Assembly: GCA_964636295.1 (NCBI GenBank)
Contig: CAZWQY010000004.1
Span: 42,677-106,676 of the forward strand
Source of the DNA: an uncultured Lentisphaeraceae bacterium
Lineage (GTDB): Bacteria; Verrucomicrobiota; Kiritimatiellia; RFP12; UBA1067
Direction: 5' to 3'
Length of the DNA stretch: 64,000 nt
Below the pieces are notes generated by a model. The model was not told the origin of the DNA. It ran no database searches and saw only the letters and a program-made list of their open reading frames with translations. Shown here in pieces: positions 1 through 64,000 of the stretch; positions within the stretch are counted from its first letter, which is position 1; the number at the start of each line of letters is the position of its first letter. The position numbers were made by a program, and so were the translations under genes.

Positions 1-20
1 ATTGCCTTCTTGGTAGCCAT
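1..20 (-). CDS. rpsI: 30S ribosomal protein S9, first codons only (gene runs off left edge)
   Basis: ATG at 20..18 reads MATKKA, 15 nt after the rplM stop; conserved rplM-rpsI order. Confidence 0.4.
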
Positions 21-35
21 TTTCTCAGATCCCCC

Positions 36-467
36 TTAGAGCTTGATTTCAACCGGCTTCTGCGCGGCGTGCGTGTGTTCGGCGCCCGCGAAGACCTTCA
101 CGCGCGTCATCATCTTGCGCGCGATGGTGTTCTTCGGGAGCATGCCCCAGACGGCTTCCTTGATCATGCGGTCGGGATGCTTCGCGCGCATCTCGGCGGC
201 CGTGAAACGCTTCAGGCCGTTCCGGTAGCCGGAGTAGCGCTGGTATTCCTTCTGCTCCTCCTTCTTGCCCGTGAGCGCGACGAGCGCGGCATTCGTCACG
301 ATGACGAACGCACCCGCATCGACGGACGGATCGAACGTCGGCAGATCCTTCGCACGGAGCTTGTTGGCGACGACGACGGCGAGACGGCCAAGCGGCTGAT
401 CCTTCGCGTCGATGAGATACCAGGCGCGGTTCTCGCCCGGATTCGGAGCACGATAGCTCTTCTGCAT
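36..467 (-). CDS. rplM: 50S ribosomal protein L13
   Basis: Last 143 codons of ORF 36..845 (MQKSYRAPNPGENRAWYLIDAKDQPLGRLA...) are typical L13; start moved to ATG 467 because the upstream part is Arg/Pro-rich junk. Confidence 0.93.
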   Translation of the reverse strand: MQKSYRAPNPGENRAWYLIDAKDQPLGRLAVVVANKLRAKDLPTFDPSVDAGAFVIVTNAALVALTGKKEEQKEYQRYSGYRNGLKRFTAAEMRAKHPDRMIKEAVWGMLPKNTIARKMMTRVKVFAGAEHTHAAQKPVEIKL

Positions 468-571
468 CTTCTTTTCTCTTTCCTTTTGCGCGGATTTGTG
501 CCCCTTGTCCAGGGTTTTGTCCGCAGTTTTCCAGTCGCCGCCGGTTAGCCCCCGACGACGAAATTTCGTGT

Positions 572-580
572 AGTATATCA
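572..580 (-). promoter_or_regulatory. Candidate extended -10 promoter (TGATATACT) for rplM-rpsI, followed by palindrome ACGAAATTTCGT (558..569) and a ~100 nt leader
   Basis: Motif read on minus strand between the TPR gene stop (610) and rplM start (467). Confidence 0.35.
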
Positions 581-609
581 CAAACGGCCGATTACCCGCA
601 ACCCCCGCC

Positions 610-3150
610 TTACCGTTCAGGCGGGAACGGACGGCCCAAGCCGAGATTCTCGGGATACTCGTTCCGCTGCCGCAACGCGGCGTCCGCCTTCTCGCTGTCG
701 CCGTCCCGCAAGGCCTGCCGCGCCACGCCGGCCCAGGCGTCCTGCCAGATGCCGTGCGCGTTTTCGCCATATTCGGACGGCAGCACATGAATGCCGCGCA
801 AGAAGGCGATGGCCTCGTCGTACTTCTCCAGCCCGCAGAGCGCACGCGCGACGAGGAACTGCAGCGTGTTGTTCTTCGGGTACTGCTTCAGATACGCCTC
901 GCCGAGACGGGTCGCCGTCTGGAAATCCTGTTCTTCCAGGCAATACGACACAAGACCACGCCCCACGCGCCAGGAATCCCCGAAACGGCGAGCCGTCTGA
1001 AGATCCTGCAACCGCTCGGCGCCCGAACGCCGCTGGGCGCGGTAGAGGTAGAACGTCGCCGCGTCGGCATCCGAACACGCCGCCAGCAGACGATCGGCCT
1101 CGGCTTCCTCGCCAAACGCGGCCAGCTGCACGGCCTGCAGATAGGCGAACTTCCACGAAACGCCCGTCTGCGCGGCCCACGCCAACGCGGCGCGCGACTC
1201 CCAGCGGAACGGCATCACCGTATCGACGGACAGCGCGGCCGCCGCCGTCAACGCCTCCCGCGCGCGAGCCGCCTCGCCGAGACAATGGAGCAGATAGGCC
1301 CGACGGATCTGCGCGACCGGATGGGCCGCCGCATAGCCAAAGAGTTCAACGGCCTCCGCAGACAGACCCGCATCCTCATACCAACTGCCAAGCTCCAGAT
1401 ACGTCTGCTCCGGCAGTTCGTTGCGCACCGCCGCGCGGAACGCCGCCTCGTCGAGTTCGCCCCTCAGCTTGGCCTCATAGCGCGCGCCATGGAACAGCGG
1501 CGCCACCGACTGCGCGAACTGCAGAACCTCACGCCCAACGGCCTTGTCGCCCTGCTTCCGCGCACAGACGAGACGAACCAGCCAGGCGTCGAAATTAGTG
1601 CTGCCCGCCTGCAAGGCGCGGAGGGCGTGCGCGTCGGCCGCCTTCCAATCGCCCGCACGAAGGGCGAGCTTGGCCAGCTGAACCTCGGCGGACGCGCGGT
1701 AAAGCGGCGAGAACGCCGCCAGCGTCAGGCGTTCCTTCGCCGTCGGACGGTCGTCCAGCATCCGCGCAGCGAATCCGTCCAGGTAGTTCGCGGCCGGATC
1801 GTACGTATCGACCGCAAGCGCGCGGGCGCAGAAGGCGCGCGCCTGGTCGGGACGGCCGTGGCGGATGGCGAGTTCGGCGAGGGCGTTCAGCGCCGGCGCG
1901 AAGCACGGCTCCTTGGCAAGGCAGTCGTTCAACGCCTGCTCGGCCACGCGGTCGTCGCGGGCGCGGAGCGCCTGTTCGCCACGCCGATAAAGGCCATAGG
2001 CGGACGACCAGTCGAACGACGCCGGCGTGGTCAGCGGACGCTCGACCCAATTGGACGGCGCGCAGTCGGCGGCGAACGCATCCGCCGCGCGCAAAACGCC
2101 CCACTTCTCCTCGAAGGTGTCCGTCGCCCCCGGCGCAAACGTCGGATGCTTGAAGGGTGTCTTGAACGTCTGGCCCTGCGGCTGATGGAAGACGCGGCCG
2201 CTCTGAAGCTCAACGTACTGCCCATCGACGTCCGTCAGCAGGTCTTCCCAGATGCCGCCCGCACGCGACAAGGCCCACAGCCAGATCTTGCGCCCGTACT
2301 TGGTCTCGCCCACGTGATAGGAGCCGAACCCGGCCTCCGGCCACCAGATGCCGAAGAACGCGGGGTTTCCGTTCAAGACGTGATAGGACTTGGAGCCGCC
2401 GAACGCATTGTTGCCATAGACGTGGAGGTCGCGCCCCTTGTCGTCGATCGGCCAGGCGTGCGCGTCGCCCTGATGGCCGATGTAGGACGAGCCGGGGAAG
2501 AGCAGTTCGGGATTCTGCCGCGCCGTATAGGCGGCCGTCATCCACTGGTAGTACGGCTGGGGCAGATGCGAGCCGTTGTACCAGGTCGTCCGCGTCAAGA
2601 AGTAGTCGGCGTCCGGCGGCAGATTGACCTCAACCTGCCATGTCGTGCGGTTGACGTATTCCGTGGCCGACACGAAGCAGCTCACGCTGCCGTCGGGATT
2701 CCGCCGCGTCGCCCAGTCCACGGGCGTCGCCGTCGTGGGCGAGTGGCCGAGGATGCCGAAGTTGAACTCGATGCCGCCCGAACACCACGGCCCGCGCAGG
2801 GCGATGTTGCGGAACTTGACGGCGTGGTTGTAGTAGAGGAACATCCGCCCCGTGCGCTTGTCCTCCGCGCCCCAGACCTTGCCGCCGATTTCGGGCAGGA
2901 GCGTGACCTTGACCTTCTCGTTCTCCAGCACGACGGACGTCCACGTCTGCGTCGTGCACGTGTCCGTCGATCCGTCGTAGCGGAAGTAGGGATAGCGACG
3001 TTCGGCCGAGCACGGCACGGGGTCGGGATCCGAGAACGGATACGTGGGCATCGCAAGCGGCATCACGGACACCGTTGACTCGGACGCGGACGCGACGGAG
3101 CAGAAACCTGCGCCCGCCAAGACGAGGGACAAACGAATAAGACTGTTCAT
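610..3150 (-). CDS. Secreted TPR-repeat protein with DUF5107-like N-terminal domain
   Basis: 846-aa ORF; N-terminal signal peptide MNSLIRLSLVLAGAGFCSVASA; C-terminal half is Ala/Leu-rich TPR-like repeats. Confidence 0.7.
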   Translation of the reverse strand: MNSLIRLSLVLAGAGFCSVASASESTVSVMPLAMPTYPFSDPDPVPCSAERRYPYFRYDGSTDTCTTQTWTSVVLENEKVKVTLLPEIGGKVWGAEDKRTGRMFLYYNHAVKFRNIALRGPWCSGGIEFNFGILGHSPTTATPVDWATRRNPDGSVSCFVSATEYVNRTTWQVEVNLPPDADYFLTRTTWYNGSHLPQPYYQWMTAAYTARQNPELLFPGSSYIGHQGDAHAWPIDDKGRDLHVYGNNAFGGSKSYHVLNGNPAFFGIWWPEAGFGSYHVGETKYGRKIWLWALSRAGGIWEDLLTDVDGQYVELQSGRVFHQPQGQTFKTPFKHPTFAPGATDTFEEKWGVLRAADAFAADCAPSNWVERPLTTPASFDWSSAYGLYRRGEQALRARDDRVAEQALNDCLAKEPCFAPALNALAELAIRHGRPDQARAFCARALAVDTYDPAANYLDGFAARMLDDRPTAKERLTLAAFSPLYRASAEVQLAKLALRAGDWKAADAHALRALQAGSTNFDAWLVRLVCARKQGDKAVGREVLQFAQSVAPLFHGARYEAKLRGELDEAAFRAAVRNELPEQTYLELGSWYEDAGLSAEAVELFGYAAAHPVAQIRRAYLLHCLGEAARAREALTAAAALSVDTVMPFRWESRAALAWAAQTGVSWKFAYLQAVQLAAFGEEAEADRLLAACSDADAATFYLYRAQRRSGAERLQDLQTARRFGDSWRVGRGLVSYCLEEQDFQTATRLGEAYLKQYPKNNTLQFLVARALCGLEKYDEAIAFLRGIHVLPSEYGENAHGIWQDAWAGVARQALRDGDSEKADAALRQRNEYPENLGLGRPFPPER

Positions 3151-3156
3151 AAGCGT

Positions 3157-3165
3157 ATTATAGCA
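3157..3165 (-). promoter_or_regulatory. Extended -10 box TGCTATAAT, 6 nt from ATG of the TPR gene (leaderless-type)
   Basis: Minus strand reads aaaaaaaaTGCTATAATacgcttATG. Confidence 0.5.
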
Positions 3166-3174
3166 TTTTTTTTC

Positions 3175-5166
3175 TCATCTCGTCTTCTTCAGTTCCTTGA
3201 TCTGGTCGCGCAGATACGCCGCGCGCTCGAACTCAAGGTTGTCCGCCGCCTCCAGCATTTCGCGCGTCAGTTCCGCCAGCACCTCGTCCTGCGTCCGTTC
3301 CGCGCCGCGCGCGGACGCCGCCTTGCCGCCCTTCCGCGTCTCCGCCTTTCCGCTCTTGTACACGTACGCCGACTCGTTGATCGCGCGCTTGACGGAATGC
3401 GGCACGATGCCATGCGCCGCATTGTAGGCCATCTGCTTCTCGCGGTGCGCCTTCGTGATGCGCAGGAGGTCGCGGATCGCATCCGTCTTGTGGTCGCAGT
3501 AGAGGATGACGCGCCCCTTCTCATGCCGCGCCGTGCGGCCCGCCGTCTGCACAAGCGACGTCGTCGAGCGCAAGAAGCCCTCCTTGTCCGCGTCGAGAAT
3601 CGCGACGAGCGCGACCTCCGGCAAGTCCAGTCCCTCGCGCAGGAGGTTGATGCCCACCAGGACGTCGAACTCGCCCTTGCGCAGCCGCTGGAGGATCGAG
3701 ACGCGCTCAATCGCGTCAATGTCCGAATGCAGGTACTCGACGCGAATGCCCGCCTCGTGCAGGTAGTGCGTGAGGTCTTCGGACGACCGCTTCGTGAGCG
3801 TCGTCACGAACACGCGGTCGCCGCCCTTCACGACGCGATCGATCTCGCCGATGAGATCGTCGACCTGGTTCTTGAGCGGACGCAGCTCGATCTCCGGGTC
3901 GAGCAGTCCCGTCGGACGAATCACCTGCTCGGCGACGGTCTGCGACTGGGCGTACTCGTAGTCGCCCGGCGTCGCCGAACAGTAGACGACCTGCTTCACC
4001 TTCGCGTTGAACTCGTCGAACGTGAGCGGACGGTTGTCCTTCGCGCTCGGCAGGCGGAAGCCGTAGTCCACGAGCTTCGACTTGCGCGCCTGGTCGCCGT
4101 TGTACATGGCGCGGATCTGCGGGACCGAGACGTGGCTCTCGTCGATGATGGTCAGGAAGTCGTCCGGAAAATAGTCGATGAGGCATTCGCCCGCCGTGCC
4201 CGGCGCACGCCCCGTCAGCGGACGCGAGTAGTTCTCGATGCCGTTGCAGTAGCCGAGTTCGCGCATCATCTCGACGTCGTACTCCGTGCGCTCCTTGAGC
4301 CGCTGCGCCTCCAGGAGTTTGCCGTTCGCCGCGAAGAACTTCAGCCGTTCGTCCAGTTCCGCCTCGATTCGCGCGAACGCGGCCTCGAACCGGTCCTTGC
4401 CCATGACGAACTGCTTCGCGGGCGTGATGACGACGGCCGGCATCGAAACGCCGCATTTTTCCGTCAGCGGATCCAGCTCGCGAATCGAATCGATCTCGTC
4501 GCCGAAGAACTCGATGCGCACGGCCTTCGTCTCGTAGGCCGGGAAGACGTCGAGGACGTCGCCGCGCACGCGAAACGTCCCCGGCGCGAAGTCGTAGTCG
4601 TTGCGGACATACTGCGCCTCGACCAGCCGCGCGATCACGGCGGAACGCGACGGCGGGGCGTCCGACGACGCCTGGGACGTCGAGATGCGCACGGCGAGGT
4701 CGCGGTACTCGTCCGATTCGCCGAGTCCGTAGATGCAGCTCACCGACGAGACGACGATCACGTCGCGCCGCGCAATGAGGGCATTCGTCGCCGCGAGACG
4801 GTAGCGCTCGATCTCCTCGTTGATTGCCGCGTCCTTCTCGATGTACGTGTCCGTCTGCGGAATGTACGCCTCCGGCTGGTAGTAGTCGTAGTAGCTGATG
4901 AAGTACTCGACGGCGTTCTCCGGAAAGAACTCCTTGAGTTCGGCGAAGAGCTGCGCGGCGAGCGTCTTGTTGTGGGACAGGATGAGCGTCGGACGGCCCC
5001 ACCGCTGGATGAGGTTCGCCATCGTGAACGTCTTGCCCGACCCGGTCACGCCCCGCAGGACGAGCCGGTCGTCGCCGCGCTTCAGGCCGTCCAGCAGCGA
5101 CTGGATCGCCTCCGGCTGGTCGCCCGTCGGCCTGAACTTCGACTTGAGGGAGAAAAGGCTTTTCAT
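3175..5166 (-). CDS. uvrB: Excinuclease ABC subunit B
   Basis: [25 protein letters not shown]..., Walker [10 protein letters not shown]-terminal UVR motif; start moved from 5253 to ATG 5166. Confidence 0.95.
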
Positions 5167-5192
5167 GTCGCGTTGCGCACCACCCGCGCCAG

Positions 5193-5232
5193 ACAAAAGA
5201 AGACGCCCGGAGAATGCTCCACGGGCGTCTTC
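5193..5232 (-). terminator. Intrinsic terminator after groEL
   Basis: Minus strand GAAGACGCCCG-12 nt loop-CGGGCGTCTTC followed by TTTTGTCT. Confidence 0.75.
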
Positions 5233-5257
5233 CTTGTCCGGCCGAAGCCGCATCGGC

Positions 5258-7205
<1,948 letters not shown>

Positions 7206-7266
7206 TTTTCTTGTTTCCTTTCGGTTTTCGGTTGTAGAGTGTTGTGTCATCAATCCGCCGCGCGCC

Positions 7267-9201
7267 TTACTTCATCGTGAAGTCGGCGTCGACGACATCG
7301 TCGCCGTCCTTCTTGCCGTCGCCCTTCGGCGGCTCGCTGTTCGGCGGCGGCGTGCCGGCGGAAGCGCCGGAGTTCGCGCCGGCCGCGCCCTGCTGGGCCT
7401 GGGCCGAGGCGTACATCTCCTGCGCGACGGGCTCCATCGCCTTCATGAGCGCCTCCTGCTTCGCCTTGATGTCGGCGATCGGTGCCGGCGGCTGCTTGGC
7501 GAGCAAGTCCTTGAGCTCCTTGAGCGCGGCCTCAACCGGCGCCTTCTTGTCGGCGGCGATCTTGTCGCCTGCGTCCTTCAGCGTCTTCTCGACTTGGAAG
7601 GCCAGCCCGTCGGCCTTGTTGCGGTCTTCGACTTCGGCATGGCGCTTCTCGTCCTCGGCCGCATGGGCCTCGGCGTCCTTGCGCATCTTCTCGATCTCCT
7701 CCTTCGAGAGGCCGCCCGCCGCCGTGATCGTGATCTTCTGCTCCTTCTGGGTGCCGAGATCCTTCGCCGAGACGTTGAGGATGCCGTTGGCGTCGATGTC
7801 GAACGTGACCTCGATCTGCGGGACGCCGCGCGGCGCCGGCGGAATGCCGTCCAGGTTGAAGTTGCCGAGCGCCTTGTTGTCGCGCGCCATCTTGCGGTCG
7901 CCCTGGAAGATCGCGATCGTCACGGCCGACTGGTTGTCCGCCGCCGTCGAGAAGACCTGCGACTTCTTCGTCGGAATCGTCGTGTTCCGCTCGATGAGCG
8001 GGGTCAGCACGCCGCCCAGCGTCTCGATGCCGAGCGTCAGCGGCGTCACGTCGAGCAGCAGCACGTCCTTCACCTCGCCCTTCAGGATGCCGCCCTGGAT
8101 GGCCGCGCCCATCGCGACGACCTCGTCCGGGTTGACGCCCTTGTGCGGCTCGCGGCCGAAGAGGCTCTTCGCCTTCTCCTGGATGAGCGGCATGCGCGTC
8201 TGGCCGCCGACAAGCACGACCTCGTCAACCGTCGAGAGCTCCGCGTCGGCCATGCACTTGCGGCACGGATCCGCCGTGCGGTTCACGAGATCCATCGTCA
8301 GCGTCTCGAGCTTCTGCTTCGTGAGCGTCGCCGTCAGGTGCTTCGGACCCGTCGCGTCCGCCGTGATGAACGGCAGATTGATGTCGTAGGTCGTCGCCGT
8401 CGACAGCGCGCACTTCGCCTTCTCGGCCTCCTCCTTCAGGCGCTGGAGGGCCATCATGTCGTTGCCGAGGTCAATGCCCTGCTGGGCCTTGAAGTCCTCG
8501 ATCATCCACTTCATGATCGCCTGGTCGAGGTCGTCGCCGCCGAGATGCGTGTCGCCGTTCGTCGCCTTCACCTCGAAGACGCCGTCGCCGATGTCGAGGA
8601 CCGAAATGTCGAACGTGCCGCCGCCGAAGTCGTAGACCGCGATCTTCTCGTTCTTCTTCTTGTCGAGGCCGTAGGCGAGCGACGCCGCCGTCGGCTCGTT
8701 CACGATGCGCTTGACGTCGAGGCCCGCGATCTTGCCCGCGTCCTTCGTCGCCTGACGCTGCTGGTCGTTGAAGTACGCCGGCACCGTGATGACGGCCTCC
8801 GTGATCTTCTCGCCCAGGAACGCCTCCGCGTCTTCCTTCAGCTTGCGCAAGACCATCGCGGAAATCTCCTGCGCCGTGTAGACCTTGTCGTTCACCTTCA
8901 CGGCCGCATCGCCGTTCGGTGCCGCGACGACCTCGTACGGGACCATCTTGATCTCGTCCGTCATCTCGCTGAACCGGCGGCCAATGAACCGCTTGATCGA
9001 ATAGATCGTCGACTTCGGGTTCGTCACGGCCTGACGCTTCGCCGCCTGGCCGACCAGGATCTCGCCCGTCTTCGTGAACGCCACGATCGACGGCGTCGTC
9101 CGCGCACCCTCCTTGTTCGGGATGACCGTCGCCTCGCCGCCCTCCATCACCGCCATGCAGCTGTTCGTCGTGCCAAGGTCAATTCCAAGTACTTTTGCCA
9201 T
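7267..9201 (-). CDS. dnaK: Molecular chaperone DnaK (Hsp70)
   Basis: 644 aa, [29 protein letters not shown]... Confidence 0.98.
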
Positions 9202-9250
9202 AGTGTATTCTCAACTTTCTTTCGCCCACCATGGGCGACGCCAAATTTCT

Positions 9251-9266
9251 TGCAAATGCCGTGCCA
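9251..9266 (-). promoter_or_regulatory. Sigma54-type -24/-12 element (TGGCACGGCATTTGCA) upstream of dnaK; overlaps a weaker sigma32-like pair (TTGCAAG 9249..9255, CCCATGGT 9228..9235)
   Basis: Minus strand reads cTGGCACGgcatTTGCAag about 50 nt upstream of the dnaK ATG; matches YTGGCACGrNNNTTGCW. Confidence 0.5.
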
Positions 9267-9293
9267 GCATCTGCGCACGAGCCGCCCACAAGC

Positions 9294-9329
9294 AAGTGGG
9301 ACATTCTGTCGCGACAGAATGTCCCACTT
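9294..9329. repeat. Perfect 36-bp palindrome AAGTGGGACATTCTGTCGC/GCGACAGAATGTCCCACTT
   Basis: Read directly; lies 55 nt downstream of the uraA stop and ~45 nt upstream of the sigma54-like box; no flanking T-tract on either strand. Confidence 0.9.
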
Positions 9330-9383
9330 TCGCTCACGCCGCCGCGCCTGGACGAATTCGCCTAGGCCGGTCGCCACGCCGCG

Positions 9384-10820
9384 CTAGGGCGCGACGGCTG
9401 CCTCCGCGCCGCTCTCGGACTTGACGCCGCCCCAGCGATCCGCGTCCTTGATCGACGAGTCGGTCTCCGAGAACCGGAAGTCCTTGCCCGGAAGAATCGC
9501 ATTGAGGAGGATGCCCGTGAGCGCACCGACCGCAAGGCCCGACAGCGCGAAGTTGACGCCGCCCACGGCAAACTTGACCGCCCCCGCCTTCGAGAACGAA
9601 ATGCCGAGCGTGAGGACGAGAATGATGGCCGCAATCAGCATGTTGCGCGACTTGCCGAGATCGACCCGCGACTCGACGAGGTTGCGGACGCCGACCGCCG
9701 AAATCATCCCGTAGAGGACAAACGAGACGCCGCCGATCGTCGCGCCGGGAATCGTGCCGATGAACGCGGAGAACTTCGGACAGAACGAGACGAGAATCGC
9801 AAGGACGGCCGCAATGCGGATGACGCGCGGGTCATAGACCTTCGAAAGCGAGAGGACGCCCGTGTTCTCGCCGTACGTCGTGTTCGCCGGCGCGCCGAAA
9901 AGCGAGGCGAGGCACGTCGCGAGGCCATCGCCCAGCATCGTGCGGTGCAACCCCGGCTCCTTGAAATAGTTGCGCCCCACCGTCGAGCTGATCGCCGAGA
10001 CGTCGCCGACATGCTCCATGATCGTCGCGAAGGCCAGCGGCACGATGATCGCGAGCGACGTGACGACCAGTCCCATGTCCGGATTCGCGAAAATCGGGAA
10101 GACCGTGTTGTTCCAGCGGACGGGCAACCCCACCCACGCGGCGTTCGCGACGCCCGCATAGTCGATCGCCGCCGCCCAGCCGGCCAGCCCCATGAGGTAG
10201 GCGGCCGCATACGAGAAGATGACGCCCATCAGAATCGGAATAATCCTGAACATGCCGCGCCCCCAGACCGAGAAGGCAATCACCGTCGCGATCGCGACGA
10301 GCGCAATTGGCCAGGACGCCTCGCAGCTGTTGACCGCGACCGGCGAGAGGACAAGCCCGATGCCGATGATGATCGGGCCGGTGACGACCGGCGGAAAGTA
10401 TTTCATCACCGTCTTCACGCCACAGGCCTTGACGAAGCCCGCGACAATGAAGTAGATGACGGACGACGTCGCGACGCCGATGCAGGCGTACTGGAGCGCG
10501 ACCGGCTTCGTGAGCGTCTCGTAGCCCGCCGACCCGGCCAGGCCCGTGAGGGCGAAATAGCCCGCCAGATAGGCAAACGACGAACCGAGGAACGCCGGCA
10601 CCATCCGCTTCGTGAGGAAATGGAAGAGAAGCGTGCCAAGGCCCGCCCAGAGAAGCGTCGCGGACGGCGAAAGCCCCGTCAGAATCGGCACGAGAATCGT
10701 CGCGCCGAACATCGCGAACATGTGCTGAACGCCAAGGACGCCCATCTTCGGTAGCCCCAGCGCACGCGCGTCGTAAATGCCGCCTTTGTCAAGGACGGCC
10801 GCGTTCTTTTTGTTGTTCAT
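9384..10820 (-). CDS. uraA: Uracil/xanthine permease (NCS2 family)
   Basis: GVLGVQHMFAMFGATILVPILTG motif, multi-TM; start placed at ATG 10820 (MNNKKNAAVLD) because the 10844 start lies inside the CCATTCGA repeat. Confidence 0.85.
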   Translation of the reverse strand: MNNKKNAAVLDKGGIYDARALGLPKMGVLGVQHMFAMFGATILVPILTGLSPSATLLWAGLGTLLFHFLTKRMVPAFLGSSFAYLAGYFALTGLAGSAGYETLTKPVALQYACIGVATSSVIYFIVAGFVKACGVKTVMKYFPPVVTGPIIIGIGLVLSPVAVNSCEASWPIALVAIATVIAFSVWGRGMFRIIPILMGVIFSYAAAYLMGLAGWAAAIDYAGVANAAWVGLPVRWNNTVFPIFANPDMGLVVTSLAIIVPLAFATIMEHVGDVSAISSTVGRNYFKEPGLHRTMLGDGLATCLASLFGAPANTTYGENTGVLSLSKVYDPRVIRIAAVLAILVSFCPKFSAFIGTIPGATIGGVSFVLYGMISAVGVRNLVESRVDLGKSRNMLIAAIILVLTLGISFSKAGAVKFAVGGVNFALSGLAVGALTGILLNAILPGKDFRFSETDSSIKDADRWGGVKSESGAEAAVAP

Positions 10821-10832
10821 AAGGATTGGTTT

Positions 10833-10860
10833 GATTTCGACCATTCGATTATTTCTCTCT
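10833..10860. repeat. Short CCATTCGA-family 8-nt array (GATTTCGA CCATTCGA TTATTTCT CTCT) between apt and uraA
   Basis: Shares CGACCATTCGATTATTTCT with the array at 27075..27092. Confidence 0.7.
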
Positions 10861-11399
10861 TACTTCCCCTCATACTTCACGAACGTCGCGACGTCGTAGT
10901 CCTTGAGCGCGTTCGCCCGCGCGGCGAAGCCCGCGAGTTCGATCGGAAAGATCATCTTCACGACGATGCCGCCCAGCCGTTCGACGAGCTTCGCCGCCGC
11001 GCGCGCCGTGCCGCCCGTCGCCAGAAGGTCGTCCACGATCACGACGCGCTGGCCCGGCTTCACGGCATCGGCGTGCATATGAAGCTCGGCCTTGCCGTAT
11101 TCGAGGTCATACGCCTCGGAAATCGTCTCGCGCGGAAGCTTGCCCGGCTTGCGGATCGGCACGAACGCCGTCCGGAAACGGTCGGCGAGCGCGGCGCCAA
11201 AGATAAAGCCGCGCGATTCCGGCGCGGCCACAAGGTCGAATTCACAGTCGGCGAGAAGACCCGTCGCACGGTCAAGGACGAGCTGAAAGCCGTCCGGCGA
11301 CTCGAGAATCCCCGTCACGTCGCGAAACAGGACGCCCGCCTTCGGGAAGTCCGGAATCGCCCTGACGTAGTCGTTCAACTTCTTCATTTCGAATTTCAA
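10860..11399 (-). CDS. apt: Adenine phosphoribosyltransferase
   Basis: 179 aa; IPDFPKAGVLFRDVT and VVIVDDLLATGGT PRPP-binding motifs. Confidence 0.93.
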   Translation of the reverse strand: MKFEMKKLNDYVRAIPDFPKAGVLFRDVTGILESPDGFQLVLDRATGLLADCEFDLVAAPESRGFIFGAALADRFRTAFVPIRKPGKLPRETISEAYDLEYGKAELHMHADAVKPGQRVVIVDDLLATGGTARAAAKLVERLGGIVVKMIFPIELAGFAARANALKDYDVATFVKYEGK

Positions 11400-11435
11400 A
11401 GAATTATGCCATAAGCCCCTGGCGCCGTTCGGCGG

Positions 11436-12857
11436 CTAACGGACGATGGCCGCGCGGGCGGCGGCGAGGTCTGCAAATTCCCCGCCGACGATCATCTGCA
11501 CGATGAGGTTGCCGATCGCCGTGCCCTCCGTCGGACCCGCAAAGACCTCCAGCCCCGTCGCCTCGGCCGTGAGCGCGTTGAGGTAGAGATCCTTCGAGCC
11601 GCCGCCAACGATGTTGACGGACGTGTACGTCTTGCCCGTGATCTCCGAAAGGCTGCGAATCGCGTCCGCATAGCACTCGGCGAGCGACCGGTAGACGCAC
11701 TGCATGAGCGCGCCCACGGTCGTCGGGGCCGCGCCCTCCTGCGCCGCCGCCGCCAGCACCTCGCCGATCATCGACTTCGGATTGAGGAAGCGCGCATCGT
11801 TGACGTCAATCGTCACGCGGTAGTCGCTCGCGTCGCGCGCGCGCATCTCAAGGTCGGCGAACGAATACTGCCGCCCCTTCTCGTAATCCGTCAATGCCTT
11901 CAAGGCCTCGATCGTCTCGTCGCGTTCGCGCCCCTCGACATAGCTCACGCCATTGAGTTCGCGCCGAATCGACTGGATCATCCAAAGCCCCATGATGTTC
12001 TTGAGGAAGCGATAGCGCCCCCACGCGCCGCCTTCGTTCGTGAAGTTCGCCGCCTGCGCCGCCTTCGTCGTAATCGGCTCCATGTTCTCGACGCCCAGAA
12101 GCGACCACGTGCCGCTCGACAGGTAGACCGCCTTGTCGTCGCGCGCCGGGACGGCGAGATAGGCCGAGCCGGTGTCGTGGAGCGCCGGCAGGACGACCTT
12201 CACGCCCTTGTAGTCGCCGACCGTCGCGCCCGGCATCTCCAACTTCCCGAAGATCCGCGTCGGAAGCCCCAGCTTCTCGATGAGGTCAAAGTCCCAGTCC
12301 TTCTTCGCCGCGTCCAGAAGCGCCGTCGTCGAGGAGTCCGTGTACTCGTGGACAATCTTCCCCGTGAGCGCATAGTTGAGGTATTCGGGCACCGTCAGGA
12401 AATGCGCGGCTGCCGCGAGTTGTTCGGGATTCTCCTTCTTGAGTGCCCACAGCTGGTAGATCGTGTTGTAGGGTGCCTTCTGGAGGCCGACGCGCCGATA
12501 GAGATCCGCAAACGAGAGGACGTTCGCCTCGATTTCCGCGTCCGCCCCCTGCGTCCGCGCGTCGCGATAGGCAACCGCGTCGCCCACCATCTGGCCCTGC
12601 GCGTCCAAAAGGACGAAATCCACGCCCCACGTGTCAATGCCGATTGACTCGACGGGACCCTTCGCAAGCGCGGCGTCGATGCCCGCCTTGACGGACGCGA
12701 CAAGCTTCTCGATGTCCCAGCAGTCGTGTCCGTTCTTGACGACCTGCGAGTTGTCGAAGCGGTAGACCTCTTCCAGGACAATCTTCCCGTCCTCGACGCG
12801 TCCAAGAATGTGCCGCCCGGAGGAAGCACCGATGTCAATCGCAAGATAGTTCTTCAT
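11436..12857 (-). CDS. rhaB: Rhamnulokinase-like FGGY carbohydrate kinase
   Basis: 473 aa; MKNYLAIDIGASSGRHILGRVEDGKIVLEEVYRF... typical rhamnulokinase N-terminus. Confidence 0.8.
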   Translation of the reverse strand: MKNYLAIDIGASSGRHILGRVEDGKIVLEEVYRFDNSQVVKNGHDCWDIEKLVASVKAGIDAALAKGPVESIGIDTWGVDFVLLDAQGQMVGDAVAYRDARTQGADAEIEANVLSFADLYRRVGLQKAPYNTIYQLWALKKENPEQLAAAAHFLTVPEYLNYALTGKIVHEYTDSSTTALLDAAKKDWDFDLIEKLGLPTRIFGKLEMPGATVGDYKGVKVVLPALHDTGSAYLAVPARDDKAVYLSSGTWSLLGVENMEPITTKAAQAANFTNEGGAWGRYRFLKNIMGLWMIQSIRRELNGVSYVEGRERDETIEALKALTDYEKGRQYSFADLEMRARDASDYRVTIDVNDARFLNPKSMIGEVLAAAAQEGAAPTTVGALMQCVYRSLAECYADAIRSLSEITGKTYTSVNIVGGGSKDLYLNALTAEATGLEVFAGPTEGTAIGNLIVQMIVGGEFADLAAARAAIVR

Positions 12858-12865
12858 GGATTCGT

Positions 12866-12874
12866 ATTATACCA
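12866..12874 (-). promoter_or_regulatory. Extended -10 box TGGTATAAT, 8 nt from rhaB ATG (leaderless-type)
   Basis: Minus strand gtttgTGGTATAATacgaatccATG. Confidence 0.5.
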
Positions 12875-12967
12875 CAAACACCCGCGCGCACAAATCCGTC
12901 CGCGCAACGGCAAGCGGCAAGGACGCGCGCCATGCGGGACAAACCCGCGCCAGGCAACGCCGGCCCA

Positions 12968-14665
12968 TCAGTCAATCGACAAAAGCCGAAGTTCGACGTG
13001 CCGCTCGCCGTAGTCCGAAACGTCGAGCGTAAAGCGAACGTCATGCGGAACGGCGCCCGCCGCGCGAAGGGACTCGGCCTGCGCGCCGTGCTTCCACCAG
13101 ATCGCGCGCAAATCCCCCGTCCGCGCCGCCGCCGTTTCGGGCGAGCCGATGCGGACGGACAAATGCTGGCCGTCCGCGCCAAACGGGCGGACGTCCCGAA
13201 GCCAAACGCCGCGCAACCCGAAGACCGGTTCGAGGTTGCCCTCGCCGTAGGGTTCCATCTGCGACAGGGCCTCGGCCAACGCCAGCGTGACGTCTGCCCA
13301 CGCAAGCCAAAGATCCGTCGGCGGCTCGCAACCGCCCGCGCACACGCCCATCGCCCGCATCTTCTCGCAATACGCCGCCAGCAGTTCGCGGAAGCGATCG
13401 ACCTGACCGTCCTTGACGGAGAAGCCGCCGGCCGCCGCATGCCCGCCATAGCGCTCCAGCACCGCGTCACACGCGACAAACGCATCGCGGATGTTCAGCC
13501 CTTCGGGCGCGCGTGCGCTCCCATGCCCGCCCGCCAGGACGCAGACGGGAACCTTTGCCCCCGACGTCTCCTCCAGTTTCTCCATCACGCGCGCGGCGAC
13601 AATGCCCGCGACGCCGGGATGTCCGTCCGGCAAGTCGATGACCTGCGCCGCCGCATCGGGGACGACCTGCGCCAGCGCGTCGTCCGTCATCTTCTGCTCG
13701 ATGCTCCGCCGTTCGGCGTTGTTCAGGTCGATTCGCCGCGCATACTCGCGCACGCGCTCGCGATTCGTCTCAAGGATGAGATCCAGCGCATCCATGCCGC
13801 TCGCAAGCCGCCCCGCCGCGTTGATGCGCGGGCCGAGCATGAACCCGAAATCGCGCGAAGTCAAGCTGCCGCGCGCGCTGCGTGCGGCGCGCGAATGGAG
13901 TTCCTGAAGCCCCAACGGCGCACACAGGCGGAAATTCTTGAGGGCCTCGGCCACGAGAATGCGGTTCTGTCCAAGGACGGGCATGATGTCCGTCACCGTC
14001 GCAAGGCCCGCGAGAACGAGGAGCGGGCCGCCCAGTTTCGGCCCGTCATAAAGGCCGCGCCGCTTCGCCTCGGCAACGAGCCGGTTCGCGAGAAAGAACG
14101 CGACGCCCGCGCCGCACAAGTCCTTCAAATGGTCGGGCGCCGCGACTTTCGGATCGACGACAACCGCTGCCAGCAGCAGTTCCTCGCCCGGCAGATGATG
14201 ATCCGTCACGACAACGGACACGCCCTTCGCCTTCAAGTCGGCGACTTGCTTGATGGAGTTGATTCCGTTGTCAACCGTGACGACCAGCCCGACGTCCGGC
14301 CATTCCTTCAGCAGACGTTCGACCGAGGCATCCGTCATGCCATAGCCCTCGGCCAGACGCTCCGGAAGGAACGGCTGGGGCGCGGGAATGTCGGACACGG
14401 GATGGACGGCCGCCAACGCCGTGAGCGTCTTGACGAGAATCGCCGTCGCGCAGACGCCATCGCAGTCGTAATCGCCGAAGACGACGATGCGCTTCCGCGC
14501 GGCGAACGCCGCAAGGATGACGTCCGCCGCCGCCGCAATGCCGGGAAGTTCCGCCGGATCGGACAGATCCCGCAAAGAAGGACGAAGAAACTTCTCCCAG
14601 TTCGCCTCGTTGATTCCGCGAACCCGGAGAAGTTCCTTCAGGACTTCAGGAAGGCCGTCCACCAA
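12968..14665 (-). CDS. recJ: Single-stranded-DNA-specific exonuclease RecJ
   Basis: 565 aa; DHH motifs VVFGDYDCDGVCATAIL, VVTDHH, GGHAAAGGFSV; TTG/GTG start uncertain. Confidence 0.9.
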   Translation of the reverse strand: MVDGLPEVLKELLRVRGINEANWEKFLRPSLRDLSDPAELPGIAAAADVILAAFAARKRIVVFGDYDCDGVCATAILVKTLTALAAVHPVSDIPAPQPFLPERLAEGYGMTDASVERLLKEWPDVGLVVTVDNGINSIKQVADLKAKGVSVVVTDHHLPGEELLLAAVVVDPKVAAPDHLKDLCGAGVAFFLANRLVAEAKRRGLYDGPKLGGPLLVLAGLATVTDIMPVLGQNRILVAEALKNFRLCAPLGLQELHSRAARSARGSLTSRDFGFMLGPRINAAGRLASGMDALDLILETNRERVREYARRIDLNNAERRSIEQKMTDDALAQVVPDAAAQVIDLPDGHPGVAGIVAARVMEKLEETSGAKVPVCVLAGGHGSARAPEGLNIRDAFVACDAVLERYGGHAAAGGFSVKDGQVDRFRELLAAYCEKMRAMGVCAGGCEPPTDLWLAWADVTLALAEALSQMEPYGEGNLEPVFGLRGVWLRDVRPFGADGQHLSVRIGSPETAAARTGDLRAIWWKHGAQAESLRAAGAVPHDVRFTLDVSDYGERHVELRLLSID

Positions 14666-14724
14666 ATTCCCGATCCGTCTTTCTTTCCCGTTTCCTTCCC
14701 TTTGTCCCTGATGACCAAGCGGTC

Positions 14725-15753
14725 TTACTTGACCTCAAGACACCAGCCGTGCGTATCCTTGACGGTGCCGTACTGAATGCCCTGAACGCGATCATAGAGC
14801 TTCTGCAGGGTCGGATCGACGACCTCCGGATCGGAGATCTTGATGACCGTGCTGTTGCGGGTGATTTCCCAGACGGGCGTGATCACGACTGCCGTGCCGA
14901 GCGCGGCGACGGCCTTGAACTTCTTCAGTTCCGTGTAGGGGACGGGGCGGCACTCGACCTTGATGCCCAGATCCTTCGCACACTGCTTGAGGGACATGTT
15001 CGTGACCGACGGCAGAACCGAGCTGCTGTCCGGCGTGACGTACTTGCCGTCCTTCGTGATGCCCGCGAAGTTGGACGTCGCGAACTCCTCGATGTACTTG
15101 TGGGTCTTCGCGTCGAGATAAAGCTCAACCGGCCAGCCCTCGCGCTTCGCCTTCTCGTGCGCGAAGATGCCCGCCGCGTAGTTGCCGCCGACCTTCACGT
15201 CGCCCATGCCGTGCGGGGCCGCGCGGTCCCACTGGTCGAAGATGACGGCGCGCACCGGCTTGAGCCCACCCTTGTAGTAGGCGCCGACCGGCATGACCAT
15301 GATCATGAACGTGTACTCGTGCGCCGGGGCGACGCCGATCTGCGGGCCGGTGCCGATGAGGAGCGGACGCAGGTACATCGACCCGCCCGTCCCGTACGGC
15401 GGCACGTACTCGGCGTTCTTCTTCACGACCGCCTGGCAGCATTCGACGAACGTCTCGACCGGCACAGGCGGCATGCACGTGCGTTCGGCCGTGCGGTACA
15501 TGCGCTTCGCGTTCTCGTCAGGGCGGAAGATGACAACCTTGCCGTCCTTCTGGCGGAACGCCTTGATGCCCTCGAAGCACTCCTGGCCGTAGTGGAGACA
15601 CGCCGCGCCGATGTGCATGTTGATCCACGGTTCCTTCACGAACTTCGGCTTCGACCACTTGCCGTCTTTCCACGTCATGCGGAGGTGGCAGTTGACGTCG
15701 GAGAACCCGAAGCCGAGTTCATCCCACTTGATGCCCTTTTTGGGTGCTTTCAT
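14725..15753 (-). CDS. ilvE: Branched-chain amino acid aminotransferase
   Basis: MKAPKKGIKWDELGFGFSDVNCHLRMTW...; start moved from 15849 to ATG 15753, preceded by AAAGGA and a TGGTATAAT box at 15787..15795. Confidence 0.9.
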   Translation of the reverse strand: MKAPKKGIKWDELGFGFSDVNCHLRMTWKDGKWSKPKFVKEPWINMHIGAACLHYGQECFEGIKAFRQKDGKVVIFRPDENAKRMYRTAERTCMPPVPVETFVECCQAVVKKNAEYVPPYGTGGSMYLRPLLIGTGPQIGVAPAHEYTFMIMVMPVGAYYKGGLKPVRAVIFDQWDRAAPHGMGDVKVGGNYAAGIFAHEKAKREGWPVELYLDAKTHKYIEEFATSNFAGITKDGKYVTPDSSSVLPSVTNMSLKQCAKDLGIKVECRPVPYTELKKFKAVAALGTAVVITPVWEITRNSTVIKISDPEVVDPTLQKLYDRVQGIQYGTVKDTHGWCLEVK

Positions 15754-15894
15754 GTTTGCGCTGTCCTTTCTAGAAATTGCCTTATTATTATACCACATTT
15801 TGCCGCCCCGCCGCGTCGCGTCCCTCGGCGAAACCACCCCAAATGGCAATCTCTAAATCAGGACGCCTCTCGCGTCATGCGGTTCACAGCGCCC

Positions 15895-16733
15895 TCACCG
15901 GCCCTCAACCATTCGCAACGCGCGGACGGCCGACAGGCGCACGACGGAGTTCTCGCCCAAATCGTCTGCAAGGCGTTGCAAGAGGCTACGGGAAGTCACG
16001 ACTCCGCGCTCGCCACAGAGCTGTACCGCCATCACCCGCGCGGCAGGCTCTGCTGAAACATCGGCGGCACAGGCGTGCAACCGAGCCTCAAACCGCCGAA
16101 CCTCAACACACGGGTCAAATGCAGAGAGGTCATCAAGTGCGCGGAACGCCGCCGCCGCGACAATCGCGTCCGTCTCGCCCGCCGCCGCATCGAGGGTCCT
16201 GCGTAACTGAGCCGCCTCCAGCGAAGACGGGTCGTACGCGCCGCGACGGTGCAGTGCCTCGGCGTAGAGTCCAATGTGCTGGACGGCGAAGTCGCGCGTA
16301 TAGACATCCTGCGACCGATCAAGAAGAGATCGACCATTAGTTGCCCGTAATCGGAGGGAATCGACTCCGCGTTCAGCAGGTCGTCCATCACCTGGCTCTT
16401 CTCGGCCGCCAGTCGCGCGACGGAGAGCCGTGACGCGGCTTCCGCACCCCGATTCGGAGCGGACTGAAGCATGCCCCGCACCGCCGCCGGCACAACGTGC
16501 GGCGGACGGGCATCCTCCTCAAACTGGCGCGGCGGCCGAACCTCTCCCCTAACGGTATTCGCGGGCAGAGGCGAAGGACGGCGGGGCGGAACGCACGGAC
16601 GCTCAAAGTCTGGGATGGTCGCCCTGCCGCCTGAGTCGCCCGCAAACGGCCACGAGCCGCCATTCCATCGGCAAACAAGCACAACGACCGCCAGCGACAC
16701 GAAAATCGCCACTCTCGACATGAAGGTCTTCAT
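15895..16733 (-). pseudogene. Membrane-anchored HEAT/ARM-like repeat protein with a frame disruption near 16320
   Basis: ORF 16032..16733 looks like protein up to ...SIPSDYGQLMVDLFL, then turns Arg-rich; the next frame reads DRSQDVYTRDFAVQHIGLYAEALHRRGAYDPSSLEAAQL...LADDLGENSVVRLSAVRALRMVEGR to the stop at 15895. Confidence 0.6.
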
Positions 16734-16773
16734 TCTCGTCTCTCATTCATCATCGGCATCGTCGGACTGCTTG

Positions 16774-17130
16774 TCAAAAGAGATAGGTGAGCTCGTGTAC
16801 CGTCAGTTTTGCCTTGACCGACCGCAAGTAGGAATCCTGGACGGGGGACAACACCTCAAGAATCAATCCAATCTCATCGTCATAACGCCAGCCGAACCCA
16901 GAGGCACGGAAAATGAACAGCGTGTGGTCAACATAAAACAAAAACCCTTCAGGCAGAAATTTGCGATAGACAGTCGGCCCATTGTGAGGACGCGGATGAG
17001 GCCGAATCTCCTGCGCCGTTTGGCCATGCCGGACGACAAGTCGCGCCGAAAACCCGTCCATAACCCGCCGAACCTGCGCTTCCCGCTTCCATTTAATCCG
17101 CTCATCCTTTGCGTACGTGACCCAGACCAT
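16774..17130 (-). CDS. Hypothetical 118-aa protein, second gene downstream of the RHS toxin (possible orphan immunity)
   Basis: Only the last 118 codons of ORF 16774..17631 look coding (MVWVTYAKDERIKWKREAQ...LTVHELTYLF); no family recognised. Confidence 0.45.
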   Translation of the reverse strand: MVWVTYAKDERIKWKREAQVRRVMDGFSARLVVRHGQTAQEIRPHPRPHNGPTVYRKFLPEGFLFYVDHTLFIFRASGFGWRYDDEIGLILEVLSPVQDSYLRSVKAKLTVHELTYLF

Positions 17131-17173
17131 ATGGGGCAGGACACCGACGCCTCTTTCAGCGGAACAATGACGG

Positions 17174-17683
17174 TCATCGTTCCGTTTCTCCTTTGGAAGT
17201 GGCCCTGCCGCGCTCAAACCAGTCCGGCACATAGGACATGGATCCCGCATGCAGACCTTCCTTTCCATCCCGGTCGATGAACACGAACTTCCCGTTGTAG
17301 GACACGGCCACCGAATAGCAGTTCGTCCGTTCGTCGTAGTACCAGCGCGCCAGGAAGTTCTTGGCGTACACGGCCACGGACGGATGTGCGTCCGTTCGGC
17401 TTGTCGGATCGCCCCCGGGAAACCATTCGCCAAGCGCAATGTCCGTCTCCGGACGCCTGGAGACGAACAGCCGATGCTCGTCCGAATCCCTGCTTCCCAG
17501 CACGGCCACGCCCCGCCTTGAATAACGCAGGTCCAAGTCTTTCGCGCGTCTGCCAAGAGCCGCGACCGTGACCTCTTTGTCCTTCGCCTTCGAATAGGCG
17601 GCGCGAACAGCCCCAAGGACAAAGAGCGCATTCAACAGGGTCGAGAAAATCACATAGCCATACAGCACTTTTTTCTTCGCCAT
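17174..17683 (-). CDS. Membrane-anchored hypothetical protein, candidate RHS immunity protein
   Basis: GGAGG 5 nt upstream of ATG 17683; MAKKKVLYGYVIFSTLLNALFVLGAV TM anchor; begins 24 nt after the RHS stop on the same strand. Confidence 0.6.
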   Translation of the reverse strand: MAKKKVLYGYVIFSTLLNALFVLGAVRAAYSKAKDKEVTVAALGRRAKDLDLRYSRRGVAVLGSRDSDEHRLFVSRRPETDIALGEWFPGGDPTSRTDAHPSVAVYAKNFLARWYYDERTNCYSVAVSYNGKFVFIDRDGKEGLHAGSMSYVPDWFERGRATSKGETER

Positions 17684-17706
17684 AAACACCTCCATTTAAA
17701 GCAAAA

Positions 17707-20514
17707 CTATTGTGGCAAATCTCTTCGCACTCGCTCCTCTTGTTTCTTCAAGTTTTCCAAATATGAGGTGCTGTCAGAGCCTTCCTCGAAATTGTCCAAA
17801 TCCATGCATTTTGTTGCATTAATTGCATCTGTAATCCGTATCAAGCCTGGCACAGCCTCCAATCCTCCAGACGCTTCACTCGCCCCTGGAGGAGACAAGT
17901 ACCCCAATAGGTTTTTAACCACTTCCTTGATCAAATCCAAAACGCCCTTCCACGACATTCCGTCTGGATCGGTTTTATTAACAGGATCTCCCTCGCAGAA
18001 CGCATACAAGTTCAAGCCGCCGGAAAGGCCGATGGGGTCTTTCGAGAGCCAGCGGCCGGTGACGGGGTCATACCACCGCATGCGAAAGTTGACGAGGCCC
18101 GTCGCCGCCGAGCACTCGCGCCCCTGAAAACGGTAGCGCACCGCGCGAAGCCCCGCCGCGCGCGCGGCGACCTCTTCCGACAGCACGTTGCCCCAAGCGT
18201 CGTACGTCCAGCGCGCGACGACGGCGCCGTGCGCGTCCGCATAACCCCAGACCGTGCCCTGGACGTCCGTCAGCGCGGCATACGTGCGGGCGCCTATTCG
18301 CACGGCAAGCAATCGATCAATTCCCTCGCCCCACTCGTACGAGCGCAGCACGTTCCCCTCGGCATCGACGTCGGCAATGACCTGCCAGTTCTCATCGTAG
18401 ACGTGCCGCTCCGTCCCCTCCGCGTTCGTCGTCGCGACGCGGCGACCGAGCGCGTCATACGCATACGACTCGGCGAAGACACCATTCGTGGCAACGCGAG
18501 CAAGCTGGTACCGGCCATTCCATGTGAGGTCCCATGTGTCCGAACCGCGCACGATGCGCGTCACGCATCCCGCCGCATCATGTCCATACGAGCCGCCCGT
18601 CCATGTCGCGAGACGGTCGCCTTGCCCAAGCACATAGGCGACATCATCCCCGGAGCCGCCCCGCTTCGCCGTGCGGTTGCCCGCCGCGTCGTAGGCGTAG
18701 GAGACGTCGCCGTCGGCCACGAGCCGATCCAGCCCGTCGTAGGCATAGGCACGGTCAAAGCGGTTCGTGCCGAGCGCATGCCGCCGCGCGACGATGCGCC
18801 CGACGACATCGTATTCGTAGGCGAAGCCGCCGAGGGCCGTCCCTCCCGGCACCGTCCACGTGATGTTCGTCACGCGGTCCATGACGTCGTAGCCATACGT
18901 CATCGTGACGCCGTTCGCGTTCGTGACCGCCGCGAGCAGCCCGTTCCACGGACAGTAGCCAAACGAGAGAGTTCCTGCGGACGAATCCGCGCGTACGCGC
19001 CGTCCCGCCTTGTCGTAGGCATACTGCGCCGTTCCCGCGACGGCGACGCGCGACGTCACGGCGCCGCCGTTCGAGCGGACATACCGCACCCAGCTCCCGT
19101 CCACGCCGCAGGAGGCGTCGAGCCAACCAGTCGCGGCATCGTAGACGTTCGAGACGAGGCCCGCCGCATTCGCCGCCGAGGTGAGGAGCCCATCGCCGTC
19201 GTAGCCGAAACGGAGCGTGTCGCCCGGGTAGGCGACCGAGGAGAGGTTCGCGTCCTGGCCATAGCCGTAATTGACGGACGTGCCGTCGAAGCGCGTCTCG
19301 GATGCGACCATCCGTCCGAGCGCATACCGGCGCGACAAGACCTGCCCCTCCAGGTTCGTGACCGCGACGACGCGCTCGTTCTCGTCGAGGACATACGACT
19401 CGGCGCGGCGGCCAAGCGGATCGCCAATCGCGACGACGTTGAGTTGCGGATCGTGCGAAATCGCGTAGAGCGCGTTCGTCACGCCGCCACTGACGCGTGC
19501 AGCATGAACAGGGAGACCGAGCGTCCAACGGTAGATGTCCTCGCGTCCGAGCGCATCCACACGGCTGACGGCCATTGCGCCCTCGCCGTCGTAAGCGAGA
19601 ACCGCCGACGTTCCGTCGGGATAGGAGACCACCGTCGGCTTCCCCCTCCAGTTGTTGACGAACGAGGTCTTTCGCCGCCTTCCATCCGGCCCTGGCCACG
19701 TGACGGCGGCGACATGGCCCAACGCATCGTAGGCATAATCGACGCGCGGCAAGCCCTCCACCTCAATTGCGGCGACGAAGCCGTCGGCGCCATAGGAGAC
19801 ATCCGTCCACCCGCCGTCCGGGGCGAGGATGCCCGGACATGGCCGTTCGTGTCGCAGATGCGTCGTCAGCGCACAGGGGCCGTTCGTCCGAACTGTCCAG
19901 GCGACATTTCCCCCGCTGTCATAGGATGTGAGCAGAAACTCCGAGCCCGTCTGCCGCGCCGTTTCACGCCGTCTCGAATCGCGGATTCGAGTCACACGAA
20001 CATCGTCCAGAATCGTCTCGCCATCGCCTGCGATACCCAGACCTCGGAACCATCCGGAATCGCCCATCTGAAGACCTCGTTCCGCAAGAACTCCGTCCAC
20101 ATACAAATCCCATAGTCTCTTTGGGTAATCAAGCCGAAATGTCACGCGAGACCACTCGCCAAGGCAGACTTTCCGCACGACATTCGTCCTCCAAGCATAT
20201 CCGTCCAACACGAGCACGGAGCCGTCTGCCGCAAAGCAAATGCCGCCCGCAAGGCCCGTGTTCATCAGATCAGAGAGGCTTGTCGCCTGCGCAAGCGGGT
20301 AGAGATCAACCCAGACGACCTGATTGGCATTCGTGACATCATGCTCGACAAAAACAGAGACCTCTTTGGCCTCGTCGGATTCACCCGACAGGCGCAACGC
20401 AGCCCCGCCAGTATGGGCCGTCCGCGTCTGCACGACCGCCCCCTCAGAGAAAGACGGTCGGTGCCCTCGCCGCCGTCGCCCACAAAACCGCCCGAAAGAA
20501 AGTCCGCGATTCAC
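17707..20514 (-). CDS. RHS/YD-repeat polymorphic toxin with LamG-like N-terminal region and short unassigned C-terminal tip
   Basis: Many YD repeats (YAYDALGHV, YGYDVMDRV, YEYDVVGRI, YAYDGLDRL, YAYDAAGNR); RHS core end RWLSKDPIGLSGGLNLYAFCEGDPVNKTDPDGM followed by an ~85-aa AT-richer tail; GTG start at 20514 probably not the native start. Confidence 0.88.
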   Translation of the reverse strand: MNRGLSFGRFCGRRRRGHRPSFSEGAVVQTRTAHTGGAALRLSGESDEAKEVSVFVEHDVTNANQVVWVDLYPLAQATSLSDLMNTGLAGGICFAADGSVLVLDGYAWRTNVVRKVCLGEWSRVTFRLDYPKRLWDLYVDGVLAERGLQMGDSGWFRGLGIAGDGETILDDVRVTRIRDSRRRETARQTGSEFLLTSYDSGGNVAWTVRTNGPCALTTHLRHERPCPGILAPDGGWTDVSYGADGFVAAIEVEGLPRVDYAYDALGHVAAVTWPGPDGRRRKTSFVNNWRGKPTVVSYPDGTSAVLAYDGEGAMAVSRVDALGREDIYRWTLGLPVHAARVSGGVTNALYAISHDPQLNVVAIGDPLGRRAESYVLDENERVVAVTNLEGQVLSRRYALGRMVASETRFDGTSVNYGYGQDANLSSVAYPGDTLRFGYDGDGLLTSAANAAGLVSNVYDAATGWLDASCGVDGSWVRYVRSNGGAVTSRVAVAGTAQYAYDKAGRRVRADSSAGTLSFGYCPWNGLLAAVTNANGVTMTYGYDVMDRVTNITWTVPGGTALGGFAYEYDVVGRIVARRHALGTNRFDRAYAYDGLDRLVADGDVSYAYDAAGNRTAKRGGSGDDVAYVLGQGDRLATWTGGSYGHDAAGCVTRIVRGSDTWDLTWNGRYQLARVATNGVFAESYAYDALGRRVATTNAEGTERHVYDENWQVIADVDAEGNVLRSYEWGEGIDRLLAVRIGARTYAALTDVQGTVWGYADAHGAVVARWTYDAWGNVLSEEVAARAAGLRAVRYRFQGRECSAATGLVNFRMRWYDPVTGRWLSKDPIGLSGGLNLYAFCEGDPVNKTDPDGMSWKGVLDLIKEVVKNLLGYLSPPGASEASGGLEAVPGLIRITDAINATKCMDLDNFEEGSDSTSYLENLKKQEERVRRDLPQ

Positions 20515-20669
20515 ACAAAGGACAAAGGCTCGAATGGCATGGCGACCTCGACGGCCACATCCGACGGGGCATCGACACGGACAACACCAACAACATCATC
20601 CGCTGACGTTGACAGGGCTCCGCACAGCAGGGCCAGACAAACTTCGGCAACCAAGAATTTCCTCGCCAT
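20511..20669 (-). CDS. 52-codon ORF encoding a signal peptide; probably the detached native 5' end of the RHS gene
   Basis: MARKFLVAEVCLALLCGALSTSADDVVGVVRVDAPSDVAVEVAMPFEPLSFV, then TGA; the same frame continues as IADFLSGGFVGDGGEGTDRLSL. Confidence 0.5.
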   Translation of the reverse strand: MARKFLVAEVCLALLCGALSTSADDVVGVVRVDAPSDVAVEVAMPFEPLSFV

Positions 20670-20744
20670 CAGGCACTCCCTCAGACAGCTCAAATAGTCT
20701 CCGCAAAGCAAGCGGGCAACAGGCAACGACCAACAACGACGCGC

Positions 20745-20750
20745 ATTATA
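20745..20750 (-). promoter_or_regulatory. TATAAT -10 box upstream of the RHS locus (~75 nt leader with GAGGGAG)
   Basis: Minus strand cgattgcgtTATAATgcgcg. Confidence 0.4.
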
Positions 20751-20859
20751 ACGCAATCGTCCGAGCGTTGTCAACGGGAGACGCAAAGGAAAGTTGTATC
20801 ATCTCGTGGCGCAGTTTCAAACAGAAGATACGTGCCCTAACAGCTGCGAAGTCTCGCAC

Positions 20860-20971
20860 CAGAAGACCAGCCCTTGCACAGACCCTCGGCCGTCCCGTCT
20901 ACTACACGAGGGCGTACGCCTCCTACGAGACGGGCGCGGTCGAGAATGTCAACCGCATCATCAGGCGATAG
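20860..20971 (+). pseudogene. C-terminal remnant of an IS30-family transposase
   Basis: ...LGRPVYYTRAYASYETGAVENVNRIIRR* resembles the IS30 C-terminus (vYF..P...WqRGsNENtNGLlRqy); no intact upstream catalytic region. Confidence 0.4.
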
Positions 20972-20998
20972 TTCTGAAGGGGGTCGGGAGGTTCTTTT

Positions 20999-21178
20999 AA
21001 ACCACGAATTGACACAGATTGGCACGGATTAGAATGACCCCCCAAAATGCATGGGACGGAGTTGAAACGCATGAGAGAGAAAAAGAATTCCGCACTGAAT
21101 TCTCATTTCGTGATGGACAACGACCAAAACCCAGCGCAAAGAATTCTGACAAATCCGTGTTAATCCGTGAAATCCGTT
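20999..21178. mobile_element. MITE-like element of the CACGAAT/ATTCGTG family (copy E1)
   Basis: Left arm CCACGAATTGACACAGATTGGCACGGATT, right arm AATCCGTGTTAATCCGTGAAATCCGTT in inverted orientation, ~115 bp non-coding core. Confidence 0.6.
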
Positions 21179-21270
21179 GCAGCCACGCCAATCGTGAAAA
21201 AGGCCGCGCCCAACCGCACGCCCTTCGCGCCGCCGAATCCAACCGCAGTACCGACATTCAACTTGACCAT
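21160..21270 (-). CDS. 36-codon ORF with its own promoter and RBS, terminating inside MITE E1 (truncated gene or small hydrophobic peptide)
   Basis: TATAAT at 21322..21327, GGAGG 5 nt before ATG 21270; MVKLNVGTAVGFGGAKGVRLGAAFFTIGVAATDFTD*. Confidence 0.35.
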   Translation of the reverse strand: MVKLNVGTAVGFGGAKGVRLGAAFFTIGVAATDFTD

Positions 21271-21403
21271 TGCAACCTCCAAAACGGTGTTACCCGAAAC
21301 ATTTTTTAGATTTTGGCGGCTATTATATGCTTTTTTTTTTCTCTCATTCTGCCACCATGTCTCTCTCGAATCCCATCTTGAGGGCGGCCTTGCCGACAGC
21401 CGC

Positions 21404-21433
21404 TTGACGGGGACGCGCGCATTGTGATACACT
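21404..21433 (+). promoter_or_regulatory. Sigma70-type promoter TTGACG-N18-(TG)ATACACT for the aroF-pheA leader
   Basis: Read directly; predicted TSS ~21440, 7 nt before the leader ATG. Confidence 0.55.
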
Positions 21434-21446
21434 ACGCGCCGTTTCT

Positions 21447-21521
21447 ATGAATCAGCGTTATTACTTTTTCGCTTACGTGAACTTCGCGTTTATTCCGCGC
21501 GGGGCGCTCTTGTCGTACTGA
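21447..21521 (+). CDS. Tyr/Phe-rich leader peptide (24 codons) of an aromatic amino acid attenuator
   Basis: ATG AAT CAG CGT TAT TAC TTT TTC GCT TAC GTG AAC TTC GCG TTT ATT CCG CGC GGG GCG CTC TTG TCG TAC TGA = MNQRYYFFAYVNFAFIPRGALLSY; 8 of 24 residues aromatic. Confidence 0.6.
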   Translation: MNQRYYFFAYVNFAFIPRGALLSY

Positions 21522-21550
21522 TGAAAGGCAGTTAGCTGATTCGGCAACAA

Positions 21551-21582
21551 GGCGGCCCCGCAGAAAAGCGGGGCCGTTTTTG
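21551..21582 (+). terminator. Intrinsic terminator (attenuator) upstream of aroF
   Basis: CGGCCCCGC-AGAAAA-GCGGGGCCG followed by TTTTTG. Confidence 0.8.
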
Positions 21583-21592
21583 ATTCTCAAAA

Positions 21593-21642
21593 CCAAACCT
21601 CCAAACCCCCAAACCTCCAAACCCCTAAACCCCCAAACCTCC
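21593..21642. repeat. CCAAACCT-family 8-nt tandem array (about 6 units) abutting the aroF ATG
   Basis: CCAAACCT CCAAACCC CCAAACCT CCAAACCC CTAAACCC CCAAACCT CC, then ATG at 21644. Confidence 0.9.
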
Positions 21643-21643
21643 C

Positions 21644-22666
21644 ATGATCATCCTTCTCAAGAAAAACGCGGATTCGGGCCAGGTCGAGAACCTGAAGAGC
21701 CTGCTCCGCTCGCGCGGCGTCGAGCCGCATGAATCCGTCGGCTCGCTGCAGACCGTCATCGGCTGCGTCGGCGATGTCGCGCACATCGACCCCGGCATTC
21801 TCGAAGCCCTGGACGTCGTCGAGCAAGTCCAGCGCGTGCAGGAGCCGTACAAGGCCGCGAACCGCAAGTTCCATCCCGAAGACTCGGCGATCGACTGCGG
21901 CGGCGTGACGATCGGCGGCGGCGGATTCGGCGTCATCGCGGGCCCCTGCAGCGTCGAGTCGGAGGAGCAGGTCGTCGGCATCGCGAAGGCCGTGAAGGCG
22001 GCGGGCGCGACGCTTCTCCGGGGCGGCGCGTTCAAGCCGCGCACGTCGCCCTACGCCTTCCAGGGCCTCGGCAAGGTCGGGCTGGACATGCTTTCGACGG
22101 CGAAGAAGGAGACGGGGCTTCCGATCGTCACGGAACTCATGGACTTCCGCGACATCGAGCTCTTCAACGACGTGGACGTCATCCAGATCGGCGCGCGCAA
22201 TATGCAGAACTTCAACCTCCTCAAGGAAGTCGGCGCCTACACGAAGAAGCCGATCCTGCTCAAGCGCGGCATGAGCGCGACGCTGCAGGAACTCCTGATG
22301 AGCGCCGAATACGTCATGGCCTCCGGCAACCCGAACGTCATTCTCTGCGAACGCGGCATCCGCACGTTCGAGACGGCCCTGCGCAACACGCTCGACCTCG
22401 GCGTCGTGACGATGCTCCGGCGGCTCTCGCACCTGCCGATCGTCATCGATCCGTCGCACGCGACGGGCCATGCCTACATGGTCGATTCGGTCGCCGTCGC
22501 CGCGACGGCCATCGGCGCGGACGGGCTTATCATCGAAGTGCACAACGACCCGCCGCACGCGAAGTGCGACGGCGCGCAGAGCCAGACGCCCGACATGTTC
22601 GCGCGCACGATGGAGAAGGTGCGCGACGTGCGCGCGCTCGTCACGAAGTGGAACGAAAGGACGTAA
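21644..22666 (+). CDS. aroF: 3-deoxy-7-phosphoheptulonate (DAHP) synthase, class I-beta with N-terminal regulatory domain
   Basis: 340 aa; ...GGGGFGVIAGPCSVESEEQVVGIAKAVKAAGATLLRGGAFKPRTSPYAFQGLG... Confidence 0.9.
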   Translation: MIILLKKNADSGQVENLKSLLRSRGVEPHESVGSLQTVIGCVGDVAHIDPGILEALDVVEQVQRVQEPYKAANRKFHPEDSAIDCGGVTIGGGGFGVIAGPCSVESEEQVVGIAKAVKAAGATLLRGGAFKPRTSPYAFQGLGKVGLDMLSTAKKETGLPIVTELMDFRDIELFNDVDVIQIGARNMQNFNLLKEVGAYTKKPILLKRGMSATLQELLMSAEYVMASGNPNVILCERGIRTFETALRNTLDLGVVTMLRRLSHLPIVIDPSHATGHAYMVDSVAVAATAIGADGLIIEVHNDPPHAKCDGAQSQTPDMFARTMEKVRDVRALVTKWNERT

Positions 22667-22669
22667 GCC

Positions 22670-23839
22670 ATGGCCACCTCCCTGAACGACCTGAAGACGA
22701 AAGACCTGGGGCAGTGCCGCCAGGAGATCGACGCCATCGACGACGAGATCACGCGCCTCATGGAGGCGCGGCTCGCCGTCTCCGAGCGCGTCGCCGAGCT
22801 GAAGCGCGCGGCCGGCAGTCCGGTGACGGATCCGGCGCGCGAGCGGGCCATCCTCACGCGCGTGACGGATCAGGTGCCGCCGGAACACATGATCGGCGTC
22901 CGTCAGCTCTTCACGACGCTCTTCGGCCTCTCGAAGGCCCTCCAGCGCCGGCGGATCGGCGCGGGCGGCGCGCTTCTGGACGAGTTGGCGCGGGCCGCGA
23001 CGTCCGAACGCTTCCCGCAGAAGGCCGTCGTCGCGTGCGCGGGCGTCGAGGGCTCGTACGCGCAGCAAGCGACGTCGCTCCTCTTCCCGATTCCGACGAT
23101 TCTCTACTTCAAGGGATTCGAGAAGGTGTTCGAGGCCGTCGAAAAGGGGCTGTGCCCCTACGGCGTGCTGCCGGTCGAGAACTCGGCGGCCGGCTCCGTC
23201 GCGGCGGTCTACGACCTCATGCGCCAGCACCGCTTCCACATCGTGCGCGCGCTGCGGCTCAAAGTTGACCATGTCCTTCTGGCGCCGAAGGGCGTGACGC
23301 TGGCGGACGTCCGCACGATCGCGAGCCATCCCCACGCGCTCGCGCAGTGCGCGCGCTTCCTCAAGGCGCACCCGGAGATCCACGCGGAGCCAGGGCCCAA
23401 CACGGCCGTCGCGGCGAAGGATCTCGCGGTCCGCGGCGCGACCGACCGGGCGGTCATCGCCTCGCGGGCTTGCGCAGAGCTCTACGGGCTGGACATCATC
23501 GCCGAGGACATCTGCGACGCGGCCTACAACTACACGCGATTCATCTGCATCGCAAAAGACCTCGAAGTGCGGGCGGACGCGAACAAGATCAGCCTCATGC
23601 TGAGTCTGCCGCATCGCCCCGGCGCGCTGAACGGCATCATCGCCAAGTTCGCCGCAATCGACGTGAACCTCACGAAGCTCGAATCCCGTCCCGTTCCGGG
23701 ACGCGACTTCGAGTTCAGCTTCGTCTTCGACTTCGAGGCGAACGCGAGCGACGAGCCGGTGCGCGCGCTTCTTGCCGAACTTTCGTCCGACCCGGAGATC
23801 GAACACTTCACCTTCCTCGGCGCGTTCGGGGAGAAATGA
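22670..23839 (+). CDS. pheA: Bifunctional chorismate mutase / prephenate dehydratase
   Basis: 389 aa; N-terminal CM helix (LGQCRQEIDAIDDEITRLMEARLAVSERVAELK), PDT domain, C-terminal ACT domain. Confidence 0.9.
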   Translation: MATSLNDLKTKDLGQCRQEIDAIDDEITRLMEARLAVSERVAELKRAAGSPVTDPARERAILTRVTDQVPPEHMIGVRQLFTTLFGLSKALQRRRIGAGGALLDELARAATSERFPQKAVVACAGVEGSYAQQATSLLFPIPTILYFKGFEKVFEAVEKGLCPYGVLPVENSAAGSVAAVYDLMRQHRFHIVRALRLKVDHVLLAPKGVTLADVRTIASHPHALAQCARFLKAHPEIHAEPGPNTAVAAKDLAVRGATDRAVIASRACAELYGLDIIAEDICDAAYNYTRFICIAKDLEVRADANKISLMLSLPHRPGALNGIIAKFAAIDVNLTKLESRPVPGRDFEFSFVFDFEANASDEPVRALLAELSSDPEIEHFTFLGAFGEK

Positions 23840-23873
23840 GCGCGGCGAGGGGTCTCTTCATCGTGCGGCGATA

Positions 23874-23882
23874 TGCTATAAT
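23874..23882 (+). promoter_or_regulatory. Extended -10 box TGCTATAAT, 6 nt before ATG 23889
   Basis: gatatGCTATAATacgcgcATGATG. Confidence 0.5.
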
Positions 23883-23926
23883 ACGCGCATGATGAAGAGA
23901 CTTCTCAGACGGGGGGCGCATCGGGC

Positions 23927-24508
23927 ATGATCGCGCTTCTTGCCAGCATCCTGATTGCGACGAACGCAACGCCGCAGGAGCTTGTCGCGCAGTGCCGCGC
24001 GATGATTCCGGCGAACGCCGAGTTCACGGGGCGAATCGTCCTCCGAAATCGGCGGGGGGTCGTCAAGGCCGAGCATGGCTATGTCCTCACGCGCACGGCC
24101 GGGCGGACGGCGCTCGTCCTCGACGGCCAGCCCTACGCGCAACCGACGGATTCGGCGCGCGCGGCCGACGGCATTCGCGGCACGGACGTGACGTGGAGCG
24201 ACCTCGCGCTCGACTACCTGAACTGGCGCGACGTCTCCTTTGACGCGGAACGCGAGGGCGAGACCGTCCACGGGCAAGTCTGCGCCGTCGTCGTCCTGCG
24301 CAACGGCGCGCGGACGGTGCGGGCGTGGATCGACCGCAAGACGGGCGCGCTTCTGCAGGCCGAGGAGTTCGCGGGCGAGCGGCGCATCCGCCGCCTGTGG
24401 GGCGCGCGCCTCAAGAAGTTCGGCGAACGCTGGATGGCCAATGTCCTGGAGGTCGAGACCGAAGGGTCCGGCCATCGTACAAAAATCATCGTGGAGACAC
24501 TCAAATGA
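23927..24508 (+). CDS. LolA-like outer-membrane lipoprotein-sorting family protein (true start may be 23889 via a G-run frame change)
   Basis: 193 aa; TDVTWSDLALDYLNW motif typical of the family; see the G6-tract finding. Confidence 0.55.
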   Translation: MIALLASILIATNATPQELVAQCRAMIPANAEFTGRIVLRNRRGVVKAEHGYVLTRTAGRTALVLDGQPYAQPTDSARAADGIRGTDVTWSDLALDYLNWRDVSFDAEREGETVHGQVCAVVVLRNGARTVRAWIDRKTGALLQAEEFAGERRIRRLWGARLKKFGERWMANVLEVETEGSGHRTKIIVETLK

Positions 24509-25383
24509 AAAAACTGCTCAAAATCATCCTATGGTCGGTCGTGATTCTCGCGGCCCTTGCCCTTCTGCTCGTTGCGACGCTGCCGCTCTGGCTCGGCCCG
24601 GTCGCCCGCCCGATCGCCAATTGTCTGGGGCCTCGGATCACGCAGACGGACTTCCACCTCGGTGACCTGTCGCTGAATCCCTACACGGGGCGGCTGTCCG
24701 TCGGCGACCTGCGGGTCGGCAATCCGGCGGGATACTCCGAGCCGACCGCGCTGAGCCTCGGCAGCCTCGTCGTCGTGCTGGACGGCGCGAGCCTCGTGGG
24801 GGACTGCCTCCACGTCCGGGAAATCACGCTGAAGGACTGCTTCGTCTCCTATCTCTATGGCGGCGAGAACAGCATCGACAACCTGACGCAGCTCAAAATG
24901 AACGTCGCGGGCGGCGAAGACGAGTCGGAGGCCGCTGAACCGGCGACCGAGACGGAGGAAACCGTCCCGGCGAAGGCCGAGGAGAAGGAACTCAAGGTCG
25001 TCGTCGATCGCCTGTCGGTTTCGGGCGTGCGCGTGAAACTTCAGGTGCTGACGATTCCCGTGCCGCCGATCACGCTGACGGATCTCGGCAAGAAGTCCAA
25101 CGGCCTCACGCTCGCCGAACTGACGACGCAAGTCTGGGAGGCGATTCTGAAAGGCGCGACCAAGGCCGGCGACGGCGCGGCGGCGCTCGGCGGACTGATC
25201 AACACGGCGACCGGCCAGCTCGGCACCGCGCTTCAGGAAGCCGGCGGCACGACGGGCAATTCGCTGAAGTCCGCGTCGGATTCGCTTCAGTCGGCCGCCG
25301 ACGCGGCCGGCGAGAGCGTGAAGAAGGTCGGCGAAGACATGAAGCGGACGGCGGACGCCGTCAAGAAGCTCTTCGGCCGGTGA
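24504..25383 (+). CDS. Membrane-anchored AsmA/DUF748-like protein
   Basis: MKKLLKIILWSVVILAALALLLVATLPLWLG...; ATGA overlap with the upstream stop; start moved from 24325. Confidence 0.5.
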
Positions 25384-26681
25384 AACGGCATCTGATTGGC
25401 ATTGGCGGCGTCGGCATGAGCGCGCTCGCGACGACGCTCCTGAAACTGGGCGACACCGTCACGGGCGCGGATCGGACGCGGGACACGCCTAACGTTCGCT
25501 TTCTTGAGTCGCTGGGCGTCGCGGTCTTTCCGGACGACGGCAGCGGCATTGACGCAACGACGGACGAGGTCATCGTCTCGACGGCCATCGAGGAGACGAA
25601 CGCGGGTCTGCAGGCGGCGCATGCGCGCGGCATCCCCGTCACGCACCGGGCGAAGGCTCTCGCACGCGCGTTGCAAGGTCACAGGCTCGTCGCCGTCGTC
25701 GGGACATGCGGCAAATCGACGGTAACGGCCATGCTGGGGCATATCCTGTCCGAATGCGGGCTGGATCCGCTCTGCGTGAACGGCGCGAACGTGCCGGGGT
25801 GGGACGGCGCCGTCCGATTCGGACAGGGCGCGTATGCCGTCGCGGAAGTGGACGAAAGCGACAAGTCGCTCGTCGCGTTCAGCCCCTATGCCGCCATTGT
25901 CACCAACGCCTCGGCCGACCACTACTCCAAGGAGGAGATGGACGCGGTCTTCGATGCCTTCATCGCGGACTGCCAAGGACCCGTCATCGACGGCAGAGGC
26001 CCGTTGGACACCTGGACATTTGGGCTGTTGGAGGTTCCCGTGCCGGGACAGCACAACCGGCAAAACGCCGAACTGGCCGTGCGCATGGCCGTCGCGCTCG
26101 GCGTGGCCCCCGAAGCGGCCGTCGCCGCGATGAAGACGTTCAAGGGCGTCGAGCGTCGCCTCCAGCGCATCCTCCCATCAAACGTCCAAACCTCCAAACT
26201 CCCAAACCTCCAAACGTCCAAACCTCCAAACTCCCAAACTCCTAAACCGTCCCCTGCCGTCTACGACGACTACGCCCACAATCCGGAAAAGATTAAGGCC
26301 ATGTGGACGACGCTCGCGGCGGAGTATCCGCAGGGCCTCTGCGTGATCTGGCGGCCGCATGGATATGCCCCGCTTCGCAAGATGTGCGCCGCGCTGGCGA
26401 CAATGTTCGCCGAGACGATCCGTCCGCAGGACAGGTTGCTGCTTCTGCCCGTCTACGACGCGGGCGGCACGACCGACCGCTCGATCAATTCGGATGCCTT
26501 GGCCAAGGCGATTGCCGACGCAGACGCCGCCGTCGGCGCGCGCGTGTCAGTTGTCGCCGATCTGGACGCGGCGCAGGACTGGTGTGCCGCGCATCCGACG
26601 GCATTCGGCTGTTTCGTGACATGCGGCGCACGCGACCCAGGGCTGCCCGTGCTGGCCCAACGGCTCGCGCAGATGGGCTAA
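25380..26681 (+). CDS. murC: UDP-N-acetylmuramate--L-alanine ligase family protein (MurC/Mpl)
   Basis: 433 aa; IGIGGVGMSALA, VVGTCGKSTVTAM, DDYAHNPEKI; GTGA overlap with the upstream gene. Confidence 0.8.
   Translation: MKRHLIGIGGVGMSALATTLLKLGDTVTGADRTRDTPNVRFLESLGVAVFPDDGSGIDATTDEVIVSTAIEETNAGLQAAHARGIPVTHRAKALARALQGHRLVAVVGTCGKSTVTAMLGHILSECGLDPLCVNGANVPGWDGAVRFGQGAYAVAEVDESDKSLVAFSPYAAIVTNASADHYSKEEMDAVFDAFIADCQGPVIDGRGPLDTWTFGLLEVPVPGQHNRQNAELAVRMAVALGVAPEAAVAAMKTFKGVERRLQRILPSNVQTSKLPNLQTSKPPNSQTPKPSPAVYDDYAHNPEKIKAMWTTLAAEYPQGLCVIWRPHGYAPLRKMCAALATMFAETIRPQDRLLLLPVYDAGGTTDRSINSDALAKAIADADAAVGARVSVVADLDAAQDWCAAHPTAFGCFVTCGARDPGLPVLAQRLAQMG
26178..26249. repeat. CCAAACCT-family tandem array, 9 x 8 nt = 72 nt, in frame inside the murC-like gene
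   Basis: TCAAACGT CCAAACCT CCAAACTC CCAAACCT CCAAACGT CCAAACCT CCAAACTC CCAAACTC CTAAACCG, translated SNVQTSKLPNLQTSKPPNSQTPKP. Confidence 0.9.
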
Positions 26682-26687
26682 GGCGAC

Positions 26688-27863
26688 ATGACGGTCATTC
26701 ATCTCGTTCCGGCGATGGAGCAAGGCGGCGTCGAGACCGTCGTCTGCGACTTGAATCGCGCGCTTGTCCGAGCCGGATGGCGATCGGTCGTCATCTCGAA
26801 AGGCGGGCGGCTCGTGGCGCAGGTGCGCGGCGACGGCGGCGAACACCTCGCGCTTGACCTCAAGTCGAAGAATCCGCTGACGGTACTCGTTCGCGCGTGG
26901 CGCCTGCGAAAGGAGTTGCGTGCGTTGGCGACACGCGGCGAGCCGCTTCTCGTCTGCGCACATTCGCGCGTTCCGGCCTGGCTGTTCATTCTCGCCCGCC
27001 GTCTGGATGCGTTCATTCGCCCATCCGTCCATTCGCGCGCTCGGCCTCCTGCCCATTCGATCATTCGATCATTCGACCATTCGATTATTTCTTCTCTCCC
27101 CTTCATCACATACGCACACGGGGCGAATTCCGTCTCGCGCTATTCGGCGGTGATGACAAAAGGCGACCGCGTCATCACGCCCTCGCGATTCCTCGCGGAC
27201 TATCTGACGCGGAACTATCCGACTGCAGACAACCTCCGCGCACGCCTCCGCGTCATTCATCCAGCCGTTGACTTCGCGCGTTTTGACCCGGCGGCTCTCG
27301 ATGCGCATGTCGTGGCGCAACTGCGGCACGACTGGGGACTCAAGCCGGACGACCGCGTCGTCATGGCCGTCGGACGCATCACGCCGCTCAAGGGCTTCGA
27401 CCATCTGATTCGCGATCTCGCGGGGAAATTGGACGTTACGCCCGACGCGGCGTGGGGCGACGCCCTGCGCGCGCCGCAGACGAAGCTTGTCCTCGTGGGC
27501 GGGGCCGATCGGGACAAGACGGGTCTTCTCGCCGCGCTCAAGGCCCTCGCCGCCTCGCTCGGCGTGGCAGACCGCGTCATTTTCGCGGGAGCGCAGACGC
27601 ACATTCCCGAATGTCTCTCTCTGGCCGATCTCGTCGTTTCGGGGAACGTGACGAAGCCCGAATCGTTTGGGCTTTCGGTCGCCGAAGCGTTGGCAATGAA
27701 CCGTCCCATCCGCCTCCTGCGACGCTTCGGCGGCGCGGCGGAGATTCTCGACGCGGTCGCGGCAACGCAACAGCCGACGCGGCGCGAAGCCGTTCGCGCG
27801 CTCTGCGATTTTGATATAATGTCTCGAAAGACAGTGGCCGTTTACGAGGAGCTTGTCAGGTGA
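26688..27863 (+). CDS. Glycosyltransferase family 4
   Basis: 391 aa; MTVIHLVPAMEQGGVETVVCDLNRAL..., C-terminal E-x7-E type region (ESFGLSVAEALAMNRP). Confidence 0.85.
   Translation: MTVIHLVPAMEQGGVETVVCDLNRALVRAGWRSVVISKGGRLVAQVRGDGGEHLALDLKSKNPLTVLVRAWRLRKELRALATRGEPLLVCAHSRVPAWLFILARRLDAFIRPSVHSRARPPAHSIIRSFDHSIISSLPFITYAHGANSVSRYSAVMTKGDRVITPSRFLADYLTRNYPTADNLRARLRVIHPAVDFARFDPAALDAHVVAQLRHDWGLKPDDRVVMAVGRITPLKGFDHLIRDLAGKLDVTPDAAWGDALRAPQTKLVLVGGADRDKTGLLAALKALAASLGVADRVIFAGAQTHIPECLSLADLVVSGNVTKPESFGLSVAEALAMNRPIRLLRRFGGAAEILDAVAATQQPTRREAVRALCDFDIMSRKTVAVYEELVR
27013..27092. repeat. CCATTCGA-family 8-nt array (about 10 units) inside the GT4 coding sequence
   Basis: TCATTCGC CCATCCGT CCATTCGC GCGCTCGG CCTCCTGC CCATTCGA TCATTCGA TCATTCGA CCATTCGA TTATTTCT. 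Confidence 0.85.
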
Positions 27864-29074
27864 TACATTTCAACAGACCCTACATGACCGGAAAGGAGAC
27901 GGGCTACATCCGCCAGGCCGTTTCGGGCGGCAAGATTTCCGGGAACGGCGAATTCACGAAGCGGTGCCAGGACTACTTCGAGCAACGCTACGGCTTCCGC
28001 AAGTGCCTGCTGACGACATCCTGCACAGACGCGCTTGAAATGGCGGCGATTCTGACGGGCGTTGGGCCGGGCGACGAGGTCATCGTCCCCTCCTACACGT
28101 TCGTCTCCTCCGCGCTCGCATTCGTCCGCCAGGGCGCGACCATCGTCTTCGCCGACAGCCGCGCCGACCAGCCCAACATCGACGAGACGCAGATCGAGGC
28201 CCTGGTCACGCCACGGACGAAAGTGATTGTCGTCGTCCACTACGCGGGCATCGCCTGCGAGATGGACACGATCATGGCGATTGCGAATCGCCACAACCTG
28301 ATCGTCGTCGAAGACGCGGCCCAGGCCATTGACAGCTTCTACCGGCCTCCGTGCGAAAATTCGCGCGCCTGCGCGGGCCGCGCGCAATCCACGGTTCGCG
28401 GTCGTCCCCTCGGCTCGATCGGTCATCTCGCCGCGTTCTCCTTCCACGAGACGAAGAACATCATCTCCGGCGAGGGCGGGCTTCTCGTCGTCAACGACGA
28501 GCGGTTTGTGCGTCGCGCCGAAATCATCTGGGAAAAGGGAACGAACCGCGCCGAGTTCTTCCGTGGAGAAGTGAACAAGTATGGCTGGGTGGACACGGGG
28601 AGTTCTTTCCTGCCGACGGAGATCGTCTCGGCGTTCCTCTGGGCGCAGCTTGAGCACCTCGACGAAATCCAAACCGAGCGCAAACGGCTCTGGCAGCGGT
28701 ATTGGGACTTCTTCTCCGCCCTCCAGACATCCCAGCGTCCAAACACCCCAACCGTTCCCGTCATCCCGCCCTGCGCGACGAACAACGCGCACATGTTCTA
28801 TCTCCTGTTCCCGAGCCTCGCGGCGCGAACGGACTTCATCGCGAAAATGCGGGCGCGGGACGTTCTGACGGTCTTCCACTATCTGCCGCTCCATTCGTCG
28901 GACTTCTACCGAACCTACCGCGAGACACACCGGCCGTCGGGCGCGGCGGCGGAACGCGCGTTGCCGAACTGCGACCGCTATGCCGACACGCTCGTGCGTC
29001 TGCCGCTCTACTGCGGCCTCGCGCCCGACCAGGACAAGGTTCTCGCCGCCCTCAAGGACTCGTTGGAATCTTGA
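27860..29074 (+). CDS. wecE: dTDP-4-amino-4,6-dideoxygalactose transaminase (DegT/WecE family)
   Basis: 404 aa; MIHFNRPYMTGKETGYIRQAVSGGKISGNGEFTKRCQDYFEQRYG..., FSFHETKNI PLP-lysine motif; GTGA overlap with GT4. Confidence 0.88.
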   Translation: MIHFNRPYMTGKETGYIRQAVSGGKISGNGEFTKRCQDYFEQRYGFRKCLLTTSCTDALEMAAILTGVGPGDEVIVPSYTFVSSALAFVRQGATIVFADSRADQPNIDETQIEALVTPRTKVIVVVHYAGIACEMDTIMAIANRHNLIVVEDAAQAIDSFYRPPCENSRACAGRAQSTVRGRPLGSIGHLAAFSFHETKNIISGEGGLLVVNDERFVRRAEIIWEKGTNRAEFFRGEVNKYGWVDTGSSFLPTEIVSAFLWAQLEHLDEIQTERKRLWQRYWDFFSALQTSQRPNTPTVPVIPPCATNNAHMFYLLFPSLAARTDFIAKMRARDVLTVFHYLPLHSSDFYRTYRETHRPSGAAAERALPNCDRYADTLVRLPLYCGLAPDQDKVLAALKDSLES

Positions 29075-29078
29075 GCAG

Positions 29079-29590
29079 AAATCCACGAATTCACACGAAT
29101 TGGCACGAATGAGATGGCAGAAAAACTGATCGGCAAAGACGAGGTCTACGACATCGTTGGCGCGTGCCTTGACGTTCATAACACATTGGGGCATGGCTAT
29201 TTAGAGGCCGTCTATCAAGAAGCCCTTGAACTCGAACTCAAACTACGCGGCATCCCGTTTGTACGAGAAAAGGAGATTAAAATCCAATACAAGGGGACGG
29301 CATTGTCAAAGCGTTATTTTGCTGATTTTGTCTGCTTCGACCGTATCATCATCGAAACGAAAGCCGTCTCAGCACTTCTGCCCGAACATCAGGCACAAAC
29401 GCTGAATTATCTTCGCGCGACGGGGCTAAAAGTCGCCGTGTTGGTGAATTTCGGAAGTTCACAAGGACTCCAATGGAAAAGACTCGTCTTCTGAACAAAC
29501 AGGCGCATGGGAGCGTCCATGGATCAACGCGAATAGACACGAATGCGAAAAACCTCATTCGTGAGGATTCGTGTAAATTCGTGGATAATC
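29079..29590. mobile_element. CACGAAT/ATTCGTG inverted-arm element carrying a GxxExxY gene (copy E2, candidate autonomous form)
   Basis: Left arm CCACGAATTCACACGAATTGGCACGAATGAG abuts the ATG; right side has hairpin CACGAATG-N10-CATTCGTG, then ATTCGTGAGGATTCGTGTAAATTCGTGGATAATC. Confidence 0.55.
29114..29494 (+). CDS. GxxExxY family protein (PD-(D/E)XK-like)
   Basis: 126 aa; GYLEAVY motif, ...FADFVCFDRIIIETKAV... nuclease-like core; AT-richer than its neighbours. Confidence 0.85.
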   Translation: MAEKLIGKDEVYDIVGACLDVHNTLGHGYLEAVYQEALELELKLRGIPFVREKEIKIQYKGTALSKRYFADFVCFDRIIIETKAVSALLPEHQAQTLNYLRATGLKVAVLVNFGSSQGLQWKRLVF

Positions 29591-30612
29591 CGAGCCTCGC
29601 CGTTCGTGACGTTGCATTCAGCTGCGATGACAACGGCGCGAAGTTCCTTTGCGTGACAGTCGGCTCGCTTCTCGCCCACGACACGGGCGCAGCACCCCTT
29701 CGCATCAACGTCTTCGAGGGCTTCGGCGGACACTCCGCCGCGAGCAAGGCGGCGTTGCGCGCCGTCGTGGACGCCTTCAACGAAAAGGCCGCCCGCGCGA
29801 ATCCCGGCCTTTCCGAGGCCAAGTATTCCGTCCGCTACCACAACATCGAGCCGTTTCTCGCGCCCTACGCGGACATCCTGAAAGACCGCCCCGGCTCACG
29901 CTGGAACGTCTTTACGTGGACGCCGATCTTCACGCCGCAGATCCTCTCGGACGCGACGGGGAATGTTGCGCATTTCGACATCGACATGCTCTTCAACGAC
30001 GACGTGTCGAAAATCCTGGACTTGGATCTTGGCGACGACCTCATCGCCGCCGTCGCGGAATACGACAAGGGCGACCCCGTCATCACCGAAGCCGTCTGGG
30101 GCACGGGCATCCTGCCGCCGTCCGTCACGCGCTACTTCAACACGGGCACGCTCGTCTTCAACACGGCGGCGTGCCGAGCCGAAAAGACGTGGGAGAAGAT
30201 TCTCGCCTGGTATCGCGACCACTACGCAATCGCCGACCGCATCGAGCAAGACGCCTGGAACGCGCTCTACCATGACCGGACGCGCCTCCTGCCGCTGCGG
30301 TGGAATTTCCATGACCGCCTGATCAAAAGCTACATGACGCGCGACCTCCACGCGCCGCTCTGGCAGGGCAATCCGCCGAAGGAGTGCCTGGAGGCCGCGC
30401 TCGATCCGGCCATCCTTCACTTCTGGGGTCCGAAGAAGCCGTGGAAGCCCTGCCATCGTCCCTATCGAAAACTCTATCACGCGGCCATGACGGCCGTCGG
30501 GCAAACGCCGCCGAAGGAAGAACTCTTTGGCTGGTGGCACGACGGGCAGACGCGACGACATCTCGCACACCTCCGCCGCCGTCTTCAATCCCTTTTGGAG
30601 GGCGAACAATGA
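29581..30612 (+). CDS. Glycosyltransferase family 8 (LPS glycosyltransferase-like)
   Basis: ORF 29473..30612; the N-terminal 36 codons are translated repeat, so the start is placed at in-frame GTG 29581; DIDMLF and AWNALYH-type GT8 motifs. Confidence 0.75.
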   Translation: MDNPSLAVRDVAFSCDDNGAKFLCVTVGSLLAHDTGAAPLRINVFEGFGGHSAASKAALRAVVDAFNEKAARANPGLSEAKYSVRYHNIEPFLAPYADILKDRPGSRWNVFTWTPIFTPQILSDATGNVAHFDIDMLFNDDVSKILDLDLGDDLIAAVAEYDKGDPVITEAVWGTGILPPSVTRYFNTGTLVFNTAACRAEKTWEKILAWYRDHYAIADRIEQDAWNALYHDRTRLLPLRWNFHDRLIKSYMTRDLHAPLWQGNPPKECLEAALDPAILHFWGPKKPWKPCHRPYRKLYHAAMTAVGQTPPKEELFGWWHDGQTRRHLAHLRRRLQSLLEGEQ

Positions 30613-31658
30613 CAGAAGACGAAAAACTGTGGCGACGGCGCGCCCGCAACAAGAAGTTGAAGCACGCGCTCCTGCTGCCGGTCGAGTGGCTTGGCATCGG
30701 GCTTGCGCTGGCCACCCTCGTCTGGATGCCCTGGCGGCTTCTGCTCGTATTCTGCGACAGCCTCTCGGCCGGCATGTATTTCTTTGACCGACGCGGCAAG
30801 CGACGCGCACTTGAAAACCTCCACATCATTCGAGGCCGTTGCATCGGGCTGGAGGGAACGACGCGGTTCAACCCCGACATCGGCCCGTATCGTCCGACGG
30901 CGGCCGAGGCGCGCATCATCCGCCGTTCCTACCGCAACATGGCGCGGACAGTCGGCTATGCGTTCTGGACGCTTGTCCGCGCGCGCGCGCGTTGCGCCCA
31001 AGTCGGCGAGATGTCCCCAGAGGGCAAGGCGTTTCTCGCCGCGAACCGCCCCGCCGTCACGGTGTCGGGGCACATGGGCTGCTGGGAGATCCTGTCACAG
31101 CTCGCGTTTCTGGAAGGACATGAAATGATGTCTGTCGCCAAGGGCATCGGCACGCGCGGCATGACCAAGCTCCTCATGTCGGCGCGACGCTCGATCGGGC
31201 AGGAGATCGTCTCGGCGGAGGGCGCGTTCAAGCCGCTCATGGCGGGCATCAAGGCCGGGAAATCGCTGGGGCTGCTCGTCGATCAAAAGGTCGCGCCGGA
31301 AAAAGGCGGCGTGTGGATTCGCTTTCTCGGCAAGCCCATTCCCGTCTCGGCCGCCCCCGCCTTCTTCGCGGCAAAGGCGAAAGTCCCGATTATCGTCGCC
31401 TGGTCACGTCCGCTCAAGGACGGCCGCTACCGGTGCGAAGTCATCGAGACGATGACGCCCGACAAGGCGCGAGACGTCTGGGCGACGACCCAGCGGTGCG
31501 CGACCGCCCTTGAGTCCGTCATCCGCCGCCATCCGTCCTGCTGGGTTCTCAACTACAACTACTTTCGCCAAGCCGTCACGCCTGAGGTGTTGCAGACGCT
31601 GGAAGCGCGCGAAGCGAAACTGACCCAAGGAGACGCGCACGCGCGGAAAGGCTCATGA
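30609..31658 (+). CDS. Lipid A biosynthesis (lyso)acyltransferase, LpxL/HtrB family
   Basis: MTEDEKLWRRRARNKKLKHALLLPVEWLGIGLA...; ATGA overlap with the GT8 stop; start moved from 30384. Confidence 0.7.
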   Translation: MTEDEKLWRRRARNKKLKHALLLPVEWLGIGLALATLVWMPWRLLLVFCDSLSAGMYFFDRRGKRRALENLHIIRGRCIGLEGTTRFNPDIGPYRPTAAEARIIRRSYRNMARTVGYAFWTLVRARARCAQVGEMSPEGKAFLAANRPAVTVSGHMGCWEILSQLAFLEGHEMMSVAKGIGTRGMTKLLMSARRSIGQEIVSAEGAFKPLMAGIKAGKSLGLLVDQKVAPEKGGVWIRFLGKPIPVSAAPAFFAAKAKVPIIVAWSRPLKDGRYRCEVIETMTPDKARDVWATTQRCATALESVIRRHPSCWVLNYNYFRQAVTPEVLQTLEAREAKLTQGDAHARKGS

Positions 31659-32848
31659 CAAACGTCCTTCTTCTCATCCAAGCCGGCTTGATGGCGGGCG
31701 TGGCGGCCTTGCTGATGGCGCTGGCCGTCCATCGGCGCGAATGGCGTGGCGGCCTTTTGGCCATGGGATTCGTGTTCCTCGGCGTGGCCCTCAACGAACT
31801 CGATCCGTTCTGGAAGAAGATCTCGCTGCTGAACCTCGACGAACCGGAACTTCTGCCGATTGCCGCCTCCCTCCTTCTCGCCGTCGCGTGCATCATCCGC
31901 TGGCGCGGATCGACGTGGGGCGCGTTCGCCGAGATCGTCCGCCACAAACACTTCCTTCTGCTGGTCTGGGGACTTCTCTTTGTCTCGCTTCTGCCGAATC
32001 TCGCGCAGAGCAAGCGCATCTGGCAACCGCTTGTCCCCATGCTGTCCGACACGCACGCGCTCCGCGAACTCGCGCAGGACATGACAAAGACCTTCGGACA
32101 CTTCCTTCTCCTCAACTGGGTCGTCCTCTTCCTCAAGGACAAGTGGCGACGACTGATTCACCAGATGTCGCCGCACGAGCACCTGCTGCACGAACAGCCA
32201 CTCGTCAAGATTGGACAGGGCGCGCGCCGCATCTGCTATCGGATCGGCGAGACGGGGTTCTGCGTCAAGTTTCTGCGCGATCCGTCGGACGCGCAAACGA
32301 GCCGCAAGATCGGATGGCGTTTCCGGCTGATGCTGAAAAACGGCCGCTTTGACAGGCGGCTGAACGTCAACTGCCTTGAGGCCGAGGCAATGGAGAAATA
32401 CCGCCACGAGGCTGGGCCTCTAGTGGCCGCCGCATTCCCGGAGGTCGTCGAGGTCGTCTTCGACGAGCGGCGCGGCTATGGCGTTCTGATGTCGCTTGTG
32501 ACGAATGCCGACGGCTCGCTGGTCATCCGCACCGAATACGAAATGAAGAAGCGGCAAGACCCGCACTTTTCGGCCCAGTGCTGCCAATATCTGGAGGCCT
32601 TGCTGGACGAGTTGGCGGATGCCTCCGCGCCGTTTTTCGAGCCTCGGAACGTGCAGATCCAGTTTCTCGCCGACGGCTCGACCTGCCTCCGCCTCATCGA
32701 CTTCGAGCCCGTGGACAAGAAACTCATTCCGCTCGCGGAAGTCGTTCCGCTCATCCGTCGCCGAAACCTCCAGCGCAAGGCGCGCGCCTATCTTCAGGAA
32801 CTTCGCGCGGAATACGGACTGTCCGAAGAAAGAACGCGCCTGACATAA
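31655..32848 (+). CDS. Multi-TM N-terminal domain fused to a YrbL/LPS-kinase-like domain
   Basis: 397 aa; 4-5 hydrophobic helices, then ...IGQGARRICYRIGETGFCVKFLRD... and ...CLRLIDFEPVDKKLIPL...; ATGA overlap with the upstream gene. Confidence 0.6.
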   Translation: MTNVLLLIQAGLMAGVAALLMALAVHRREWRGGLLAMGFVFLGVALNELDPFWKKISLLNLDEPELLPIAASLLLAVACIIRWRGSTWGAFAEIVRHKHFLLLVWGLLFVSLLPNLAQSKRIWQPLVPMLSDTHALRELAQDMTKTFGHFLLLNWVVLFLKDKWRRLIHQMSPHEHLLHEQPLVKIGQGARRICYRIGETGFCVKFLRDPSDAQTSRKIGWRFRLMLKNGRFDRRLNVNCLEAEAMEKYRHEAGPLVAAAFPEVVEVVFDERRGYGVLMSLVTNADGSLVIRTEYEMKKRQDPHFSAQCCQYLEALLDELADASAPFFEPRNVQIQFLADGSTCLRLIDFEPVDKKLIPLAEVVPLIRRRNLQRKARAYLQELRAEYGLSEERTRLT

Positions 32849-33945
32849 CCGTCATAGATGCGCGTCGCGTCAAAGAGCTCGTCGCACATCCGCCGCGAAG
32901 CCCCGCGCCCGCAAGAAACCGCCTGACGCACGGCCGCCGAAAAGGACGCGACGTCCCCCACGCGATAGCACGCCCCGCAGGCGTAACGGGACAAGAGGTC
33001 GGCCGTCTCGCCCCCAAGTGAAGAGACGATAGGAAGGCCCGCGCGCGCATAGTCGCAGAACTTGTAGGGAACGCCCACCCAACTGTCCGCGGACATCGGG
33101 ATGATCCCGACGTCCGCCGCCGCCAGAAGACGCTGCAAGTCGGATTCGGAAAGCAGCCCCTGCACACGGACGCGCGGACAGTCGCAGGTGAACGCGCCAA
33201 ACCCCGCGACGTCCAGTTCCATCTCCGAATGCGCCCGCACAGCCGCGACAACCGTCGCAAGGTCGTATGTCCGACCCAAATTGCCCGCATAGACCAGCCG
33301 AATCCGTCCCGCCGCACGCGGCGGAGACGGGGGCACGGCGACCGTGCCGTCAATGCCATGGTACGCGAGGAAGTAGTCGTCGCGTCCCGTGAGCGCACGA
33401 TAGCGCGCGCTCACGCCCGTCACCACGTCAGCCGCTCGGTAAAGCCGCCGCGCCTTCCGCCGCAACGGTGCGACGGCCAGATGCGCAAGACCGCGCAATC
33501 CTGCGGGCGCCAGACGCTCAAACGTCTCCGGCCAGGCGTCCATCACGTCCAAAACGACTTTCGCTCCCAAGCGATGCCCCAAGGCGAGTGCCGTTTCGGC
33601 CGCCGAAAGCGTCGGAACCGAGGAGACAATCACGTCCGGCTTCTTGATGTCCGCCGCCGTCGCCAGGCGTTCCCACGCACGCGCGTAGGCGACATGACTC
33701 CACACGCGCGCCCAGCCGACGTTCCGCCGATACGGGCGCGTCGGAATCAGACGAACCGCGAACGCCTCGGCGGAAACCGGCCTCGCGAAACGGCGCGCGG
33801 CCTTCGTCGCATGGCTGAAGTCGCTCGTCCAAAGGACGGCGCGATGACCCGCGCGCACGAATGCCTCGCACAGGAGCCAGAACCGCATCTTTCGCGCACC
33901 CTCACACGGGAGGCTGTCGAAGGGATTCTGGACCCAGACGAGCAT
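32794..33945 (-). CDS. Glycosyltransferase family 4
   Basis: 383 aa; MLVWVQNPFDSLPCEGARKMRFWLLCEAFVRAGHRAVLW...; 55-nt convergent overlap with the kinase-like gene. Confidence 0.8.
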   Translation of the reverse strand: MLVWVQNPFDSLPCEGARKMRFWLLCEAFVRAGHRAVLWTSDFSHATKAARRFARPVSAEAFAVRLIPTRPYRRNVGWARVWSHVAYARAWERLATAADIKKPDVIVSSVPTLSAAETALALGHRLGAKVVLDVMDAWPETFERLAPAGLRGLAHLAVAPLRRKARRLYRAADVVTGVSARYRALTGRDDYFLAYHGIDGTVAVPPSPPRAAGRIRLVYAGNLGRTYDLATVVAAVRAHSEMELDVAGFGAFTCDCPRVRVQGLLSESDLQRLLAAADVGIIPMSADSWVGVPYKFCDYARAGLPIVSSLGGETADLLSRYACGACYRVGDVASFSAAVRQAVSCGRGASRRMCDELFDATRIYDGYVRRVLSSDSPYSARSS

Positions 33946-33957
33946 CCGGCGCCGGAA

Positions 33958-34308
33958 TCAGACGTTCGGCAATCCGTTCAGGATCGCCAGCACCTCGTCG
34001 CCCTTTTCGAGCGAAAGGTCGAGGACGAACGTCAGGCGCGGCGTGAACTTGAGCCGCACCTCGCGATTGATGATCGCCTGGAACTTGCGCGCGTTGTGCT
34101 TCAGGTGCTGAAGCGCCGTCTCCTTCAGCGCATCGTCCCCGAAGACGGAGACGCGCACCGTCGCGTCGCGCAAGTCCTTGCCGCACGTGACGCCCGTCAC
34201 GGTGATGAGGCCCGGCGCGACCGTGTCGCCCTGCATCACCGTGAACATGCTCTCGGCAATGACGCGCTTCAGAAGCGAGTTGATCCGTTCAAGCCTGTCG
34301 ACAGCCAT
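33958..34308 (-). CDS. rbfA: Ribosome-binding factor A
   Basis: Last 116 codons of ORF 33958..34794: MAVDRLERINSLLKRVIAESMF... Confidence 0.9.
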   Translation of the reverse strand: MAVDRLERINSLLKRVIAESMFTVMQGDTVAPGLITVTGVTCGKDLRDATVRVSVFGDDALKETALQHLKHNARKFQAIINREVRLKFTPRLTFVLDLSLEKGDEVLAILNGLPNV

Positions 34309-34322
34309 CTCGCGCCCCCTTC

Positions 34323-35546
34323 TTACATCGCCTCGGCAAGCAGGTTGCCGAACGCCGAGCATTTCACCTCGGTCGCGCCCTCCATCTGGCGGGCGAAGTC
34401 GTAGGTGACGGTCTTCGCGGCGATCACCTTGTCCATCGCGGCGATGATCTTGTCGGCGGCCTCCGTCCAGCCCATGTAGCGCAGCATCATCTCGCCGGAG
34501 AGGATGAGCGAACCGGGGTTCACCTTGTCGAGGCCCGCGTATTTCGGGGCCGTGCCGTGCGTCGCCTCGAAGACGGCCACGCCCGTCTGGTAGTTGATGT
34601 TCGCGCCGGGCGCAATGCCGATGCCGCCCACGGTCGCCGCGAGCGCGTCGGAGACGTAGTCGCCGTTGAGGTTCAGCGTCGCAATCACGTCGTACTCGGC
34701 CGGGCGCGTCAGAATCTGCTGGAGGAAGGCGTCGCAGATGCAGTCCTTCACGACGATCTCGCGGCCCGTCTTCGGGTTCTTGAACGTGCACCACGGGCCG
34801 TTGTCAATCAGCGTCGCGCCGTACTCGCGGCGGGCGAGCGCATAGCCCCAGTCGCGGAACGCGCCCTCGGTGAACTTCTGGATGTTGCCCTTGTGGACGA
34901 GCGTGACCGACTTGCGGTCGTTCGCAATCGCGTAGTCCAGCGCCGCGCGCACAAGCCGCTCCGTCCCTTCCAACGAGACGGGCTTGATGCCGATCGACGC
35001 CGTCTTCGGGAAGCGGATCTTCTTTACGCCCATCTCGCCGAGGAGAAATGCCTTCACCTTCTCGACTTCGGGTGTCCCGTTCATCCACTCGATGCCGGCG
35101 TAGATGTCCTCCGTATTCTCGCGGAAGATCACCATGTCCGTCAGTTCCGGACGCTTCACAGGGGAGGGCACGCCCTTGAAGTAGCGCACGGGGCGGAGGC
35201 AGACGTAGAGGTCAAGCTCCTGACGCATCGCGACATTGATCGAACGGATGCCGCCCCCGACCGGGGTCGTGAGCGGGCCCTTGATCGAGACGAGGCAGTC
35301 GCGGCAGACGTCCAGCGTCTCCTGCGGCAGCCACTCGCCCGTCTTCTTGAACGCCTTCTCGCCCGCGAGGACTTCGCGCCACTCGATCTTCCGCGTGCCG
35401 CCATAAGCCTTCTCGACCGCCGCGTTCCAGACGGTCATCGCCGCCCGCGTGATGTCGGGCCCCGTGCCGTCGCCCTCGACGAAAGGAATGATCGGATTCT
35501 CGGGAACGTTCAGCTTCCCGCCCTGCAACGTGATCTTTTCGCTCAT
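34323..35546 (-). CDS. icd: NADP-dependent isocitrate dehydrogenase
   Basis: 407 aa; [32 protein letters not shown]... Confidence 0.95.
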
Positions 35547-35553
35547 GCCCCGT

Positions 35554-35562
35554 ATTATACCA
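35554..35562 (-). promoter_or_regulatory. Extended -10 box TGGTATAAT, 7 nt from icd ATG; contains the dxs stop codon
   Basis: Minus strand ccgcaataTGGTATAATacggggcATGagc. Confidence 0.55.
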
Positions 35563-37309
35563 TATTGCGGCAGAAGCCTTGCCCTTGCGCGACAAGCGAC
35601 TCGACATCCAGTCCGTAGCGGCGTTCGAGGTCGGCGACCGACCCGTGCGGGATGAAGGCGTCCGGCCAGCCGAAGCGACGATCCGCGCCAATCGCCTCGC
35701 CGAAGCCGCCAAGGACACAGCCGTTCTCCAGCGAGACAATGCGTTTGCCCGCCTGCCGCTGTCGTTTCAGGAGCGCGGCGTCAAACGGCTTGATCGAACG
35801 CGCGTAGACGACGCCGGCGCCCGTCCGCTCCGCCACGGCCAATGCCTTCGGCAACTCGTCCCCCGTCGCCCAGATCTGGACGGGTGCGGCGGGATTCGCC
35901 ACCTCGACGGCAAGCCCCTCGCCGACAATGCCGAGCGACGGCGGACACACGCCGCGCGGATAGCGGATAATCGTCGGGCCGTTGCGCCGAAGCGCGTCCG
36001 CGAGCAGACGCGCCAGGTCGTCGGCGTCGCACGGCTGGCAGATCGTCACGTTCGGCACGGCGCGGAAGAGCGAAATGTCGAAGACGCCTTGATGCGTCAC
36101 ACCGTCCGCCCCGACCAGCCCCGCACGATCGACGCAGAAGACAACCGGCAGATTCGCGATCGCCACGTCGTGAATGACCTGGTCGACGGCGCGTTGGAGG
36201 AAAGTCGAATAGACGCAGACGACGGGACGAAGCCCGGCCGCCGCGAGTCCCGCCGCGAAAGCGACCATGTGCCCTTCGGCAATGCCGACGTCAAAGAACC
36301 GCGACGGGAACGCCCGCGCAAACGGCACCAGCCCCGTGCCGTCCGTCATGCCGGCCGTCAAGGCGACGACCCGCGCATCCGCGTCCGCCGCGCGCACGAG
36401 CTGCGCGCCGAGGACGGCGCTCCAGTCGGGATGCCCCCGCCGCGCCTCCGTCTCCGTCGGCTTGTCGGGCAATCCGGCGCGCACGCCATGGTAAAACGTC
36501 GGGTCGCGTTCGGCCGCCGCGAACCCCTTGCCCTTCTTCGTGACGACATGGACCAGCACCGACCGCTTGTCCTCCTTCGCGACCGTGAACGCGGCCGTCA
36601 AAGCCGAAAGGTCGTGTCCGTCAACCGGCCCGATGTAGCGAAGCCCGAACTGCTCAAAATAGCGATTGCCGAGGAAGAGCCCTTTCACGCGACTCTCGAA
36701 CCGATGGTAGACGTCGCGCAGGAACGTCAGCCGCAGACGGTGTCCCGCCGCCTCCGTCGCCGCCTTGAGGCGATTGTAACGAACACCCGTGATGAGCCGC
36801 CCCAGAAACTTCGCGAAGCTTCCGGTCGGCTTCGAGATCGCCATGCCGTTGTCGTTGAGGATGACGATCACCTTCTCCGTCGCTGCCGCACAGTTGTTCA
36901 ACGCCTCGAAGGAATGGCCGTTGACGATTGACGCATCGCCGATGACCGCGACGACATGAATGCCCGTGCCCTGGCGATCGCGCGCGGCGGCCATGCCAAG
37001 CGCAACGGAAAGCGCGCTCCCGGCATGCCCCGCGACGGCGGCGTCCGCCGCGCTTTCGGACGGAAGCGGGAACGGCGCAAGGCCATCCAACTGGCGCAGC
37101 GTTCCGAAACGGTCGTCGCGGCCCGTCAGAATCTTCCAGGCATAGGCCTGATGCCCGACGTCCCAGACGATGCGGTCTTTCTCGGCATCGAAGACGGCCG
37201 CCAGCGCCTGGGCGATCTCAACCGCGCCAAGGGAGGAGGCGAGATGCCCGCCGTTCGCCGTCACGGTCTCCAAGATGCGCGCGCGAATTTCCTCTGCGGA
37301 CTTCATCAT
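35555..37309 (-). CDS. dxs: 1-deoxy-D-xylulose-5-phosphate synthase
   Basis: 584 aa; [32 protein letters not shown]. Confidence 0.93.
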
Positions 37310-38262
37310 GCCGAAACCCCTTTGTCAATGATGCCGCCGCCGACCACTTCGTCGCCGCGATAGAAGACGGCGGACTGCCCGGGCGCCACGCCCGAAAGGC
37401 CGTCCTTCAGAAGGCGCGGTTCGCCCGCACTGCGAATCTTGACGGGCAGGGACAGGTCGATTTCGCCGACGCACTCCCGCAACGTCAACGCGCGGCAGAC
37501 AGACTCCTCCTTCGTGCCGACCCAGACGATGTTCTGCGCGGCATCCAGCCCCACCACGTAATACGGCGTGCCGCCTCCAATGCCAAGGCCCTTGCGCTTG
37601 CCGACCGTGTAGTTCCAAACGCCTTGATGCGTGCCGAGAACCCGACCGTCAGACACGCGCACGATGTTCCCCGTCTGCGGCGAAGCCCCGACGATTGCCC
37701 GCACATCCCCGCCGCAGAAGTCCTGGCTGTCGTCCCGGTCTGCGGCCGCAAATCCGGCTTTCCGTCCGATTTCCCGCACGGCGCACTTTGTCAGTTCGCC
37801 CAACGGGAAAATCGTGCGCGCACGAATCTTCGGCGCGACACGGTAAAGAAAATACGACTGATCCTTCGAACGGTCGGCCGCGCGGAAAAGCCGTCCGTCC
37901 CGCAGACGCGCGTAATGCCCCGTCGCAAAGCGGTCGCACCCCAGCGTCTCGAATGCCCAGCGCGGCAGAAGCCCGAATTTCACGAACTCGTTACAGCGAA
38001 TGCACGGGTTCGGCGTCCGTCCGCCCCGATAGGATTCGGCCACATAGGCAAGGACATGACGCGACCAATCGGACGCCAGATCGGCGACTTCGAGGGGAAT
38101 GCCCAACCGCGTCGCGACCTCCCGCGCCTCGCCCAGCGTCTTCGCCTCGGTTTCCCGCCCCAACGACATCGTCACCCCGACGACCTCGTGCCCCTGCTCC
38201 TTCAGGAGAAGGGCGGACACGGCGGAGTCAACGCCGCCCGAAAGTCCCACGGCAATCTTCAC
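37306..38262 (-). CDS. mnmA: tRNA 2-thiouridine(34) synthase MnmA
   Basis: PP-loop VKIAVGLSGGVDSAVSALLL; start placed at GTG 38262 (GTGA overlap with the ybeY stop); ATGA overlap with the dxs start. Confidence 0.88.
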   Translation of the reverse strand: MKIAVGLSGGVDSAVSALLLKEQGHEVVGVTMSLGRETEAKTLGEAREVATRLGIPLEVADLASDWSRHVLAYVAESYRGGRTPNPCIRCNEFVKFGLLPRWAFETLGCDRFATGHYARLRDGRLFRAADRSKDQSYFLYRVAPKIRARTIFPLGELTKCAVREIGRKAGFAAADRDDSQDFCGGDVRAIVGASPQTGNIVRVSDGRVLGTHQGVWNYTVGKRKGLGIGGGTPYYVVGLDAAQNIVWVGTKEESVCRALTLRECVGEIDLSLPVKIRSAGEPRLLKDGLSGVAPGQSAVFYRGDEVVGGGIIDKGVSA

Positions 38263-38735
38263 ACGCGCGCCTCCCAGTCCTTCAGCCAAGCCAGTTCCCG
38301 CCGCCGCATGCGCCGATAGTCCAGCGGCTCAAGATCGTCCGCCCCCGAAAGATGATCCATCCCGTGCGCGACGTAGAGAAGCAGTTCCTTCGCCGCGCTC
38401 CAGCCCCGACGCTTCGGCGCGACGCGGATGGCCTGGTCGCAGTTGACGTAAAGCTCGCCATAGACGCCTGACGCCTCGCCCGGCATCGGATCGTAGCGTT
38501 GGGTCACGACATCCGTCGCGCCCGCCGCGCCATTGATCGCCAAATGGACTTCGGACGAAAACGCATCGTCCTGCAGGACGACCGTCACCGCGCGAAACGG
38601 CTCGCCGATGCGCGCCGCGCTCCGCGCCGCAAAAAAGGCCGCCGCCCGACGAAGCTGCGCGCGCGGCAACGCCAATGCGCGCGGCAACGCGCCCGCGATC
38701 TCAATGCGGCAACCGTTCTCTGTTCGCGCGCTCAT
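38259..38735 (-). CDS. ybeY: rRNA maturation RNase YbeY
   Basis: 158 aa; VAHGMDHLSGADD metal-binding motif region. Confidence 0.8.
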   Translation of the reverse strand: MSARTENGCRIEIAGALPRALALPRAQLRRAAAFFAARSAARIGEPFRAVTVVLQDDAFSSEVHLAINGAAGATDVVTQRYDPMPGEASGVYGELYVNCDQAIRVAPKRRGWSAAKELLLYVAHGMDHLSGADDLEPLDYRRMRRRELAWLKDWEARV

Positions 38736-39271
38736 CTCGGCATCTCGGACGAAAGCGCGCCCACCTGCTTCTGCGCATCGGCGATGGCGCGGCAGACGGC
38801 GCGCGAGGTAATCGTCGCAGACGTGATGGCCTCAATGACGCCGCCATCCTTCTTTACCGCAAGTGCCGCGCCGTCCTTCCCAGAAAACTGATCCGCGAAT
38901 TCTGGGGCATTGAGCTTCATCCCCAAGCCCGGCGTCTCGGCGGCGGCAAGCGTCTTGTAGCAGACGAGCGTCTTCCGGTCTGCCCTGAAGCCGACCATCA
39001 GCACAATGTCGCCGCCATAGCCACCCGCGTCTGTGCCCTTCGCGGCATAGCCGACCACCCGCCCCGCCGCATCCTTTCCGACAAAGACCGCCCCCACCGC
39101 CGCAACCGTCGCCGTCTCGGACGGCAGAACGGCCTTGACGGCATTCTGCTCGTTCGCGGCGGCCGTCGCGGCAATCGGCTCTTTCGTCAGGGCGTTCACG
39201 TAGGCAAGCACCGCCGCACAGACGCCAGAGATGAGCGTCAGGGAAAGGACAAGCGAGAGATTCTTCTTCAT
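38732..39271 (-). CDS. rnfG: Rnf complex subunit G
   Basis: 179 aa; N-terminal TM, FMN-attachment motif ITSATITSRAV. Confidence 0.88.
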   Translation of the reverse strand: MKKNLSLVLSLTLISGVCAAVLAYVNALTKEPIAATAAANEQNAVKAVLPSETATVAAVGAVFVGKDAAGRVVGYAAKGTDAGGYGGDIVLMVGFRADRKTLVCYKTLAAAETPGLGMKLNAPEFADQFSGKDGAALAVKKDGGVIEAITSATITSRAVCRAIADAQKQVGALSSEMPR

Positions 39272-39287
39272 GCGTTCACCACCTCAA

Positions 39288-39346
39288 TCATTCGTTCACC
39301 ATTCGACCATTCGATCATTCGAACATTCGATTATTCGATTCTTTCC
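39288..39346. repeat. CCATTCGA-family 8-nt array between rnfD and rnfG
   Basis: TCATTCGT TCAC CATTCGA CCATTCGA TCATTCGA ACATTCGA TTATTCGA TTCTTTCC. Confidence 0.9.
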
Positions 39347-39347
39347 C

Positions 39348-40298
39348 TCATTTCCCGCCAAACGGCTTCGGCTGCGTCCAGCGGTTGATCAGCGGCGCAA
39401 CGGCGTTCATGATGAGGATCGCAAACGAGCAGCCTTCGGGATAGGCGCCGAACTGGCGGATCAGCATGCAGAGAAGTCCGCAACCGCAGCCGAAGACGAG
39501 CTTGCCCTTCGCCGTCGTCGGCGAGGTGACGTAATCCGTCGCCATAAAGCACGCGCCGATCAGGATGCCGCCCGTAAGGATCTCGACATGCGCAGGAGCA
39601 CGTCCTGCGAGAAGCGCGTAGACGGCAACCGTCGCCAGAAACGCAACGGGAATGTGCCAGGTGATCACCTTGCGGGCGAGCAGGTAGACCGCACCCAGCG
39701 CGAGCGCAAGCGCCGAGACCTCTCCGATACAGCCCGGCATGTTGCCGACGAGAAGATCCCAAAGGCCAGGGACCTGCTCTGCGGGGCCCTGCTTCACGAA
39801 CGCGAGCGGCGTCGCCGTCGTCATCGCGTCGGGCGTCTTCCACCAGAAGGGCTTGAGCCATGTCGTCATCGGACCCGTGAACGAGATAAGCATGAATGCG
39901 CGCGCGGCGAGGGCCGGATTGAACGGGTTCATGCCCAGGCCGCCGAAGACCTGCTTCGCGATGCCAATGGCGAAGACAGAACCGACGACGGCCATCCACA
40001 GCGGAAGCCCCGCCGGCAAGTTAAGCGCGAGGAGAAGCCCCGTCACGACGGCCGAGAGGTCGCCGATCGTGTTCTCGCGCTTCATCGCCAAGCGGCAAAG
40101 GGCCTCGGTCACGAGACATGTCGCAACGCACGTCGCAATCGTCCAGACGGCGGGAAGCCCAAAGAACCAGACGCCCGCCGCCGCCGTCGGCAGCAAGGCG
40201 ATGATCACGTCGAGCATGATGCGCGAGACGGAGCTCTTCGCATGCGTGTGCGGCGAACTGGAGAGGAGGTAATGTTCAGCTGTTTCTTTCGGTTTCAT
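39348..40298 (-). CDS. rnfD: Rnf complex subunit D
   Basis: MKPKETAEHYLLSSSPHTHAKSSVSRIMLDVIIALLP...; start moved from 40493 to ATG 40298. Confidence 0.9.
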   Translation of the reverse strand: MKPKETAEHYLLSSSPHTHAKSSVSRIMLDVIIALLPTAAAGVWFFGLPAVWTIATCVATCLVTEALCRLAMKRENTIGDLSAVVTGLLLALNLPAGLPLWMAVVGSVFAIGIAKQVFGGLGMNPFNPALAARAFMLISFTGPMTTWLKPFWWKTPDAMTTATPLAFVKQGPAEQVPGLWDLLVGNMPGCIGEVSALALALGAVYLLARKVITWHIPVAFLATVAVYALLAGRAPAHVEILTGGILIGACFMATDYVTSPTTAKGKLVFGCGCGLLCMLIRQFGAYPEGCSFAILIMNAVAPLINRWTQPKPFGGK

Positions 40299-40359
40299 GG
40301 ACGACTTGAGAGGAGAATAAGATAACGGGACAAACGAATGGGGCTGGGCGAAAGTGCCG

Positions 40360-41742
40360 CTAGTTGGCCTTCGCGGCGGCGGCCTTGGCCCGTTCGGCCG
40401 CGAGACGCGCACGAATCGAGGCCTTCGCACGACGGCAGGACTGGGTAATCGGACGGTACGCCGGGCAGCCAAACGTGCAGGCGCCGCACTCAATGCAGCT
40501 CATGACGTGCGCCGCTTCGGCGGAGGCGATGTCGTTCGCCTCGACGGCCTTGGCGATTTCCGCCGCATTAAGTCCCATCGGACAGGCGCGCACGCAGCGA
40601 CCGCAGTTGATGCAGGCCTGCGACGAATACTGGAAGACCCGGCGGCGCGACAGGAGCAGAAGCCCTGACGTCGTCTTCGTCGTCGCTAGCCCCAGCGTCG
40701 GCACGGCAAAGCCCATCATCGTGCCGCCGGAAATGACCTTCACGGGAGATTCCGCCTCGCCTCCGCAGAAAGCGATGAGATCGGCATATTTCGTGCCGAG
40801 CGGGGCCTCGACGTTTTTCGGCTCGCGCACGGCGTCACCGGAGACGGTCGTCACGCGCGAAAGCAGAATCGTGCCCTTCTCGACCGCATCCGCGACCGCC
40901 GCGACCGTGCCGACGTTCTCGACGACGCAACCGACGTCAATCGGCAACGCGGGCGGCTCCGGGACGAGGCGTCCGACCGTTGCGTAGATCTGGTGCTTTT
41001 CAGAGCCTTGCGGATAGAGGACGGGAAGAACGACGATCTCGACATTGCCGTCGATGTCCGCAAACGCCCGCTCCAGCGCGGCGATGGCCTCGGGCTTGTT
41101 CGCCTCGACGGCGATGCGCACGGCGCAGCCTCCGAGAATCTTGCGCAGGATCTCGACCCCCACGCGAACGCGATCCGCCCGCTCCAGCATGAGGCGGAAG
41201 TCCGCACAAAGGTACGGCTCGCACTCCGCGCCGTTCACGATCAGGTATTCGCACCGCTTGTTCGGCGGCGGATTGAGCTTCACGCACGTGGGGAAGCCCG
41301 CGCCGCCCATGCCGCACAGACCGGACTCGTCGATGCGCGCCAAGAGCTCGTCCCGCGTCGCGACCTGCCAGTCCAGCGGCGGAAGCGTCCGCGCCGTCGT
41401 GTCCACGCCCTCCGGCACTGGGGCCGTCGTGTCGAGGATGACCGCCGGGGCCTTGCCGCCCGCCGGGCCGAGACGCGGCTCGACCGCCTTGACGAGACCG
41501 TTCGCGGGCGCATGGACGGGAACGGAAATGAAGCCATTTCGCGCGCCCAGAAGCTGGCCCTTGACCACGTACTCGCCCGCCTTGACGACACATGTCGCGG
41601 GCGCGCCGAGATGCTGGCTCATCGAGACGACCAGCTCGGCGGGACACGGCATCGCCTCGATCGCCTTCCCGCGCGCCAGTTCCTTGTTGTAGTCGGGGTG
41701 GACGCCACCCCGAAACCTAAATGCACTTTTCACTGTCTTCAT
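40360..41742 (-). CDS. rnfC: Rnf complex subunit C
   Basis: MKTVKSAFRFRGGVHPDYNKE..., two 4Fe-4S motifs CINCGRCVRACP and CIECGACTFGCP; start ATG 41742 overlaps the upstream stop (ATGA). Confidence 0.92.
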   Translation of the reverse strand: MKTVKSAFRFRGGVHPDYNKELARGKAIEAMPCPAELVVSMSQHLGAPATCVVKAGEYVVKGQLLGARNGFISVPVHAPANGLVKAVEPRLGPAGGKAPAVILDTTAPVPEGVDTTARTLPPLDWQVATRDELLARIDESGLCGMGGAGFPTCVKLNPPPNKRCEYLIVNGAECEPYLCADFRLMLERADRVRVGVEILRKILGGCAVRIAVEANKPEAIAALERAFADIDGNVEIVVLPVLYPQGSEKHQIYATVGRLVPEPPALPIDVGCVVENVGTVAAVADAVEKGTILLSRVTTVSGDAVREPKNVEAPLGTKYADLIAFCGGEAESPVKVISGGTMMGFAVPTLGLATTKTTSGLLLLSRRRVFQYSSQACINCGRCVRACPMGLNAAEIAKAVEANDIASAEAAHVMSCIECGACTFGCPAYRPITQSCRRAKASIRARLAAERAKAAAAKAN

Positions 41743-43130
41743 GACATCTTCTCCAAAACCTCCCAATGCCCCGTCTTCGGCGGCCCGACACGACGGATGC
41801 GCGCATCCGCTTGCAATTCCTTTAACCGCGCGGCAATCGTCCGAGGTGAAACCTGCAGGATTTCCGCCAACTCATCTTTCGTGATAAAGGGATCGGCTTT
41901 CATATTCTGCACAATTTGCAGAGACAATGAATCATGACGATTCATGCCTATCGTGCAATCCGCATCCCTAAGCGTGGAATTTACGGTGCAAGAACTATTC
42001 GTTATCTTAAGATATTCGTCGGCTTTAACGCCAAATTCCAAGATTTGTGAAATCCGTTTCTGTGTAAAATCTTCGATTCGTTCCAAGCGTTCCGCCGGCA
42101 GATTGTAACGCTTGTGACGACGGAAGCGAAAGCCGTGCAACCGCCGAACACGCGCAATCTGCTCATCGGAAAGCGAGGGCCCGTGAAATTTCAACCAATC
42201 AGCGTAGAGAGCCGGTCGAACACGACTGACGAACCGTCTGAGATCATCGAACTCGTTGAATGCGCCGCCTGGCTGCCACGTCGCCAAGGAGAACAGTCCA
42301 TAGCCGTTGTCAAAGACAGGTGCCGCGCCAACAATTTCGTTCGTGTCATTGTCAACGAGATAACCGAAATTACCCATATGCCGATCCGTATTAAAGATCA
42401 CGGCATCCAGCAAGAATATATCGGCAAACCGCGGATCCTTCAAAGCCTCCTCGCGCGAGAGGAGTCGTCCAGCAGGAAGATACCCATATTTGTCGCTCGT
42501 GAAGAGCGGACATGTCGAACACAACCGCCCCTTGAACATTGAAAGCCCGTATGGGACAAAATCAATTCCCATCACCTCTGCTAACTGCGCGGCATAGAAT
42601 TCAGAATAAGGCTCGAACCCTGCATTCAAAGCCCCCGTCGTCCCCGACTTATACAACTCAACAACGCCCCCCCGACGCCGCCAGCACTTCGCGAGCATGC
42701 CGTTCGTCGTCAATTCCGGCGAAGACGTCCATGCATCAGGAACGCCAGGCCCCAATCCCGTGAATGCAATGGCCGAAACAACTTCTGAAAAGCGATTCTC
42801 GTAGAGGTTGTAATCTCGCCACCGACCCGCGAAGCGATCCTCGACGACCCAGAAAACATCATTCAGCGAGAGACCTCGACAAATGCGAATGATCCCCCGC
42901 AAATCTCGCGCATCCAATCCTAATCGTGCCATCAGGTCTTCAATGTAGGCGCGATGCTTCGGCACGACGCGATGCTTGAGCCAACGCCAAAGGCCCTCGT
43001 CCGTCGCCTCGCCATGCATGTCGAGCGGCAAGAACCGCACGGCCGCATCGTTCACCGAGACAATGCGCACGCCCTGCGGTTCAAGCCACTCGAACCGCAG
43101 AACCTCCGTGTCTCGATGCTTCAGAATCAT
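41739..43130 (-). CDS. HipA-like Ser/Thr kinase fused to a C-terminal winged-HTH domain
   Basis: 463 aa; HipA_C catalytic motif NTDRHMGNFGYL and PVFDNGYGLFS; C-terminal ITKDELAEILQVSPRTIAARLKELQADARIRRVG; AT-richer than the flanking rnf genes. Confidence 0.8.
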   Translation of the reverse strand: MILKHRDTEVLRFEWLEPQGVRIVSVNDAAVRFLPLDMHGEATDEGLWRWLKHRVVPKHRAYIEDLMARLGLDARDLRGIIRICRGLSLNDVFWVVEDRFAGRWRDYNLYENRFSEVVSAIAFTGLGPGVPDAWTSSPELTTNGMLAKCWRRRGGVVELYKSGTTGALNAGFEPYSEFYAAQLAEVMGIDFVPYGLSMFKGRLCSTCPLFTSDKYGYLPAGRLLSREEALKDPRFADIFLLDAVIFNTDRHMGNFGYLVDNDTNEIVGAAPVFDNGYGLFSLATWQPGGAFNEFDDLRRFVSRVRPALYADWLKFHGPSLSDEQIARVRRLHGFRFRRHKRYNLPAERLERIEDFTQKRISQILEFGVKADEYLKITNSSCTVNSTLRDADCTIGMNRHDSLSLQIVQNMKADPFITKDELAEILQVSPRTIAARLKELQADARIRRVGPPKTGHWEVLEKMS

Positions 43131-43939
43131 TAGTGACCCGTCTCAAAATGGGGATCGACGGCGATGCACTTCGCCGGACACTTCGCGGCGAGCTGCTCGT
43201 CCGTCGGCGGATTCGCATAGTTGACCTTCGCAAGAAATCCCGAAAAGGCGAAGTGCCCCGCCTCCTTGCCGCCGGAATTCTTCTCGCAGAGATGACAGCC
43301 GATGCAGCCGACGCCACAGACCGTGCGGACGGACGGTCCCTTGTCCGGATTCGCGCAGAGGACATGGATCGTGGCAGACGCCGGCACAAGCTCGATGAGG
43401 TGTCGCGGACAGACGGCCACGCACTTGCCGCAGCCGATGCAGAGCCGCTTGTCAACCTTCGCAAGGCCGTCCGAAATCGAAATCGCGTGCTTCGGACAGG
43501 CGTTCGCGCACGCGCCGTAGCCGAGGCAGCCGTAGGCGCAGCCCTTGTCGCCGCCGGCCGTCGCCGCCGCGACGCCGCAGTCGCAGATGCCGTTGTAGTC
43601 GCCGACGCGAATCGTCTCCGACCGCGTCCCGCAGCACCGGACGAGCGCGACGCGCTTCTCCGTCGCCGTCGCCGCGACGCCCAGGATCTTCGCGACCGCC
43701 GCCGCACAGGCATCGCCGCCCGCCGCGCAGGCGCCGTTGGGCGCCGTGCCCGCGACGAGCGCGCGCGCGTAGCCATCGCATCCCGCAAAGCCGCAGCCGC
43801 CGCAGTTGGCGCCGGGGAGGGCCGCCGTGACGAGTCCGATGCGCGGGTCTTCCCGCACGGAAAGATACCGGTCGGCCAGCGCAAGCGCAATGGCCGCGAC
43901 AAGCCCGATGCCGGCGATGATGAGAATGGCTGTTGTCAT
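43130..43939 (-). CDS. rnfB: Rnf complex subunit B
   Basis: 269 aa; MTTAILIIAGIGLVAAIALALADRYL..., NCGGCGFAGCDGYA, ferredoxin motifs CIGCGKCVAVCP. Confidence 0.92.
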   Translation of the reverse strand: MTTAILIIAGIGLVAAIALALADRYLSVREDPRIGLVTAALPGANCGGCGFAGCDGYARALVAGTAPNGACAAGGDACAAAVAKILGVAATATEKRVALVRCCGTRSETIRVGDYNGICDCGVAAATAGGDKGCAYGCLGYGACANACPKHAISISDGLAKVDKRLCIGCGKCVAVCPRHLIELVPASATIHVLCANPDKGPSVRTVCGVGCIGCHLCEKNSGGKEAGHFAFSGFLAKVNYANPPTDEQLAAKCPAKCIAVDPHFETGH

Positions 43940-43974
43940 AATGTCTTTTTACCAGAAGAATGCAGGTCGTTCGT

Positions 43975-44715
43975 TCAATCGACGATCTCAATCCAAGCCG
44001 GATCAAAACCGATATCCGTCAAAACATCCTCACGACAAACCATCGGAGGTTTCTTCAAGCGAATCTTCAGCCGCTTCTCCGGCATTTCCGGCAACACCGT
44101 AAATTGCGACCCATGCGGCTGCCAAGTAAAGCAATGACGATCTGTCGAAATCTCATACCCTTCCAAATTATGGGCGTCATTCCAATCCCACTTGAACGCC
44201 GTGGGTTCAAATGCGCGCGTGGGGATCTCGGCGACGGCAAAGTTCCGCAACGCCTCGTCACGAATCAAAATGGCCGTCCGCAAGTCTGAGAACAACTTCG
44301 CCTCTTTCTCCAGACGCGCATTCCAAATTCCGAGGACAAGCCCGCCGATCTTGTTCGGATCTTCGACATGAACATTTTTCACGTCAAATGAATAATCCAC
44401 GGAATTCCGGCCCGAAACTAGACGCACGTGTTCATGTGTAAACGGGTGCGCGTTCTTGATGGTCTTGGCGCTCCATGCCGTCCGCCCACAAACGACATCT
44501 TCCAGTCCGACATTGGATTTCTTCCACTCAACGCCCACGCACCGCGCAAAGATCTGCTCCCAGTCATCTCCGCTGATGTCAGGATTGTCCCGCGTCGCAA
44601 GAATGTAAATCAACTCCTTCCCCAACTTGAGCCCAAAATCAGCCGGGAATTCGTTCAGCGGATACGGCGGTTTGTGCCGCACGGCATTTCTCAACCTTGG
44701 CTTCATCATTCGCAT
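43975..44715 (-). CDS. Putative type II restriction endonuclease (family not assigned)
   Basis: 246 aa; 10-nt overlap with the dcm stop; AT-rich; LEDVV...TAWSAKT could be a PD-(D/E)XK core. Confidence 0.55.
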   Translation of the reverse strand: MRMMKPRLRNAVRHKPPYPLNEFPADFGLKLGKELIYILATRDNPDISGDDWEQIFARCVGVEWKKSNVGLEDVVCGRTAWSAKTIKNAHPFTHEHVRLVSGRNSVDYSFDVKNVHVEDPNKIGGLVLGIWNARLEKEAKLFSDLRTAILIRDEALRNFAVAEIPTRAFEPTAFKWDWNDAHNLEGYEISTDRHCFTWQPHGSQFTVLPEMPEKRLKIRLKKPPMVCREDVLTDIGFDPAWIEIVD

Positions 44716-46265
44716 TCCTTGAGATGTGAGATGACTTCCTTTGCGACGGCCTGGATGACCGGGACAGCAACGGAGTTCCCCGTCTGGTGCTTGACTTGAG
44801 TGTACGGAACAACGATTTGAAATTCGTCGGGAAACCCCTGTATGCGCAGCATCTCGCGCGCGGAAGGCCGACGCTCGTCGTTGATGAGAATGTAATTGGC
44901 CGAAGCCCCGGCCCGCAGCGCACAGGAGAACGGATGCGGCGTAATTGACCCCGCGACATTCTCGTGCGAAATGTAAGGGCGAGGGTACGCCTTGTCCTTC
45001 AAGCGCGCCAATCGACTTTCGCGAATCGCAGGACGCACGAACAACGAGCGGTCTCTTGAGGCCGATTCGTCGATGATGTCCGCCACGGTTTTGCGCTGCT
45101 CCTTCGGAATCGGCGGCGGGAACTCAAAGTTCACCTTCTTGCGGAAACCGCAGATGATGATACGCTCCCGCTTTTGCGGAACGCCATAGTCAAGTGCGTT
45201 CAAGACCTTGTAGTGAACATCATAGCCCGCCTTCTTGAGATGGGATAAAATGACCTTAAACGTCCGCCCCTTGTCGTGTGCGGTGAGATTGCGCACATTC
45301 TCCAGCATGAACGCCTTGGGCTTCTTGGCAAGGAGAATATTTTCAATATTGAAAAAGAGAGTTCCCTGCGTCTCGTGCTTAAACCCCTCTTTGTCGCCGA
45401 TGATGGAAAAAGGCTGACAGGGGAAGCCGGCCAGCAGAATGTCAAAGTCAGGGAGGGAAACCGGATCGATTTTCTGGATATCGCCGAACGGACGTTCGCC
45501 AAAATTGGAGTAATAAGTCTTCGCCGCATCCTTGTCCCATTCGGATGAAAAGACGCATCGCCCGCCATTGAGCTGATAGCCAAGCCGAATGCCGCCAATC
45601 CCCGCAAAGAGGTCGATAAACGTGAACGAACCGTTCGCGGGGGCGGGGAAGGGGAACCTTGTAGCCTCATCCAACTTAAACTTGCCAAGAAAATCCATCT
45701 GCTCCCCCGGCTCACAGACACGCAATGCCCGCTGCGGCACTTTCGCGAGAATTGTCGGGAGCCGATTCTTAAGGTCAAGGTCTTTGCGGTCGGGCGATTC
45801 AAGGTAGGCCTTCAATTGCCGCGCGACCTTTGGCGAACGCTTCACGAAATCCGACACCCGCACGATCACGCGCTTGACCTCTGCGGCAAGCGCGGTCGAA
45901 GAGTTCGCGGGCGCAGAGGTCGGCCGAACACGATAAAGGAGATACATGCCCTCGCCGTGCGCCCGGCCTTTCGCCGGATAGCCCCAGTCTTGCACAAGCA
46001 CGTCGCGCGTAAACTGCCCGACAAACTCGGCCTGAAAGTACTTCGCGTCCTTGGTGCCGTTGAAAAGCCAGATTTCGTTAACCGTCTTCGCCGCAGTGGC
46101 ATCGACCGCATCCCCCGCCACGAGCGGATAGTTGTAGAATCCAGGCCAGCGCGCAAACTGCCCCTCCTTGTACGTTCCGACGAGAACGACCTTCTTCGCC
46201 GTCTCACCGCTTTGAGCCTCACACGAGGCTCGCCGCGTCATCTTCTTCTGCCCAATTCGTCCCAT
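44706..46265 (-). CDS. dcm: DNA (cytosine-5) methyltransferase with an unassigned ~200-aa N-terminal extension
   Basis: Motifs I FIDLFAGIGG, IV GFPCQPFS, VI LENVRNL, VIII PQKRERIIICGF, X GNSVAVPV. Confidence 0.92.
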   Translation of the reverse strand: MGRIGQKKMTRRASCEAQSGETAKKVVLVGTYKEGQFARWPGFYNYPLVAGDAVDATAAKTVNEIWLFNGTKDAKYFQAEFVGQFTRDVLVQDWGYPAKGRAHGEGMYLLYRVRPTSAPANSSTALAAEVKRVIVRVSDFVKRSPKVARQLKAYLESPDRKDLDLKNRLPTILAKVPQRALRVCEPGEQMDFLGKFKLDEATRFPFPAPANGSFTFIDLFAGIGGIRLGYQLNGGRCVFSSEWDKDAAKTYYSNFGERPFGDIQKIDPVSLPDFDILLAGFPCQPFSIIGDKEGFKHETQGTLFFNIENILLAKKPKAFMLENVRNLTAHDKGRTFKVILSHLKKAGYDVHYKVLNALDYGVPQKRERIIICGFRKKVNFEFPPPIPKEQRKTVADIIDESASRDRSLFVRPAIRESRLARLKDKAYPRPYISHENVAGSITPHPFSCALRAGASANYILINDERRPSAREMLRIQGFPDEFQIVVPYTQVKHQTGNSVAVPVIQAVAKEVISHLKECE

Positions 46266-46309
46266 TCCGCCACTCGACCATTCGCTTGTTCGACTGTTTC
46301 CCCCATTCC
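46262..46309. repeat. Degenerate CCATTCGA-family 8-nt array between rnfA and dcm
   Basis: CCATTCCG CCACTCGA CCATTCGC TTGTTCGA CTGTTTCC CCCATTCC. Confidence 0.6.
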
Positions 46310-46310
46310 C

Positions 46311-46898
46311 TCAATACGGCAACTTCACAAGCCCGCTGAAGCCCATGAACGCGAGGCTCAGGAGACCGCCCGTGACAAGCGCCACGGCAATGCCCCGAAA
46401 ACAGCGCGGCGGATCGGCGTGCGCGAGCTTCTCGCGAATGCCCGAGAAAATCAGCAGCGCGACGCCGAATCCGAGCGCGGCCGAAAACGAGAAGAAGACC
46501 GACTCGAAAAAGCCCGTGCCCTGCTTGCAGTTGATCTCCGCAACGCCCAGGACGGCGCAGTTCGTCGTGATGAGCGGCAGGAAGATGCCCAGCGCGGCAT
46601 GAAGCGGCGGCAAAAACCGCTTCATCGCGATGTCAATGAACTGCACCAGCGCGGCGATGACGAGGATGAAGGCGAGCGTATGGATGTAGCCCAGCCCGTT
46701 CGGCTGAAGCAGCCAATGGTCGAGACACCACGTCACGGCCGCCGCGACCGTCATGACGAAAATGACCGCCCCCGACATGCCGAGCGCCGTCTCCGTCTTC
46801 TTCGAAACGCCCAAAAACGGACAACAGCCCAAAAAGCGGCTGAGCACGAAGTTGTTCACCAGCACCGCGCCGACAAGGATCATCAAGTAGTAGCTCAT
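46311..46898 (-). CDS. rnfA: Rnf complex subunit A
   Basis: 195 aa; MSYYLMILVGAVLVNNFVLSRFLGCCPFLGVSKKTETALGM... collinear with E. coli RsxA. Confidence 0.93.
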   Translation of the reverse strand: MSYYLMILVGAVLVNNFVLSRFLGCCPFLGVSKKTETALGMSGAVIFVMTVAAAVTWCLDHWLLQPNGLGYIHTLAFILVIAALVQFIDIAMKRFLPPLHAALGIFLPLITTNCAVLGVAEINCKQGTGFFESVFFSFSAALGFGVALLIFSGIREKLAHADPPRCFRGIAVALVTGGLLSLAFMGFSGLVKLPY

Positions 46899-46919
46899 AG
46901 ACAGTCACCTATTATGGAT

Positions 46920-47405
46920 TTATTCGGAAAATCTGTCAAGCCCGCCGCTTCGCCCCAAAGCCGCCGCGTCCTCCGCCCCCGGCTGGAAGGCCGTGAGCGC
47001 GCCCGACGCGACCGCACGCCCGGACGCCTCCCGAATCGAGCAGTCAAACGAGCCAAACTCCTCGTCCTGGAACGTGCAGGCCACGCGCACGCAGTAGCGC
47101 GCCCCCGACCGAAACGCCGGAATCCGGACGTCGAGCCGACGCGAACCCAGCACAAAGCCGATCTGAGGCGGAAGCCCCTTCCGCCGACGAAGAAGGCCGA
47201 CACACAGCGCCATCGTCTGCGCCATATACTCCAGCGCAACGCACCCCGGCACACCGTCCAACGTCGGCTCGAAGAACGGCGCCTGCGGCGTGACGTCGAC
47301 GAACGCCTCGACCGCCGCCTCGTCGGCGGGCGGCACATAGTCCGACAACAGCACCATCGGCCGCGCCTGCGGCAGAAGCTCGTCCAGCGGAATCTTCTCC
47401 GTCAT
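46920..47405 (-). CDS. Hotdog-fold (FabZ/ApeP-like) dehydratase
   Basis: MTEKIPLDELLPQARPMVLLSDYV...GCVALEYMAQTMA...; start moved from 47552. Confidence 0.6.
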   Translation of the reverse strand: MTEKIPLDELLPQARPMVLLSDYVPPADEAAVEAFVDVTPQAPFFEPTLDGVPGCVALEYMAQTMALCVGLLRRRKGLPPQIGFVLGSRRLDVRIPAFRSGARYCVRVACTFQDEEFGSFDCSIREASGRAVASGALTAFQPGAEDAAALGRSGGLDRFSE

Positions 47406-47421
47406 TCCCTCGTCTCCACAC

Positions 47422-47455
47422 TCAAAAACAAGCGCGGGCCGTGAAAGCCCGCGCC
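47422..47455 (-). terminator. Intrinsic terminator after the HU gene
   Basis: Minus strand GCGCGGGC-TTTCACG-GCCCGCGC followed by TTGTTTTTG. Confidence 0.75.
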
Positions 47456-47485
47456 ACAGAAACGCACCTGCGTTTGCGCGAAGCC

Positions 47486-47797
47486 TTACTTCTTCGGCGG
47501 AACGAGCGCGTCCTTCGCCGCCTTGGCAAGGCGGAACTTCGCGACCTTGCACGCGGGCTTCCTCTTCTCCTCGCCCGTCTGCGGATTGCGAACCTTGCGC
47601 GCACCCTGCTTCTTGATCAGGAGCTTGCCGAGGCCCGGAATGACCCAGCCCTTCTCGTTCTGACGCGCACCCTCGTACGCAAGCTCGAGGAGCTTCTCGT
47701 AGACGGCGACGGCCTGCTTCTTGCTGATTTCGCCGGCTTCGGCGAGGGCGAGCATGATGCCGCTCTTCGTGGTCGGGACGAGTTGTTTCTTAGCCAT
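47486..47797 (-). CDS. hup: HU-family DNA-binding protein
   Basis: Last 103 codons of ORF 47486..49429: MAKKQLVPTTKSGIMLALAEAGEISKKQAVAVYEKLL...RNPQTGEE... Confidence 0.85.
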   Translation of the reverse strand: MAKKQLVPTTKSGIMLALAEAGEISKKQAVAVYEKLLELAYEGARQNEKGWVIPGLGKLLIKKQGARKVRNPQTGEEKRKPACKVAKFRLAKAAKDALVPPKK

Positions 47798-47967
47798 GTC
47801 GTGATCCTTATTCTGTGTCAGTATTGGCGCACATGAGAACCGCTCCCACATGCTTGGTGCGTAATATAGCAATATTTTCAGGGGTGCGCAAGGGGTGAAG
47901 TGAAAAAAGTCCAATAAAGACAGGGGCTTGGGCAACCTCGCACGTCTCCCCCCGTCCCGCGCGTTTT

Positions 47968-47976
47968 TGGTATAAT
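47968..47976 (+). promoter_or_regulatory. Extended -10 box TGGTATAAT, 7 nt before ftsH ATG (leaderless-type)
   Basis: gcgtttttGGTATAATctgcgccATGgca. Confidence 0.55.
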
Positions 47977-47983
47977 CTGCGCC

Positions 47984-49846
47984 ATGGCAAATCAGACGAA
48001 TCCGGCCTGGCGCTCGTGGCTCGTGATCGCCCTCATCGCGGTCGCGTTCTTCACGATGTACAAGGCCAACCCCAATCCCGAATCGACGAAGGAGCTGACG
48101 CTCCTCGAATTCTACCAGGCGATGGAGCAGAACAAGCTCGTCGAGCCAGTCACGCGCGTCATCGACCGCGACGACGGCGAGACGTTCCTCGTCGGCGAGG
48201 CCGAAACGGACGACCTCGACGACACGGGCGCGCCGAAGACCTACCGCTACCGCGTGCCGCTCGTCCCCGGCGAGAACGAGGCGACGATGAGCGACCTTCT
48301 CGAAAAGAGCGTCAAGGTCGTCGTGCGCGAACGCAAGAGCCCGTTCTCCCCGTTCGTCGTCCAGCTCCTCTTCTTCTTCGGCTTCATGTTCCTCTTCTAC
48401 TGGTTCTTCTACCGCCGCGTCGGCGGCGGGGGCGGGATGTTCAGCTTCGGCAAGTCGAAGGCGAAGATCCTGAACGGGAAGGAGGACAAGGCGAACAAGG
48501 TGACGTTCGCCGACGTCGCGGGCGTGGACGAGGCGAAGGAGGAGGTCGAGGAGATCGTCTCGTTCCTGAAGGATCCAAGCGCGTTCAAGAAGCTCGGCGG
48601 CCGCATTCCGAAGGGCGTGTTGCTCGTCGGCCCGCCCGGCACGGGCAAGACGCTCCTTGCCAAGGCCATCGCCGGCGAGGCGAAAGTCCCCTTCTTCGCC
48701 ATGAGCGGCAGCGACTTCGAGGAGATGTTCGTTGGCGTCGGCGCGAGCCGCATGCGCGACGTCTTCAGCGAGGCGAAGAAGCGCGCGCCTTGCATCGTCT
48801 TCATCGACGAGATCGACTCGATCGGCCAGAAGCGCACGGGCGCGGGCGCGCTCGGCGGCAACCACGCCTACGAGCAGACGCTGAACACGATGCTCGTCGA
48901 GATGGACGGCTTCGACGCGAACGAGGGCGTCATCGTCATCGCCGCGACGAACCGGCCGGACACGCTCGACTCGGCCCTCCTGCGCCCCGGCCGCTTCGAC
49001 CGTCAGGTCGTCGTCGAACTGCCGACCCTCAAAGGCCGCAAGGAGATCCTCGAACTCCACGGCAAGCGCATCACCTTCGCGCCCGACGCCGACCTCGACC
49101 GCGTCGCGCGCGGAACGCCCGGCTTCTCGGGCGCCGATCTCGCGAACCTCCTCAACGAGGCCGCGCTCCTCGCCGTCCGCAAGAAACTCGACGGCGTGGA
49201 CATGGCGACGCTCGACGAGGCGCGCGACAAGGTGATCTGGGGGCGCGAGCGCAAGTCGGCCGGCTACTCGCAGAAGGAGCGCGAGACGACGGCCTGGCAC
49301 GAGGCGGGCCACGCGCTCCTGCAGGTGCTCCTGCCCGACACGGATCCGCTCCACAAGGTGACGATCATTCCGCGCGGGCGCGCGCTCGGCGCGACGATGG
49401 CCCTCCCGGAGCGGGACGTCCTCAACCACACGAAGAACTATTTCCTCGCGGAGATGCGCCTGTGCTGCGGCGGCCGCATCGCGGAGGAGATGTTCACGGG
49501 CGACGTCTCGACCGGCGCGGCGCAGGACATCGCGCAGGCGACGCAGATTGCGCGCGAGATGATCTGCAAGTACGGCATGAGCGAGAAGTTCGGCTTCCAG
49601 GCGTTCATGGAGCCGTCGCAGTTCTCCGGCGGCGACCTGCCGCCCGCATTCAGCGAAGAGACGTCGCGCGAAATCGACGCGGAAGTGAAGCGTCTCATCG
49701 ACGCGGCCTACGCCGAATCGAAGCGCATCCTCGTGGAGAACCGCGAGACGCTCGAACGCCTCGCGAAAACGCTGATCGAGAAGGAGACGATGGACGGCCG
49801 CGACGTCGAGGAACTCGTCAAGGGTTCGAACAACGCCGCACCGTGA
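47984..49846 (+). CDS. ftsH: ATP-dependent zinc metalloprotease FtsH
   Basis: 620 aa; [18 protein letters not shown], zinc motif HEAGHAL. Confidence 0.97.
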
Positions 49847-52800
49847 CGCACTGCCCCGTCGCCGTCACGAGCAACGCGGCGGCGATGTGTGCGTCCGGCA
49901 GTCCCGTCAGCCGCGCGAGCGCGCGGCAATAGGCCTCCATCTGAGGCGCGTACTGCGCGCATAGCCGTTGCGCGAAGGCCGCGTCGCCCTCGCCGGCAGC
50001 CTTGGCGTTCGTCTTGAAGTCGTAAATCGTCGCCTGACGCGACGCGCCCACGCCCGTGAAGACGACGCGGTCAAACCGCCCCGACGCCCAGTGCGCGCCG
50101 TCGAAGAACTCGTAGCCTCGCTCACGCCAGACCGTCGCCTCTTCGGACGGCTTCACAAACGCCACGCGGAAACCGGGCGGCAATGTCGCCGCCGTCTCCG
50201 CATCGGCCCATTCAATCTTCTGATAGGCCGCATGCACCTCCAGCCCACGCTGCGCCGCCGCGCCGAAATCTCCGTCAAAGAGAGCCGCCGCGCGCAATCC
50301 CATCGCCCCTGACGTCGGCACGGCCGACGATGGCGTCGCGCGCACAAGAGCCTCCCGCCGCCGCGCCGTCGCGGCCCAGGCGACACGAGGCTTTTCTGCT
50401 TGGCTCGCCGCCGCTTCGACAATCGGAAACGCCGGCGCCTCGCCCGCGACGTAAGGCAGTTTCCGGTTGACGGCCGATACAATCAGATCGCGCATCAAGA
50501 GCCCCTGCGCATAGTCCTCCGGCTTCGAATCGTTCGGGAAAATAACAAAGAGCGACTTCTTCGAGCGCGTCAACGCCACGTAGTACGTCCGAAGCGACTC
50601 CATCAGCCGCGCGCTGCGCAGGTTTGCATAGGCGACCCGCGTCTTTGCGTTCAACGCCTCGCAGCCTTTCTTCAGATGGGGCAGTACCCAGTCGCCGCCG
50701 TCATAGAGCGGCGTCGAGACCGTCGGCGCGTCAATGGCCGCTGTCCCGCGTTGGCCTTCGAAGAGCGGCACGAAGACATGGTCAATGCCCAGCCCCTTCG
50801 AGCGGTGAATCGTCAAGATCCGAATGACGTCTGCCGACACGGCAATCTCCCGCCGCTGCGCGTCCGCCAAAAAGCGCACGAACCCGTCAACGCCGCCAAA
50901 CGATCCGCGCGCCTCGTAGACCACGCCCTTCTCCACAAGCTGCTTCAGCCGCTCGCACGAAAGCCCGCCCGGCAAAAGGCCGCCCTTCTCGCGCAGAACG
51001 CCGCAGAAGTCCTTCAGCGTCCGCGCCAGCCCCTGGCGCGTCAGGAGACGCGAGACGGTCGCCGAGACCGCCGCCGCCGTCGGGCAGGTCGGCAGAAGCA
51101 ATTGACGAACGGGGAAGAGGTCGTTCACCGTCCGCCAGGCGTAGCCATCCGCCGGATGGTCACCGAGCGTCAGCAACGCCAGCACGGCCTCGACCACCGG
51201 CAGGTCGTGGACGGGGCTCTTTCCCTCCCAGACGACAGGCAGCCCCTTCGCGCGCAAGTACTCGGCGACTTCAAGCCCCCGGTCGTTGTTCCGCACGAGA
51301 ATGCCGACCGTCTCCGCGCTGTGCGCGGCTTCGTGGCGAGCCCACAACGCCTGCACTTCCTCATGAAGCGCAGACAGGACGGGATCCTCCTCGCTGCTCG
51401 GAATCACCTTCGCGCCGATGACCTTGACGAAATCGGAGGCCTCATGCGAGACATGATCGACCCATCCCTCGGCCCAAGCGTCGACGGCGCCGTAGCAGGC
51501 GCACGGGATGATTCCGCCGCGAGAGATGCTGCCTCGCCCAAAGACCTGGTTCACGAACGCCGCGATGTTCGGCCCGTAGCGATGCGACTCCTTGAAGTCG
51601 CGCGCGCAGCCGGCAAACGCCTCCCACCCGGACAACTGCTCAAACGGCCGCGCGCTCGCGCCGCGCCACGTGTAGATGGACTGCTTGAGATCGCCGACGG
51701 CCATGGCCGACCGCGCCTCGCCCGCACGCCCCGCATTCGCCACCTCCTCCACGAGATCCCGCAGACACTTCCACTGCAAATCGCTCGTGTCCTGGAATTC
51801 GTCCAGGGCCCAGTGGTCGAACCGGGCATCAAAGCGGAACTGGACGTTCTGGATGTCAATGCCGCGCTGCCCCCGTTCCGACGAAAACGCCGTGAAGTCG
51901 CCGAACGTGAGCTTCCCCGTGCGCCGCGTCAGACGCTCGTAGGTCTCCTCAACGGCCGTCACGAGCGCGATCTTCGCCTGAACGACTTCCAGCCGCCGCT
52001 TCAGATAGAGGTTCATCACGTGACGGATTGCCGCGCGCACCGTCGCCGCGCCGTCCGCACCGCACGCGAACGTGTAGGGAACATTGTAATATGCGTAGTC
52101 GTAGGACGTCGCCGCCGGATTCGTCCAGAAGTGGAGCATCAAGTTCTTGACGCCGCCGCTCACGTCCAGGGGGGACGTCGATCCGTCATACGACTGGACG
52201 AACTGCACGAACTTCTCCTCGTAGGAGACGGCATTCTTGCGCCGAATCTCGTTCAGCGGAAGCCCCGACAGGTCGGGGCAGACGCTCGCCATCGGCACGT
52301 CCAGCGCCGCGCACATGCTTTCGACCGTCCACTCCCGACAGGCGGGATGGGCGACGACAAAGTTTCGCCACCCCGTCTTGTTCAGAATCATGCCAATCGC
52401 CGAAAGGCACGTGCGCGAGAAAGCCCCGTCCTTCGCCCGCCAGAACGCCTGGGCAATCGCCTCGCCCGCCCCGTCCGGCTTCGCCAACAGGGCGTGGACA
52501 GCCTCCTCGACCGCCTCGCTCTCGTCCATCTCGTCCAGAACCTCAACGGCGTTCTGAAAGCCCATCTCCATCGGAAAGTTTCGGACAATGCGGAGAATGA
52601 AGCTGTCGAGCGTCGCGATCGATCCCAAGTGCTGCGTCTCGACGAGCGTCCGCAACAGACGCCGAAAGTCGGCCGCGCCATGCGAAATGCCCTGCGCCTC
52701 AATCCACGCGAGCTTCGCCGCCGCATCCGGAACGCAGCCCCCCCGAAAGTCCGCCAGCAGCGTCTCCCACTCGCGCGCCGCCCCCGCCGCGTCCGTGGCC

Positions 52801-52985
52801 GCCGCACACAGCCGCATGAGGATCTTCGTGTAGATCTCCTGGGCGGCCGCGCGCGAAAACGTCAGCGCGACGATGGTCTTCGGATCAATCCGATCGATGA
52901 GCATCTGGCGGATGACGCGCGTCGCAAGCGCGTAGGTCTTGCCGGTTCCCGCCGACGCCTTGATGAGGCTGTTCGTCTCAATCAT
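49818..52985 (-). CDS. addA: UvrD-type helicase / PD-(D/E)XK nuclease, AddA-like
   Basis: 1055 aa; Walker A ASAGTGKTYAL; C-terminal nuclease motif ATIYDFKTN. Confidence 0.8.
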   Translation of the reverse strand: MIETNSLIKASAGTGKTYALATRVIRQMLIDRIDPKTIVALTFSRAAAQEIYTKILMRLCAAATDAAGAAREWETLLADFRGGCVPDAAAKLAWIEAQGISHGAADFRRLLRTLVETQHLGSIATLDSFILRIVRNFPMEMGFQNAVEVLDEMDESEAVEEAVHALLAKPDGAGEAIAQAFWRAKDGAFSRTCLSAIGMILNKTGWRNFVVAHPACREWTVESMCAALDVPMASVCPDLSGLPLNEIRRKNAVSYEEKFVQFVQSYDGSTSPLDVSGGVKNLMLHFWTNPAATSYDYAYYNVPYTFACGADGAATVRAAIRHVMNLYLKRRLEVVQAKIALVTAVEETYERLTRRTGKLTFGDFTAFSSERGQRGIDIQNVQFRFDARFDHWALDEFQDTSDLQWKCLRDLVEEVANAGRAGEARSAMAVGDLKQSIYTWRGASARPFEQLSGWEAFAGCARDFKESHRYGPNIAAFVNQVFGRGSISRGGIIPCACYGAVDAWAEGWVDHVSHEASDFVKVIGAKVIPSSEEDPVLSALHEEVQALWARHEAAHSAETVGILVRNNDRGLEVAEYLRAKGLPVVWEGKSPVHDLPVVEAVLALLTLGDHPADGYAWRTVNDLFPVRQLLLPTCPTAAAVSATVSRLLTRQGLARTLKDFCGVLREKGGLLPGGLSCERLKQLVEKGVVYEARGSFGGVDGFVRFLADAQRREIAVSADVIRILTIHRSKGLGIDHVFVPLFEGQRGTAAIDAPTVSTPLYDGGDWVLPHLKKGCEALNAKTRVAYANLRSARLMESLRTYYVALTRSKKSLFVIFPNDSKPEDYAQGLLMRDLIVSAVNRKLPYVAGEAPAFPIVEAAASQAEKPRVAWAATARRREALVRATPSSAVPTSGAMGLRAAALFDGDFGAAAQRGLEVHAAYQKIEWADAETAATLPPGFRVAFVKPSEEATVWRERGYEFFDGAHWASGRFDRVVFTGVGASRQATIYDFKTNAKAAGEGDAAFAQRLCAQYAPQMEAYCRALARLTGLPDAHIAAALLVTATGQCVTVRRCSNP

Positions 52986-55923
52986 GGAACGCCTCCAGTC
53001 TCCGCTCCTGCTCCTTCGCCCACTCCGTCCCGCCGAGATCCGTCTGCGGATCCGACACGAAAAGGCCCTTCAAGTTCCATTTCCATTCGTCCGTCGGACC
53101 CGGCGGCCAGAAGACGTTCTTCCCAATCAGCCCAACCGCCCGCCGCGCCGTCGCAAGAGACACCTCGACCGCCACGTCCGGCAACGGCTGAATCGCACAT
53201 TCCTCGTCCGTCGCCGCCAAGACGAAATAGGCATACGAAATCGCGGCAAACGGAATCTTCGGCTCCACGGCCGACAGGCATCGCCCGTACACGGGCAACT
53301 GGACGGACAGGACACGCTGCGCCACCTGCTGGGCCTTCGACATGCGGAACGTCGGATAGCCCATCATCTCCGCCATCCTCTCCTGCACCTCGGACTTCGC
53401 CGTAAAGACATGCCCCGCAAGCGATTTCTTGTCCCATGTCTTGTAGTCGATCACGCACCACGGCTTCTTGGCGTCTCCAATGTTCTCGTCCACGCGGTCG
53501 ATGTAGCCGTGAATGCGAAAGCCGAGTCCCAGCACGTCCAAATCTTTCGGAATCTCCCGTTCGGCCATCCGAATGCGCCAGCCCTGGCTCGCCCACTCCG
53601 CCTGCCGCGCCGCGAACAGATCAAGCCGCCCTTCCAGCGCGCGCAGCTGCAGATCGACGTTGAGCGTCATCCGCCCATACCGAACACGAATCGCCGGACA
53701 GATTTCCTCGCGGAAAAGCCGCCGAATCGCGTCCGCGTCCGTCAACTGATCATCACCGTTCGCGATCTGCCGACGGGCATACGCCTCCAACGCCGCATGG
53801 GCGAGCGTCCCGAAGTCATTGGCCTCCAGTTCCTGCTTGTCAGCATACGGCTCCATGCCAAGCCCGTTGGCCAGGAGATAGGTGAAGGGACACTTCACGT
53901 AGGCGTCGAGCGCGCTCGGCGAATAGTGTCCGACGGGCGCCAGCGTGTCCGGCAACGTCATCGGCCACTCGACGCGGCGGACGCGATCCGTCCGCTCTTC
54001 GGGCAAGTCGCCGAAGAGACTGCCAATGCGGCGGGCCAGCGCATCGTCCGCGCACAGGTAAAGCAGGCGGCTCGGACGGCAGATGTCGCCCGCGTCCGTG
54101 GCCCGCGCAACATACGCGCGCACGGCATGGGGCGCGTGCGAATCCAGAAGTTCCTTCAAGAGCCAGCTGTCACGCGCCAGCCGGTCAACGTTCGAAACAA
54201 GTCCGAGACGCTGACGAAGGCTGTCCGGCAAGAACGGATGCCCCACAACCGAGTCAGGCACCTTGCCCTCGTGAAGCCCAACCAGCGCAAGATGATCCGC
54301 CGCGCTCCAGGGCAGTTCCAGCCAGCCTTCCGTGCGAACGGCATCCGACGCGTCCGGCTCAAGCGAATAGACGGCCGCGTCCAGCATGCGGCGCGCGAGT
54401 GCCGCCCGTTCGGCGGCCGTCATCGGCAGGGCGGAGACAAACGGGCCTTCAAGCGCATCGAGGAAGTCCCGCGCCGCATCCGCCGCCGCCCGGAACTCCT
54501 GCCCGTCCGTTCCCGACGACAGACGGTGGCCGGCAAACGTCCAGCGCAGCATCGTGCGCAGAAATGCCGAAAGCGTTTCGCCTTCCCGCGCCGTGCGGAT
54601 TGTCTCGATCACGCGCTTCGCCTGTTCGCAGAAAGCCTGAAGCCGCGCCTTCCGAAAGGCCCGCAAGTCGGGATTGTCCGGGAATGTCGCCGACCACGGC
54701 ATTTCCGACGGAATGTAGGCGTTCTGCGCCACGTCCAGCCCCGCCAGCACCTGGGCGCGCGCCGATCCGAAAAGACCAAGCGCAGTCAACACATCATCGC
54801 TTCGGAAGAATGCGACAAACTCCTTCCACGGCAGCGTCTCGGCGGCATGCAAGACCATCAGGTTCTTGATCAGCCGCCCCAGCGACGATTGCACCAGACG
54901 ATGCCGTTCGGGGTTGTGGACGACATACCCCTGATTCAGGAACGCCGCCGCGAGGCCGTTGGAGAGATCCGCGTCGCACAGGCCCAAGGCCGGCAACGCC
55001 ATGCCGCTGGCGGCGGACGGGAAGTCCGAGGCCACCGTCCGCACGAGCGCCGAAACGTCGCTCGCCGAAACGATGTCCGCATCCGCGAGACGCGCCAACA
55101 CCGGATGCGCCGCGCCCGTCCAGCGCGTGGTGAGCGGCGCGCCCCAGACGCTGAACGCCGATGCCTCCGCAGGGTCAACATGCAGCAGCACCGTCAGTCT
55201 TGTCCCCGCCGCCTCCTGCTGTACCAGCACATCCTCCAAAACGCGAATCGGGTCAGCGAGCGCGGGAACGACAATCTCCTCGACGGACGACTCCACCAAA
55301 GCCGCCTGCGTCTTCGCTTCGTGAATGCGCTCCGTCGGATAGGCCAGTCCGTGCCCGTGCAGATACGCGAAGAATCCCGCCTCCAACGCGCCCAGCTGCT
55401 GCCAGCGACTTTGCTCGTCGCCAATCGCCGACTCCAGCAAATCCTTGGCAAGCGGCTCGACGTCGCGCATCAAGAGTCCGCGCCCCGCCAACACGCGCCA
55501 AATGTCCGCCAGCTGATCCAACAGCGCAAAGCGCGCCGTCAGATCCTCGAAGGCCTCCGGACGAACGAGGCGATCCAGCTTCAGGATTTCCGCGCGATGC
55601 GTTTTCACGTACTGCTGGAACGCGGCCGCAATCTCACACGGCGTCGCCTCGCGCAGGGTCTCGTCCGCCGAACGCACGAGTTGCATCGGCGACACGACGC
55701 GCGGCGGCACGACGCCAACGCCCGAAAAGCGGCGCGCGATCGCGAGACGCAGATTGCGCCCCGACTGCGCCGTCGGCACGACGACCAGCACATGGTCGAG
55801 CGTTCGCGCGCCCTCGGACGAGAGGCGGACCCGCCCGTTCCCTTCATAAGACCCCGTGCCGCACAACCAGTCGGCGACTTCATCGACCAACTTCCGCCTC
55901 GGATCCAAGAACTCCCTATTCAT
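52978..55923 (-). CDS. addB: PD-(D/E)XK nuclease family protein, AddB-like
   Basis: MNREFLDPRRKLVDEVADWL...; C-terminal HGYIDRVDE...WCVIDYKTW nuclease motif; start moved from 56142; 8-nt overlap with addA. Confidence 0.7.
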   Translation of the reverse strand: MNREFLDPRRKLVDEVADWLCGTGSYEGNGRVRLSSEGARTLDHVLVVVPTAQSGRNLRLAIARRFSGVGVVPPRVVSPMQLVRSADETLREATPCEIAAAFQQYVKTHRAEILKLDRLVRPEAFEDLTARFALLDQLADIWRVLAGRGLLMRDVEPLAKDLLESAIGDEQSRWQQLGALEAGFFAYLHGHGLAYPTERIHEAKTQAALVESSVEEIVVPALADPIRVLEDVLVQQEAAGTRLTVLLHVDPAEASAFSVWGAPLTTRWTGAAHPVLARLADADIVSASDVSALVRTVASDFPSAASGMALPALGLCDADLSNGLAAAFLNQGYVVHNPERHRLVQSSLGRLIKNLMVLHAAETLPWKEFVAFFRSDDVLTALGLFGSARAQVLAGLDVAQNAYIPSEMPWSATFPDNPDLRAFRKARLQAFCEQAKRVIETIRTAREGETLSAFLRTMLRWTFAGHRLSSGTDGQEFRAAADAARDFLDALEGPFVSALPMTAAERAALARRMLDAAVYSLEPDASDAVRTEGWLELPWSAADHLALVGLHEGKVPDSVVGHPFLPDSLRQRLGLVSNVDRLARDSWLLKELLDSHAPHAVRAYVARATDAGDICRPSRLLYLCADDALARRIGSLFGDLPEERTDRVRRVEWPMTLPDTLAPVGHYSPSALDAYVKCPFTYLLANGLGMEPYADKQELEANDFGTLAHAALEAYARRQIANGDDQLTDADAIRRLFREEICPAIRVRYGRMTLNVDLQLRALEGRLDLFAARQAEWASQGWRIRMAEREIPKDLDVLGLGFRIHGYIDRVDENIGDAKKPWCVIDYKTWDKKSLAGHVFTAKSEVQERMAEMMGYPTFRMSKAQQVAQRVLSVQLPVYGRCLSAVEPKIPFAAISYAYFVLAATDEECAIQPLPDVAVEVSLATARRAVGLIGKNVFWPPGPTDEWKWNLKGLFVSDPQTDLGGTEWAKEQERRLEAFHD

Positions 55924-55963
55924 CTCCAGCCCCTTTCGATCCGCCGTCCGTTTGCGCAGAAAC

Positions 55964-56602
55964 CTACTGCACCGCGTGTTCCAGCTCCGACGGACTCCGA
56001 CAAATCGCGTCCGCCCGCGCCAGTTCCTCCGGGCGCCCATAGCCCCAGGCAACGCCAATCGAGCGAACGCCGTTCGCGGCGGCCGCCTCGAAGTCGTTCC
56101 CCGTGTCGCCCACAAGGACGCAGTCTGCCGGCTCGGCCGCATAGGTCGTCAGGACACGGCGCAGCAACTCTGGCTTGCGCACCTTCGGCAACGTCATGTC
56201 GCCGGCATAGATGCCATCGAAAATCGACTCCCAGCCGAAATGCCGCGCCATCGCCGTCGCACCGACAAACCGCTTGTTGGTGACGATCGCGAGCGTCCGC
56301 CCCTCGGCCTTCAGCCGCCGCACTACGTCCAAGACGCCGGGATATTCGCGCGTCAGCGGAAAACCGTCCCGATCGTAGTGGTCTGCAAAGCCGACGCGAA
56401 TCGCGTCCGCCAGCTCGGGCGTGAAGCGATCGGGGAAGAGCTGCCGCGTCATCTCGTCAATCGGCGGGCCCGCGACGAACTTCGCGTCAAACAAAGGGCA
56501 GTCCAGCCCCAGGTCGGACAACGTTGCCTTCCAGGCCCTGCGGATGTCGCCATCCGTATCGGCCAACGTCCCGTCCAAGTCGAAGAAGACAAACTGTTTC
56601 AT
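55964..56602 (-). CDS. gph: HAD-family phosphoglycolate phosphatase-like hydrolase
   Basis: 212 aa; MKQFVFFDLDGTLADT motif I. Confidence 0.75.
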   Translation of the reverse strand: MKQFVFFDLDGTLADTDGDIRRAWKATLSDLGLDCPLFDAKFVAGPPIDEMTRQLFPDRFTPELADAIRVGFADHYDRDGFPLTREYPGVLDVVRRLKAEGRTLAIVTNKRFVGATAMARHFGWESIFDGIYAGDMTLPKVRKPELLRRVLTTYAAEPADCVLVGDTGNDFEAAAANGVRSIGVAWGYGRPEELARADAICRSPSELEHAVQ

Positions 56603-56607
56603 GACGG

Positions 56608-57045
56608 TCAGACCGCCGCGGCGGCGACTTCCTTTTCGGAGAGCGTCAGGAAACCGGCCGCCGCAAGGGCCGTCTCCGCCTTCGCGTTGTCGTCGAAGCG
56701 GAAGACGAGGACGGCCTTCTCGCCCTTGTGGAACGCGAAGGCATAGCTGTATTCAATGTTCGCGCCAGCCGCATCAAGGGCCGTCATGACTTCGGCCATG
56801 CCACCCGGACGATCAGGCACGCAGACGGCGACGACCTCGCGCACATTGACGACGTGTCCCTTCTCGGCGAGCGTCGTCTTGGCCTTTTCGTGGTCATCGA
56901 CAATCAGGCGCACAATGCCGAAATCGCTCGTGTCCGCGAGCGACAGCGTCGCGAGGTTGATGTCCGCGTCCGCAAGATCACGGCAGATCTGCGAGAGCTG
57001 TCCGGGCTTGTTCTGAAGAAAAATCGAGATTTGACGAATGTGCAT
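56608..57045 (-). CDS. ACT domain-containing protein
   Basis: 145 aa; two ACT-like halves (ISIFLQNKPGQLSQICRDLADADINL...). Confidence 0.75.
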   Translation of the reverse strand: MHIRQISIFLQNKPGQLSQICRDLADADINLATLSLADTSDFGIVRLIVDDHEKAKTTLAEKGHVVNVREVVAVCVPDRPGGMAEVMTALDAAGANIEYSYAFAFHKGEKAVLVFRFDDNAKAETALAAAGFLTLSEKEVAAAAV

Positions 57046-57075
57046 AGGATGAGGTGGAGGTGTGAGGTGGAAAGG

Positions 57076-58194
57076 TCAGTTGAACAAAAACTCGACGACG
57101 TCGCCGTCCTTCATCTCGTATTCCTTGCCTTCCGGACGGAGGACGCCATGCTCACGCGCGCCGGCTTCGCCGCCGTACTTGACGTAGTCCTCGTAGGCGA
57201 CGACCTGCGCACGGATGAAGCCCTTCTCGAAGTCCGTGTGGATGACGCCCGCGCACTTCGGGGCCTTCCAACCCTTGCGGAACGTCCACGCGCGCGACTC
57301 CTTCGGACCCGCCGTGAGGAAGCTCGCCAACCCCAGCGTCTCGTAGGCGAGCTTGATCGTCCGGTCGAGCGAACTCTCCGAAAGGCCATAGCTCTCCAGG
57401 AACTCCTTCGCCTCGGCGTCCGTCAGTCCCGCGAGGTCGGCCTCCATCTGCGCGCAGATGACGACGCAGTCGCAGCCCGCCTTCGCCGCGTAGCCCTTCA
57501 GCGCGGCCACGTGCGCGTTGCCCTCGCCCGTCACGTTGTCGTCCGCCACGTTCGCGCAGTAGATGACCTTCTTGTCGGTGAGGAAATGGAGTTCCTTCAA
57601 GACGTTCAGAATCGGGTCGCCGTCCGCGCGCGGGAACGCGCGCACGGGCTTCCCCTCCTCCAAATGCTTGAGAAGCGCGGCGCACGCCTCGGCCTCCGGA
57701 CGGAGCGGCGGCTTCGCCTGCGCCTCCTTCTTCACGCGGTCGTAGCGCTTCTGAAGCTGCTCCATGTCGGCGAGAATCAGCTCCGTCTCGATGACCTCGG
57801 CATCGCCGACGGGGTCAATCGGCGCGGACTTGTTGCCGCCCTCCTGCACATGGATGATGTCGTCGTTCTCGAAGCAGCGGACGACGTGCAGGATCGCGTC
57901 GCATTCGCGGATGTTCGCGAGGAACTTGTTGCCGAGGCCCTCGCCCTTGGACGCGCCCTTGACGAGTCCCGCGATGTCGGTGAACTCGACCGTCGCGCGA
58001 ATGACCTGCTCGCTCTTCGCCATTTTTGCAAGCGTGTCCAGCCGCGCGTCGGCGACTTCGACAATCGCCGAATTCGGCTCGATCGTGCAGAACGGATAGT
58101 TCTCCGCCGCCGCCTGCTGCTTCTTCGTAAGCGCGTTGAAGAGCGTCGACTTGCCAACGTTCGGCAGACCGACAATGCCAACTGAAAGTCCCAT
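57076..58194 (-). CDS. ychF: Ribosome-binding ATPase YchF
   Basis: 372 aa; MGLSVGIVGLPNVGKSTLFNALT. Confidence 0.96.
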   Translation of the reverse strand: MGLSVGIVGLPNVGKSTLFNALTKKQQAAAENYPFCTIEPNSAIVEVADARLDTLAKMAKSEQVIRATVEFTDIAGLVKGASKGEGLGNKFLANIRECDAILHVVRCFENDDIIHVQEGGNKSAPIDPVGDAEVIETELILADMEQLQKRYDRVKKEAQAKPPLRPEAEACAALLKHLEEGKPVRAFPRADGDPILNVLKELHFLTDKKVIYCANVADDNVTGEGNAHVAALKGYAAKAGCDCVVICAQMEADLAGLTDAEAKEFLESYGLSESSLDRTIKLAYETLGLASFLTAGPKESRAWTFRKGWKAPKCAGVIHTDFEKGFIRAQVVAYEDYVKYGGEAGAREHGVLRPEGKEYEMKDGDVVEFLFN

Positions 58195-58230
58195 TCGTAT
58201 CCTCCTAGACGAAATTTTCGATTTGAAATC

Positions 58231-58986
58231 CTACGCCAAGCGCTTTTCCTTGATGGTGGGCGCCGGCGGCTTGTTGTAGACGCGCGAATTCGGCGGGACG
58301 GACGCGATGATCCAGACGCTGCCGCCAATCTCCGAGTCATGGCCAATCGTCGTGTTGCCGCCCAAGATCGTCGCGCCCGCATAGATGACGACGTTGTCCT
58401 CGACATTCGGATGGCGCTTGATGCCCTTGACGAGCGCACCCGTCGCCGGATCCTTGTCAAACGAGAGCGCGCCCAGCGTAACGCCCTGATAGAGCTTCAC
58501 GTTGTTGCCGATGACGCACGTCTCGCCGATGACGACCCCCGTGCCATGGTCGATGAAGAACCGCTCGCCAATCGCCGCGCCCGGATGGATGTCGATACCC
58601 GTCTTTGAGTGCGCGAGCTCTGACATGATGCGCGGAATGATCGGCACCTTCAAGACATAAAGTTCATGCGCCAGACGATGAATCGTCACGGCATAGAGGC
58701 CCGGATAGGCCATCACGACCTCCATCGGACTCGTCGCCGCCGGATCGCCCTCGTAGGCCGCCTGCACGTCCGTCCCGACCAGCCGCTTCACCTCCGGAAG
58801 CCGCGCCAAAAACGCCGCGACAATCGCCTTCGCGTCACGGCCGGGACAGAGCAGCGCGACCTCGCGCTCCAGTTCGGCCGCCATCAGGGCCGCCATGTCC
58901 GTCGCACCCAGCTCGCCGTAGACGCACGGGTGCAGCAACGCCAATCCCCGCTTCACGATCAGCGCAATTCTCTGTGGCAATGTCAT
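58231..58986 (-). CDS. cysE: Serine O-acetyltransferase
   Basis: Hexapeptide repeats ...GIDIHPGAAIGERFFIDHGTGVVIGETCVIGNNVKLYQGVTLG...; start moved from 59037 to ATG 58986 because the extension covers the promoter. Confidence 0.88.
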   Translation of the reverse strand: MTLPQRIALIVKRGLALLHPCVYGELGATDMAALMAAELEREVALLCPGRDAKAIVAAFLARLPEVKRLVGTDVQAAYEGDPAATSPMEVVMAYPGLYAVTIHRLAHELYVLKVPIIPRIMSELAHSKTGIDIHPGAAIGERFFIDHGTGVVIGETCVIGNNVKLYQGVTLGALSFDKDPATGALVKGIKRHPNVEDNVVIYAGATILGGNTTIGHDSEIGGSVWIIASVPPNSRVYNKPPAPTIKEKRLA

Positions 58987-58996
58987 TTCAGCGCGT

Positions 58997-59005
58997 ATTA
59001 TACCA
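58997..59005 (-). promoter_or_regulatory. Extended -10 box TGGTATAAT, 10 nt from cysE ATG
   Basis: Minus strand cccccttttGGTATAATacgcgctgaaATGaca. Confidence 0.5.
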
Positions 59006-59103
59006 AAAGGGGGCTGATAAGGAATGACGCGCGCCAACAGACATCACGGCTAACTTCACCAGACGGCACACCGGCGATTTGGCATAATGGACGAGCACAG
59101 GAG
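58999..59103. repeat. Direct repeat copy 1 (bidirectional promoter cassette), left border of island
   Basis: Shares TATACCAAAAGGGGGC and the 27-mer TCACCAGACGGCACACCGGCGATTTGG (59056..59082) with copy 2; contains TGGCATAAT (59080..59088) facing plus. Confidence 0.85.
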
Positions 59104-59136
59104 GAATCGTGGGGACAGGCCCCAGGGGGAGGGCTG

Positions 59137-59265
59137 AAACCACGAATTTCACGAATCTCACGAATGAAGGTGGAGGTGAAAATCAACCACGGATTAACAC
59201 AGATTGGCACGGATTCGTGCCCATTCGTGAAATTCGTGGATAGACAATCGCGGGGACAGGCCCCA
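59137..59265. mobile_element. CACGAAT/ATTCGTG family element (copy E3), no cargo
   Basis: CCACGAATTTCACGAATCTCACGAATG...CCACGGATTAACACAGATTGGCACGGATTCGTGCCCATTCGTGAAATTCGTGGATAGACAATCGCGGGGACAGGCCCC. Confidence 0.6.
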
Positions 59266-59284
59266 TCAAATCTTAGCCACGGTT

Positions 59285-60760
59285 TTATGGGCACACAACC
59301 TGTTCGAGCGCACGCACTTCTTCGTCCGTCAATTCTGCGAAAAAGTGACGCTTCGCCTCAGACAGCCTTCCTCGATTGTTTTTCACAAAGAGGATGAACT
59401 GATTGGCCTTTTTCTCCGGCAAATCCACAATCTGCCGCATCCCTTTACGTATGCGATCATAATTGACAAGATAGTCCAGTTCCGTTCTCCATTCCGAACG
59501 AATGGTCTCGACAATCAGCCGCTGAAAATTTTCGACGATTTCCGTGAAATCAATGTAGCGGTAGAAATCTGCACTGTCGTTCTTCACCGTTATCTCACCA
59601 TTGCCGTCGATCTCATAGTCAAGTCGCTGCATGACACGCCTTGAAAAGGTCTCCAGCAGACGGTCATAGACATCCGGATGCTTCTGCAAAACCGCCGAAA
59701 TGGGGAAAATCATATCCTTCGGCGTAAAGCCCGTCTGCGACAGGATGAAGTGCATAAGATAGCGGTGCAACCGTCCATTGCCGTCGTCAAACGGATGGAT
59801 GAAGACGAATGCAAAGCTCATGATGGCGGCCAAGACAACAGGATCGACAGCACTTCTCATCAAGGTCTCCAATGTACGCAAGAACCCGGACATGAGATCT
59901 TCGACATCCTGTGGACGTGCGGCGATAAAATGCACCTTCTCGCAGCCCGGCGCAACCGTCTCACCGACATACACTTGGTCTTGACGCCATCCTGCTTGGC
60001 GATAACGCGTCTCCACAACCTGATTCCGCAAATCGACAAGCGTTTCCTTTGTCATCTGGCTGTCGGAAATTCGTTGAAGTATGGACACAAAGGACTGCAT
60101 CCGCTTTTGATCCGGCGTTTCGCGTTCAATCGCGAACGACGAGCGGGTCTCTTTGACATAGAGATAGCGAATCGCACGATAAAGCAATTCGGGCGAATAA
60201 CGCTTTAACAATGTGTCCGACATTCGCTTGAGACGATCTGCGGAGTATTTGTCGATGATGTCCGTACGACGCACGAGCGGCGAAAAATCTCGGTCTCCGA
60301 GGAGATTGTTGACCAACCGCATTCGGCGAATGCGAGTCGATACGGAAATCGGGCGTACAATCTGATGTTTCTCATCGACCAGCAACGAGTACGACCCCTG
60401 CTTCAAATCCGGGAGTGGCAGCCTCTGACCAGTCAACAGTTCGTAAAGCGCCCACACCCGACGACTGAACACGCCAGTCGGATGAATTCTGACGAGGTCT
60501 ACAACATCGGACTGTGAAACAACCGAGAAAAGAGCCTTGAGAACTTCGAGATTAACCCCTTCATGTTTAAGGGCGAACAACAAATGCCCTTGCCAGGAAT
60601 TCTCCACCGTGATTCGACCAATGGGGAAATAGACATCCACCCCATCGTTTTGGCGATGGACTTCAAGCACGGATTTATCGGTCAGATGGGCACGAGACTG
60701 CAATTCGCACACATTCAACTTGAAATTTTCAATCAAGTATAAATAACCGATGGATTTCAT
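59285..60760 (-). CDS. Fic family protein (AMPylase-type)
   Basis: Fic motif HPFDDGNGRLHR; start moved from 60892 to ATG 60760 (MKSIGYLYLIENF...), 7 nt after TGCTATAAT (60768..60776); AT-richer than the backbone. Confidence 0.88.
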   Translation of the reverse strand: MKSIGYLYLIENFKLNVCELQSRAHLTDKSVLEVHRQNDGVDVYFPIGRITVENSWQGHLLFALKHEGVNLEVLKALFSVVSQSDVVDLVRIHPTGVFSRRVWALYELLTGQRLPLPDLKQGSYSLLVDEKHQIVRPISVSTRIRRMRLVNNLLGDRDFSPLVRRTDIIDKYSADRLKRMSDTLLKRYSPELLYRAIRYLYVKETRSSFAIERETPDQKRMQSFVSILQRISDSQMTKETLVDLRNQVVETRYRQAGWRQDQVYVGETVAPGCEKVHFIAARPQDVEDLMSGFLRTLETLMRSAVDPVVLAAIMSFAFVFIHPFDDGNGRLHRYLMHFILSQTGFTPKDMIFPISAVLQKHPDVYDRLLETFSRRVMQRLDYEIDGNGEITVKNDSADFYRYIDFTEIVENFQRLIVETIRSEWRTELDYLVNYDRIRKGMRQIVDLPEKKANQFILFVKNNRGRLSEAKRHFFAELTDEEVRALEQVVCP

Positions 60761-60804
60761 GCCGTTGATTATAGCAAAATTATTTGTTCTAAACAGCCAC
60801 CCTT

Positions 60805-60870
60805 TTGCAAAAACTCTTACGCCGTTGCAAAAACCTTTACATCGAGGCACTTTGCCGCAAAAACTATTAC
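60805..60870. repeat. Three phased direct repeats TTGC(N)AAAAAC-N-TTAC upstream of the fic promoter
   Basis: TTGCAAAAACTCTTAC (60805), TTGCAAAAACCTTTAC (60825), TTGCCGCAAAAACTATTAC (60852); core spacing 20 and 30 nt. Confidence 0.75.
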
Positions 60871-60950
60871 GTCTTGCGGAATCTGTCCCCAAGGGAGGAG
60901 AAGAGGAGACCTCACCCCTCCGCCTTGTCCACGGTAGCCAACCGTTGTTT

Positions 60951-61062
60951 AACCACGAATTTCACGGATTCGCACGGATTTGCGGGAATCCTTCAAAATA
61001 AATCCATTTGATTTGTGATGATTCGTAAGATTCGTGGATAGGCAATCGTGGGGACAGGCCCC
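60951..61062. mobile_element. CACGAAT/ATTCGTG family element (copy E4), no cargo
   Basis: AACCACGAATTTCACGGATTCGCACGGATTT...GATTCGTAAGATTCGTGGATAGGCAATCGTGGGGACAGGCCCC; the terminal ~32 nt are near-identical to the E3 terminus. Confidence 0.6.
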
Positions 61063-61123
61063 AAGGATTTCCCGCCAGGATCTGTCCCCAAGGTGGGGCG
61101 AGGGCGAGGAACGACCAAGCCCG

Positions 61124-61292
61124 CTACTGCTCTTCGGTGACGCGCAGAATCTCCTTCACGCTCGTCACGCCCTTGAAGACCTTCGCCCAGCCGTCTTCGC
61201 GCAGCGTCGTCATGCCCTTCGCAAGCGAGAGGTTGCGGAACTTCCTTTCGGCAGTCGGGACAGAGGCGACGGCAGAGACGCTGCCCCATCAC
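61124..61292 (-). pseudogene. 3' remnant of a GspE/PilB-type secretion ATPase gene (internal deletion plus frameshift)
   Basis: One frame gives GQRLCRRLCPDCRKEVPQP; the next gives LAKGMTTLREDGWAKVFKGVTSVKEILRVTEEQ* (the canonical GspE/PilB C-terminus); about 70 residues that normally separate them are missing. Confidence 0.65.
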
Positions 61293-61367
61293 GCCCGCGA
61301 CGGCGGACGCAATTTTTACAAGTCACCCACGCCCCACACGACCGCGCCCGATTTTGATATAATTCGC

Positions 61368-61554
61368 CCTGTCCTTCGGGCTGCCGAAGGAACTATAGGT
61401 CGGGAACTGACGCGGCGCACTGCCACACTCCACCCCGCGACCGTCTTTTCTCTGTAGCATCGACGCTACACGCTGTTCAATCGAAATACTGGTACTATTT
61501 CACCTTGGGAACGGCATGTAAGTTGAGATGCGCCCTTTGGGCGCGTTTTCTCTT
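61368..61554 (+). ncRNA. Candidate ~185-nt small RNA bounded by a promoter and an intrinsic terminator
   Basis: TGATATAAT at 61355..61363; hairpins TCCTTCGG-GCTG-CCGAAGGA (61372..61391) and GTAGC-ATCGAC-GCTAC; terminator GCGCCC-TTT-GGGCGC + GTTTTCTCTT (61530..61554); no credible ORF. Confidence 0.35.
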
Positions 61555-61596
61555 CGTGCATTCCCATAGGCCTGTACCAGGGCTTCGATTGAGTGC

Positions 61597-62910
61597 ATGA
61601 ACAGGAAATGCGCTCTTTTCATGCATCGGACGTCCCGGCGGCAGGTTGTCGCAAAGGAGGTCTCGGATGTGCAGGCGATTGTGCGGGAGGGTTTCCGATG
61701 GATGTTCACCGTCCTAACTGGCGTTGCGTATTCCGAACTGGGTATGTGCGAACACAAAGGAGATGTCAATGTCTCGCGGCATCTTGGCGTGGCCAGCCGG
61801 GTTAACCTTGGCAGTTACTATACGCCCGCCAAATATGTCCACATGGTCGGCGAATGGCTACTTGAACAGGGCATTGGTTCGGGATGGACAATTGCCGACC
61901 TCTCTTGTGGGTATGGGGCTTTCTTTGAACTTTCAGAAACCAAGGGCCTTCGCAAATGCCGCTACATAGGAAACGACATTGACCCTGTCGCCGTCAAGAA
62001 TGCACGGAAATACTTCCCGTATGTTGAACTCAGCGAGGGTAATGCGCTTTTTCGCGTTTCCCGAAAACGGTTTGGATTTCAGCCCGACGAGCGTATCGTC
62101 ATCGTCGGGAATCCGCCGTACAATGACACGACATCGCAGGCCGGACAGAGCCTCAAGACGGACTCCATTCAGATTGACGCAGATTTGAAGACGCGAGACC
62201 TCGGAATGTCTTCGCTGTTGGCCTATGACAAGATTCAGGCGGACTACGTGGCGGTTCTCCACCCGTTGTCCTATCTGATCAAGAAGCAAAACTTTTCTGC
62301 CGCACAGACGTTCTTCTCGAATTACGCGCTTGTCAAGTATATCGTGTTCTCAAGCAGGGAGTTCGAAGGGACATCAAGGGCTGTGAATTTCCCCGTCATT
62401 GTTGCCCTCTACCGACGAGCGGAGGGGCATGGCCTTTCCTATGAAGATGTCCGAAGGATGTGGTTTGAGACGGTGGAGGAAAACAGGTTCTCTCTTTCTG
62501 GATTCGATTATGTCACGGACGAAATCCGAAAGTATCCAGGGAAACAGAGATATCATCCAGAAATTCTGTTCTACACGCTTCGAGACATTAATGCCTTGCG
62601 TCGTAGCCAGACGTTTCTTGTGCGGCGAATGCCGAATGCCGTGGATGTCGATCCGACAAAACTTGCCTACTACTGTTACATCGACTGCTTCAAGAGATTC
62701 GCGGACATTCCATACTATCTCGGAAATTTCAATGTCCCGTTCATTCGCGACGAATTCGCGAGCATCAAAGACGATGTCGTACGGATTGCGAAATACGCGC
62801 ATCCAAATGTCTTCGGGGAATCGACAAAGCCGGGACACAAGACTTATGAACACGTTCGCGAATACATCTCAAAAAGCATAAAAGGAAAGGAATGCCTCCA
62901 TGCAGACTGA
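61597..62910 (+). CDS. N6-adenine DNA methyltransferase, gamma class (TaqI/Eco57I-like)
   Basis: GSYYTP, motif I DLSCGYGAFF, motif IV VGNPPY; true start probably internal (e.g. ATG 61702) because the first ~35 codons are Arg-rich and follow a terminator. Confidence 0.8.
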   Translation: MNRKCALFMHRTSRRQVVAKEVSDVQAIVREGFRWMFTVLTGVAYSELGMCEHKGDVNVSRHLGVASRVNLGSYYTPAKYVHMVGEWLLEQGIGSGWTIADLSCGYGAFFELSETKGLRKCRYIGNDIDPVAVKNARKYFPYVELSEGNALFRVSRKRFGFQPDERIVIVGNPPYNDTTSQAGQSLKTDSIQIDADLKTRDLGMSSLLAYDKIQADYVAVLHPLSYLIKKQNFSAAQTFFSNYALVKYIVFSSREFEGTSRAVNFPVIVALYRRAEGHGLSYEDVRRMWFETVEENRFSLSGFDYVTDEIRKYPGKQRYHPEILFYTLRDINALRRSQTFLVRRMPNAVDVDPTKLAYYCYIDCFKRFADIPYYLGNFNVPFIRDEFASIKDDVVRIAKYAHPNVFGESTKPGHKTYEHVREYISKSIKGKECLHAD

Positions 62911-63670
62911 AGAAGCAAAGGTCGTCAACACAGAAGAGAACCTCTTCGTCAACCTTCCGCTGACACGGCCGACAGGGAAAATTCGCGTCAAGCAGCGCAG
63001 TTTCTTTTCCGAGTATGGCGTACCCGTCGCACCTCGGAAAGCCACGATGTCCCAGTCGTGCTATGTCGAATGGCAGATTGGATATGATTTGCTTGCGTCC
63101 GCAGAGAGCAAGGGGAAGACAAGCCTCGCGGACAGGACATTCCGAAATTACAAAGGCGAGACAAAATATGCCTATGAACTGGGAGAGGTGTTACAGTATG
63201 CCTATGTGCGTGGACTGATCTGTGACGACGAAATCAAGACCTGCTTTGAGATGATCCGTCGCGTTGCAAACGAATCGACATTCGAGGAAACGGCAGCGAT
63301 CTGCCGTACGAACCCACGCGAAAGGATAGTTAATGGGCTGGCATTCTATGAGATGCAAGTCTCCTATCCCTTGTTTGTTCATCGGTTTGGCCCCTACGAA
63401 ATCTTCGCGGAGATTATGGTGAGAGAGAAGCAACGAGCTGTTGGCACACAGGCAATGCTGTATGTCTGTCTCCCGATTACGACGCTGAAGTTTCCTCGTC
63501 CCGTCCTGGGACGGACATTGGACACCAAAGAGTGCGCCAAGTGGATTGTCGGAAGAGAGGAGGCCGCGCTGTCCTTGGAGATGTTCCGCGTGTTTGGCAT
63601 GCTCTCGCCGAAACATCGCCATGACGTGATGGCGATTCTGATGATGCTTTTCCCGAATGTCTTGAGCTGA
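62900..63670 (+). CDS. Hypothetical 256-aa protein overlapping the methyltransferase stop by 11 nt (candidate partner or endonuclease)
   Basis: AT-rich ORF with protein-like composition; no motif recognised with confidence. Confidence 0.55.
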   Translation: MQTEEAKVVNTEENLFVNLPLTRPTGKIRVKQRSFFSEYGVPVAPRKATMSQSCYVEWQIGYDLLASAESKGKTSLADRTFRNYKGETKYAYELGEVLQYAYVRGLICDDEIKTCFEMIRRVANESTFEETAAICRTNPRERIVNGLAFYEMQVSYPLFVHRFGPYEIFAEIMVREKQRAVGTQAMLYVCLPITTLKFPRPVLGRTLDTKECAKWIVGREEAALSLEMFRVFGMLSPKHRHDVMAILMMLFPNVLS

Positions 63671-63710
63671 ACGGACGTTCTACGGCCTCGTTTCGTGAGC
63701 AAACGTCTGC

Positions 63711-63857
63711 CTATTCTATGTTGGAGACGGCGTCTTTCAAGTCGCCGATGAGCGACTTGAATTCGTCCGTGTATTGGATGCCGTCGGAGACGATTTTCCC
63801 TTCTGCATAGAGGGTTAGAAGGCGTTCGGACAAAATCAGCAGATTGTATTCGTTCAT
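63711..63857 (-). CDS. Hypothetical 48-aa protein
   Basis: MNEYNLLILSERLLTLYAEGKIVSDGIQYTDEFKSLIGDLKDAVSNIE; AAGGAAA RBS and a TGGTATACT box within repeat copy 2; ORF-track start 63977 rejected. Confidence 0.45.
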   Translation of the reverse strand: MNEYNLLILSERLLTLYAEGKIVSDGIQYTDEFKSLIGDLKDAVSNIE

Positions 63858-63881
63858 TTGAATTTCCTTGACGGCGGACAG

Positions 63882-63983
63882 TATACCAAAAGGGGGCAGG
63901 AAGGCGTGGCGCGCGACGGACATCACGGCCAACCTCACCAGACGGCACACCGGCGATTTGGTATAATGGGCGAACACGGAAGG
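63882..63983. repeat. Direct repeat copy 2 (bidirectional promoter cassette), right border of island
   Basis: TATACCAAAAGGGGGC...TCACCAGACGGCACACCGGCGATTTGG (63935..63961), then TGGTATAAT (63959..63967) facing plus toward the window edge. Confidence 0.85.
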
Positions 63984-64000
63984 TTTGAGTGTTTGGCGGG

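Follow-up and report, generated by a model that had tools for sequence, protein, structure and literature searches.

A candidate leader-peptide transcription attenuator with mixed Tyr and Phe codons upstream of the aroF-pheA operon in Kiritimatiellia

From its sequence and from comparison with related loci, the two-gene aroF-pheA operon of a Kiritimatiellia genome is probably controlled by a ribosome-mediated, i.e. leader-peptide, transcription attenuator, a reading to which we assign a probability of roughly 85%. Within the window, namely the whole 64,000-nt stretch of DNA that was analysed, the region upstream of aroF contains four features of the trpL/pheL/hisL class of attenuators: a leader ORF enriched in regulatory codons, an intrinsic terminator, an antiterminator exclusive with it, and a 1:2 hairpin lying over the regulatory codons (Table 1).

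Table 1. Features of the candidate attenuator and its operon, in window positions
Feature	Position	Strand	Basis or remark
-35 hexamer, TTGACG	21404..21409	+	promoter scan; 18-nt spacer to -10
Extended -10, TGaTACACT (TG 21425-26 + TACACT 21428..21433)	21425..21433	+	promoter scan, which flags the TG
Leader ORF, 24 codons + stop, ATG start, peptide MNQRYYFFAYVNFAFIPRGALLSY	21447..21521	+	read directly from the sequence
Regulatory codon cluster, Y5 Y6 F7 F8. Y10.. F13. F15	21459..21491	+	sequence reading
Region 1, CUUCGCGU, 5′ arm of 1:2 hairpin	21482..21489	+	MFE folds, RNAalifold; overlaps codons N12-F15
Region 2, GCGCGGGGC extended by CUCUUGUCG	21497..21515	+	alternative partner of region 1 or region 3
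Region 3, CGGCAACAAGG-CGGCCCCGC, terminator 5′ arm and antiterminator partner	21542..21561	+	folds, pair counts
Region 4, GCGGGGCCG, terminator 3′ arm	21568..21576	+	folds, covariation
T5 run of the intrinsic terminator	21577..21581	+	sequence
G-free CCAAACCY tandem repeat (x6.4), spacer up to the aroF ATG	21593..21644	+	TRF
aroF, DAHP synthase with N-terminal ferredoxin-like (FXD) domain	21644..22666	+	Pfam PF18152 + PF00793; NCBIfam NF006421
pheA, chorismate mutase + prephenate dehydratase + ACT domain	22670..23839	+	Pfam, NCBIfam

An aromatic leader ORF with a putative near-leaderless start

The original prediction, made from the sequence of this locus, had named a DAHP synthase and a chorismate mutase/prephenate dehydratase as the products of the downstream genes, and the Pfam and NCBIfam matches agree with it. 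A new extended -10 promoter near 23875 places the end of the operon after pheA. The FXD domain has an allosteric feedback role in the Thermotoga-type DAHP synthase, and presumably adds allosteric feedback to the enzyme encoded here as well.

The 24-codon leader ORF, predicted to hold 4 Tyr and 4 Phe codons (8/24) including the run YYFF, was found as described; its predicted distance of about 125 nt to the operon holds for the ORF stop, which lies 122 nt before the aroF ATG, and not for the ORF start, which lies 197 nt before it. Of the window's 408 ATG-initiated ORFs with a length of 15-40 codons, this one ranks first in aromatic fraction (0.33, the runner-up having 0.24) and is alone in containing at least four consecutive aromatic residues. 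Its regulatory cluster uses TTT twice and TAT once, codons that serve none of the 28 Phe and none of the 12 Tyr residues of aroF and pheA.

The predicted TTGACG-N18 promoter was recovered by the promoter scan, its -10 element being extended and separated from the leader ATG by 13 nt, and no Shine-Dalgarno (SD) sequence was found before the leader ORF of the window. A TTGAC(A/G) hexamer lies equally far upstream of the leader in five relatives (L086, L163, L164, L166 and L168), and in most relatives (L004, L163, L168, L002, L006 and L081) TGnTAYAMT precedes the leader ATG by 7-13 nt; in L086, L089, L164 and L166 the extended -10 is located 21-27 nt from the leader ATG with an SD-like element between. 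Six long ORFs of the window also have an extended -10 motif followed by an ACGCGC-like sequence, 6-10 nt before their ATG, a distance that the 13-nt gap of the leader exceeds. Judged from the spacing between -10 and ATG alone, the leader ORF appears to be near-leaderless, so that its translation would depend on a leaderless or near-leaderless start, and the frequency of putative leaderless genes in the window would explain the missing SD. In mycobacteria, leaderless regulatory small ORFs are found, i.e. uORFs translated from an mRNA beginning at or beside the start codon; the window ORF resembles them as a regulatory uORF on an mRNA that putatively begins in the same way, but belongs to another phylum and has a leaderless status deduced from spacing.

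Three alternative helices and a switch set by ribosome position

The intrinsic terminator predicted at 21553..21581 is composed of CGGCCCCGC (21553..21561), the loop AGAAAA, GCGGGGCCG (21568..21576) and the T5 run, and none of 200 shuffles folded equally well (z = -5.8). It is plain in folding and was not listed by the pattern scanner, whose greedy stem extension probably swallows the T-run. Assignment of the terminator to an upstream gene was rejected, because the neighbouring gene on that side is divergent; the closest ORF there with a credible start (21257..20997) is on the minus strand and has no Pfam match. All the pairing elements foreseen for the antiterminator were present as well, namely GCGGGGC (21499..21505), which repeats the terminator 3′ arm exactly and can pair with GCCCCGC (21555..21561), and the extension UUGUCG (21510..21515) with CGGCAA (21542..21547). 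The 1:2 hairpin, CUUCGCGU / GCGCGGGG (21482..21489 / 21497..21504), is the classical third helix and was absent from the earlier description. By folding, the energies of the 1:2, 2:3 and 3:4 helices are -10.0, -29.4 and -24.1 kcal/mol, respectively.

The full leader folds as the 1:2 hairpin plus the terminator, and the 2:3 antiterminator is the fold of a transcript that ends short of region 4. When the ribosome footprint was masked on this shorter transcript, region 3 was held upstream (P about 0.9) with the A site at codons 1-14 and released (P about 0.1-0.2) with the A site from codon 16 to the stop, i.e. the switch from held to free comes where the aromatic cluster ends, at codons 15-16, and most relatives show the same placement relative to the cluster. 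In the masked-folding check proposed with the original prediction, the expected switch is thus seen for RNA in which region 4 has not yet been made, but not for the full-length leader, where equilibrium folding formed the terminator at every ribosome position; full-length masking is uninformative on the switch, so the pre-region-4 transcript was used instead, and the switch would have to be kinetic.

We propose that the transcript begins a few nt before the AUG at 21447, as its extended -10 would imply, and that a ribosome on the 24-codon leader follows RNA polymerase closely. With ample charged tRNA-Phe and tRNA-Tyr, the ribosome would pass the aromatic cluster and cover region 2 (codons 17-23 to the stop), leaving region 3 free to pair with region 4 once this is made, and the hairpin followed by U5 would cause termination at ~21581. 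Under Phe or Tyr shortage, the ribosome would stall at Y5-F15 and cover or melt region 1, and the exposed region 2 would pair with region 3 as the antiterminator, so blocking the terminator and allowing read-through into aroF-pheA. In the case of no ribosome, the 1:2 hairpin would be expected to form first and favour termination; however, the shortened window transcript without a ribosome favours 2:3 over 1:2 (P = 0.9), so the classical behaviour in which no translation gives termination is not guaranteed. In the four-region model of E. coli trpL, the outcome depends on whether the ribosome is at the stop or stalled; the element would share this ribosome logic and, like trpL, has a region 1 over the regulatory codons and a region 2 just before the stop, but its region 2 is placed within the ORF at a distance of five codons from the stop, and 2:3 is far stabler than 1:2 (-29 versus -10 kcal/mol).

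Conservation and covariation in relatives

The search for an aromatic mini-ORF plus terminator before aroF in relatives, proposed as a check with the original prediction, was positive: equivalent leader ORFs of 20-26 codons were identified in 15 distinct relatives, 14 of them Kiritimatiellia-type and one a Lentisphaeria MAG (L003, L004, L086, L089, L161, L163, L164, L166, L167, L168, L185, L002, L006, L081 and L009). ORFs of such length escape gene callers. These leaders lie upstream of aroF or head aroF-containing operons, and the DAHP synthases encoded with them share 74-90% identity with that of the window. Phe, Tyr and Trp make up 117 of the 354 codons in the 15 leaders (33%), compared with 4-7% in the neighbouring proteins (aroF, pheA), and a Trp codon is usually present too. 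For many close homologues of the DAHP synthase, the gene is embedded in another operon and so lacks a leader immediately before it.

The three helices are common to the relatives, with compensatory changes in each: 95% of cells are paired in helix 1:2 (two pairs with compensatory change), 85-86% in helix 2:3 (five pairs) and 93-94% in helix 3:4 (7-8 pairs). For the 2:3 helix in alignment A1, the observed value was reached by none of 500 shuffles, and RNAalifold independently gave the 1:2 hairpin plus the terminator. The antiterminator pairing of the original prediction is supported by compensatory changes, among them those in L004 (GCGGGGUUU / AAACCCCGC) and L003 (GCGGAG / CUCCGC); L004 displays a joint change of regions 2, 3 and 4 (UUU / AAA / UUU), and in L003 a G-C pair has become A66-U124 in the antiterminator alone. 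The six core antiterminator pairs are nearly invariant and so provide no covariation information, and most compensatory events stem from four divergent sequences (L003, L004, L009 and L089). T-runs are short or broken in several relatives, such as GCCGTTTCGATTT. No further copy of the attenuator was detected when the window was searched with model R1, and the 16-sequence alignment together with this model is usable for annotating such leaders in MAGs.

A translated leader versus other modes of control

Protein-mediated (TRAP- or PyrR-like) or small-molecule attenuation, acting at the U/A-rich triplet run as a real switch with the ORF untranslated, is very unlikely. The absence of an SD at the leader ORF, the triplet run UAU UAC UUU UUC as a potential binding site, and the formation of the 2:3 helix at equilibrium without a ribosome would all be compatible with it. 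However, an in-frame ATG is present in each of the 16 elements, with a frame that is always open through region 2, and their aromatic positions interchange freely (F/Y/W, TTT/TTC, TAT/TAC), i.e. the substitutions preserve the amino-acid class (TTY, TAY, TGG) and not a nucleotide motif. Leader composition also tracks operon content, in that the leader before aroF-tyrA in L168 has Y6 F2 W1, and that of the trpB2-aroF-tyrA operon in L006 has W2 Y3 F0, only W and Y preceding trpB2 and tyrA; the missing SD, as said, has its explanation in the common putative leaderless genes. At gathering thresholds, Rfam gave no riboswitch or T-box (RF00230) match for the element in a search of the whole window, and tRNA genes were the sole matches at the 16 related loci; membership in a curated Rfam family, T-box or riboswitch class was accordingly rejected.

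Less credible still is control exerted mainly past the hairpin, with the CCAAACCY repeat as a Rho-loading site or translation enhancer and the hairpin secondary. The 52-nt spacer is indeed C-rich, G-free and unstructured, and no SD was found in it before the aroF ATG; yet the repeat is missing from almost all relatives, which instead have ordinary GGAG-type SDs 22-35 nt past the terminator. The repeat also recurs in frame within a Mur-ligase ORF, and so looks slippage-prone or mobile and not like a dedicated signal.

That a constitutive or leaky terminator merely damps aroF transcription beside a chance ORF that senses nothing is extremely improbable. The full-length equilibrium fold, always with the terminator, would agree with this, as would the GC-rich DNA, in which 1.7% of random windows equal region 2 as a pairing partner of region 3. 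Against it, the region-2/region-3 duplex has -26 kcal/mol compared with a genomic null of -17.1 +/- 4.1, the leader is an extreme outlier among the 408 small ORFs, the ORF and both alternative pairings have been kept in 15 relatives with compensatory changes, and 77 of 175 loci of this DAHP synthase subfamily are preceded by an aromatic uORF together with a terminator-like hairpin and its T-rich tail, versus a background of roughly 25 comparable ORFs elsewhere in about 2 Mb on both strands. To the same extent improbable is a small protein, hydrophobic or aromatic, that has a function of its own and is encoded upstream of aroF by chance, since the motif [FY]F.[FY]..RG, although common to the relatives, has its conserved positions in RNA regions 1 and 2 with third positions fixed (12 leaders retain CGCGGGG, which is read in either of two frames and shows zero synonymous variation), which points to an RNA-level rather than a peptide-level constraint, and length, termini and the remaining sequence vary freely with the terminator and aromatic-pathway genes always downstream.

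Relation to known attenuators

The candidate attenuator resembles E. coli pheL-pheA, in which a short codon-rich leader ORF, the 1:2, 2:3 and 3:4 helices and a terminator precede the chorismate mutase/prephenate dehydratase gene (PMC11802643, PMC3082878), by its end-product codons in the leader, its three alternative helices and its terminator before a gene of this function. It differs in that it mixes Tyr and Phe codons, joined by Trp in relatives, in place of a Phe run, that it would additionally control the pathway-entry enzyme aroF, and that it has no SD, a near-leaderless start by its spacing, and a Kiritimatiellia host; pheL itself is essentially gamma-proteobacterial, apart from a small number of candidates in Bacteroides and Desulfobacterium (PMC3082878). 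With the Rfam Phe_leader model (RF01859) in E-value mode over 21300..21700, 18.6 bits were obtained against a gathering score of 55 (E = 1.2), with the terminator alone aligned, and by these comparisons the element has no sequence or structure homology to pheL.

The alternative helices of the foreseen pheL/pheA-type logic were found, but its use ahead of aroF has precedents. In Corynebacterium glutamicum, aroR (Neshat et al. 2014, as summarised in PMC11802643) is a Phe-Tyr-Phe leader before a DAHP synthase operon, in which ribosome stalling raises read-through and, according to that summary, the effect comes from Phe limitation only. On this functional description, a mixed Phe/Tyr leader before a DAHP synthase operon is common to both, but aroR belongs to Actinomycetota with 3 aromatic codons, compared with 8 and the operon partner pheA in the window. 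In Acholeplasma, uORFC-13-1 (Brewer et al. 2021, PMC8632094) is a Phe uORF directly before a terminator and exclusively upstream of aroF, a comparative-genomics prediction confined to Acholeplasma and environmental sequences; as published, it has an RBS and a U-run encoding at least one Phe, in contrast to the leader of the window with no SD. No Rfam model matched the element or the relatives' loci, and a uORFC-13-1 model, if Rfam 15 contains one, gave no match either. The pheL/trpL-type mechanism and aroF-linked aromatic leaders are therefore known, and the conceptual advance of a textbook mechanism is modest; what is new here is the phylum, the apparently nearly leaderless leader ORF, and the analogous aromatic uORFs in many Clostridia. 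Our literature searches on attenuators in Verrucomicrobia or Kiritimatiellota returned nothing relevant, in agreement with the original claim that none had been described for the lineage, and those on aromatic leader peptides in Clostridia likewise returned nothing relevant.

A wider family and its meaning

In many Clostridia, genes of this DAHP synthase subfamily likewise have an analogous aromatic uORF before them, and model R1 scores these Firmicute leaders weakly (20-28 bits, E = 0.02-0.4), which is compatible with homology or convergence. It is conceivable, though on present evidence rather doubtful, that the element belongs to a large, hitherto undescribed cross-phylum Phe/Tyr/Trp attenuator family travelling with the FXD-type DAHP synthase gene, with the Kiritimatiellia leaders being leaderless. 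Such a family would range over Kiritimatiellia, Lentisphaeria and many Clostridia (Oscillospiraceae, Lachnospiraceae and Christensenellaceae), with Collinsella apparently lacking it, and the cross-phylum pattern suggests that gene and attenuator have moved together by horizontal transfer. If this is true, the Kiritimatiellia leader would lie on a leaderless mRNA whose first ribosome loads at the emerging 5′ end, so that transcription-translation coupling would be obligatory.

Kiritimatiellota are a gut- and rumen-associated phylum of the PVC group known mostly from MAGs, and to our knowledge almost nothing has been established about their gene regulation. Our literature searches turned up no earlier proposal of a regulatory RNA mechanism for amino-acid biosynthesis in Kiritimatiellota, which would make the present one the first. 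The Clostridia uORFs and the frequent putative leaderless promoters of the window offer leads on transcription-translation coupling outside model organisms, and, if the attenuator reading is true, one translational sensor of aromatic aminoacyl-tRNA would govern both the pathway-entry and the Phe-branch enzyme.

A candidate attenuator ahead of aroF-pheA

The original prediction held that a Tyr/Phe-rich mini-ORF, preceded by a TTGACG-N18 promoter and followed by a strong intrinsic terminator, lies upstream of the DAHP synthase and chorismate mutase-prephenate dehydratase genes. All these parts were recovered: the ORF by reading the sequence of 21200..21900 and by ORF listing, the promoter with a −10 scored as extended type, both genes by domain matches, and the terminator (21553..21581) by folding, with a hairpin of −24.1 kcal/mol (z = −5.8). 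The pattern scanner did not report this hairpin, presumably because its greedy extension with G-T pairs swallowed the T-run, but folding shows it clearly. An upstream gene was ruled out as the owner of the terminator, since the closest ORF on that side with a plausible start lies on the minus strand. An extended −10 element near 23875 confines the operon to two genes, aroF and pheA.

Features in and around the candidate attenuator
Feature	Position	Strand	Evidence or remark
RHS/YD-repeat protein, 935 aa	17707..20514	−	
Perfect sigma-70 consensus TTGACA, 18 nt, TATAAT (12/12)	20745..20774	−	~230 nt upstream of RHS/YD-repeat start
Nearest upstream ORF with plausible start	21257..20997	−	no Pfam match
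−35 TTGACG	21404..21409	+	sequence reading
Extended −10 TG-a-TACACT	21425..21433	+	promoter scan; 18-nt spacer after TTGACG
Leader ORF, ATG start	21447..21521	+	sequence reading, ORF listing; encodes MNQRYYFFAYVNFAFIPRGALLSY
1:2 hairpin	21482..21489 with 21497..21504		folding
GCGGGGC, copy of terminator 3′ arm	21499..21505	+	sequence reading
UUGUCG facing CGGCAA	21510..21515, 21542..21547	+	sequence reading
Terminator hairpin CGGCCCCGC / AGAAAA / GCGGGGCCG	21553..21576	+	sequence reading, folding
T5 run	21577..21581	+	sequence reading
CCAAACCY repeat, ~6 copies	21593..21644	+	spacer from terminator to aroF ATG
aroF, DAHP synthase with N-terminal ferredoxin-like domain	21644..22666		PF18152 plus PF00793
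pheA, chorismate mutase / prephenate dehydratase / ACT protein	22670..23839		
TGCTATAAT-ACGCGC-ATG	23889..23930	+	directly 3′ of pheA
CCAAACCY repeat, ~6 copies	26186..26235	+	in frame within Mur-ligase-family ORF 25380..26681
ATGs of six long ORFs behind an extended −10	47984, 60760, 58986, 35546, 12857, 3150	+, −, −, −, −, −	

Among the 408 ATG ORFs of 15–40 codons on both strands of the window (G+C 62.6%), the leader ORF had the highest aromatic fraction (0.33 versus 0.24 for the next) and was the only one with four consecutive aromatic residues. Phe and Tyr are encoded in aroF and pheA exclusively by TTC (28/28) and TAC (12/12), whereas the leader ORF contains two TTT and one TAT codon.

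The spacer between terminator and aroF is G-free and SD-less, and is occupied by an 8-nt tandem repeat (CCAAACCY) whose matches numbered 18 against 6.3 expected. Its second set encodes ...LPSNVQTSKLPNLQTSKPPNSQTPKPSP... between the middle and C-terminal domains of a Mur-ligase-family protein; as the period is not a multiple of three, copy-number change would cause a frameshift.

Probable leaderless start of the leader ORF

No Shine-Dalgarno (SD) sequence precedes the window leader ORF, whose ATG lies 13 nt from the −10 end. The corresponding distances in relatives (L-numbers denote their loci around DAHP synthase homologues) are 7 (L002), 9 (L006, L081), 10 (L163) and 11 nt (L004, L168), while L086, L089, L164 and L166 have 21–27 nt with a GGAG/AAGGA-type element. 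Across the window, 6 of 14 TGnTAYMMT sites end 6–10 nt ahead of an ATG that opens an ORF of 251–846 codons, these extended −10 boxes, of the form TGnTATAAT, mostly preceding an ACGCGC-like sequence, and a crude count found an SD-like 4-mer in 17 of 56 long ORFs. Such sequence patterns suggest that leaderless mRNAs may be common in the host Kiritimatiellia genome, and we infer that the leader ORF would be translated from an mRNA with no 5′ leader or a very short one. The TGCTATAAT-ACGCGC-ATG element begins two overlapping ORFs of 12–13 codons right before a LolA-like gene at 23927, for which it probably serves as promoter.

Alternative RNA structures and the predicted ribosome switch

An antiterminator had been proposed in which the GCGGGGC at the ORF end pairs with the terminator 5′ arm, extended by UUGUCG with CGGCAA; the copy of the 3′ arm proved exact and both extension segments were found. 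Folding of the full leader gave the terminator (regions 3:4) plus a hairpin between region 1 (codons N12, third base, through F13 and A14 to F15, first base) and region 2 (codons P17-R18-G19-A20 and onward), whereas the transcript cut before region 4 folded as a long 2:3 antiterminator. The isolated helices have energies of −10.0 (1:2), −29.4 (2:3) and −24.1 kcal/mol (3:4). The 1:2 helix, absent from the original prediction, rounds out the classical four-region layout. The duplex of the ORF 3′ part with region 3 reached −26 kcal/mol against a null of −17.1 ± 4.1 in 18,229 genomic windows, 1.7% of which matched or beat it, a statistic that by itself is only suggestive of non-chance pairing.

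A ribosome was then represented by masking −18 to +12 around the A site, in the transcript as it stands prior to synthesis of region 4. Upstream sequence occupied region 3 with a probability of 0.9 while the A site was in codons 1–14, 0.6 at F15 and 0.1–0.2 from I16 to the stop, so that the switch falls where the aromatic cluster ends; the same step appeared in L003, L086, L089, L168 and L185 and was less sharp in other relatives. From these probabilities, a ribosome stalled at the Tyr/Phe codons would leave region 2 available to capture region 3, giving read-through, while one past the cluster would cover region 2 and leave region 3 to await region 4, giving termination. This is the stall/read-through model proposed originally, to which the 1:2 helix is added as putative default partner of region 2 when there is no translation. 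The ribosome-free truncated transcript favours 2:3 over 1:2, so termination without translation is not assured. Equilibrium folding of the full transcript gives the terminator every time, whatever the mask, and the decision must therefore be kinetic, as in classical cases.

Conservation in Kiritimatiellia and relatives

The closest DAHP synthases (74–90% identity) come from Kiritimatiellia MAGs of rumen and gut and one Lentisphaeria MAG, and upstream DNA of homologues was obtained via genome and metagenome scans and exact-homologue retrieval. A matching mini-ORF, hairpin and T-run occur in L003, L004, L086, L089, L161/162, L163, L164/165, L166, L167, L168, L185/186 and L009. A covariance model (R1) built from these leaders added three, each heading a longer operon: L002 (leader ... 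aroA-aroF), L006 (trpB-like, aroF, tyrA) and L081/83/84 (pheA, aroF). The element is conserved in these relatives, upstream of aroF or heading longer operons, and homologues without a leader directly upstream sit inside other operons. Example peptides are MNNNRYFYFSFFYFAFTKRGVS, MNNQFYFWAGFYFAYRVRGV, MTRTAYFFFGYWYFAFEKRGAASCC, MSNRLYYFWYFGFAYPTRGV and MKRFSYYWYYGFAYQGRGEVCSYR. Phe, Tyr and Trp account for 117 of 354 codons (33%) over all leaders versus 4–7% in window aroF and pheA, and at least one Trp codon occurs in 12 of 15 leaders versus none in the window. A tRNA gene lies immediately upstream of two leaders, tRNA-Ala(CGC) at L185:208-283, where no separate promoter is visible before the leader ATG, and tRNA-Arg(TCT) at L168:1178-1253.

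The 1:2 hairpin and the terminator are exactly what unguided RNAalifold predicted on a 13-sequence MAFFT alignment. Pairs were counted for pre-specified structures in alignments of 13 and 16 sequences: helix 1:2 was paired in 95% of cells with 2 pairs changed on both sides, and helix 3:4 in 93–94% with 7–8 such pairs (shuffles as good, 0/500). The antiterminator pairing is likewise conserved, helix 2:3 being paired in 86% (13 sequences; shuffles as good, 0/500) and 85% (16 sequences) of cells, each with 5 pairs changed on both sides; its six core pairs give no covariation evidence because they are nearly invariant. Shifting partners by 1–3 columns lowered pairing to 34–73%. In L004, three strands changed jointly (region 2 GCGGGGUUU, region 3 AAACCCCGC, region 4 GUGGGGUUU); L003 has GGA in region 2 (GGG in others) and CUCCGC in region 3, giving an A-U pair in the antiterminator while its terminator retains a G-U pair; and a CG-to-GC swap in L089 preserves the 1:2 hairpin.

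CGCGGGG was kept in 12 leaders with zero synonymous changes and is read in another frame in L002 and L081 (aCG CGG GGc versus CGC GGG G), which points to a constraint acting on the RNA and not the peptide. The aromatic positions interchange among F/Y/W and synonymous codons (TTT 34, TTC 20, TAC 36, TAT 15, TGG 12), pointing to constraint by what is decoded.

Leader content also appears to track operon content. The window leader (Y4 F4 W0) precedes aroF-pheA; the leader at L006:100-237, from a Kiritimatiellia-type MAG, has only Trp and Tyr among its aromatic codons (MNKIYTSWRWYYGIASGDVAAVR; W2 Y3 F0) and heads genes for a TrpB-like PLP enzyme, aroF and prephenate dehydrogenase (L006:242-3575); and that of L168 (Y6 F2 W1) heads an operon starting with aroF and prephenate dehydrogenase. 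These anecdotal cases fit the expected end-product sensor.

Aromatic leaders before DAHP synthase genes of Clostridia

All retrieved loci were screened for an ATG ORF of 10–48 codons in which aromatic residues number 5 or more and reach 25% of the total, followed by a hairpin no weaker than −8 kcal/mol and, within the 8 nt after it, 5 or more T. Of the 175 loci whose upstream DNA was long enough, 77 carry one immediately ahead of this ferredoxin-like-domain DAHP synthase subfamily; comparable ORFs elsewhere numbered ~25 in ~2 Mb, both strands. Carriers include many Clostridia: Oscillibacter valericigenes AP012044 (MSTFTFAAEYRYFSFTYYFGKAYFGLAENECV), Lachnospiraceae, Christensenellaceae and Ruminococcus. 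The clostridial uORFs, just upstream of DAHP synthase (L010, L011, L015, L020, L025-L027, L030, L032, L035-L037, L039, L041, L042, L046, L057-L060 and many of L090-L160), each come with an SD and with a terminator-like hairpin whose tail is T-rich; by the same detection, no Collinsella locus carried the element. Firmicute leaders have their own SDs, are unlike Kiritimatiellia leaders in sequence and score weakly with R1. Ten clostridial uORF loci matched no Rfam family, and the literature searched contained no description of Clostridia/Firmicute aromatic leaders.

Relation to known attenuators

The window element shares its logic with E. coli pheL-pheA and trpL, but falls outside Rfam Phe_leader (18.6 bits versus a threshold of 55); neither it nor the relatives' loci tested matched an Rfam family. 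pheL belongs essentially to the gamma-proteobacteria, apart from a few candidates in Bacteroides and Desulfobacterium (PMC3082878), and a literature search on attenuators in Verrucomicrobia or Kiritimatiellota found none. In Corynebacterium glutamicum, aroR, with Phe-Tyr-Phe upstream of aroF, is described as responsive to Phe limitation (Neshat et al. 2014, summarised in PMC11802643), and Acholeplasma carries the uORFC-13-1 motif upstream of aroF (PMC8632094); aromatic-codon leader peptides before DAHP synthase genes are thus already known.

The window element is a real feature, its original interpretation is supported and the mechanism is classical; we consider it very probably (about 0.85) a ribosome-mediated attenuator. 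The small remainder is shared by a switch set by a protein or ligand, a terminator without sensing, a functional small peptide, and control via the G-free repeat before aroF. For a ribosome-mediated attenuator the principle is already known; what is new is the phylum, the probable leaderless leader ORF and the broad association with one DAHP synthase subfamily.

Follow-up and report, generated by a model that had tools for sequence, protein, structure and literature searches.

The window, by which we mean the whole 64-kb stretch of DNA that was analysed, contains four elements (E1 to E4) whose arms are built of CAC(G/A)(G/A)AT heptads that follow one another at 9-10 nt, start to start. There are exactly five forward clusters of these phased heptads in the window, together with the matching reverse ones, and an earlier note on this DNA, which had proposed E1 to E4 as members of one family, was right in the position that it gave to each. 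The exact word CACGAAT occurs 24 times in the window compared with 11.0 +/- 3.5 times in shuffled sequence, where no shuffle reached 24, and the surplus is located in the element clusters. E2 carries a gene between its arms and is itself placed between wecE and a GT8 gene, two genes of cell-envelope sugar metabolism, in a coupled operon. The features are as follows.

20999..21178, no strand assigned: E1, gene-less, 3+3 heptads, with a core of ~120 nt unlike the interior of E2
29059..29080, forward strand: E2 left junction, in which the wecE tail is remodelled (DSLES, stop) and an 8-nt linker follows, diverged from the empty allele
29081..29110, forward strand: E2 left arm, terminal ATC and three CACGAAT heptads (29084, 29094, 29104) at 10-bp phase
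29114..29494, forward strand: GxxExxY / PDDEXK_3 nuclease gene, 126 aa, inside E2
29528..29544, forward strand: two inner forward heptads of E2, CGCGAAT (29528) and CACGAAT (29538), which pair with the right arm to form a 3' hairpin
29557..29586, forward strand: E2 right arm, three ATTCGTG heptads (29557, 29567, 29577) and GAT
29587..29607, forward strand: E2 right junction, encoding the GT8 N-terminal extension NPSLAV
59137..59265, no strand assigned: E3, a hairpin without a gene, its forward array doubled and its tail GGGGACAGGCCCC, missing in the strain of run X20
60951..61062, no strand assigned: E4, a hairpin without a gene, its right arm degenerate and its tail GGGGACAGGCCCC as in E3

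The termini of E2 form a 10-nt inverted repeat, ATCCACGAAT at 29081-29090 and ATTCGTGGAT at 29577-29586, and a GTG at 29581, within the last right-arm heptad, is in frame with GT8. Since two extra forward heptads (29528 and 29538) precede the right arm, the 3' end of E2 is a small hairpin of its own. In E1 the forward heptads CACGAAT, CACAGAT and CACGGAT (21003, 21013, 21023) face two ATCCGTG heptads (21153 and 21163) and a degenerate ATCCGTT. E3 has forward triplets at 59141-59165 and 59188-59214 with a single reverse triplet at 59213-59238, and E4 has a forward triplet at 60954-60979 with a degenerate reverse triplet at 61011-61036. The tail GATAG(A/G)CAATCG(C/T)GGGGACAGGCCCC that the note had reported is common to E3 and E4. 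Hairpin folding gave z values of -6.3, -3.9 and -2.6. No Rfam match at gathering score was found anywhere in the window, and promoter and terminator scans yielded nothing useful; the sense strand is without a terminator-like T-tract.

Other repeats are also present. The short repeat GGGGACAGGCCCC occurs separately at 59110-59123, 59241-59254 and 61049-61062, with reverse copies near 60884 and 61083; it flanks segments that vary between strains (E3, and a 199-nt unit with E4) and its contig depth is very high. Upstream of E1, the intervals 20770-20837 and 20872-20973 reach 10-40x the surrounding contig depth in all four runs and so contain further repeats.

The GxxExxY gene and its product

The ORF at 29114-29494 begins 3 nt (GAG) past the last left heptad of E2 and is the only GxxExxY ORF in the window. 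It matches TIGR04256 (GxxExxY) with E 2.6e-42 and 143.8 bits against a cut-off of 35, and PF13366 (PDDEXK_3) with E 2.2e-40 and 138.1 bits against a cut-off of 22. The gene has a GC content of 48% and a GC3 of 53% compared with 63% and 83% for wecE, in agreement with its earlier description as an AT-richer GxxExxY gene. The G28, E31, Y34 motif and the catalytic residues E31, D71, E81 and K83 are all intact in the protein. Among 68 GxxExxY sequences there is no variation at E31, Y34 or K83, and at least 90% have D71 and an acidic residue at position 81.

An AlphaFold2 model of the protein (pLDDT 94) was compared with the PDB using Foldseek. The best match was Cas4 SSO0001 (4ic1; E 1.9e-4, TM 0.60), followed by LHK-Exo, lambda exonuclease and RecE, and on this model, which has the alpha-beta-beta-beta-alpha-beta core, the protein is predicted to be a nuclease of the PD-(D/E)XK fold, similar to Cas4, RecB and lambda exonuclease. 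No solved structure of any sequence-level relative was found in the PDB. An HUH/Y1 transposase domain is absent from the protein, whose Pfam and NCBIfam matches are PF13366 and TIGR04256 alone, and an identity as a RAYT is therefore rejected. We know of no strand-transfer chemistry for a 126-aa PD-(D/E)XK nuclease. The family is large, with 15,770 clusters at 50% identity (E <= 1e-3), and a survey of the PD-(D/E)XK superfamily in 2012 listed the function of PF13366 as unknown (PMC3424549). Some members of a representative library have tandem GxxExxY domains in two-domain proteins of 250-295 aa (P0243, P0259, P0294 and others).

Allelic states and age of the wecE-GT8 cassette

The wecE-GT8 junction is polymorphic in relatives, which agrees with the mobile origin that the note had suggested for E2. 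The species itself has an empty allele: contigs from the DNA runs X16 and X20, with ~97.6% identity to the window across 1 kb per side, skip 29059-29607 and have instead 15 nt, AGCCGTGGCGTGAAG, by which the GTGA overlap is restored. In these contigs wecE reads ...ALKEAVA-TGA and overlaps the GT8 start GTG-AAG-GAC (MKDVAF), a classic case of GTGA coupling. The junction is also empty in distant relatives (GT8 76-81% identical), where the 4-nt overlap is ATGA in L213 and GTGA in L216-L219 and the GT8 N-terminus is M(R/K)DVAFSCDD; the presence of the overlap in these relatives indicates that the empty state is ancestral. The empty allele is without any arms, so the arms and the gene entered together, as a unit. 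In the filled allele of the window wecE ends in DSLES-TGA and GT8 is lengthened to (M)DNPSLAVRDVAF, with an in-frame GTG inside the last heptad. A third state is seen in L212 (GT8 89% identical), which has derived flanks like those of the window and only CCACGAAT-CAA-CACGAAT between them, its GT8 start being an ATG created by the second heptad. This allele shows that deletion footprints do arise.

Filled and empty alleles show deep divergence over about 20 nt beside the indel, and elsewhere they differ by ~2.4%. We infer that this divergence reflects old, tightly linked alleles, the surrounding DNA having been homogenised by recombination. The right flank, AGC CTC GCC GTT CGT GAC (S L A V R D), is similar to TCC CTC GC|GTG AGG GAC, the ancestral wecE tail and GT8 start, and could represent a long target duplication, albeit with a weak match of 8 in 18 positions to the empty allele. 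A consistent target-site duplication, another mark of the mobile family envisaged in the note, was not found, the E2 junctions being remodelled, E3 and E4 being bounded by 14-nt and at least 10-nt copies of the GGGGACAGGCCCC repeat and the inserts of the relative L222 (below) showing none.

A metatranscriptome contig spans the cassette. From an ATG in the last GxxExxY codons (conserved Q-W codons) the frame is open through the 3' hairpin into GT8 (29473-29607 in the window), and the same open frame is found in L228 and L229 (3360-3480) and in L231 (3366-3490); gene callers take its ATG as the GT8 start. In L231 (3366-5663) GT8 and a downstream lipid A acyltransferase-like gene are fused in one ORF of 765 aa.

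From the 41 collection blocks that list the exact window protein, 23 contigs were read, and in all of them the wecE-GT8 junction is the only site at which it was found. Its closest homologues (79-82% and 70% aa identity) occupy the same junction in L226, L228, L229 and L231, the flanks of whose cassettes are 82-89% identical in nucleotide sequence to those of the window. Because homologues at 70-82% aa identity hold the same junction in related species, E2 is an old resident that has been kept largely vertically, and no move of the gene-bearing unit was seen in this lineage among contigs with the exact protein or these homologues. The related cassettes share one layout, in which one or more forward arrays are followed by the gene and then by a full 3+3 hairpin; three inner heptads lie at the equivalent place in L228 and L231, compared with two in the window.

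Both the gene and the words have been subject to selection. The dN/dS of the GxxExxY gene is 0.08-0.15 and its catalytic residues are retained, and in the orthologous cassettes, a small sample, heptads are 93% identical compared with 58% for the spacers, from which it follows that the words themselves are conserved in place. Nucleotide identity between the window and L228 is 89% for wecE, 86% for GT8 and 78% for the GxxExxY gene; between the window and L231 the values are 84%, 82% and 70%, respectively. Synonymous divergence is three times as high in the GxxExxY gene (dS 1.33) as in wecE (0.43), and the GC3 of the GxxExxY gene is near 53% in all three species compared with 80-85% for its neighbours. 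The high dS and the unshifted GC3 hint at recombinational replacement or at special constraints.

Gene-less hairpins and the breadth of the gene-arm association

The gene-less arms are the active, dynamic part of the family: they are multi-copy, vary between strains and are found in frame within genes of relatives. Over E1 and E3 the summed depth of contigs reaches 10-14x that of the flanks in DNA runs X15, X16 and X20, a figure to which other species may contribute; it is higher still in RNA run X13, and assemblies break there. These same three DNA-run strains have no copy of the gene at >=85% nt identity, and the arms are abundant in them nonetheless. E3 is missing in the X20 strain, where 59110 is joined to 59252 with 14 nt of GGGGACAGGCCCC shared, and the 199-nt segment that holds E4 is missing in the X15 strain (joint 60881 to 61081, at least 10 nt shared). 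Because copies of another repeat lie at the ends of both segments, the difference between strains may reflect either a deletion by recombination or an insertion. In L222 (1501-2637) GT8 has in-frame hairpin inserts of 75 nt and 90 nt that its close relative L224 does not have, and in L220 near-identical in-frame hairpins are found twice in wecE (88-1497) and once in GT8 (1501-2613), the units being translated as SHESxRIDTN...VREDSCQFVA. A loop of the window's own wecE (28340-28410, coding RPPCENSRACAGRAQSTVRGR) contains decayed TCCGTG, ATTCGCG and CCACGG words; these may be an old, decayed element, given that an intact in-frame hairpin of L220 stands at the same place.

We followed the association in both directions. 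In a scan of 596 Gb of species-representative genomes, the exact triple-heptad arm was found in at least 120 genomic stretches compared with the ~4 that would be expected by chance, as calculated for uniform base composition. Among the matches listed, the taxa include Verrucomicrobiota, Planctomycetota, Acidobacteriota, Bacteroidota, Chloroflexota, Pseudomonadota, Leptospirales, a CPR bacterium and an archaeon; a forward array has a reverse partner within 150 nt in 109 of 261 cases; and a GxxExxY gene is present in 5 of 120 genomic stretches, in all five of which it is directly bracketed by arms. No other gene family was found to be bracketed by arms among the matches listed, and none of these matches could be assigned to the genome of the window. 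The viral contigs of IMG/VR contributed at least 120 arm stretches, and among the matches listed none of the 120 contains a GxxExxY gene. Some of these contigs (L290, L250 and L253) have 4-6 triple-heptad arms within ~14 kb and no GxxExxY gene in the stretch.

In the reverse direction, a three-sequence subfamily alignment found 80 metagenome loci, and 74 GxxExxY loci were examined. These belong to a single subfamily, whose identity to the window protein is 31-44%. At least three phased CRCNRAT words precede the gene at 55 of the 74 loci and at least three, inverted, follow it at 56 (74-76%); the pairing of gene and arms is general in this metagenome sample and is seen also in the five genomic cases. 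At least two phased words are present on at least one side at 70 loci (95%), compared with about 1% of background windows; for three or more phased words the background is 14 in 1860 windows (0.75%). Strictly, what repeats is a decamer, CRCNRAT followed by RRA. Word variants are shared between the two arms of one cassette (84% against 67% under the null), but spacers are not (57% against 52%). Position 5 of the word (A or G) requires 2 changes on the protein tree compared with 19.7 in shuffles, and the CACGAAT cassettes of a Nitrosomonas and of a Verrucomicrobiaceae genome, found independently, both fall in the A clade; the branch of the window protein is too long for placement. The word variant therefore tracks the protein tree, in joint descent, a pattern that simple linkage alone would also give. 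Some loci (L070 and L231) have the order hairpin, gene, hairpin. No description of the pairing of GxxExxY genes with heptad arms was found in Rfam or in the searchable literature.

Interpretation of the cassette and its hairpins

The earlier note saw in E2 the autonomous member of a MITE-like family. The part of this proposal that concerns the gene-less copies stands, since they are multi-copy and strain-variable; the part that concerns E2 does not, because E2 occupies one site and has not moved recently. The related proposal, that the gene-less copies are derivatives of E2, found no support: the E1 core has no similarity to the E2 interior (score 16 against a shuffle mean of 16-17), so that E1 is rejected as a deletion derivative. 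A classical autonomous transposon is likewise rejected, given a gene-bearing copy at a single site in all contigs read, an E1 that is not derived from E2 and the fact that no consistent target-site duplication was found.

We favour, with moderate confidence, an explanation in which E2 is a resident GxxExxY cassette accompanied by many non-autonomous hairpins, in the manner of REPIN/RAYT systems but with a Cas4-like nuclease that would bind, cut and mobilise the hairpins in trans. This reading fits better than does an autonomous transposon with MITE derivatives, because the gene is old and at one site, the E1 core is unrelated, no target-site duplication is consistent, most arms are free of the gene and arms are found in strains that lack it. 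On this view the cassette inserted a single time, in a forebear of several species of gut Kiritimatiellae, and precisely where the wecE stop and the GT8 start overlap by 4 nt; the two frames would have been repaired around it by a new stop for wecE and by a GT8 start in or near the right arm. Thereafter the gene and its words would have been kept by purifying selection as the spacers drifted. Identical words make up many gene-less hairpins, which vary between strains and in some cases lie in frame inside genes. We infer that the GxxExxY nuclease is responsible for binding, cleavage and mobilisation in trans: most likely it reads the phased words, whether as a multimer that lines one face of the duplex or on the folded hairpin, and its cuts would let hairpin units be copied or moved and, on rare occasions, the cassette as a whole.

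It is unlikely, although with some real chance of being correct, that the arms are independent repeats with a host or structural role (REP-like protein sites, hairpins that stabilise or process RNA, or terminator-like modules) that other machinery spreads and within which GxxExxY merely lies. Such a role would sit well with the good folding of the hairpins, with the metatranscriptome contig through the cassette, with the persistence of arms in gene-lacking strains and with the 96-100% of arm stretches, viral ones included, that have no nearby GxxExxY gene among the matches listed. It does not account for the phased words beside 95% of the sampled GxxExxY genes against a background of about 1%, for the lack of any other bracketed gene family among the matches listed, or for a word variant that follows the protein tree; moreover, it is the words, beyond mere pairing, that are kept at the orthologous site, and the Rfam search and the sense strand offered neither a match nor a T-tract.

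PD-(D/E)XK homing endonucleases exist, I-Ssp6803I being an example, and E2 resembles free-standing homing endonuclease genes in being a small PD-(D/E)XK gene at one conserved site that varies between close strains. We regard it as improbable, however, that E2 is a homing-type element whose nuclease cuts gene-less hairpins or empty sites as its targets, the break being repaired by copying in the gene. The intact empty allele of strains that are ~97.6% identical, a deeply diverged flank beside the indel of the kind expected for old linked alleles or co-conversion, and a gene dS above that of the flanks would all be compatible with homing. Yet the empty wecE-GT8 allele has no arms at all, so that arms and gene came in together, arm homology extends for only ~30 nt with mismatched spacers, and every one of the closest homologues sits at one site, with no case seen of homing into another hairpin. 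Unlike free-standing homing endonuclease genes, E2 carries inverted word arrays of its own, is associated with no intron or intein and has ends with a large gene-less population.

We consider it very unlikely that a separate site-specific recombinase moves the cassette through hairpin sites similar to the attC sites of integrons, with GxxExxY as cargo. The imperfect hairpin 3' of the ORF and the hairpin, gene, hairpin loci, which are the expected product of two-site recombination, recall such a system, but neither in the window nor in relatives does a recombinase gene adjoin the cassette, and the cargo is always of one family among the matches listed; to our knowledge, 10-bp-phased triple words are unlike any attC or dif site. 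That the heptads cluster by chance, or that the cassette is an artefact of assembly, can be rejected: no shuffle reached the observed heptad count, independent assemblies of many samples gave an identical cassette in every contig read, and the exact arm is matched at least 120 times in genomes where ~4 matches are expected.

The resident-nuclease reading invites comparison with known systems. Rickettsia palindromic elements (RPEs) and other intragenic MITEs place in-frame hairpins in the surface loops of proteins, and the gene-less hairpins that lie in frame within wecE and GT8 orthologues are similarly read as peptides. We know of no cognate enzyme gene for RPEs, whose words and architecture are unrelated to those of the heptad hairpins. 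The intervening sequences of 23S rRNA may bear ORFs, the S23p four-helix-bundle genes; like these, E2 is a small gene within a stem-forming inverted repeat that leaves the transcribed unit of the host intact, but its protein family is different, it is not in rRNA and its arms are phased words. With MITEs and their autonomous parents it shares terminal inverted repeats that are common to gene-bearing and short copies, and presence or absence according to strain; it differs from them in having no transposase of a known family and no consistent target-site duplication in the E2 family, in an E1 core that does not come from E2 and in being fixed at one site over speciation. REPIN/RAYT systems consist of REP-associated tyrosine transposases with their own repeats (PMC3116915, PMC3337134, bioRxiv 10.1101/2021.07.10.451892). 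As in these, a resident enzyme gene is flanked by its own short inverted repeats, many gene-less inverted-repeat hairpins are built of the same repeat, the gene seems to persist for long periods and largely vertically at one locus, and the repeat variant goes with the enzyme lineage. In contrast, the E2 enzyme is a 126-aa protein of predicted PD-(D/E)XK (Cas4-like) type rather than an HUH/Y1 transposase, each E2 arm consists of three 7-nt words at 10-bp phase instead of one REP palindrome, and the heptad arms are found across many phyla and on viral contigs.

Phased heptad arrays as a fixed DNA partner would give PF13366 / TIGR04256 a directly testable substrate. If the nuclease does drive the hairpins, the REPIN/RAYT life-style would have had a second, independent origin on a different enzyme, in a system that spans many phyla and can write short peptides into proteins. 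Tentatively, the GxxExxY family at large may consist of word-reading nucleases of cross-phylum REPIN-like elements that drive the copying of hairpins into intergenic DNA, viral contigs and protein loops. The wecE-GT8 locus is a good model because close relatives offer four states of it: empty, full cassette, deletion footprint and diverged orthologous cassettes in which selection on the words can be seen. To the general association it adds long-term residence at an orthologous site, selection of words in place, an empty allele within the species, a footprint allele, and gene-less copies that lie in frame in the adjacent genes of relatives.

Two in-frame arrays of other words lie upstream of E2 in the window. 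A Mur-ligase-like gene contains approximately nine 8-nt units (CAAAC-N-TC) at 26176-26250, translated as QTSKLPNLQTSKPPNSQTPKPS; in contig L001 the calls for this gene give two ORFs, of 277 and 126 aa. A GT4 glycosyltransferase gene contains a CATTCG(A/C) array of period 8 at 27004-27095, translated as HSIIRSFDHSIISS; this array is probably a multi-copy repeat, since most of the short cassette contigs (mainly Logan) stop ~2 kb upstream of GxxExxY, at about its position.

Follow-up and report, generated by a model that had tools for sequence, protein, structure and literature searches.

How a toxic kinase can be held in check without an antitoxin is the question raised by single-chain Hip kinases. 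To our knowledge HipH (YjjJ) is the only one of these to have been experimentally characterised. The same question is posed by a locus of an uncultured Lentisphaeraceae bacterium, in which a gene predicted to encode a Hip-type kinase fused to a helix-turn-helix (HTH) lies inside an rnf operon. The gene was examined in its surrounding 64,000 nucleotide stretch of DNA, referred to here as the window, and was compared with related loci and with the wider kinase family.

The Kinase Gene and Its Position in the rnf Operon

The window ORF translation placed a 463-amino acid minus strand ORF between rnfB and rnfC (Table 1). The translation contains the peptides NTDRHMGNFGYL, VFDNGYG, and ITKDELAEILQVSPRTIAARLKELQADARIRRVG on which the original prediction was based, and the gene is AT-richer than its neighbours as had been claimed. 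It has a GC content of 0.535 and a GC3 of 0.597, compared to 0.684 and 0.837 for rnfB and 0.669 and 0.831 for rnfC. The rnf genes as a group have GC3 values of 0.79 to 0.85 compared to 0.60 for the kinase gene. Both predicted stop/start overlaps could be read directly. At the rnfB/kinase junction (...GGTCAC TAATG ATT...) one A is common to the end of the rnfB TAA and the kinase ATG. At the kinase/rnfC junction (...GAG AAG ATG TCA TGA) the rnfC start is read as ATGAAGACAGTG, giving an ATGA overlap, and a Shine-Dalgarno (SD)-like GGAG for rnfC lies within the final kinase codons. The rnfC start at 41745 (MKTVKSAFRF) agrees with the RnfC N-termini of relatives, and the kinase N-terminus MILKHRD is kept throughout the subfamily. 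No separate HTH or antitoxin gene was found beside the kinase gene; both neighbours are rnf genes and no small HTH ORF adjoins. This agrees with the description of the protein as a kinase with a C-terminal winged HTH (wHTH) that lacks a separate HipB-like gene.

A strong promoter-like site was present solely upstream of rnfA, and this is likely the operon promoter as judged from its match to the consensus. No terminator-like site was found between rnfB and rnfC, and rnfE was not present within the window. The junction geometry, the single promoter-like site at rnfA and the absence of a terminator-like site between rnfB and rnfC all fit the proposal that the kinase gene would be co-transcribed with rnf and translationally coupled to it.

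A second low-GC insert, which the original prediction did not mention, is located at the preceding junction of the operon, where rnfA and rnfB meet. It comprises a C5 cytosine DNA methyltransferase gene and a 246-amino acid ORF. The methyltransferase has an N-terminal extension of approximately 200 amino acids and matched PADLOC MTase_II (3e-110). It is missing from the rnfA|rnfB junction of six related loci (L001-4, L011, and L013). No match to the 246-amino acid ORF was found in Pfam, NCBIfam, PADLOC, PHROGs or plasmids. From its position it may possibly be guessed to encode the cognate restriction enzyme.

Table 1. Features of the rnf operon and of the kinase-wHTH gene, numbered from the first base of the window.
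Feature	Position	Strand	Basis
Sigma-70-like promoter TTGACA-17-CATAAT, 11/12 matches, just upstream of rnfA	46911..46939	-	Consensus match only
rnfA, first gene of the operon in the window	46311..46898	-	Rnf-Nqr family in orthologous loci
C5 cytosine DNA methyltransferase, 519 aa, rnfA|rnfB insert, GC3 0.69	44706..46265	-	Pfam DNA_methylase 3e-89
ORF of 246 aa, overlaps the methyltransferase stop by 10 nt, GC3 0.63	43975..44715	-	ORF list, composition
rnfB	43130..43939	-	NCBIfam RnfB 2e-62
Kinase-wHTH gene, HipA/CtkA superfamily, 463 aa	41739..43130	-	Translation, profile searches, AF2 model, Foldseek
N-terminal domain, aa 1-100, three-stranded sheet and helices	42831..43130	-	AF2 model, omega ~0.06
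Kinase core, aa 101-374	42009..42830	-	Invariant or near-invariant columns, omega 0.05
Catalytic loop N247-T-D249-R-H251-M-G-N254	42369..42392	-	Alignment columns, hhalign
Mg-binding motif F273-D274-N-G276	42303..42314	-	Alignment columns, hhalign
Linker, aa 375-399, 25 aa	41934..42008	-	Low pLDDT, omega ~1
C-terminal winged helix-turn-helix, aa 400-460, three helices and beta wing	41751..41933	-	Pfam, AF2 model
rnfC	40360..41745	-	TIGR01945, 6e-141
rnfD	39348..40322	-	ORF list, comparison with related loci
rnfG, final rnf gene here, followed by ybeY	38732..39271	-	ORF list, composition

Predicted Fold, Catalytic Motifs and Selection

A PDB profile search returned CtkA as the sole match (E 2e-10). 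A usable AF2 model of the window protein (pLDDT 80.9, pTM 0.78) was obtained when family members of 42 to 50% identity were added; a shallow alignment (65 to 94% identity) gave a pLDDT of 58 and was discarded. In Foldseek the model matched CtkA first (7e-7) and then HipA (2.5e-5, approximately 460 aligned columns), HipT and PI4K-IIalpha. The best 27 PDB matches were all to these four proteins, each with a probability of 1.00, which assigns the model to the HipA/CtkA fold. The N-terminal domain had a pLDDT of 63 to 97 per 10-residue block, with values of at least 90 for residues 1-50 and 91-100. Its equivalence to N-subdomain 1 of HipA is suggested solely by the length of the Foldseek alignment, and no match to Pfam Couple_hipA was found in the window protein.

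The kinase core contains a Ser/Thr-rich segment (S136 S137 P E x T141 T142 N G x L x K148) preceding the equivalent of the Gly-rich loop, a region in which model confidence was very low. K161, E173, and E177 also lie within the core. Across 35 members sharing 33 to 58% identity with the window protein, K148, K161, E173, E177, D242, R250, H251, and G276 are invariant and N247, D249, N254, F273, and D274 are at least 90% conserved. The D-x-H-x-x-N motif and the Mg-binding Asp that mark the HipA/CtkA superfamily are present. Using hhalign the catalytic loop lined up with D309-x-H311-x-K313-N314 of HipA, with D249/N254/D274 aligned to D309/N314/D332. The family profile scored 15 to 23% probability against the single Escherichia coli HipA and HipH sequences and these alignments were used for residue mapping only. 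The window protein scored 17.7 bits against Pfam HipA_C, below the cut-off of 30.5; some relatives exceed this cut-off (e.g., P0200 at 41 bits). The window protein is a member of the HipA/CtkA kinase superfamily and a predicted kinase. The original description of a HipA-type kinase stands at superfamily level and does not extend to HipA proper, given the HipA_C score and the single PDB sequence match to CtkA.

The wHTH was identified by Pfam HTH_24 (5e-6) and HTH_11. The kinase gene has an omega of 0.05 to 0.10, similar to the rnf genes. Constraint was seen by region in the N-terminal domain, the kinase core and the wHTH (omega 0.05 to 0.1 for the latter). The wHTH is under purifying selection while the linker is evolving neutrally.

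Insertion and Allele Exchange at the rnfB|rnfC Junction

In three related loci (L013, L113, and L017) and in all deeper Kiritimatiellia and Lentisphaeria loci, which served as outgroups, rnfB abuts rnfC and the kinase gene is absent. RnfA and RnfB of L013 and L113 are 88 to 92% identical to those of the window, yet the kinase is missing. Because the junction is empty in the outgroups and in some close relatives, and because GC3 is atypical, synteny and composition support the predicted insertion between rnfB and rnfC: the gene is a horizontally acquired insert and does not belong to the operon throughout the lineage. It is neither universal in the lineage nor host-like in composition, as the original prediction had implied.

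The rnfB-kinase-rnfC arrangement was found in L001-L004, L010, L011, L262, and L263-265, drawn from NCBI, ENA, and Logan assemblies. Between L262 and the window RnfA, RnfB, and RnfC are 93, 92, and 91% identical and the TAATG and ATGA junctions are the same, but the kinases are only 62% identical. At the nucleotide level identity was 0.77 to 0.88 for rnfB and 0.84 over the opening 100 nt of the kinase gene. It dropped to 0.48 to 0.74 across the remaining body of that gene, climbing back to 0.79 to 0.89 over the first 300 nt of rnfC. The Rnf proteins of L011 are 80 to 91% identical to those of the window compared to 54% for the kinase. Overall the kinase alleles at this junction in close relatives are 54 to 62% identical while the Rnf flanks are 80 to 93% identical. 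The alleles form two clades, approximately 55 to 62% identical to each other (a difference put at approximately 40 to 45%), and both occur at the rnfB|rnfC junction.

Other cargo was also present. L107 has a type IIG restriction-modification (R-M) gene after the kinase gene (1e-113), a STAND-like NTPase takes the place of the kinase in L112, and R-M genes occupy the rnfA|rnfB junction in the window and L010. In some relatives the operon is broken at the rnfB|rnfC junction. The best explanation of these sequence comparisons is that rnfB|rnfC acts as a cargo hot spot within a single clade of Kiritimatiellae from gut and rumen. It had been suggested that embedding in the operon would stabilise the gene. 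This was not borne out in any simple way, as the junction is empty in some loci and broken in others, and where occupied it can hold very divergent alleles or other cargo. Neighbour-joining (NJ) trees of the kinase and of RnfA+RnfB resolved poorly inside the clade, and two histories are therefore retained: a single ancestral insertion with losses and allele swaps, or several independent insertions.

The Wider Kinase Family

More than 6000 non-redundant proteins of the family were retrieved. Members are plentiful in metagenomes from gut and rumen, and most sources leave them unnamed or label them "transcriptional regulator." Most members have no HTH, and shorter members of approximately 375 amino acids without one are found on plasmids and phages. 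In some members the core stands alone, preceded by a Phd/YefM gene; in others it carries an XRE HTH at its N-terminus or a winged HTH at its C-terminus. The first form is represented by the 375-amino acid proteins P0337 and P0296, the starts of which are overlapped by the upstream Phd/YefM gene. P0296 has genes for the Gabija protein GajA (3e-233) and a UvrD-family helicase as neighbours and P0337 has an SMC/AAA ATPase gene. This pairing was seen in one Firmicutes subgroup only. No consistent Phd-like ORFs were found upstream of homologues on viral contigs, so the pairing is not family-wide. Plasmid-borne members adjoin MazEF and Fic and others lie in gut phage contigs.

Outside rnf, copies of the wHTH type are monocistronic. 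They have a conserved TTTGGTATAAT promoter of their own, and HipBA, ParE/Phd, and PIN modules are found in their vicinity. That promoter element was the only conserved feature found; no common palindromic operator was present upstream of the monocistronic copies and rnfA. The genes flanking the non-rnf copy in L005 had no Pfam match. In L100 a gene for a PTP-type phosphatase follows the kinase gene at a distance of 8 nt, and in L005 at 2 kb, and this phosphatase was considered as an antagonist. It was ruled out as a partner as it has a signal peptide and lipobox, is probably exported, and has no homologue in the window.

Proposed Function of the Kinase-wHTH Protein

Homology and the conflict-system neighbours of the family make it most likely that the gene is a cassette for a single-chain kinase of toxin type, part of a conflict system (either toxin-antitoxin or phage defence), and that it rides on rnf expression. 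A probability of roughly 0.6 is given to this reading. The protein would be a Ser/Thr-type kinase of HipA/CtkA fold, made up of a lid-like N-terminal domain and a core in which the catalytic loop and Mg site are intact, with a flexible, neutrally evolving linker tethering the core to the winged HTH. The gene would be one version of a mobile cassette at rnfB|rnfC whose alleles are hypervariable. Apparently lacking its own promoter here, it would depend on transcription reading through from the rnfA promoter and on coupling of its translation to that of rnfB and rnfC. The kinase may phosphorylate a cellular target and so cause growth arrest; its toxicity, and the persistence or abortive-infection switch of the original prediction, are putative. 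Restraint would be in cis and not by a separate antitoxin: the kinase could autophosphorylate beside its Gly-rich loop, the wHTH could restrain it when bound to DNA, or both. The viability of a cell making an antitoxin-less toxic kinase constitutively with its energy-conservation operon would be hard to explain unless the kinase is self-limited, as is proposed here. The results for HipA_C and for the NCBIfam YjjJ model, the weak hhalign scores against HipA and HipH, and the finding of the Phd/YefM pairing in one subgroup only count against this reading. A more specific version, put forward tentatively and with less than even confidence, is that the rnf junctions form a defence-gene hot spot at which R-M, STAND-like NTPase and kinase-wHTH cargo would be inserted frame-tight, borrowing the transcription and translation of the operon. 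The kinase-wHTH would then be an undescribed single-chain abortive-infection or toxin module, its alleles swapped by recombination in the rnfB and rnfC flanks, with the wHTH as a cis regulator or DNA sensor and not an autorepressor.

A domesticated regulator of Rnf or energy metabolism appears unlikely. Such a protein would be a non-toxic kinase-wHTH made in stoichiometry with RnfB and RnfC, and it would phosphorylate an Rnf subunit or metabolic target or tune transcription to redox state by binding DNA. The tight start/stop overlaps with the rnfC SD inside the last kinase codons, the absence of an antitoxin gene, and the rnf-like purifying selection that includes the wHTH, though there is no own promoter to autoregulate, are all compatible with it. 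The occupation of one junction in several lineages by two divergent allele clades could likewise reflect a specific functional tie to Rnf. Against it stand the absence of the gene from L013, L113, and every outgroup, the other cargo or broken operon at the junction in some relatives, and mosaic identity in which allele divergence is grossly at odds with the flanks. The atypical GC3, the occurrence of the subfamily away from rnf with its own promoter among toxin-antitoxin modules, and the presence of the wider family on plasmids, on phages and in defence islands also argue against a domesticated regulator.

Less probable again is a pseudokinase acting as a transcription factor or scaffold, that is, a DNA-binding protein with a non-catalytic kinase-like domain. 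Homologues are annotated in databases as "XRE family transcriptional regulator," "HTH domain-containing protein," and "transcriptional regulator," the HTH is the sole above-threshold Pfam match in the window protein, and the Gly-rich-loop region is poorly modelled. These labels are automatic annotations and not tests, however, and the majority of the family has no HTH. Even in members with as little as 33% identity there is little or no variation at the catalytic Asp/His/Asn, the Mg-binding Asp, two Lys and two Glu, and the conserved residues align with the catalytic residues of HipA. Mis-assembly or mis-binning of metagenome reads, joining a low-GC gene to rnf, is very improbable. The window and most comparison loci are metagenome assemblies, and L011 carries the implausible taxon label Anaerovoracaceae. 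The arrangement with its codon-level overlaps nevertheless recurs in independent assemblies from the three sources, with sequences that vary and reading frames that are kept.

Comparison With Known Systems

The closest solved relative by both sequence and fold is CtkA (JHP0940) of Helicobacter pylori (PDB 3akj/3akk/3akl), with a Foldseek TM to target of 0.5 to 0.58. The two proteins have an xDRHxGNxG catalytic loop and an APxFDxG Mg site in common. CtkA is 325 amino acids in length without a fused HTH, and the sequence alignment spans only residues 174-286 of the window protein. CtkA is described as a secreted pro-inflammatory kinase and its gene is located in a variable (plasticity-zone) region.

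HipA/HipB and HipBST share the overall fold and the catalytic and Mg-binding residues with the window protein. These systems have HipB or HipS partners, whereas the window kinase has neither and lacks a Couple_hipA match. Some family members resemble HipBA and HipBST modules in carrying an overlapping upstream antitoxin-type gene, but this is of the Phd/YefM type, a partner that is unmentioned in the 2021 Hip phylogeny.

HipH of E. coli K-12 is likewise a single chain of Hip-type kinase core and HTH without an adjacent antitoxin gene. It has an N-terminal HTH and Ser/Thr residues conserved beside the Gly-rich loop (PMC8262856). Conserved Ser/Thr residues are found in the same place in the window protein, and family relatives with an N-terminal HipB-like XRE HTH have the HipH layout. 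In contrast to the N-terminal XRE-type HTH of HipH, the window protein has a C-terminal winged helix after a neutral linker. The hhalign probability between the two was 23%. The window protein had no match to the NCBIfam YjjJ model NF007297, against which the relative P0121 scored 18.6 bits (cut-off 401). The HipH gene is a stable part of the chromosome and has an operon to itself, whereas the window kinase is a variable cassette inside the operon of other genes.

A monocistronic Hip kinase family with a C-terminal HIRAN domain has also been described (PMC8262856), and the PADLOC candidate PDC-M03 pairs a HipA-like kinase with a HIRAN protein (PMC13245101). As in the window protein, a Hip-type kinase is joined to a C-terminal or adjacent nucleic-acid-binding module. 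That module is a wHTH in the window protein and HIRAN in PDC-M03 and in the monocistronic family, which we take to be HipL. PDC-M03A was the best PADLOC match of the window protein (9e-11), covering only residues 235-279; P0337 matched it at 1e-17 over residues 144-367. The PDC-M03A models are 280 to 305 amino acids in length and lack an N-terminal domain of approximately 140 amino acids. The HIRAN partner (PDC-M03B) is absent here, as the flanks are rnfB and rnfC and no HIRAN domain was found in Pfam scans. The original prediction took the kinase-HTH fusion as a sign of a different regulatory logic. This has to be given up, since HipH and the HIRAN family already combine both modules. The kinase-wHTH is instead a further form beside the known single-chain Hip kinases HipH and HipL.

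The family as a whole gives natural comparisons between a bare core with Phd/YefM and cores that bear an XRE HTH at the N-terminus or a winged HTH at the C-terminus. The winged form occurs both with its own promoter and promoter-less within an operon. The rnf junctions resemble defence islands and integration hot spots in having variable cargo between conserved flanks, empty and occupied states, and allele exchange. They differ in lying inside a bioenergetic operon, with overlapping stop/start codons and apparently no promoter of their own. Junctions within an essential-looking bioenergetic operon can thus serve as sites of exchangeable cargo, and hot-spot-based discovery of defence genes would miss such sites because the search is made between operons.

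The kinase gene in the rnf operon

The kinase gene lies on the minus strand of the window between rnfB and rnfC. All three peptides quoted in the original prediction occur in the translation of the 463-aa ORF. The prediction also described overlaps at both ends of the gene. The upstream junction reads ...CAC-TAATG-ATT... and the downstream junction ...ATG-TCA-TGA, with rnfC as ATGAAGACAGTG; therefore both the one-base TAATG overlap with rnfB and the four-base ATGA overlap with rnfC are real. The kinase gene has a GC content of 0.535 and a GC3 of 0.597, and the rnf genes in the window have values of 0.61-0.68 and 0.79-0.85, respectively. The minus-strand order is rnfA, a C5 methyltransferase gene with a 246-aa ORF, rnfB, the kinase gene, rnfC, rnfD, rnfG and ybeY. 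Only rnfA has a strong sigma-70-like site upstream of it, and no terminator-like site was found between rnfB and rnfC. The rnf cluster itself runs A-B-C-D-G with ybeY following directly (window 38259-39348). No rnfE homologue was found anywhere in the 64-kb window; rnfE is present after rnfG in the deeper relatives L015, L016 and L124 (L-numbers are comparison loci from other assemblies).

Features of the window, the kinase protein and related loci
Feature	Position	Strand	Basis or remark
Kinase gene, 463 aa	41739-43130	-	ORF
rnfB, upstream of the kinase gene	43130-43939	-	NCBIfam RnfB 2e-62
rnfC, downstream of the kinase gene	ATG at 41745	-	TIGR01945 6e-141
Second low-GC insert, between rnfA and rnfB	43975-46265	-	
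N-terminal alpha/beta domain	residues 1-100		AF2 model
Kinase core	residues 101-374		AF2 model; Ser/Thr-rich stretch before the Gly-rich-loop equivalent poorly modelled
Disordered linker	residues 375-399		AF2 model
Three-helix winged HTH	residues 400-460		AF2 model
Tandem-unit arrays, window	39300-39339, 27054-27089, 21593-21644, 26179-26252		
Tandem-unit arrays, relatives	L263 4720-5000; L102 5516-6003; L108 340-420, 2595-2660		

Protein fold, conservation and selection

The C-terminal winged HTH (wHTH) passed the Pfam threshold (HTH_24, residues 401-441, 5e-6). Pfam HipA_C scored 17.7 bits on the protein against a cut-off of 30.5, and an NCBIfam search gave no relevant match. PADLOC model PDC-M03A matched the catalytic segment (9e-11); PDC-M03 is a candidate system of a HipA-like kinase and a HIRAN protein (PMC13245101). 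The sole kinase match among PDB sequences was CtkA of H. pylori (1.5e-4 by single-sequence search, 2e-10 with the family profile). An AF2 model built with 60 sequences had a pLDDT of 80.9 and a pTM of 0.78. CtkA was its top Foldseek match (7e-7), followed by Shewanella and E. coli HipA (from 2.5e-5, about 460 aligned columns, TM 0.42-0.52) and then by HipT and PI4K-IIalpha.

In an alignment of 35 family members with 33-58% identity to the window protein, K148, K161, E173, E177, D242, R250, H251 and G276 were invariant and N247, D249, N254, F273 and D274 were at least 90% conserved. Alignment to single HipA/HipH sequences with hhalign was weak overall (15-23% probability); it placed D249-x-H251-x-x-N254 on HipA D309-x-H311-x-x-N314 and D274 on HipA D332. 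The catalytic machinery looks intact. Omega between the window and its relatives was 0.05-0.1 for each of the N-terminal domain, core and wHTH, and about 1 for the linker. Since omega for the whole gene (0.05-0.10) is the same as for rnfA, rnfB and rnfC, the kinase gene is functional as judged from its sequence.

Occupancy of the rnfB|rnfC junction

Synteny was examined using RnfC and RnfB as probes with genes mapped by tblastn. All loci, the window included, are metagenomic, and the informative ones are few, representing about 15 lineages. The junction was empty in every outgroup (L015, L016, L021, L040, L055, L115-L124 and L017) and in two close relatives, L013 (RnfA 92%, RnfB 88%) and L113. 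The kinase was present at this junction in the window, L001-4 (89% identity), L010 (80%), L011 (54%), L262 (62%) and L263-265 (60%). In L107 the kinase gene is followed by a type IIG R-M gene (PADLOC 1e-113) and in L108 it is preceded by a 722-aa gene, in both cases downstream of rnfB; both are short contigs ending before rnfC. The close relative L112 (RnfB 89%) encodes a 524-aa AAA_35/NPHP3_N-type STAND-like NTPase in place of the kinase (1377-2951). This gene overlaps the rnfC start and its product had no PADLOC match. The operon was broken at the junction in L109, L111 and L012. In the RnfA+RnfB tree the occupied clade was supported at 98% but unresolved inside, with junction states interspersed; resolution of the trees was weak in general.

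In some clade members rnfAB and rnfCDG are at separate loci (L012 1-2957; L109 and L111 downstream of 8810), and the junction is therefore also a rearrangement breakpoint. The rnfC of L012 begins its own unit; in L111, what comes after rnfB is alaS and other housekeeping genes. L011 (CAVGIZ010000147.1) is labelled Anaerovoracaceae, but its Rnf proteins share 80-91% identity with those encoded in the Kiritimatiellae window, and the public MAG was probably misbinned here.

Kinase alleles and copies outside rnf

By its Rnf proteins (RnfA/B/C 93/92/91%), L262 ranks among the nearest relatives, and its TAATG and ATGA junctions match those of the window, yet its kinase is just 62% identical to that of the window. 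Nucleotide identity to the window was 0.77-0.88 in rnfB and 0.84 over the initial 100 nt of the kinase gene, fell to 0.48-0.74 in its remaining body, and rose to 0.79-0.89 over the initial 300 nt of rnfC (0.64-0.88 when all 1.1 kb of rnfC compared is counted). L002 is likewise mosaic (0.67-0.95); in L011, Rnf identities are 80-91% and the kinase is at 54%. Copies of the wHTH subfamily outside rnf were nearer to the window protein (64-67% identity) than the alleles of L011 and L262 are. Divergent alleles between similar flanks, together with these closer copies, indicate either that old, divergent alleles have been exchanged at one fixed locus or that insertion has occurred repeatedly. The copies outside rnf are monocistronic and lie near HipBA, ParE/Phd and PIN modules. 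A conserved TTTGGTATAAT element was found 10-25 nt ahead of the ATG in L005, L100 and L105 and was absent from rnf-embedded copies.

The rnfA|rnfB junction and repeat arrays

The rnfA|rnfB junction was empty in most loci, with just a spacer of about 46-100 nt in L001-4, L011 and L013. In the window, the insert codes for a C5 cytosine methyltransferase of 519 aa, about 200 of which form an unexplained extension at the N-terminus. The 246-aa ORF overlaps its stop by 10 nt and had no detectable homologue in Pfam, NCBIfam, PADLOC, PHROGs or plasmids; it may be a restriction enzyme. L010 carries a different type II methyltransferase (8.5e-64).

Tandem units of 7-9 nt, among them CATTCGAT, CCAAACCC and AGGTTTT, are arrayed in intergenic spacers of the window and of its Kiritimatiellae relatives. 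Arrays of the reverse complement come next in L263 and L102, so long hairpins could form. The arrays border the kinase cassette or other cargo in L263, L108 and L102, and are candidate insulators, terminators or recombination sites.

The wider kinase family

Among 1.84 billion representative proteins scanned, 3732 clusters matched the kinase family at E of 1e-3 or better. Most were about 375 aa and matched residues 1-365 only, so most members are without the HTH. Proteins with the C-terminal wHTH make up one subfamily, and an N-terminal HipB-like XRE HTH or an AAA_33 domain is found in other members. For two abundant members from Firmicutes, P0337 and P0296, a Phd/YefM antitoxin gene of 65-66 aa lies upstream and overlaps the kinase gene. 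P0296 neighbors GajA (3e-233) and a UvrD-family helicase gene, P0337 neighbors an SMC/AAA ATPase gene, and transposase genes are close by in several of their loci. In L091-L099 (3804-5125), where the HipA/CtkA-like kinase is 374 aa long, the Phd/YefM-type gene (65-66 aa) overlaps the start of the kinase gene, and in the P0296 loci L096, L097 and L099 this pair adjoins Gabija (GajA and UvrD-family helicase). No Phd or YefM partner is mentioned in the 2021 phylogeny of Hip kinases (PMC8262856). Members of about 375 aa were also found in about 20 IMG/VR viral contigs, in gut phage records and on Helicobacter, Campylobacter and Clostridium plasmids. On an H. cinaedi plasmid the gene is one gene downstream of MazEF and immediately upstream of a Fic gene.

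Interpretation and known systems

The anatomy, family associations and population pattern are best explained by a mobile conflict-system kinase of the toxin type whose gene has settled at a cargo hot spot within the rnf operon. A domesticated regulator linked to Rnf is the chief alternative. Repeated occupation of one same junction is as expected of such a regulator, but the kinase gene is patchily distributed, its alleles are discordant with their Rnf flanks, its composition is atypical and copies exist elsewhere than rnf. As a mobile toxin-type kinase, the gene would borrow the expression of the rnf operon. By analogy, this potentially toxic kinase, which has no antitoxin, may be kept in check by autophosphorylation on the conserved S136/S137/T141/T142 stretch and by cis control through the tethered wHTH.

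HipH/YjjJ is a Hip kinase that is encoded monocistronically and has its HTH at the N-terminus, and a second monocistronic family has a C-terminal HIRAN domain (PMC8262856). The nearest described logic to the window gene is that of HipH/YjjJ. Compared with HipH/YjjJ and the HIRAN-type family (HipL), the window kinase is CtkA-like with an N-terminal domain, its DNA-binding domain differs in type and position, and its gene is apparently promoter-less and inside another operon.

Follow-up and report, generated by a model that had tools for sequence, protein, structure and literature searches.

We analysed a 64-kb stretch of DNA (the window, whose positions are used throughout) from a gut Kiritimatiellia genome. 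A 4.8-kb mosaic island adjoins the gene cysE in this window, with 4.78 kb lying between two direct copies, R1 and R2, of one repeat. GC computation gave about 50% for the island interior (0.46–0.55) versus 0.60–0.68 for the flanks and 64% for the genome, in agreement with the AT-richer interior of the original prediction, which was made from the sequence of the window. That prediction also held that integrase, transposase and tRNA genes are absent, and this was borne out: gene tables with Pfam matches contained no integrase or transposase in the island or in 10 kb on either side, and the tRNA search found no tRNA or tmRNA gene at positions 45000–64000 or in the next 8 kb rightward. To the right of the island is a gene for an 851-aa protein, which starts at the window-equivalent position 64196 and shows no paralogy with the 846-aa gene downstream of uvrB. 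The features are as follows.

58231–58986, minus strand: cysE (serine acetyltransferase, 251 aa, housekeeping; Hexapep and SATase_N Pfam matches), left of the island
58999–59103, 105 nt: R1, left copy of the two-way promoter region, with the cysE −10 box and an orphan plus-strand box
59105–59265, no strand: CACGAAT MITE-like element 1, found by repeat search, with a 121-bp body at 59125–59245
59285–60760, minus strand: fic, toxin-like gene of the Fic/DOC family, 491 aa (PF02661, E 1.9e-16)
60878–61100, no strand: second CACGAAT MITE-like element, oriented like element 1, with its associated short repeats
61127–61243, minus strand: C-terminal remnant of a GspE/PilB-type secretion ATPase, ~38 aa, with host-like GC
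61334–63946, plus strand: PabI-type Type II restriction-modification module, 2.6 kb, with homologous blocks in other contigs
61352–61363, plus strand: putative module promoter box, TTTTGATATAAT
61453–61626, plus strand: structured RNA, conserved in the leader of the methyltransferase gene and recognised by covariation
61669–62910, plus strand: DNA amino-methyltransferase, 413 aa, with a GTG start and the ribosome-binding site AAAGGAGG ahead of it
62900–63670, plus strand: R.PabI-family restriction endonuclease, 256 aa, overlapping the methyltransferase gene by 11 nt
63711–63857, minus strand: p48 gene, 48 aa, convergent to the methyltransferase and endonuclease genes
63882–63983, 102 nt: R2, right copy, with the p48 −10 box and the putative promoter of the 851-aa gene

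The Fic protein has an intact HPFxDGNGRxxR motif (HPFDDGNGRLHR at residue 322), which agrees with the Fic/DOC criterion HxFx(D/E)GNGRxxR. Its gene has its own −10 box at 60768–60778 and three 20-nt direct repeats at 60805–60874. The two CACGAAT MITE-like elements bracket fic. Element 1 carries perfect 17-bp terminal inverted repeats at 59140–59156 and 59223–59239, and its body sits between 20-bp direct repeats, AATCGYGGGGACAGGCCCCA; in the diverged-lineage contigs L121 and L122 the body is missing and a single 20-mer remains. The gspE/pilB remnant was confirmed by PDB sequence matches to the C-termini of PilF, PilB and GspE (E 8e-5). When the island was searched against plasmid and phage collections, the only matches were short ones to the Fic active-site region. 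The island is a low-GC, accessory, defence-type region whose pieces vary independently. The mosaic that had been proposed is supported.

The restriction-modification module is self-contained and consists of a promoter, an RNA leader, the methyltransferase, the endonuclease, the convergent p48 and the p48 promoter region. The 256-aa product, which the original prediction had left as an unknown, is an R.PabI-family endonuclease (PF09522, E 7e-37, 126.6 bits against a cut-off of 25) with 271 homologues and with matches to the PDB entries 7cfa (E 5.7e-46) and 2dvy (E 1.5e-20). The methyltransferase has motif I (xCGxGxF) and motif IV (NPPY); a search of Pfam gave no match, and NCBIfam gave only a weak PrmC-like match. 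Other Kiritimatiellia contigs carry modules of 66–87% nucleotide identity, flanked by different sequence. The 87% block (L108/L109 and L112–L114) shares one left boundary across two different left flanks, the 77% version is found in L123–L130, and the 66% version in L131–L136 with two different right flanks. The left boundary at 61334–61347 recurs in at least three module versions and in several flank contexts. The p48 gene is present alongside the methyltransferase and endonuclease genes in the W-, L112-, L123- and L131-types, and gene calling gave none in L137/L138. Scanned exactly against JGI metagenomes, a 25-mer conserved at the start of the p48 gene had 0 matches.

The homology of the 87% version runs on into R2 and ends at about 63946–63951. 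In the 66% version the module includes 136 nt ahead of the small gene, so it is normal for a module to own an upstream segment about this long. The reading that the left part of the repeat is native to the module comes from one other version (L112-type). The idea that all of the repeat is ancestral to the module family was dropped; the regions upstream of the small gene in the 77% and 66% versions are not significantly similar to the repeat (z ≤ 2.2).

What had been described as a candidate sRNA turned out to be a conserved structured leader of the methyltransferase. Across five module versions, 16 of its 62 predicted pairs have compensatory double changes; this covariation was reached by 0 of 500 shuffles, and slid controls gave 0–3. 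An Rfam search of positions 58000–64000 at E ≤ 1 found nothing, and an RNA motif scan of IMG/VR gave 0 matches. For PabI systems, we found neither an RNA leader nor a 48–49-aa convergent gene described. A role as a new regulatory RNA in restriction-modification expression is conceivable for this strongly covarying RNA of about 175 nt, which may be more novel than the repeats.

The outward-facing boxes of the original prediction are real, and all four were located. On the minus strand they are TTTGGTATAAT at 58997–59007 (cysE) and TTTGGTATACT at 63880–63890 (p48), and on the plus strand TTTGGCATAAT at 59078–59088 in R1 and TTTGGTATAAT at 63957–63967 in R2. Extension of the sequence rightward showed that the R2 plus-strand box precedes the 851-aa gene, while the R1 plus-strand box is an orphan that points antisense into the 3' end of fic. 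The TTTGGTATAAT motif has 11 matches in 64 kb against 0.03 expected, usually 7–10 nt ahead of an ATG. It is the general promoter −10 consensus of this genome, and promoter activity is predicted from that consensus. The description of the repeat as a two-way promoter region is supported, with copy 1 facing cysE and copy 2 facing p48. We also considered the left end of the module and the right half of the repeat as terminal repeats and rejected this; their likeness consists of the promoter consensus and a GC-rich context.

R1 and R2, in direct orientation, are identical in 88 of the 106 columns of their alignment (83%; 87% excluding 5 gap columns), which confirmed the two copies of about 100 bp and their positions. 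Their longest exact run is a 27-mer. With up to three mismatches allowed, this 27-mer occurs in the 64 kb at the R1 and R2 sites only (0.00 expected by chance), and TATACCAAAAGGGGGC has exact matches in the window at R1 and R2 alone. In L112–L114, whose right flank differs, the left ~65 nt of R2 directly continue the module, and R2 from 63929 onward is missing together with the next two genes in lineage L118/L119. R1 is chimeric, being R2-like through ...CCCCCTTTTGGTATA and cysE-like from TTTGGTATAATACGCG..., with an overlap of 9 nt. Because the homology of R1 to the sister-lineage cysE promoter ends at TTTGG and its homology to R2 ends at TATA, the joint between R1 and cysE lies inside the 9-nt TTTGGTATA box. 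No clear microhomology is seen at the right joint of R1 (GGAGG/AATCG). In a lineage that is 2.4–5% diverged, R1 is nearer to R2 at four sites, all of which are GC-to-AT changes in the R1 of the window. Thus, the two copies go back to one common sequence and are older than the split between the strains.

To reach same-species contigs, the proteins of cysE, R.PabI and the 851-aa gene, together with close variants, were looked up by exact match. These contigs gave no empty site: all long same-species contigs, a small sampling from few cohorts, carry the whole island. The original prediction expected that cysE might be joined through a single repeat copy to the gene on the right, and had named the presence of both copies throughout as the outcome that would count against it. 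No such joint was found in the look-ups, and all same-species contigs carry both copies. In related Kiritimatiellia the cysE orthologues are 92–98% identical, and none of the at least 80 cysE loci listed from related species has the repeat, the island or the 851-aa gene beside cysE. In these relatives uvrB is directly upstream of cysE (some have other neighbours), whereas in the window it is 53 kb distant; therefore, the joint upstream of cysE is a rearrangement breakpoint. A sister lineage has an unrelated 6-kb insert between ~33-bp repeats at the same site, and of the two empty-site alleles there, one matches the left repeat copy of the occupied site and the other the right copy. The region upstream of cysE is a recurrent site of insertion and deletion in two sister lineages. 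Excision of the island by recombination between R1 and R2 was not observed here and is plausible from the sister-lineage alleles.

We suggest that R2 is the original copy and R1 the secondary one, because the left ~65 nt of R2 are the native p48 upstream sequence and accompany the module version of highest identity (87%). The repeat of about 105 bp would then be the back-to-back promoter region between p48 and the 851-aa gene. The island was most likely first amplified locally by tandem duplication, and a deletion between two same-orientation TTTGGTATA boxes would then have fused the leftover repeat to cysE. As a result, the cysE −10 box would now have R1 sequence upstream of it, and the rightward box of R1 would have been left without a gene, antisense to fic. 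The repeats would be by-products of recombination and not recombinase sites, and RecA-dependent recombination between them may still delete or amplify the island. Amplification of restriction-modification complexes via flanking long repeats has been documented in work that PMC2853133 cites. We infer the path of duplication and deletion from its end-points only, since neither a tandem copy nor an intermediate nor an empty site turned up in any of the genomes. In our judgement, the chances for and against this local duplication and deletion are evenly balanced.

A target duplication of the Nobusato/Furuta class would instead have inserted a 4.8-kb block between cysE and the 851-aa gene and duplicated, on both sides of it, the entire single 105-bp repeat that had separated the two back-to-back genes. 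The island agrees with the published criteria in that it has restriction and modification genes, is below 20 kb, has repeats longer than 30 bp and shows no integrase or transposase nearby; moreover, the 6-kb insert of the sister lineage at the same locus has target duplications of ~33 bp and real empty sites. However, no empty site was found for the island, and related species are without the repeat near cysE. The left ~65 nt of the repeat also lie beside the module elsewhere, which needs a later transfer carrying flank DNA, and other module versions carry their own region upstream of the small gene. In addition, the edge of the duplication must hit the cysE −10 hexamer exactly and recreate a working p48 box. 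We consider this origin unlikely. Campbell-type integration, in which a circular island with one repeat recombined into a repeat pre-existing upstream of cysE, would make the flanking copies donor/recipient hybrids. It accounts for the 13–17% divergence between R1 and R2 without long residence, and the 6-kb insert of the sister lineage is flanked by two different repeat alleles. However, it needs a repeat already at cysE, the origin of which is then unexplained, and the diverged lineage (L019/L121) has the island with an R1 that differs by ordinary point changes, fitting in-place divergence. This route is improbable.

An att-like integration scar was among the readings of the original prediction, and a low-GC island bounded by direct repeats would suit the attachment sites of a site-specific recombinase, whether in an integrase-mediated island or in a prophage remnant. 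Moreover, a tyrosine-recombinase gene adjoins one distant module version (L132, L136). However, there is no integrase, transposase or tRNA within the island or 8–10 kb each side, and no match was found in IMG/VR or among GenBank phages. The copies are long, 83–87% alike and interrupted by indels; they cover two promoters and part of the module, to which the left ~65 nt of R2 belong, and no empty site is seen among the available contigs. We regard this reading as extremely improbable. It is also highly improbable that the repeat is a promoter or REP-like element dispersed through the genome in many copies, with the island between two copies by chance. Both ends of the repeat do match the genome-wide −10 consensus, but the 70 nt between the boxes are common only to R1, R2 and the L112-type module, and only two copies exist in about 72 kb (the window and 8 kb of right flank). 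Further copies were found neither in the at least 80 related-species loci listed nor in 6 sister-lineage loci, and an exact scan of the 27-mer gave 0 matches in JGI metagenome contigs and 0 in IMG/VR. When the ORF running through R2 was used as a protein query for other copies, only the small-gene clusters of the module itself were returned.

The original prediction had also proposed promoter-mediated recombination, and this part stands in so far as the joint lies in TTTGGTATA and several module boundaries fall a few nt upstream of −10 boxes. However, selection for cassettes that keep their promoters accounts for these boundaries equally well. The predicted promoters of these Kiritimatiellia amount to hardly more than a TTTGGTATAAT box just ahead of the start codon. 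There is a slim chance that this box is itself a recurrent recombination point, through which the site upstream of cysE captures, duplicates and loses promoter-bounded cassettes with no recombinase involved. If this were true, the site would be an integrase-free cassette-exchange site with the long direct repeats as its working intermediates, and the PabI module, the 851-aa gene pair and the 6-kb insert of the sister lineage would be its cassettes.

Compared with known systems, the locus resembles integron-style capture in that unrelated cassettes gather near a promoter at one locus, the inserts upstream of cysE being different in two sister lineages. However, it has no integrase and no attC-like sites, and its cassettes have their own promoters and mixed directions. 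Integrase-mediated islands with att repeats are likewise low in GC, lie beside a housekeeping gene and have direct repeats at their ends. They carry a recombinase gene at one end and identical core att repeats, whereas here there is no recombinase and no tRNA/tmRNA target, the ~105-bp repeats are imperfect, and neither an excised nor an empty form was encountered.

The nuclease matches PF09522 and solved structures of the PabI family (R.PabI of Pyrococcus abyssi, PDB 2dvy; PMC1874622). As in that family, its gene adjoins and overlaps an amino-methyltransferase gene, and in genome comparisons the unit behaves like a mobile element. The family is also characterised by a methyltransferase that protects a GTAC-type site, and the adjacent NPPY amino-methyltransferase is the putative cognate enzyme. 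This system differs in that it comes from gut Kiritimatiellia, with a covarying RNA leader and, in most versions seen, a convergent gene of 48–49 aa.

Furuta, Abe and Kobayashi (2010) defined long-repeat restriction-modification inserts by restriction and modification homologues, an insert below 20 kb, repeats longer than 30 bp, an insert-free genome that aligns once with the repeat, a repeat that is target sequence and not a multi-copy element, and no other mobility genes (PMC2853133). The island is similar in its Type II pair, its low-GC insert below 20 kb without integrase or transposase, and its direct repeats, which far exceed transposon target duplications and could support deletion or amplification. 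It differs in that, in the limited sampling, no genome was found with the repeat aligning once, the copies are 83–87% alike compared with mostly >93% in the published tables (PMC2853133), and the insert also holds fic, MITE-like elements and a gene stub. Its repeat is a complete two-way promoter region, one part of which belongs to the module and not to the target, and in this variant cysE now stands behind the duplicated copy. In metagenomes, the site upstream of cysE offers a convenient natural locus for following how defence genes are gained and lost independently of integrases. The island fits the known pattern of restriction-modification genes between long direct repeats and does not represent a novel type of mobile element; with it, the long-repeat class gains a PabI-family member from a gut phylum that has been little studied.

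We found two copies of the two-way promoter region in direct orientation, R1 at 58999-59103 and R2 at 63882-63983, where the original prediction had placed them. Global alignment of R1 with R2 gave 106 columns (88 matches, 13 mismatches and 5 gap columns), and the longest exact run was the 27-mer TCACCAGACGGCACACCGGCGATTTGG. With up to three mismatches allowed, this 27-mer was found only at the R1 and R2 sites in the 64-kb window, where none was expected. The copy count refers to the window, the window's own species being absent among the genome-contig matches. GC content is about 0.46-0.55 between R1 and R2, versus 0.60-0.68 in the flanks.

Outward-facing boxes of the form TTTGGTATAAT lie at both ends of each copy. 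"Bidirectional promoter cassette" was thus a fair description, with promoter activity read from the consensus. The TTTGGTATAAT box serves as this genome's general promoter motif, matching 11 times in the window against 0.03 expected; six of these matches are within or bound the island. From this we infer that the boxes act as promoters. The consensus T(T/G)TGGTATAAT corresponds to an extended -10 box (examples at 12866, 15787, 27810, 35554, 47966 and 60768). Because the ATG typically follows the -10 box by 7-10 nt, leaderless or near-leaderless mRNAs are likely to be widespread in this gut Kiritimatiellia (Kiritimatiellota) bacterium, which is known from metagenome assemblies. The features to which we refer are as follows.

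Features of the island and its flanks (window positions)
58231-58986, minus strand: cysE, left of the island together with ychF
Inside the island: Fic/DOC gene, 491 aa, motif HPFDDGNGRLHR intact
61127-61243, minus strand: stub of a GspE/PilB-type ATPase (C-terminus)
61453-61626, plus strand: RNA structure of ~175 nt, between the promoter (61352-61363) and the methyltransferase start (61669)
Upstream of the R.PabI gene, overlapping it by 11 nt: amino-methyltransferase (M), motifs xCGxGxF and NPPY
Downstream of M: R.PabI-family restriction endonuclease, 256 aa (PF09522, E 7e-37; PDB 7cfa, E 6e-46; PDB 2dvy, E 1.5e-20)
63711-63857, minus strand: 48-aa gene, convergent with the nuclease gene; homologues in contigs L112, L123 and L131 (87%, 77% and 66% module versions)
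Right of R2, beyond the window: 851-aa gene, ~225 nt past the plus-facing box; N-terminus signal-peptide-like, without a Pfam match

The 256-aa protein had been listed as unknown; its PF09522, 7cfa and 2dvy matches identify it as an R.PabI-family restriction endonuclease. The reported lack of tRNA, integrase and transposase genes held for the island and for 8-10 kb on either side. To the right of the 851-aa gene lie a 245-aa gene and then an AraC-type regulator. The sequence TTGCAAAAACYYTTACRYCG, about 20 nt long, occurs as three direct repeats at 60805-60874, spaced by 20 and 30 nt and immediately upstream of the promoter box of fic; these may be operator sites. No Pfam or NCBIfam match was found for the 48-aa gene, and its homologues among 5.8 billion proteins form three clusters only, all from PabI modules.

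We compared the module with contigs encoding close nuclease variants. The same order, namely the promoter TTTTGATATAAT, a leader of about 300 nt, M, R and a convergent 48-49-aa gene, recurs in other surroundings; the small gene is present in most versions seen and is not called in two comparison contigs (L137/L138). The version with 87% nucleotide identity (L108/L109, L112-L114) has two different left flanks, and with either one its homology to the window begins at 61334-61337. The homology of the 77% version (L123-L130) spans 61347 to 63857. The 66% version (L131-L136) is bounded by the -10 box on the left and by a point 136 nt upstream of the small gene on the right, where it meets either an EamA transporter gene or an element with a tyrosine recombinase. 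No direct repeats were found around the module in the contigs of these three versions. These comparisons show the restriction-modification unit to be a discrete mobile module. In L132 (2935-7561) and L136, the 66% module directly adjoins a block with a tyrosine-recombinase (Phage_integrase) gene. Since EamA takes this place in other contigs, the module may sometimes travel on integrative elements.

Module versions of 66-87% identity differ less in the leader RNA than in the coding region. Of 62 predicted pairs, 16 have compensatory double changes, a level reached in 0 of 500 shuffles, and slid controls gave 0-3. G-U pairs assign the structure to the plus strand. A coding role for this region was excluded by a TTTT/TTTTT indel. 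At E ≤ 1, nothing in Rfam 15 matched the RNA, and its motif TGTAGCATCRACGCTACACG was not found in IMG/VR. This leader is possibly a new cis-regulatory RNA that belongs to PabI-type restriction-modification modules.

In the 87% version, homology runs past the small gene, through its promoter and into R2 to about 63946-63951. The left ~65 nt of the repeat therefore belong to the module, as its native sequence upstream of the 48-aa gene; judging by the 66% version, it is normal for a module to own 100-136 nt at this place. The 851-aa gene has its promoter in the right third of R2. A lineage whose module is 97.7% identical (L118/L119) lacks the equivalent of 63929-67523 (11030-14624 in comparison contig L001), that is, the right part of R2 and the 851-aa and 245-aa genes. 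There (L118 1-2177; L119), the upstream region of the 48-aa gene is joined directly to that of the AraC-type gene, and no microhomology was seen at the joint. We read this as a deletion, because the L112-type sequence still has CCAACCT...GACGGC beyond that joint. R1 holds both the module-derived left part and the right-hand promoter, and is thus a copy of the complete junction region.

The sister lineage, whose cysE protein is 97.6% identical, has the order groES-groEL-uvrB-cysE-ychF, and its cysE promoter TTTGGTATAATACGCGTTGAAATG sits within the uvrB 3' end. The cysE promoter box and leader are also kept in more distant relatives. In the window, uvrB and groEL lie at 3181-6892, 53 kb from cysE, which makes the DNA upstream of cysE a rearrangement joint. 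R1 resembles R2 up to ...GCCCCCTTTTGGTATA and the cysE region from TTTGGTATAATACGCG. These stretches of similarity have the 9 nt TTTGGTATA in common, a pattern characteristic of a crossover inside the shared promoter box. The fuller sister order is groESL-uvrB-cysE-ychF-ACT-HAD-ftsH, and its window counterpart, from ftsH to cysE, occupies 47984-58986. Here, the HAD gene and ftsH are separated by an inserted AddB/AddA-like pair, a PDDEXK_1 nuclease and a UvrD-type helicase. The window uvrB has a different 3' end, followed by a DUF5107/TPR gene.

The full island was present in all long contigs with an identical cysE, nuclease or 851-aa protein, which represent few cohorts. The arrangement cysE-R1-fic was also found in short Logan contigs of a lineage diverged by 2.4-5% (L019/L020, L121/L122), and strain inferences from these refer to short fragments. 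R1 of this lineage differs from the window R1 at four sites and agrees with R2 at all four, the window states being GC-to-AT changes. R1 and R2 therefore come from one sequence, are older than the strain split and have drifted apart since then. A composite of contigs L019 and L121, joined by a 12-nt overlap from two samples of one study, has a 48-nt exact run in common with R2, which would explain assembly breaks at the repeat with k=31. In a three-way comparison with the L112-type sequence, R1 and R2 were closer to each other than either was to L112, and a 3-nt deletion was specific to R2. We also noted a CACGRAT-rich MITE-like family with 17-bp terminal inverted repeats (59105-59265, 60878-61100 and ~20990-21180), whose third member is more diverged and lies outside the island near 21 kb. 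The first is polymorphic: its 121-bp body (59125-59245) is missing from L121 and L122, where only one 20-mer, AATCATGGGGACTGACCCCA, remains.

On any of the paths considered here, R1 and R2 are recombination products. The path that we prefer, with roughly an even chance, has R2 as the original copy. Tandem duplication of the island or its left part would then have joined the right end of the repeat to the fic flank. A deletion would next have run from the TTTGGTATA box of cysE to the identically oriented TTTGGTATA box of the 48-aa gene in the upstream copy, taking away all but R1. Direct evidence for amplification of restriction-modification complexes is cited in PMC2853133. Insertion with long target duplication, a class published in the same work, fits the size, the content and the absence of mobility genes. 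However, no empty site was found among the long same-species contigs from few cohorts, and the repeat consists in part of sequence from the inserted unit, not from the target, so we consider it rather unlikely. Integration of a circular copy driven by homology is improbable. What chiefly sets both apart from the duplication-deletion path is the relative age of the two copies.

Site-specific integration is very unlikely, as there is no recombinase, tRNA or phage match and the repeats are imperfect, with indels. We also consider it improbable that the minimal promoter boxes themselves are the places where crossovers recur in a cassette-exchange site that works without an integrase. One clear chimeric joint and some module boundaries beside boxes point that way, but such boundaries are also expected from selection for intact promoters. 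Whichever path produced R1 and R2, recombination between them could still delete or amplify the island.

One sister-lineage contig (L101, 3888-9927) has an unrelated 6-kb block between uvrB and cysE. It encodes an AraC-type regulator, an FGE-sulfatase family protein (PF03781), a metallophosphoesterase and two unknowns, and is flanked by a diverged direct repeat of about 33 bp of the uvrB 3' end. Five empty-site contigs (L102-L106) represent two alleles with sharp differences over precisely those 33 bp, one being the left repeat copy of L101 and the other the right copy. In the simplest reading, recombination between the diverged repeats has removed the insert more than once. The repeat-mediated excision proposed for the island thus has a counterpart at the cysE-upstream site of the sister lineage, whereas deletion or amplification was not observed for the R1/R2 island.

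Among known structures, the closest kind is a restriction-modification complex with long direct repeats on either side. The nuclease family is already known, and neither Fic genes nor MITEs are out of the ordinary. Compared with the known kind, it is unusual that an entire two-way promoter region, of which the module owns a part, makes up the repeat, that cysE now lies behind the duplicated copy, and that the site upstream of cysE turns over in sister lineages.
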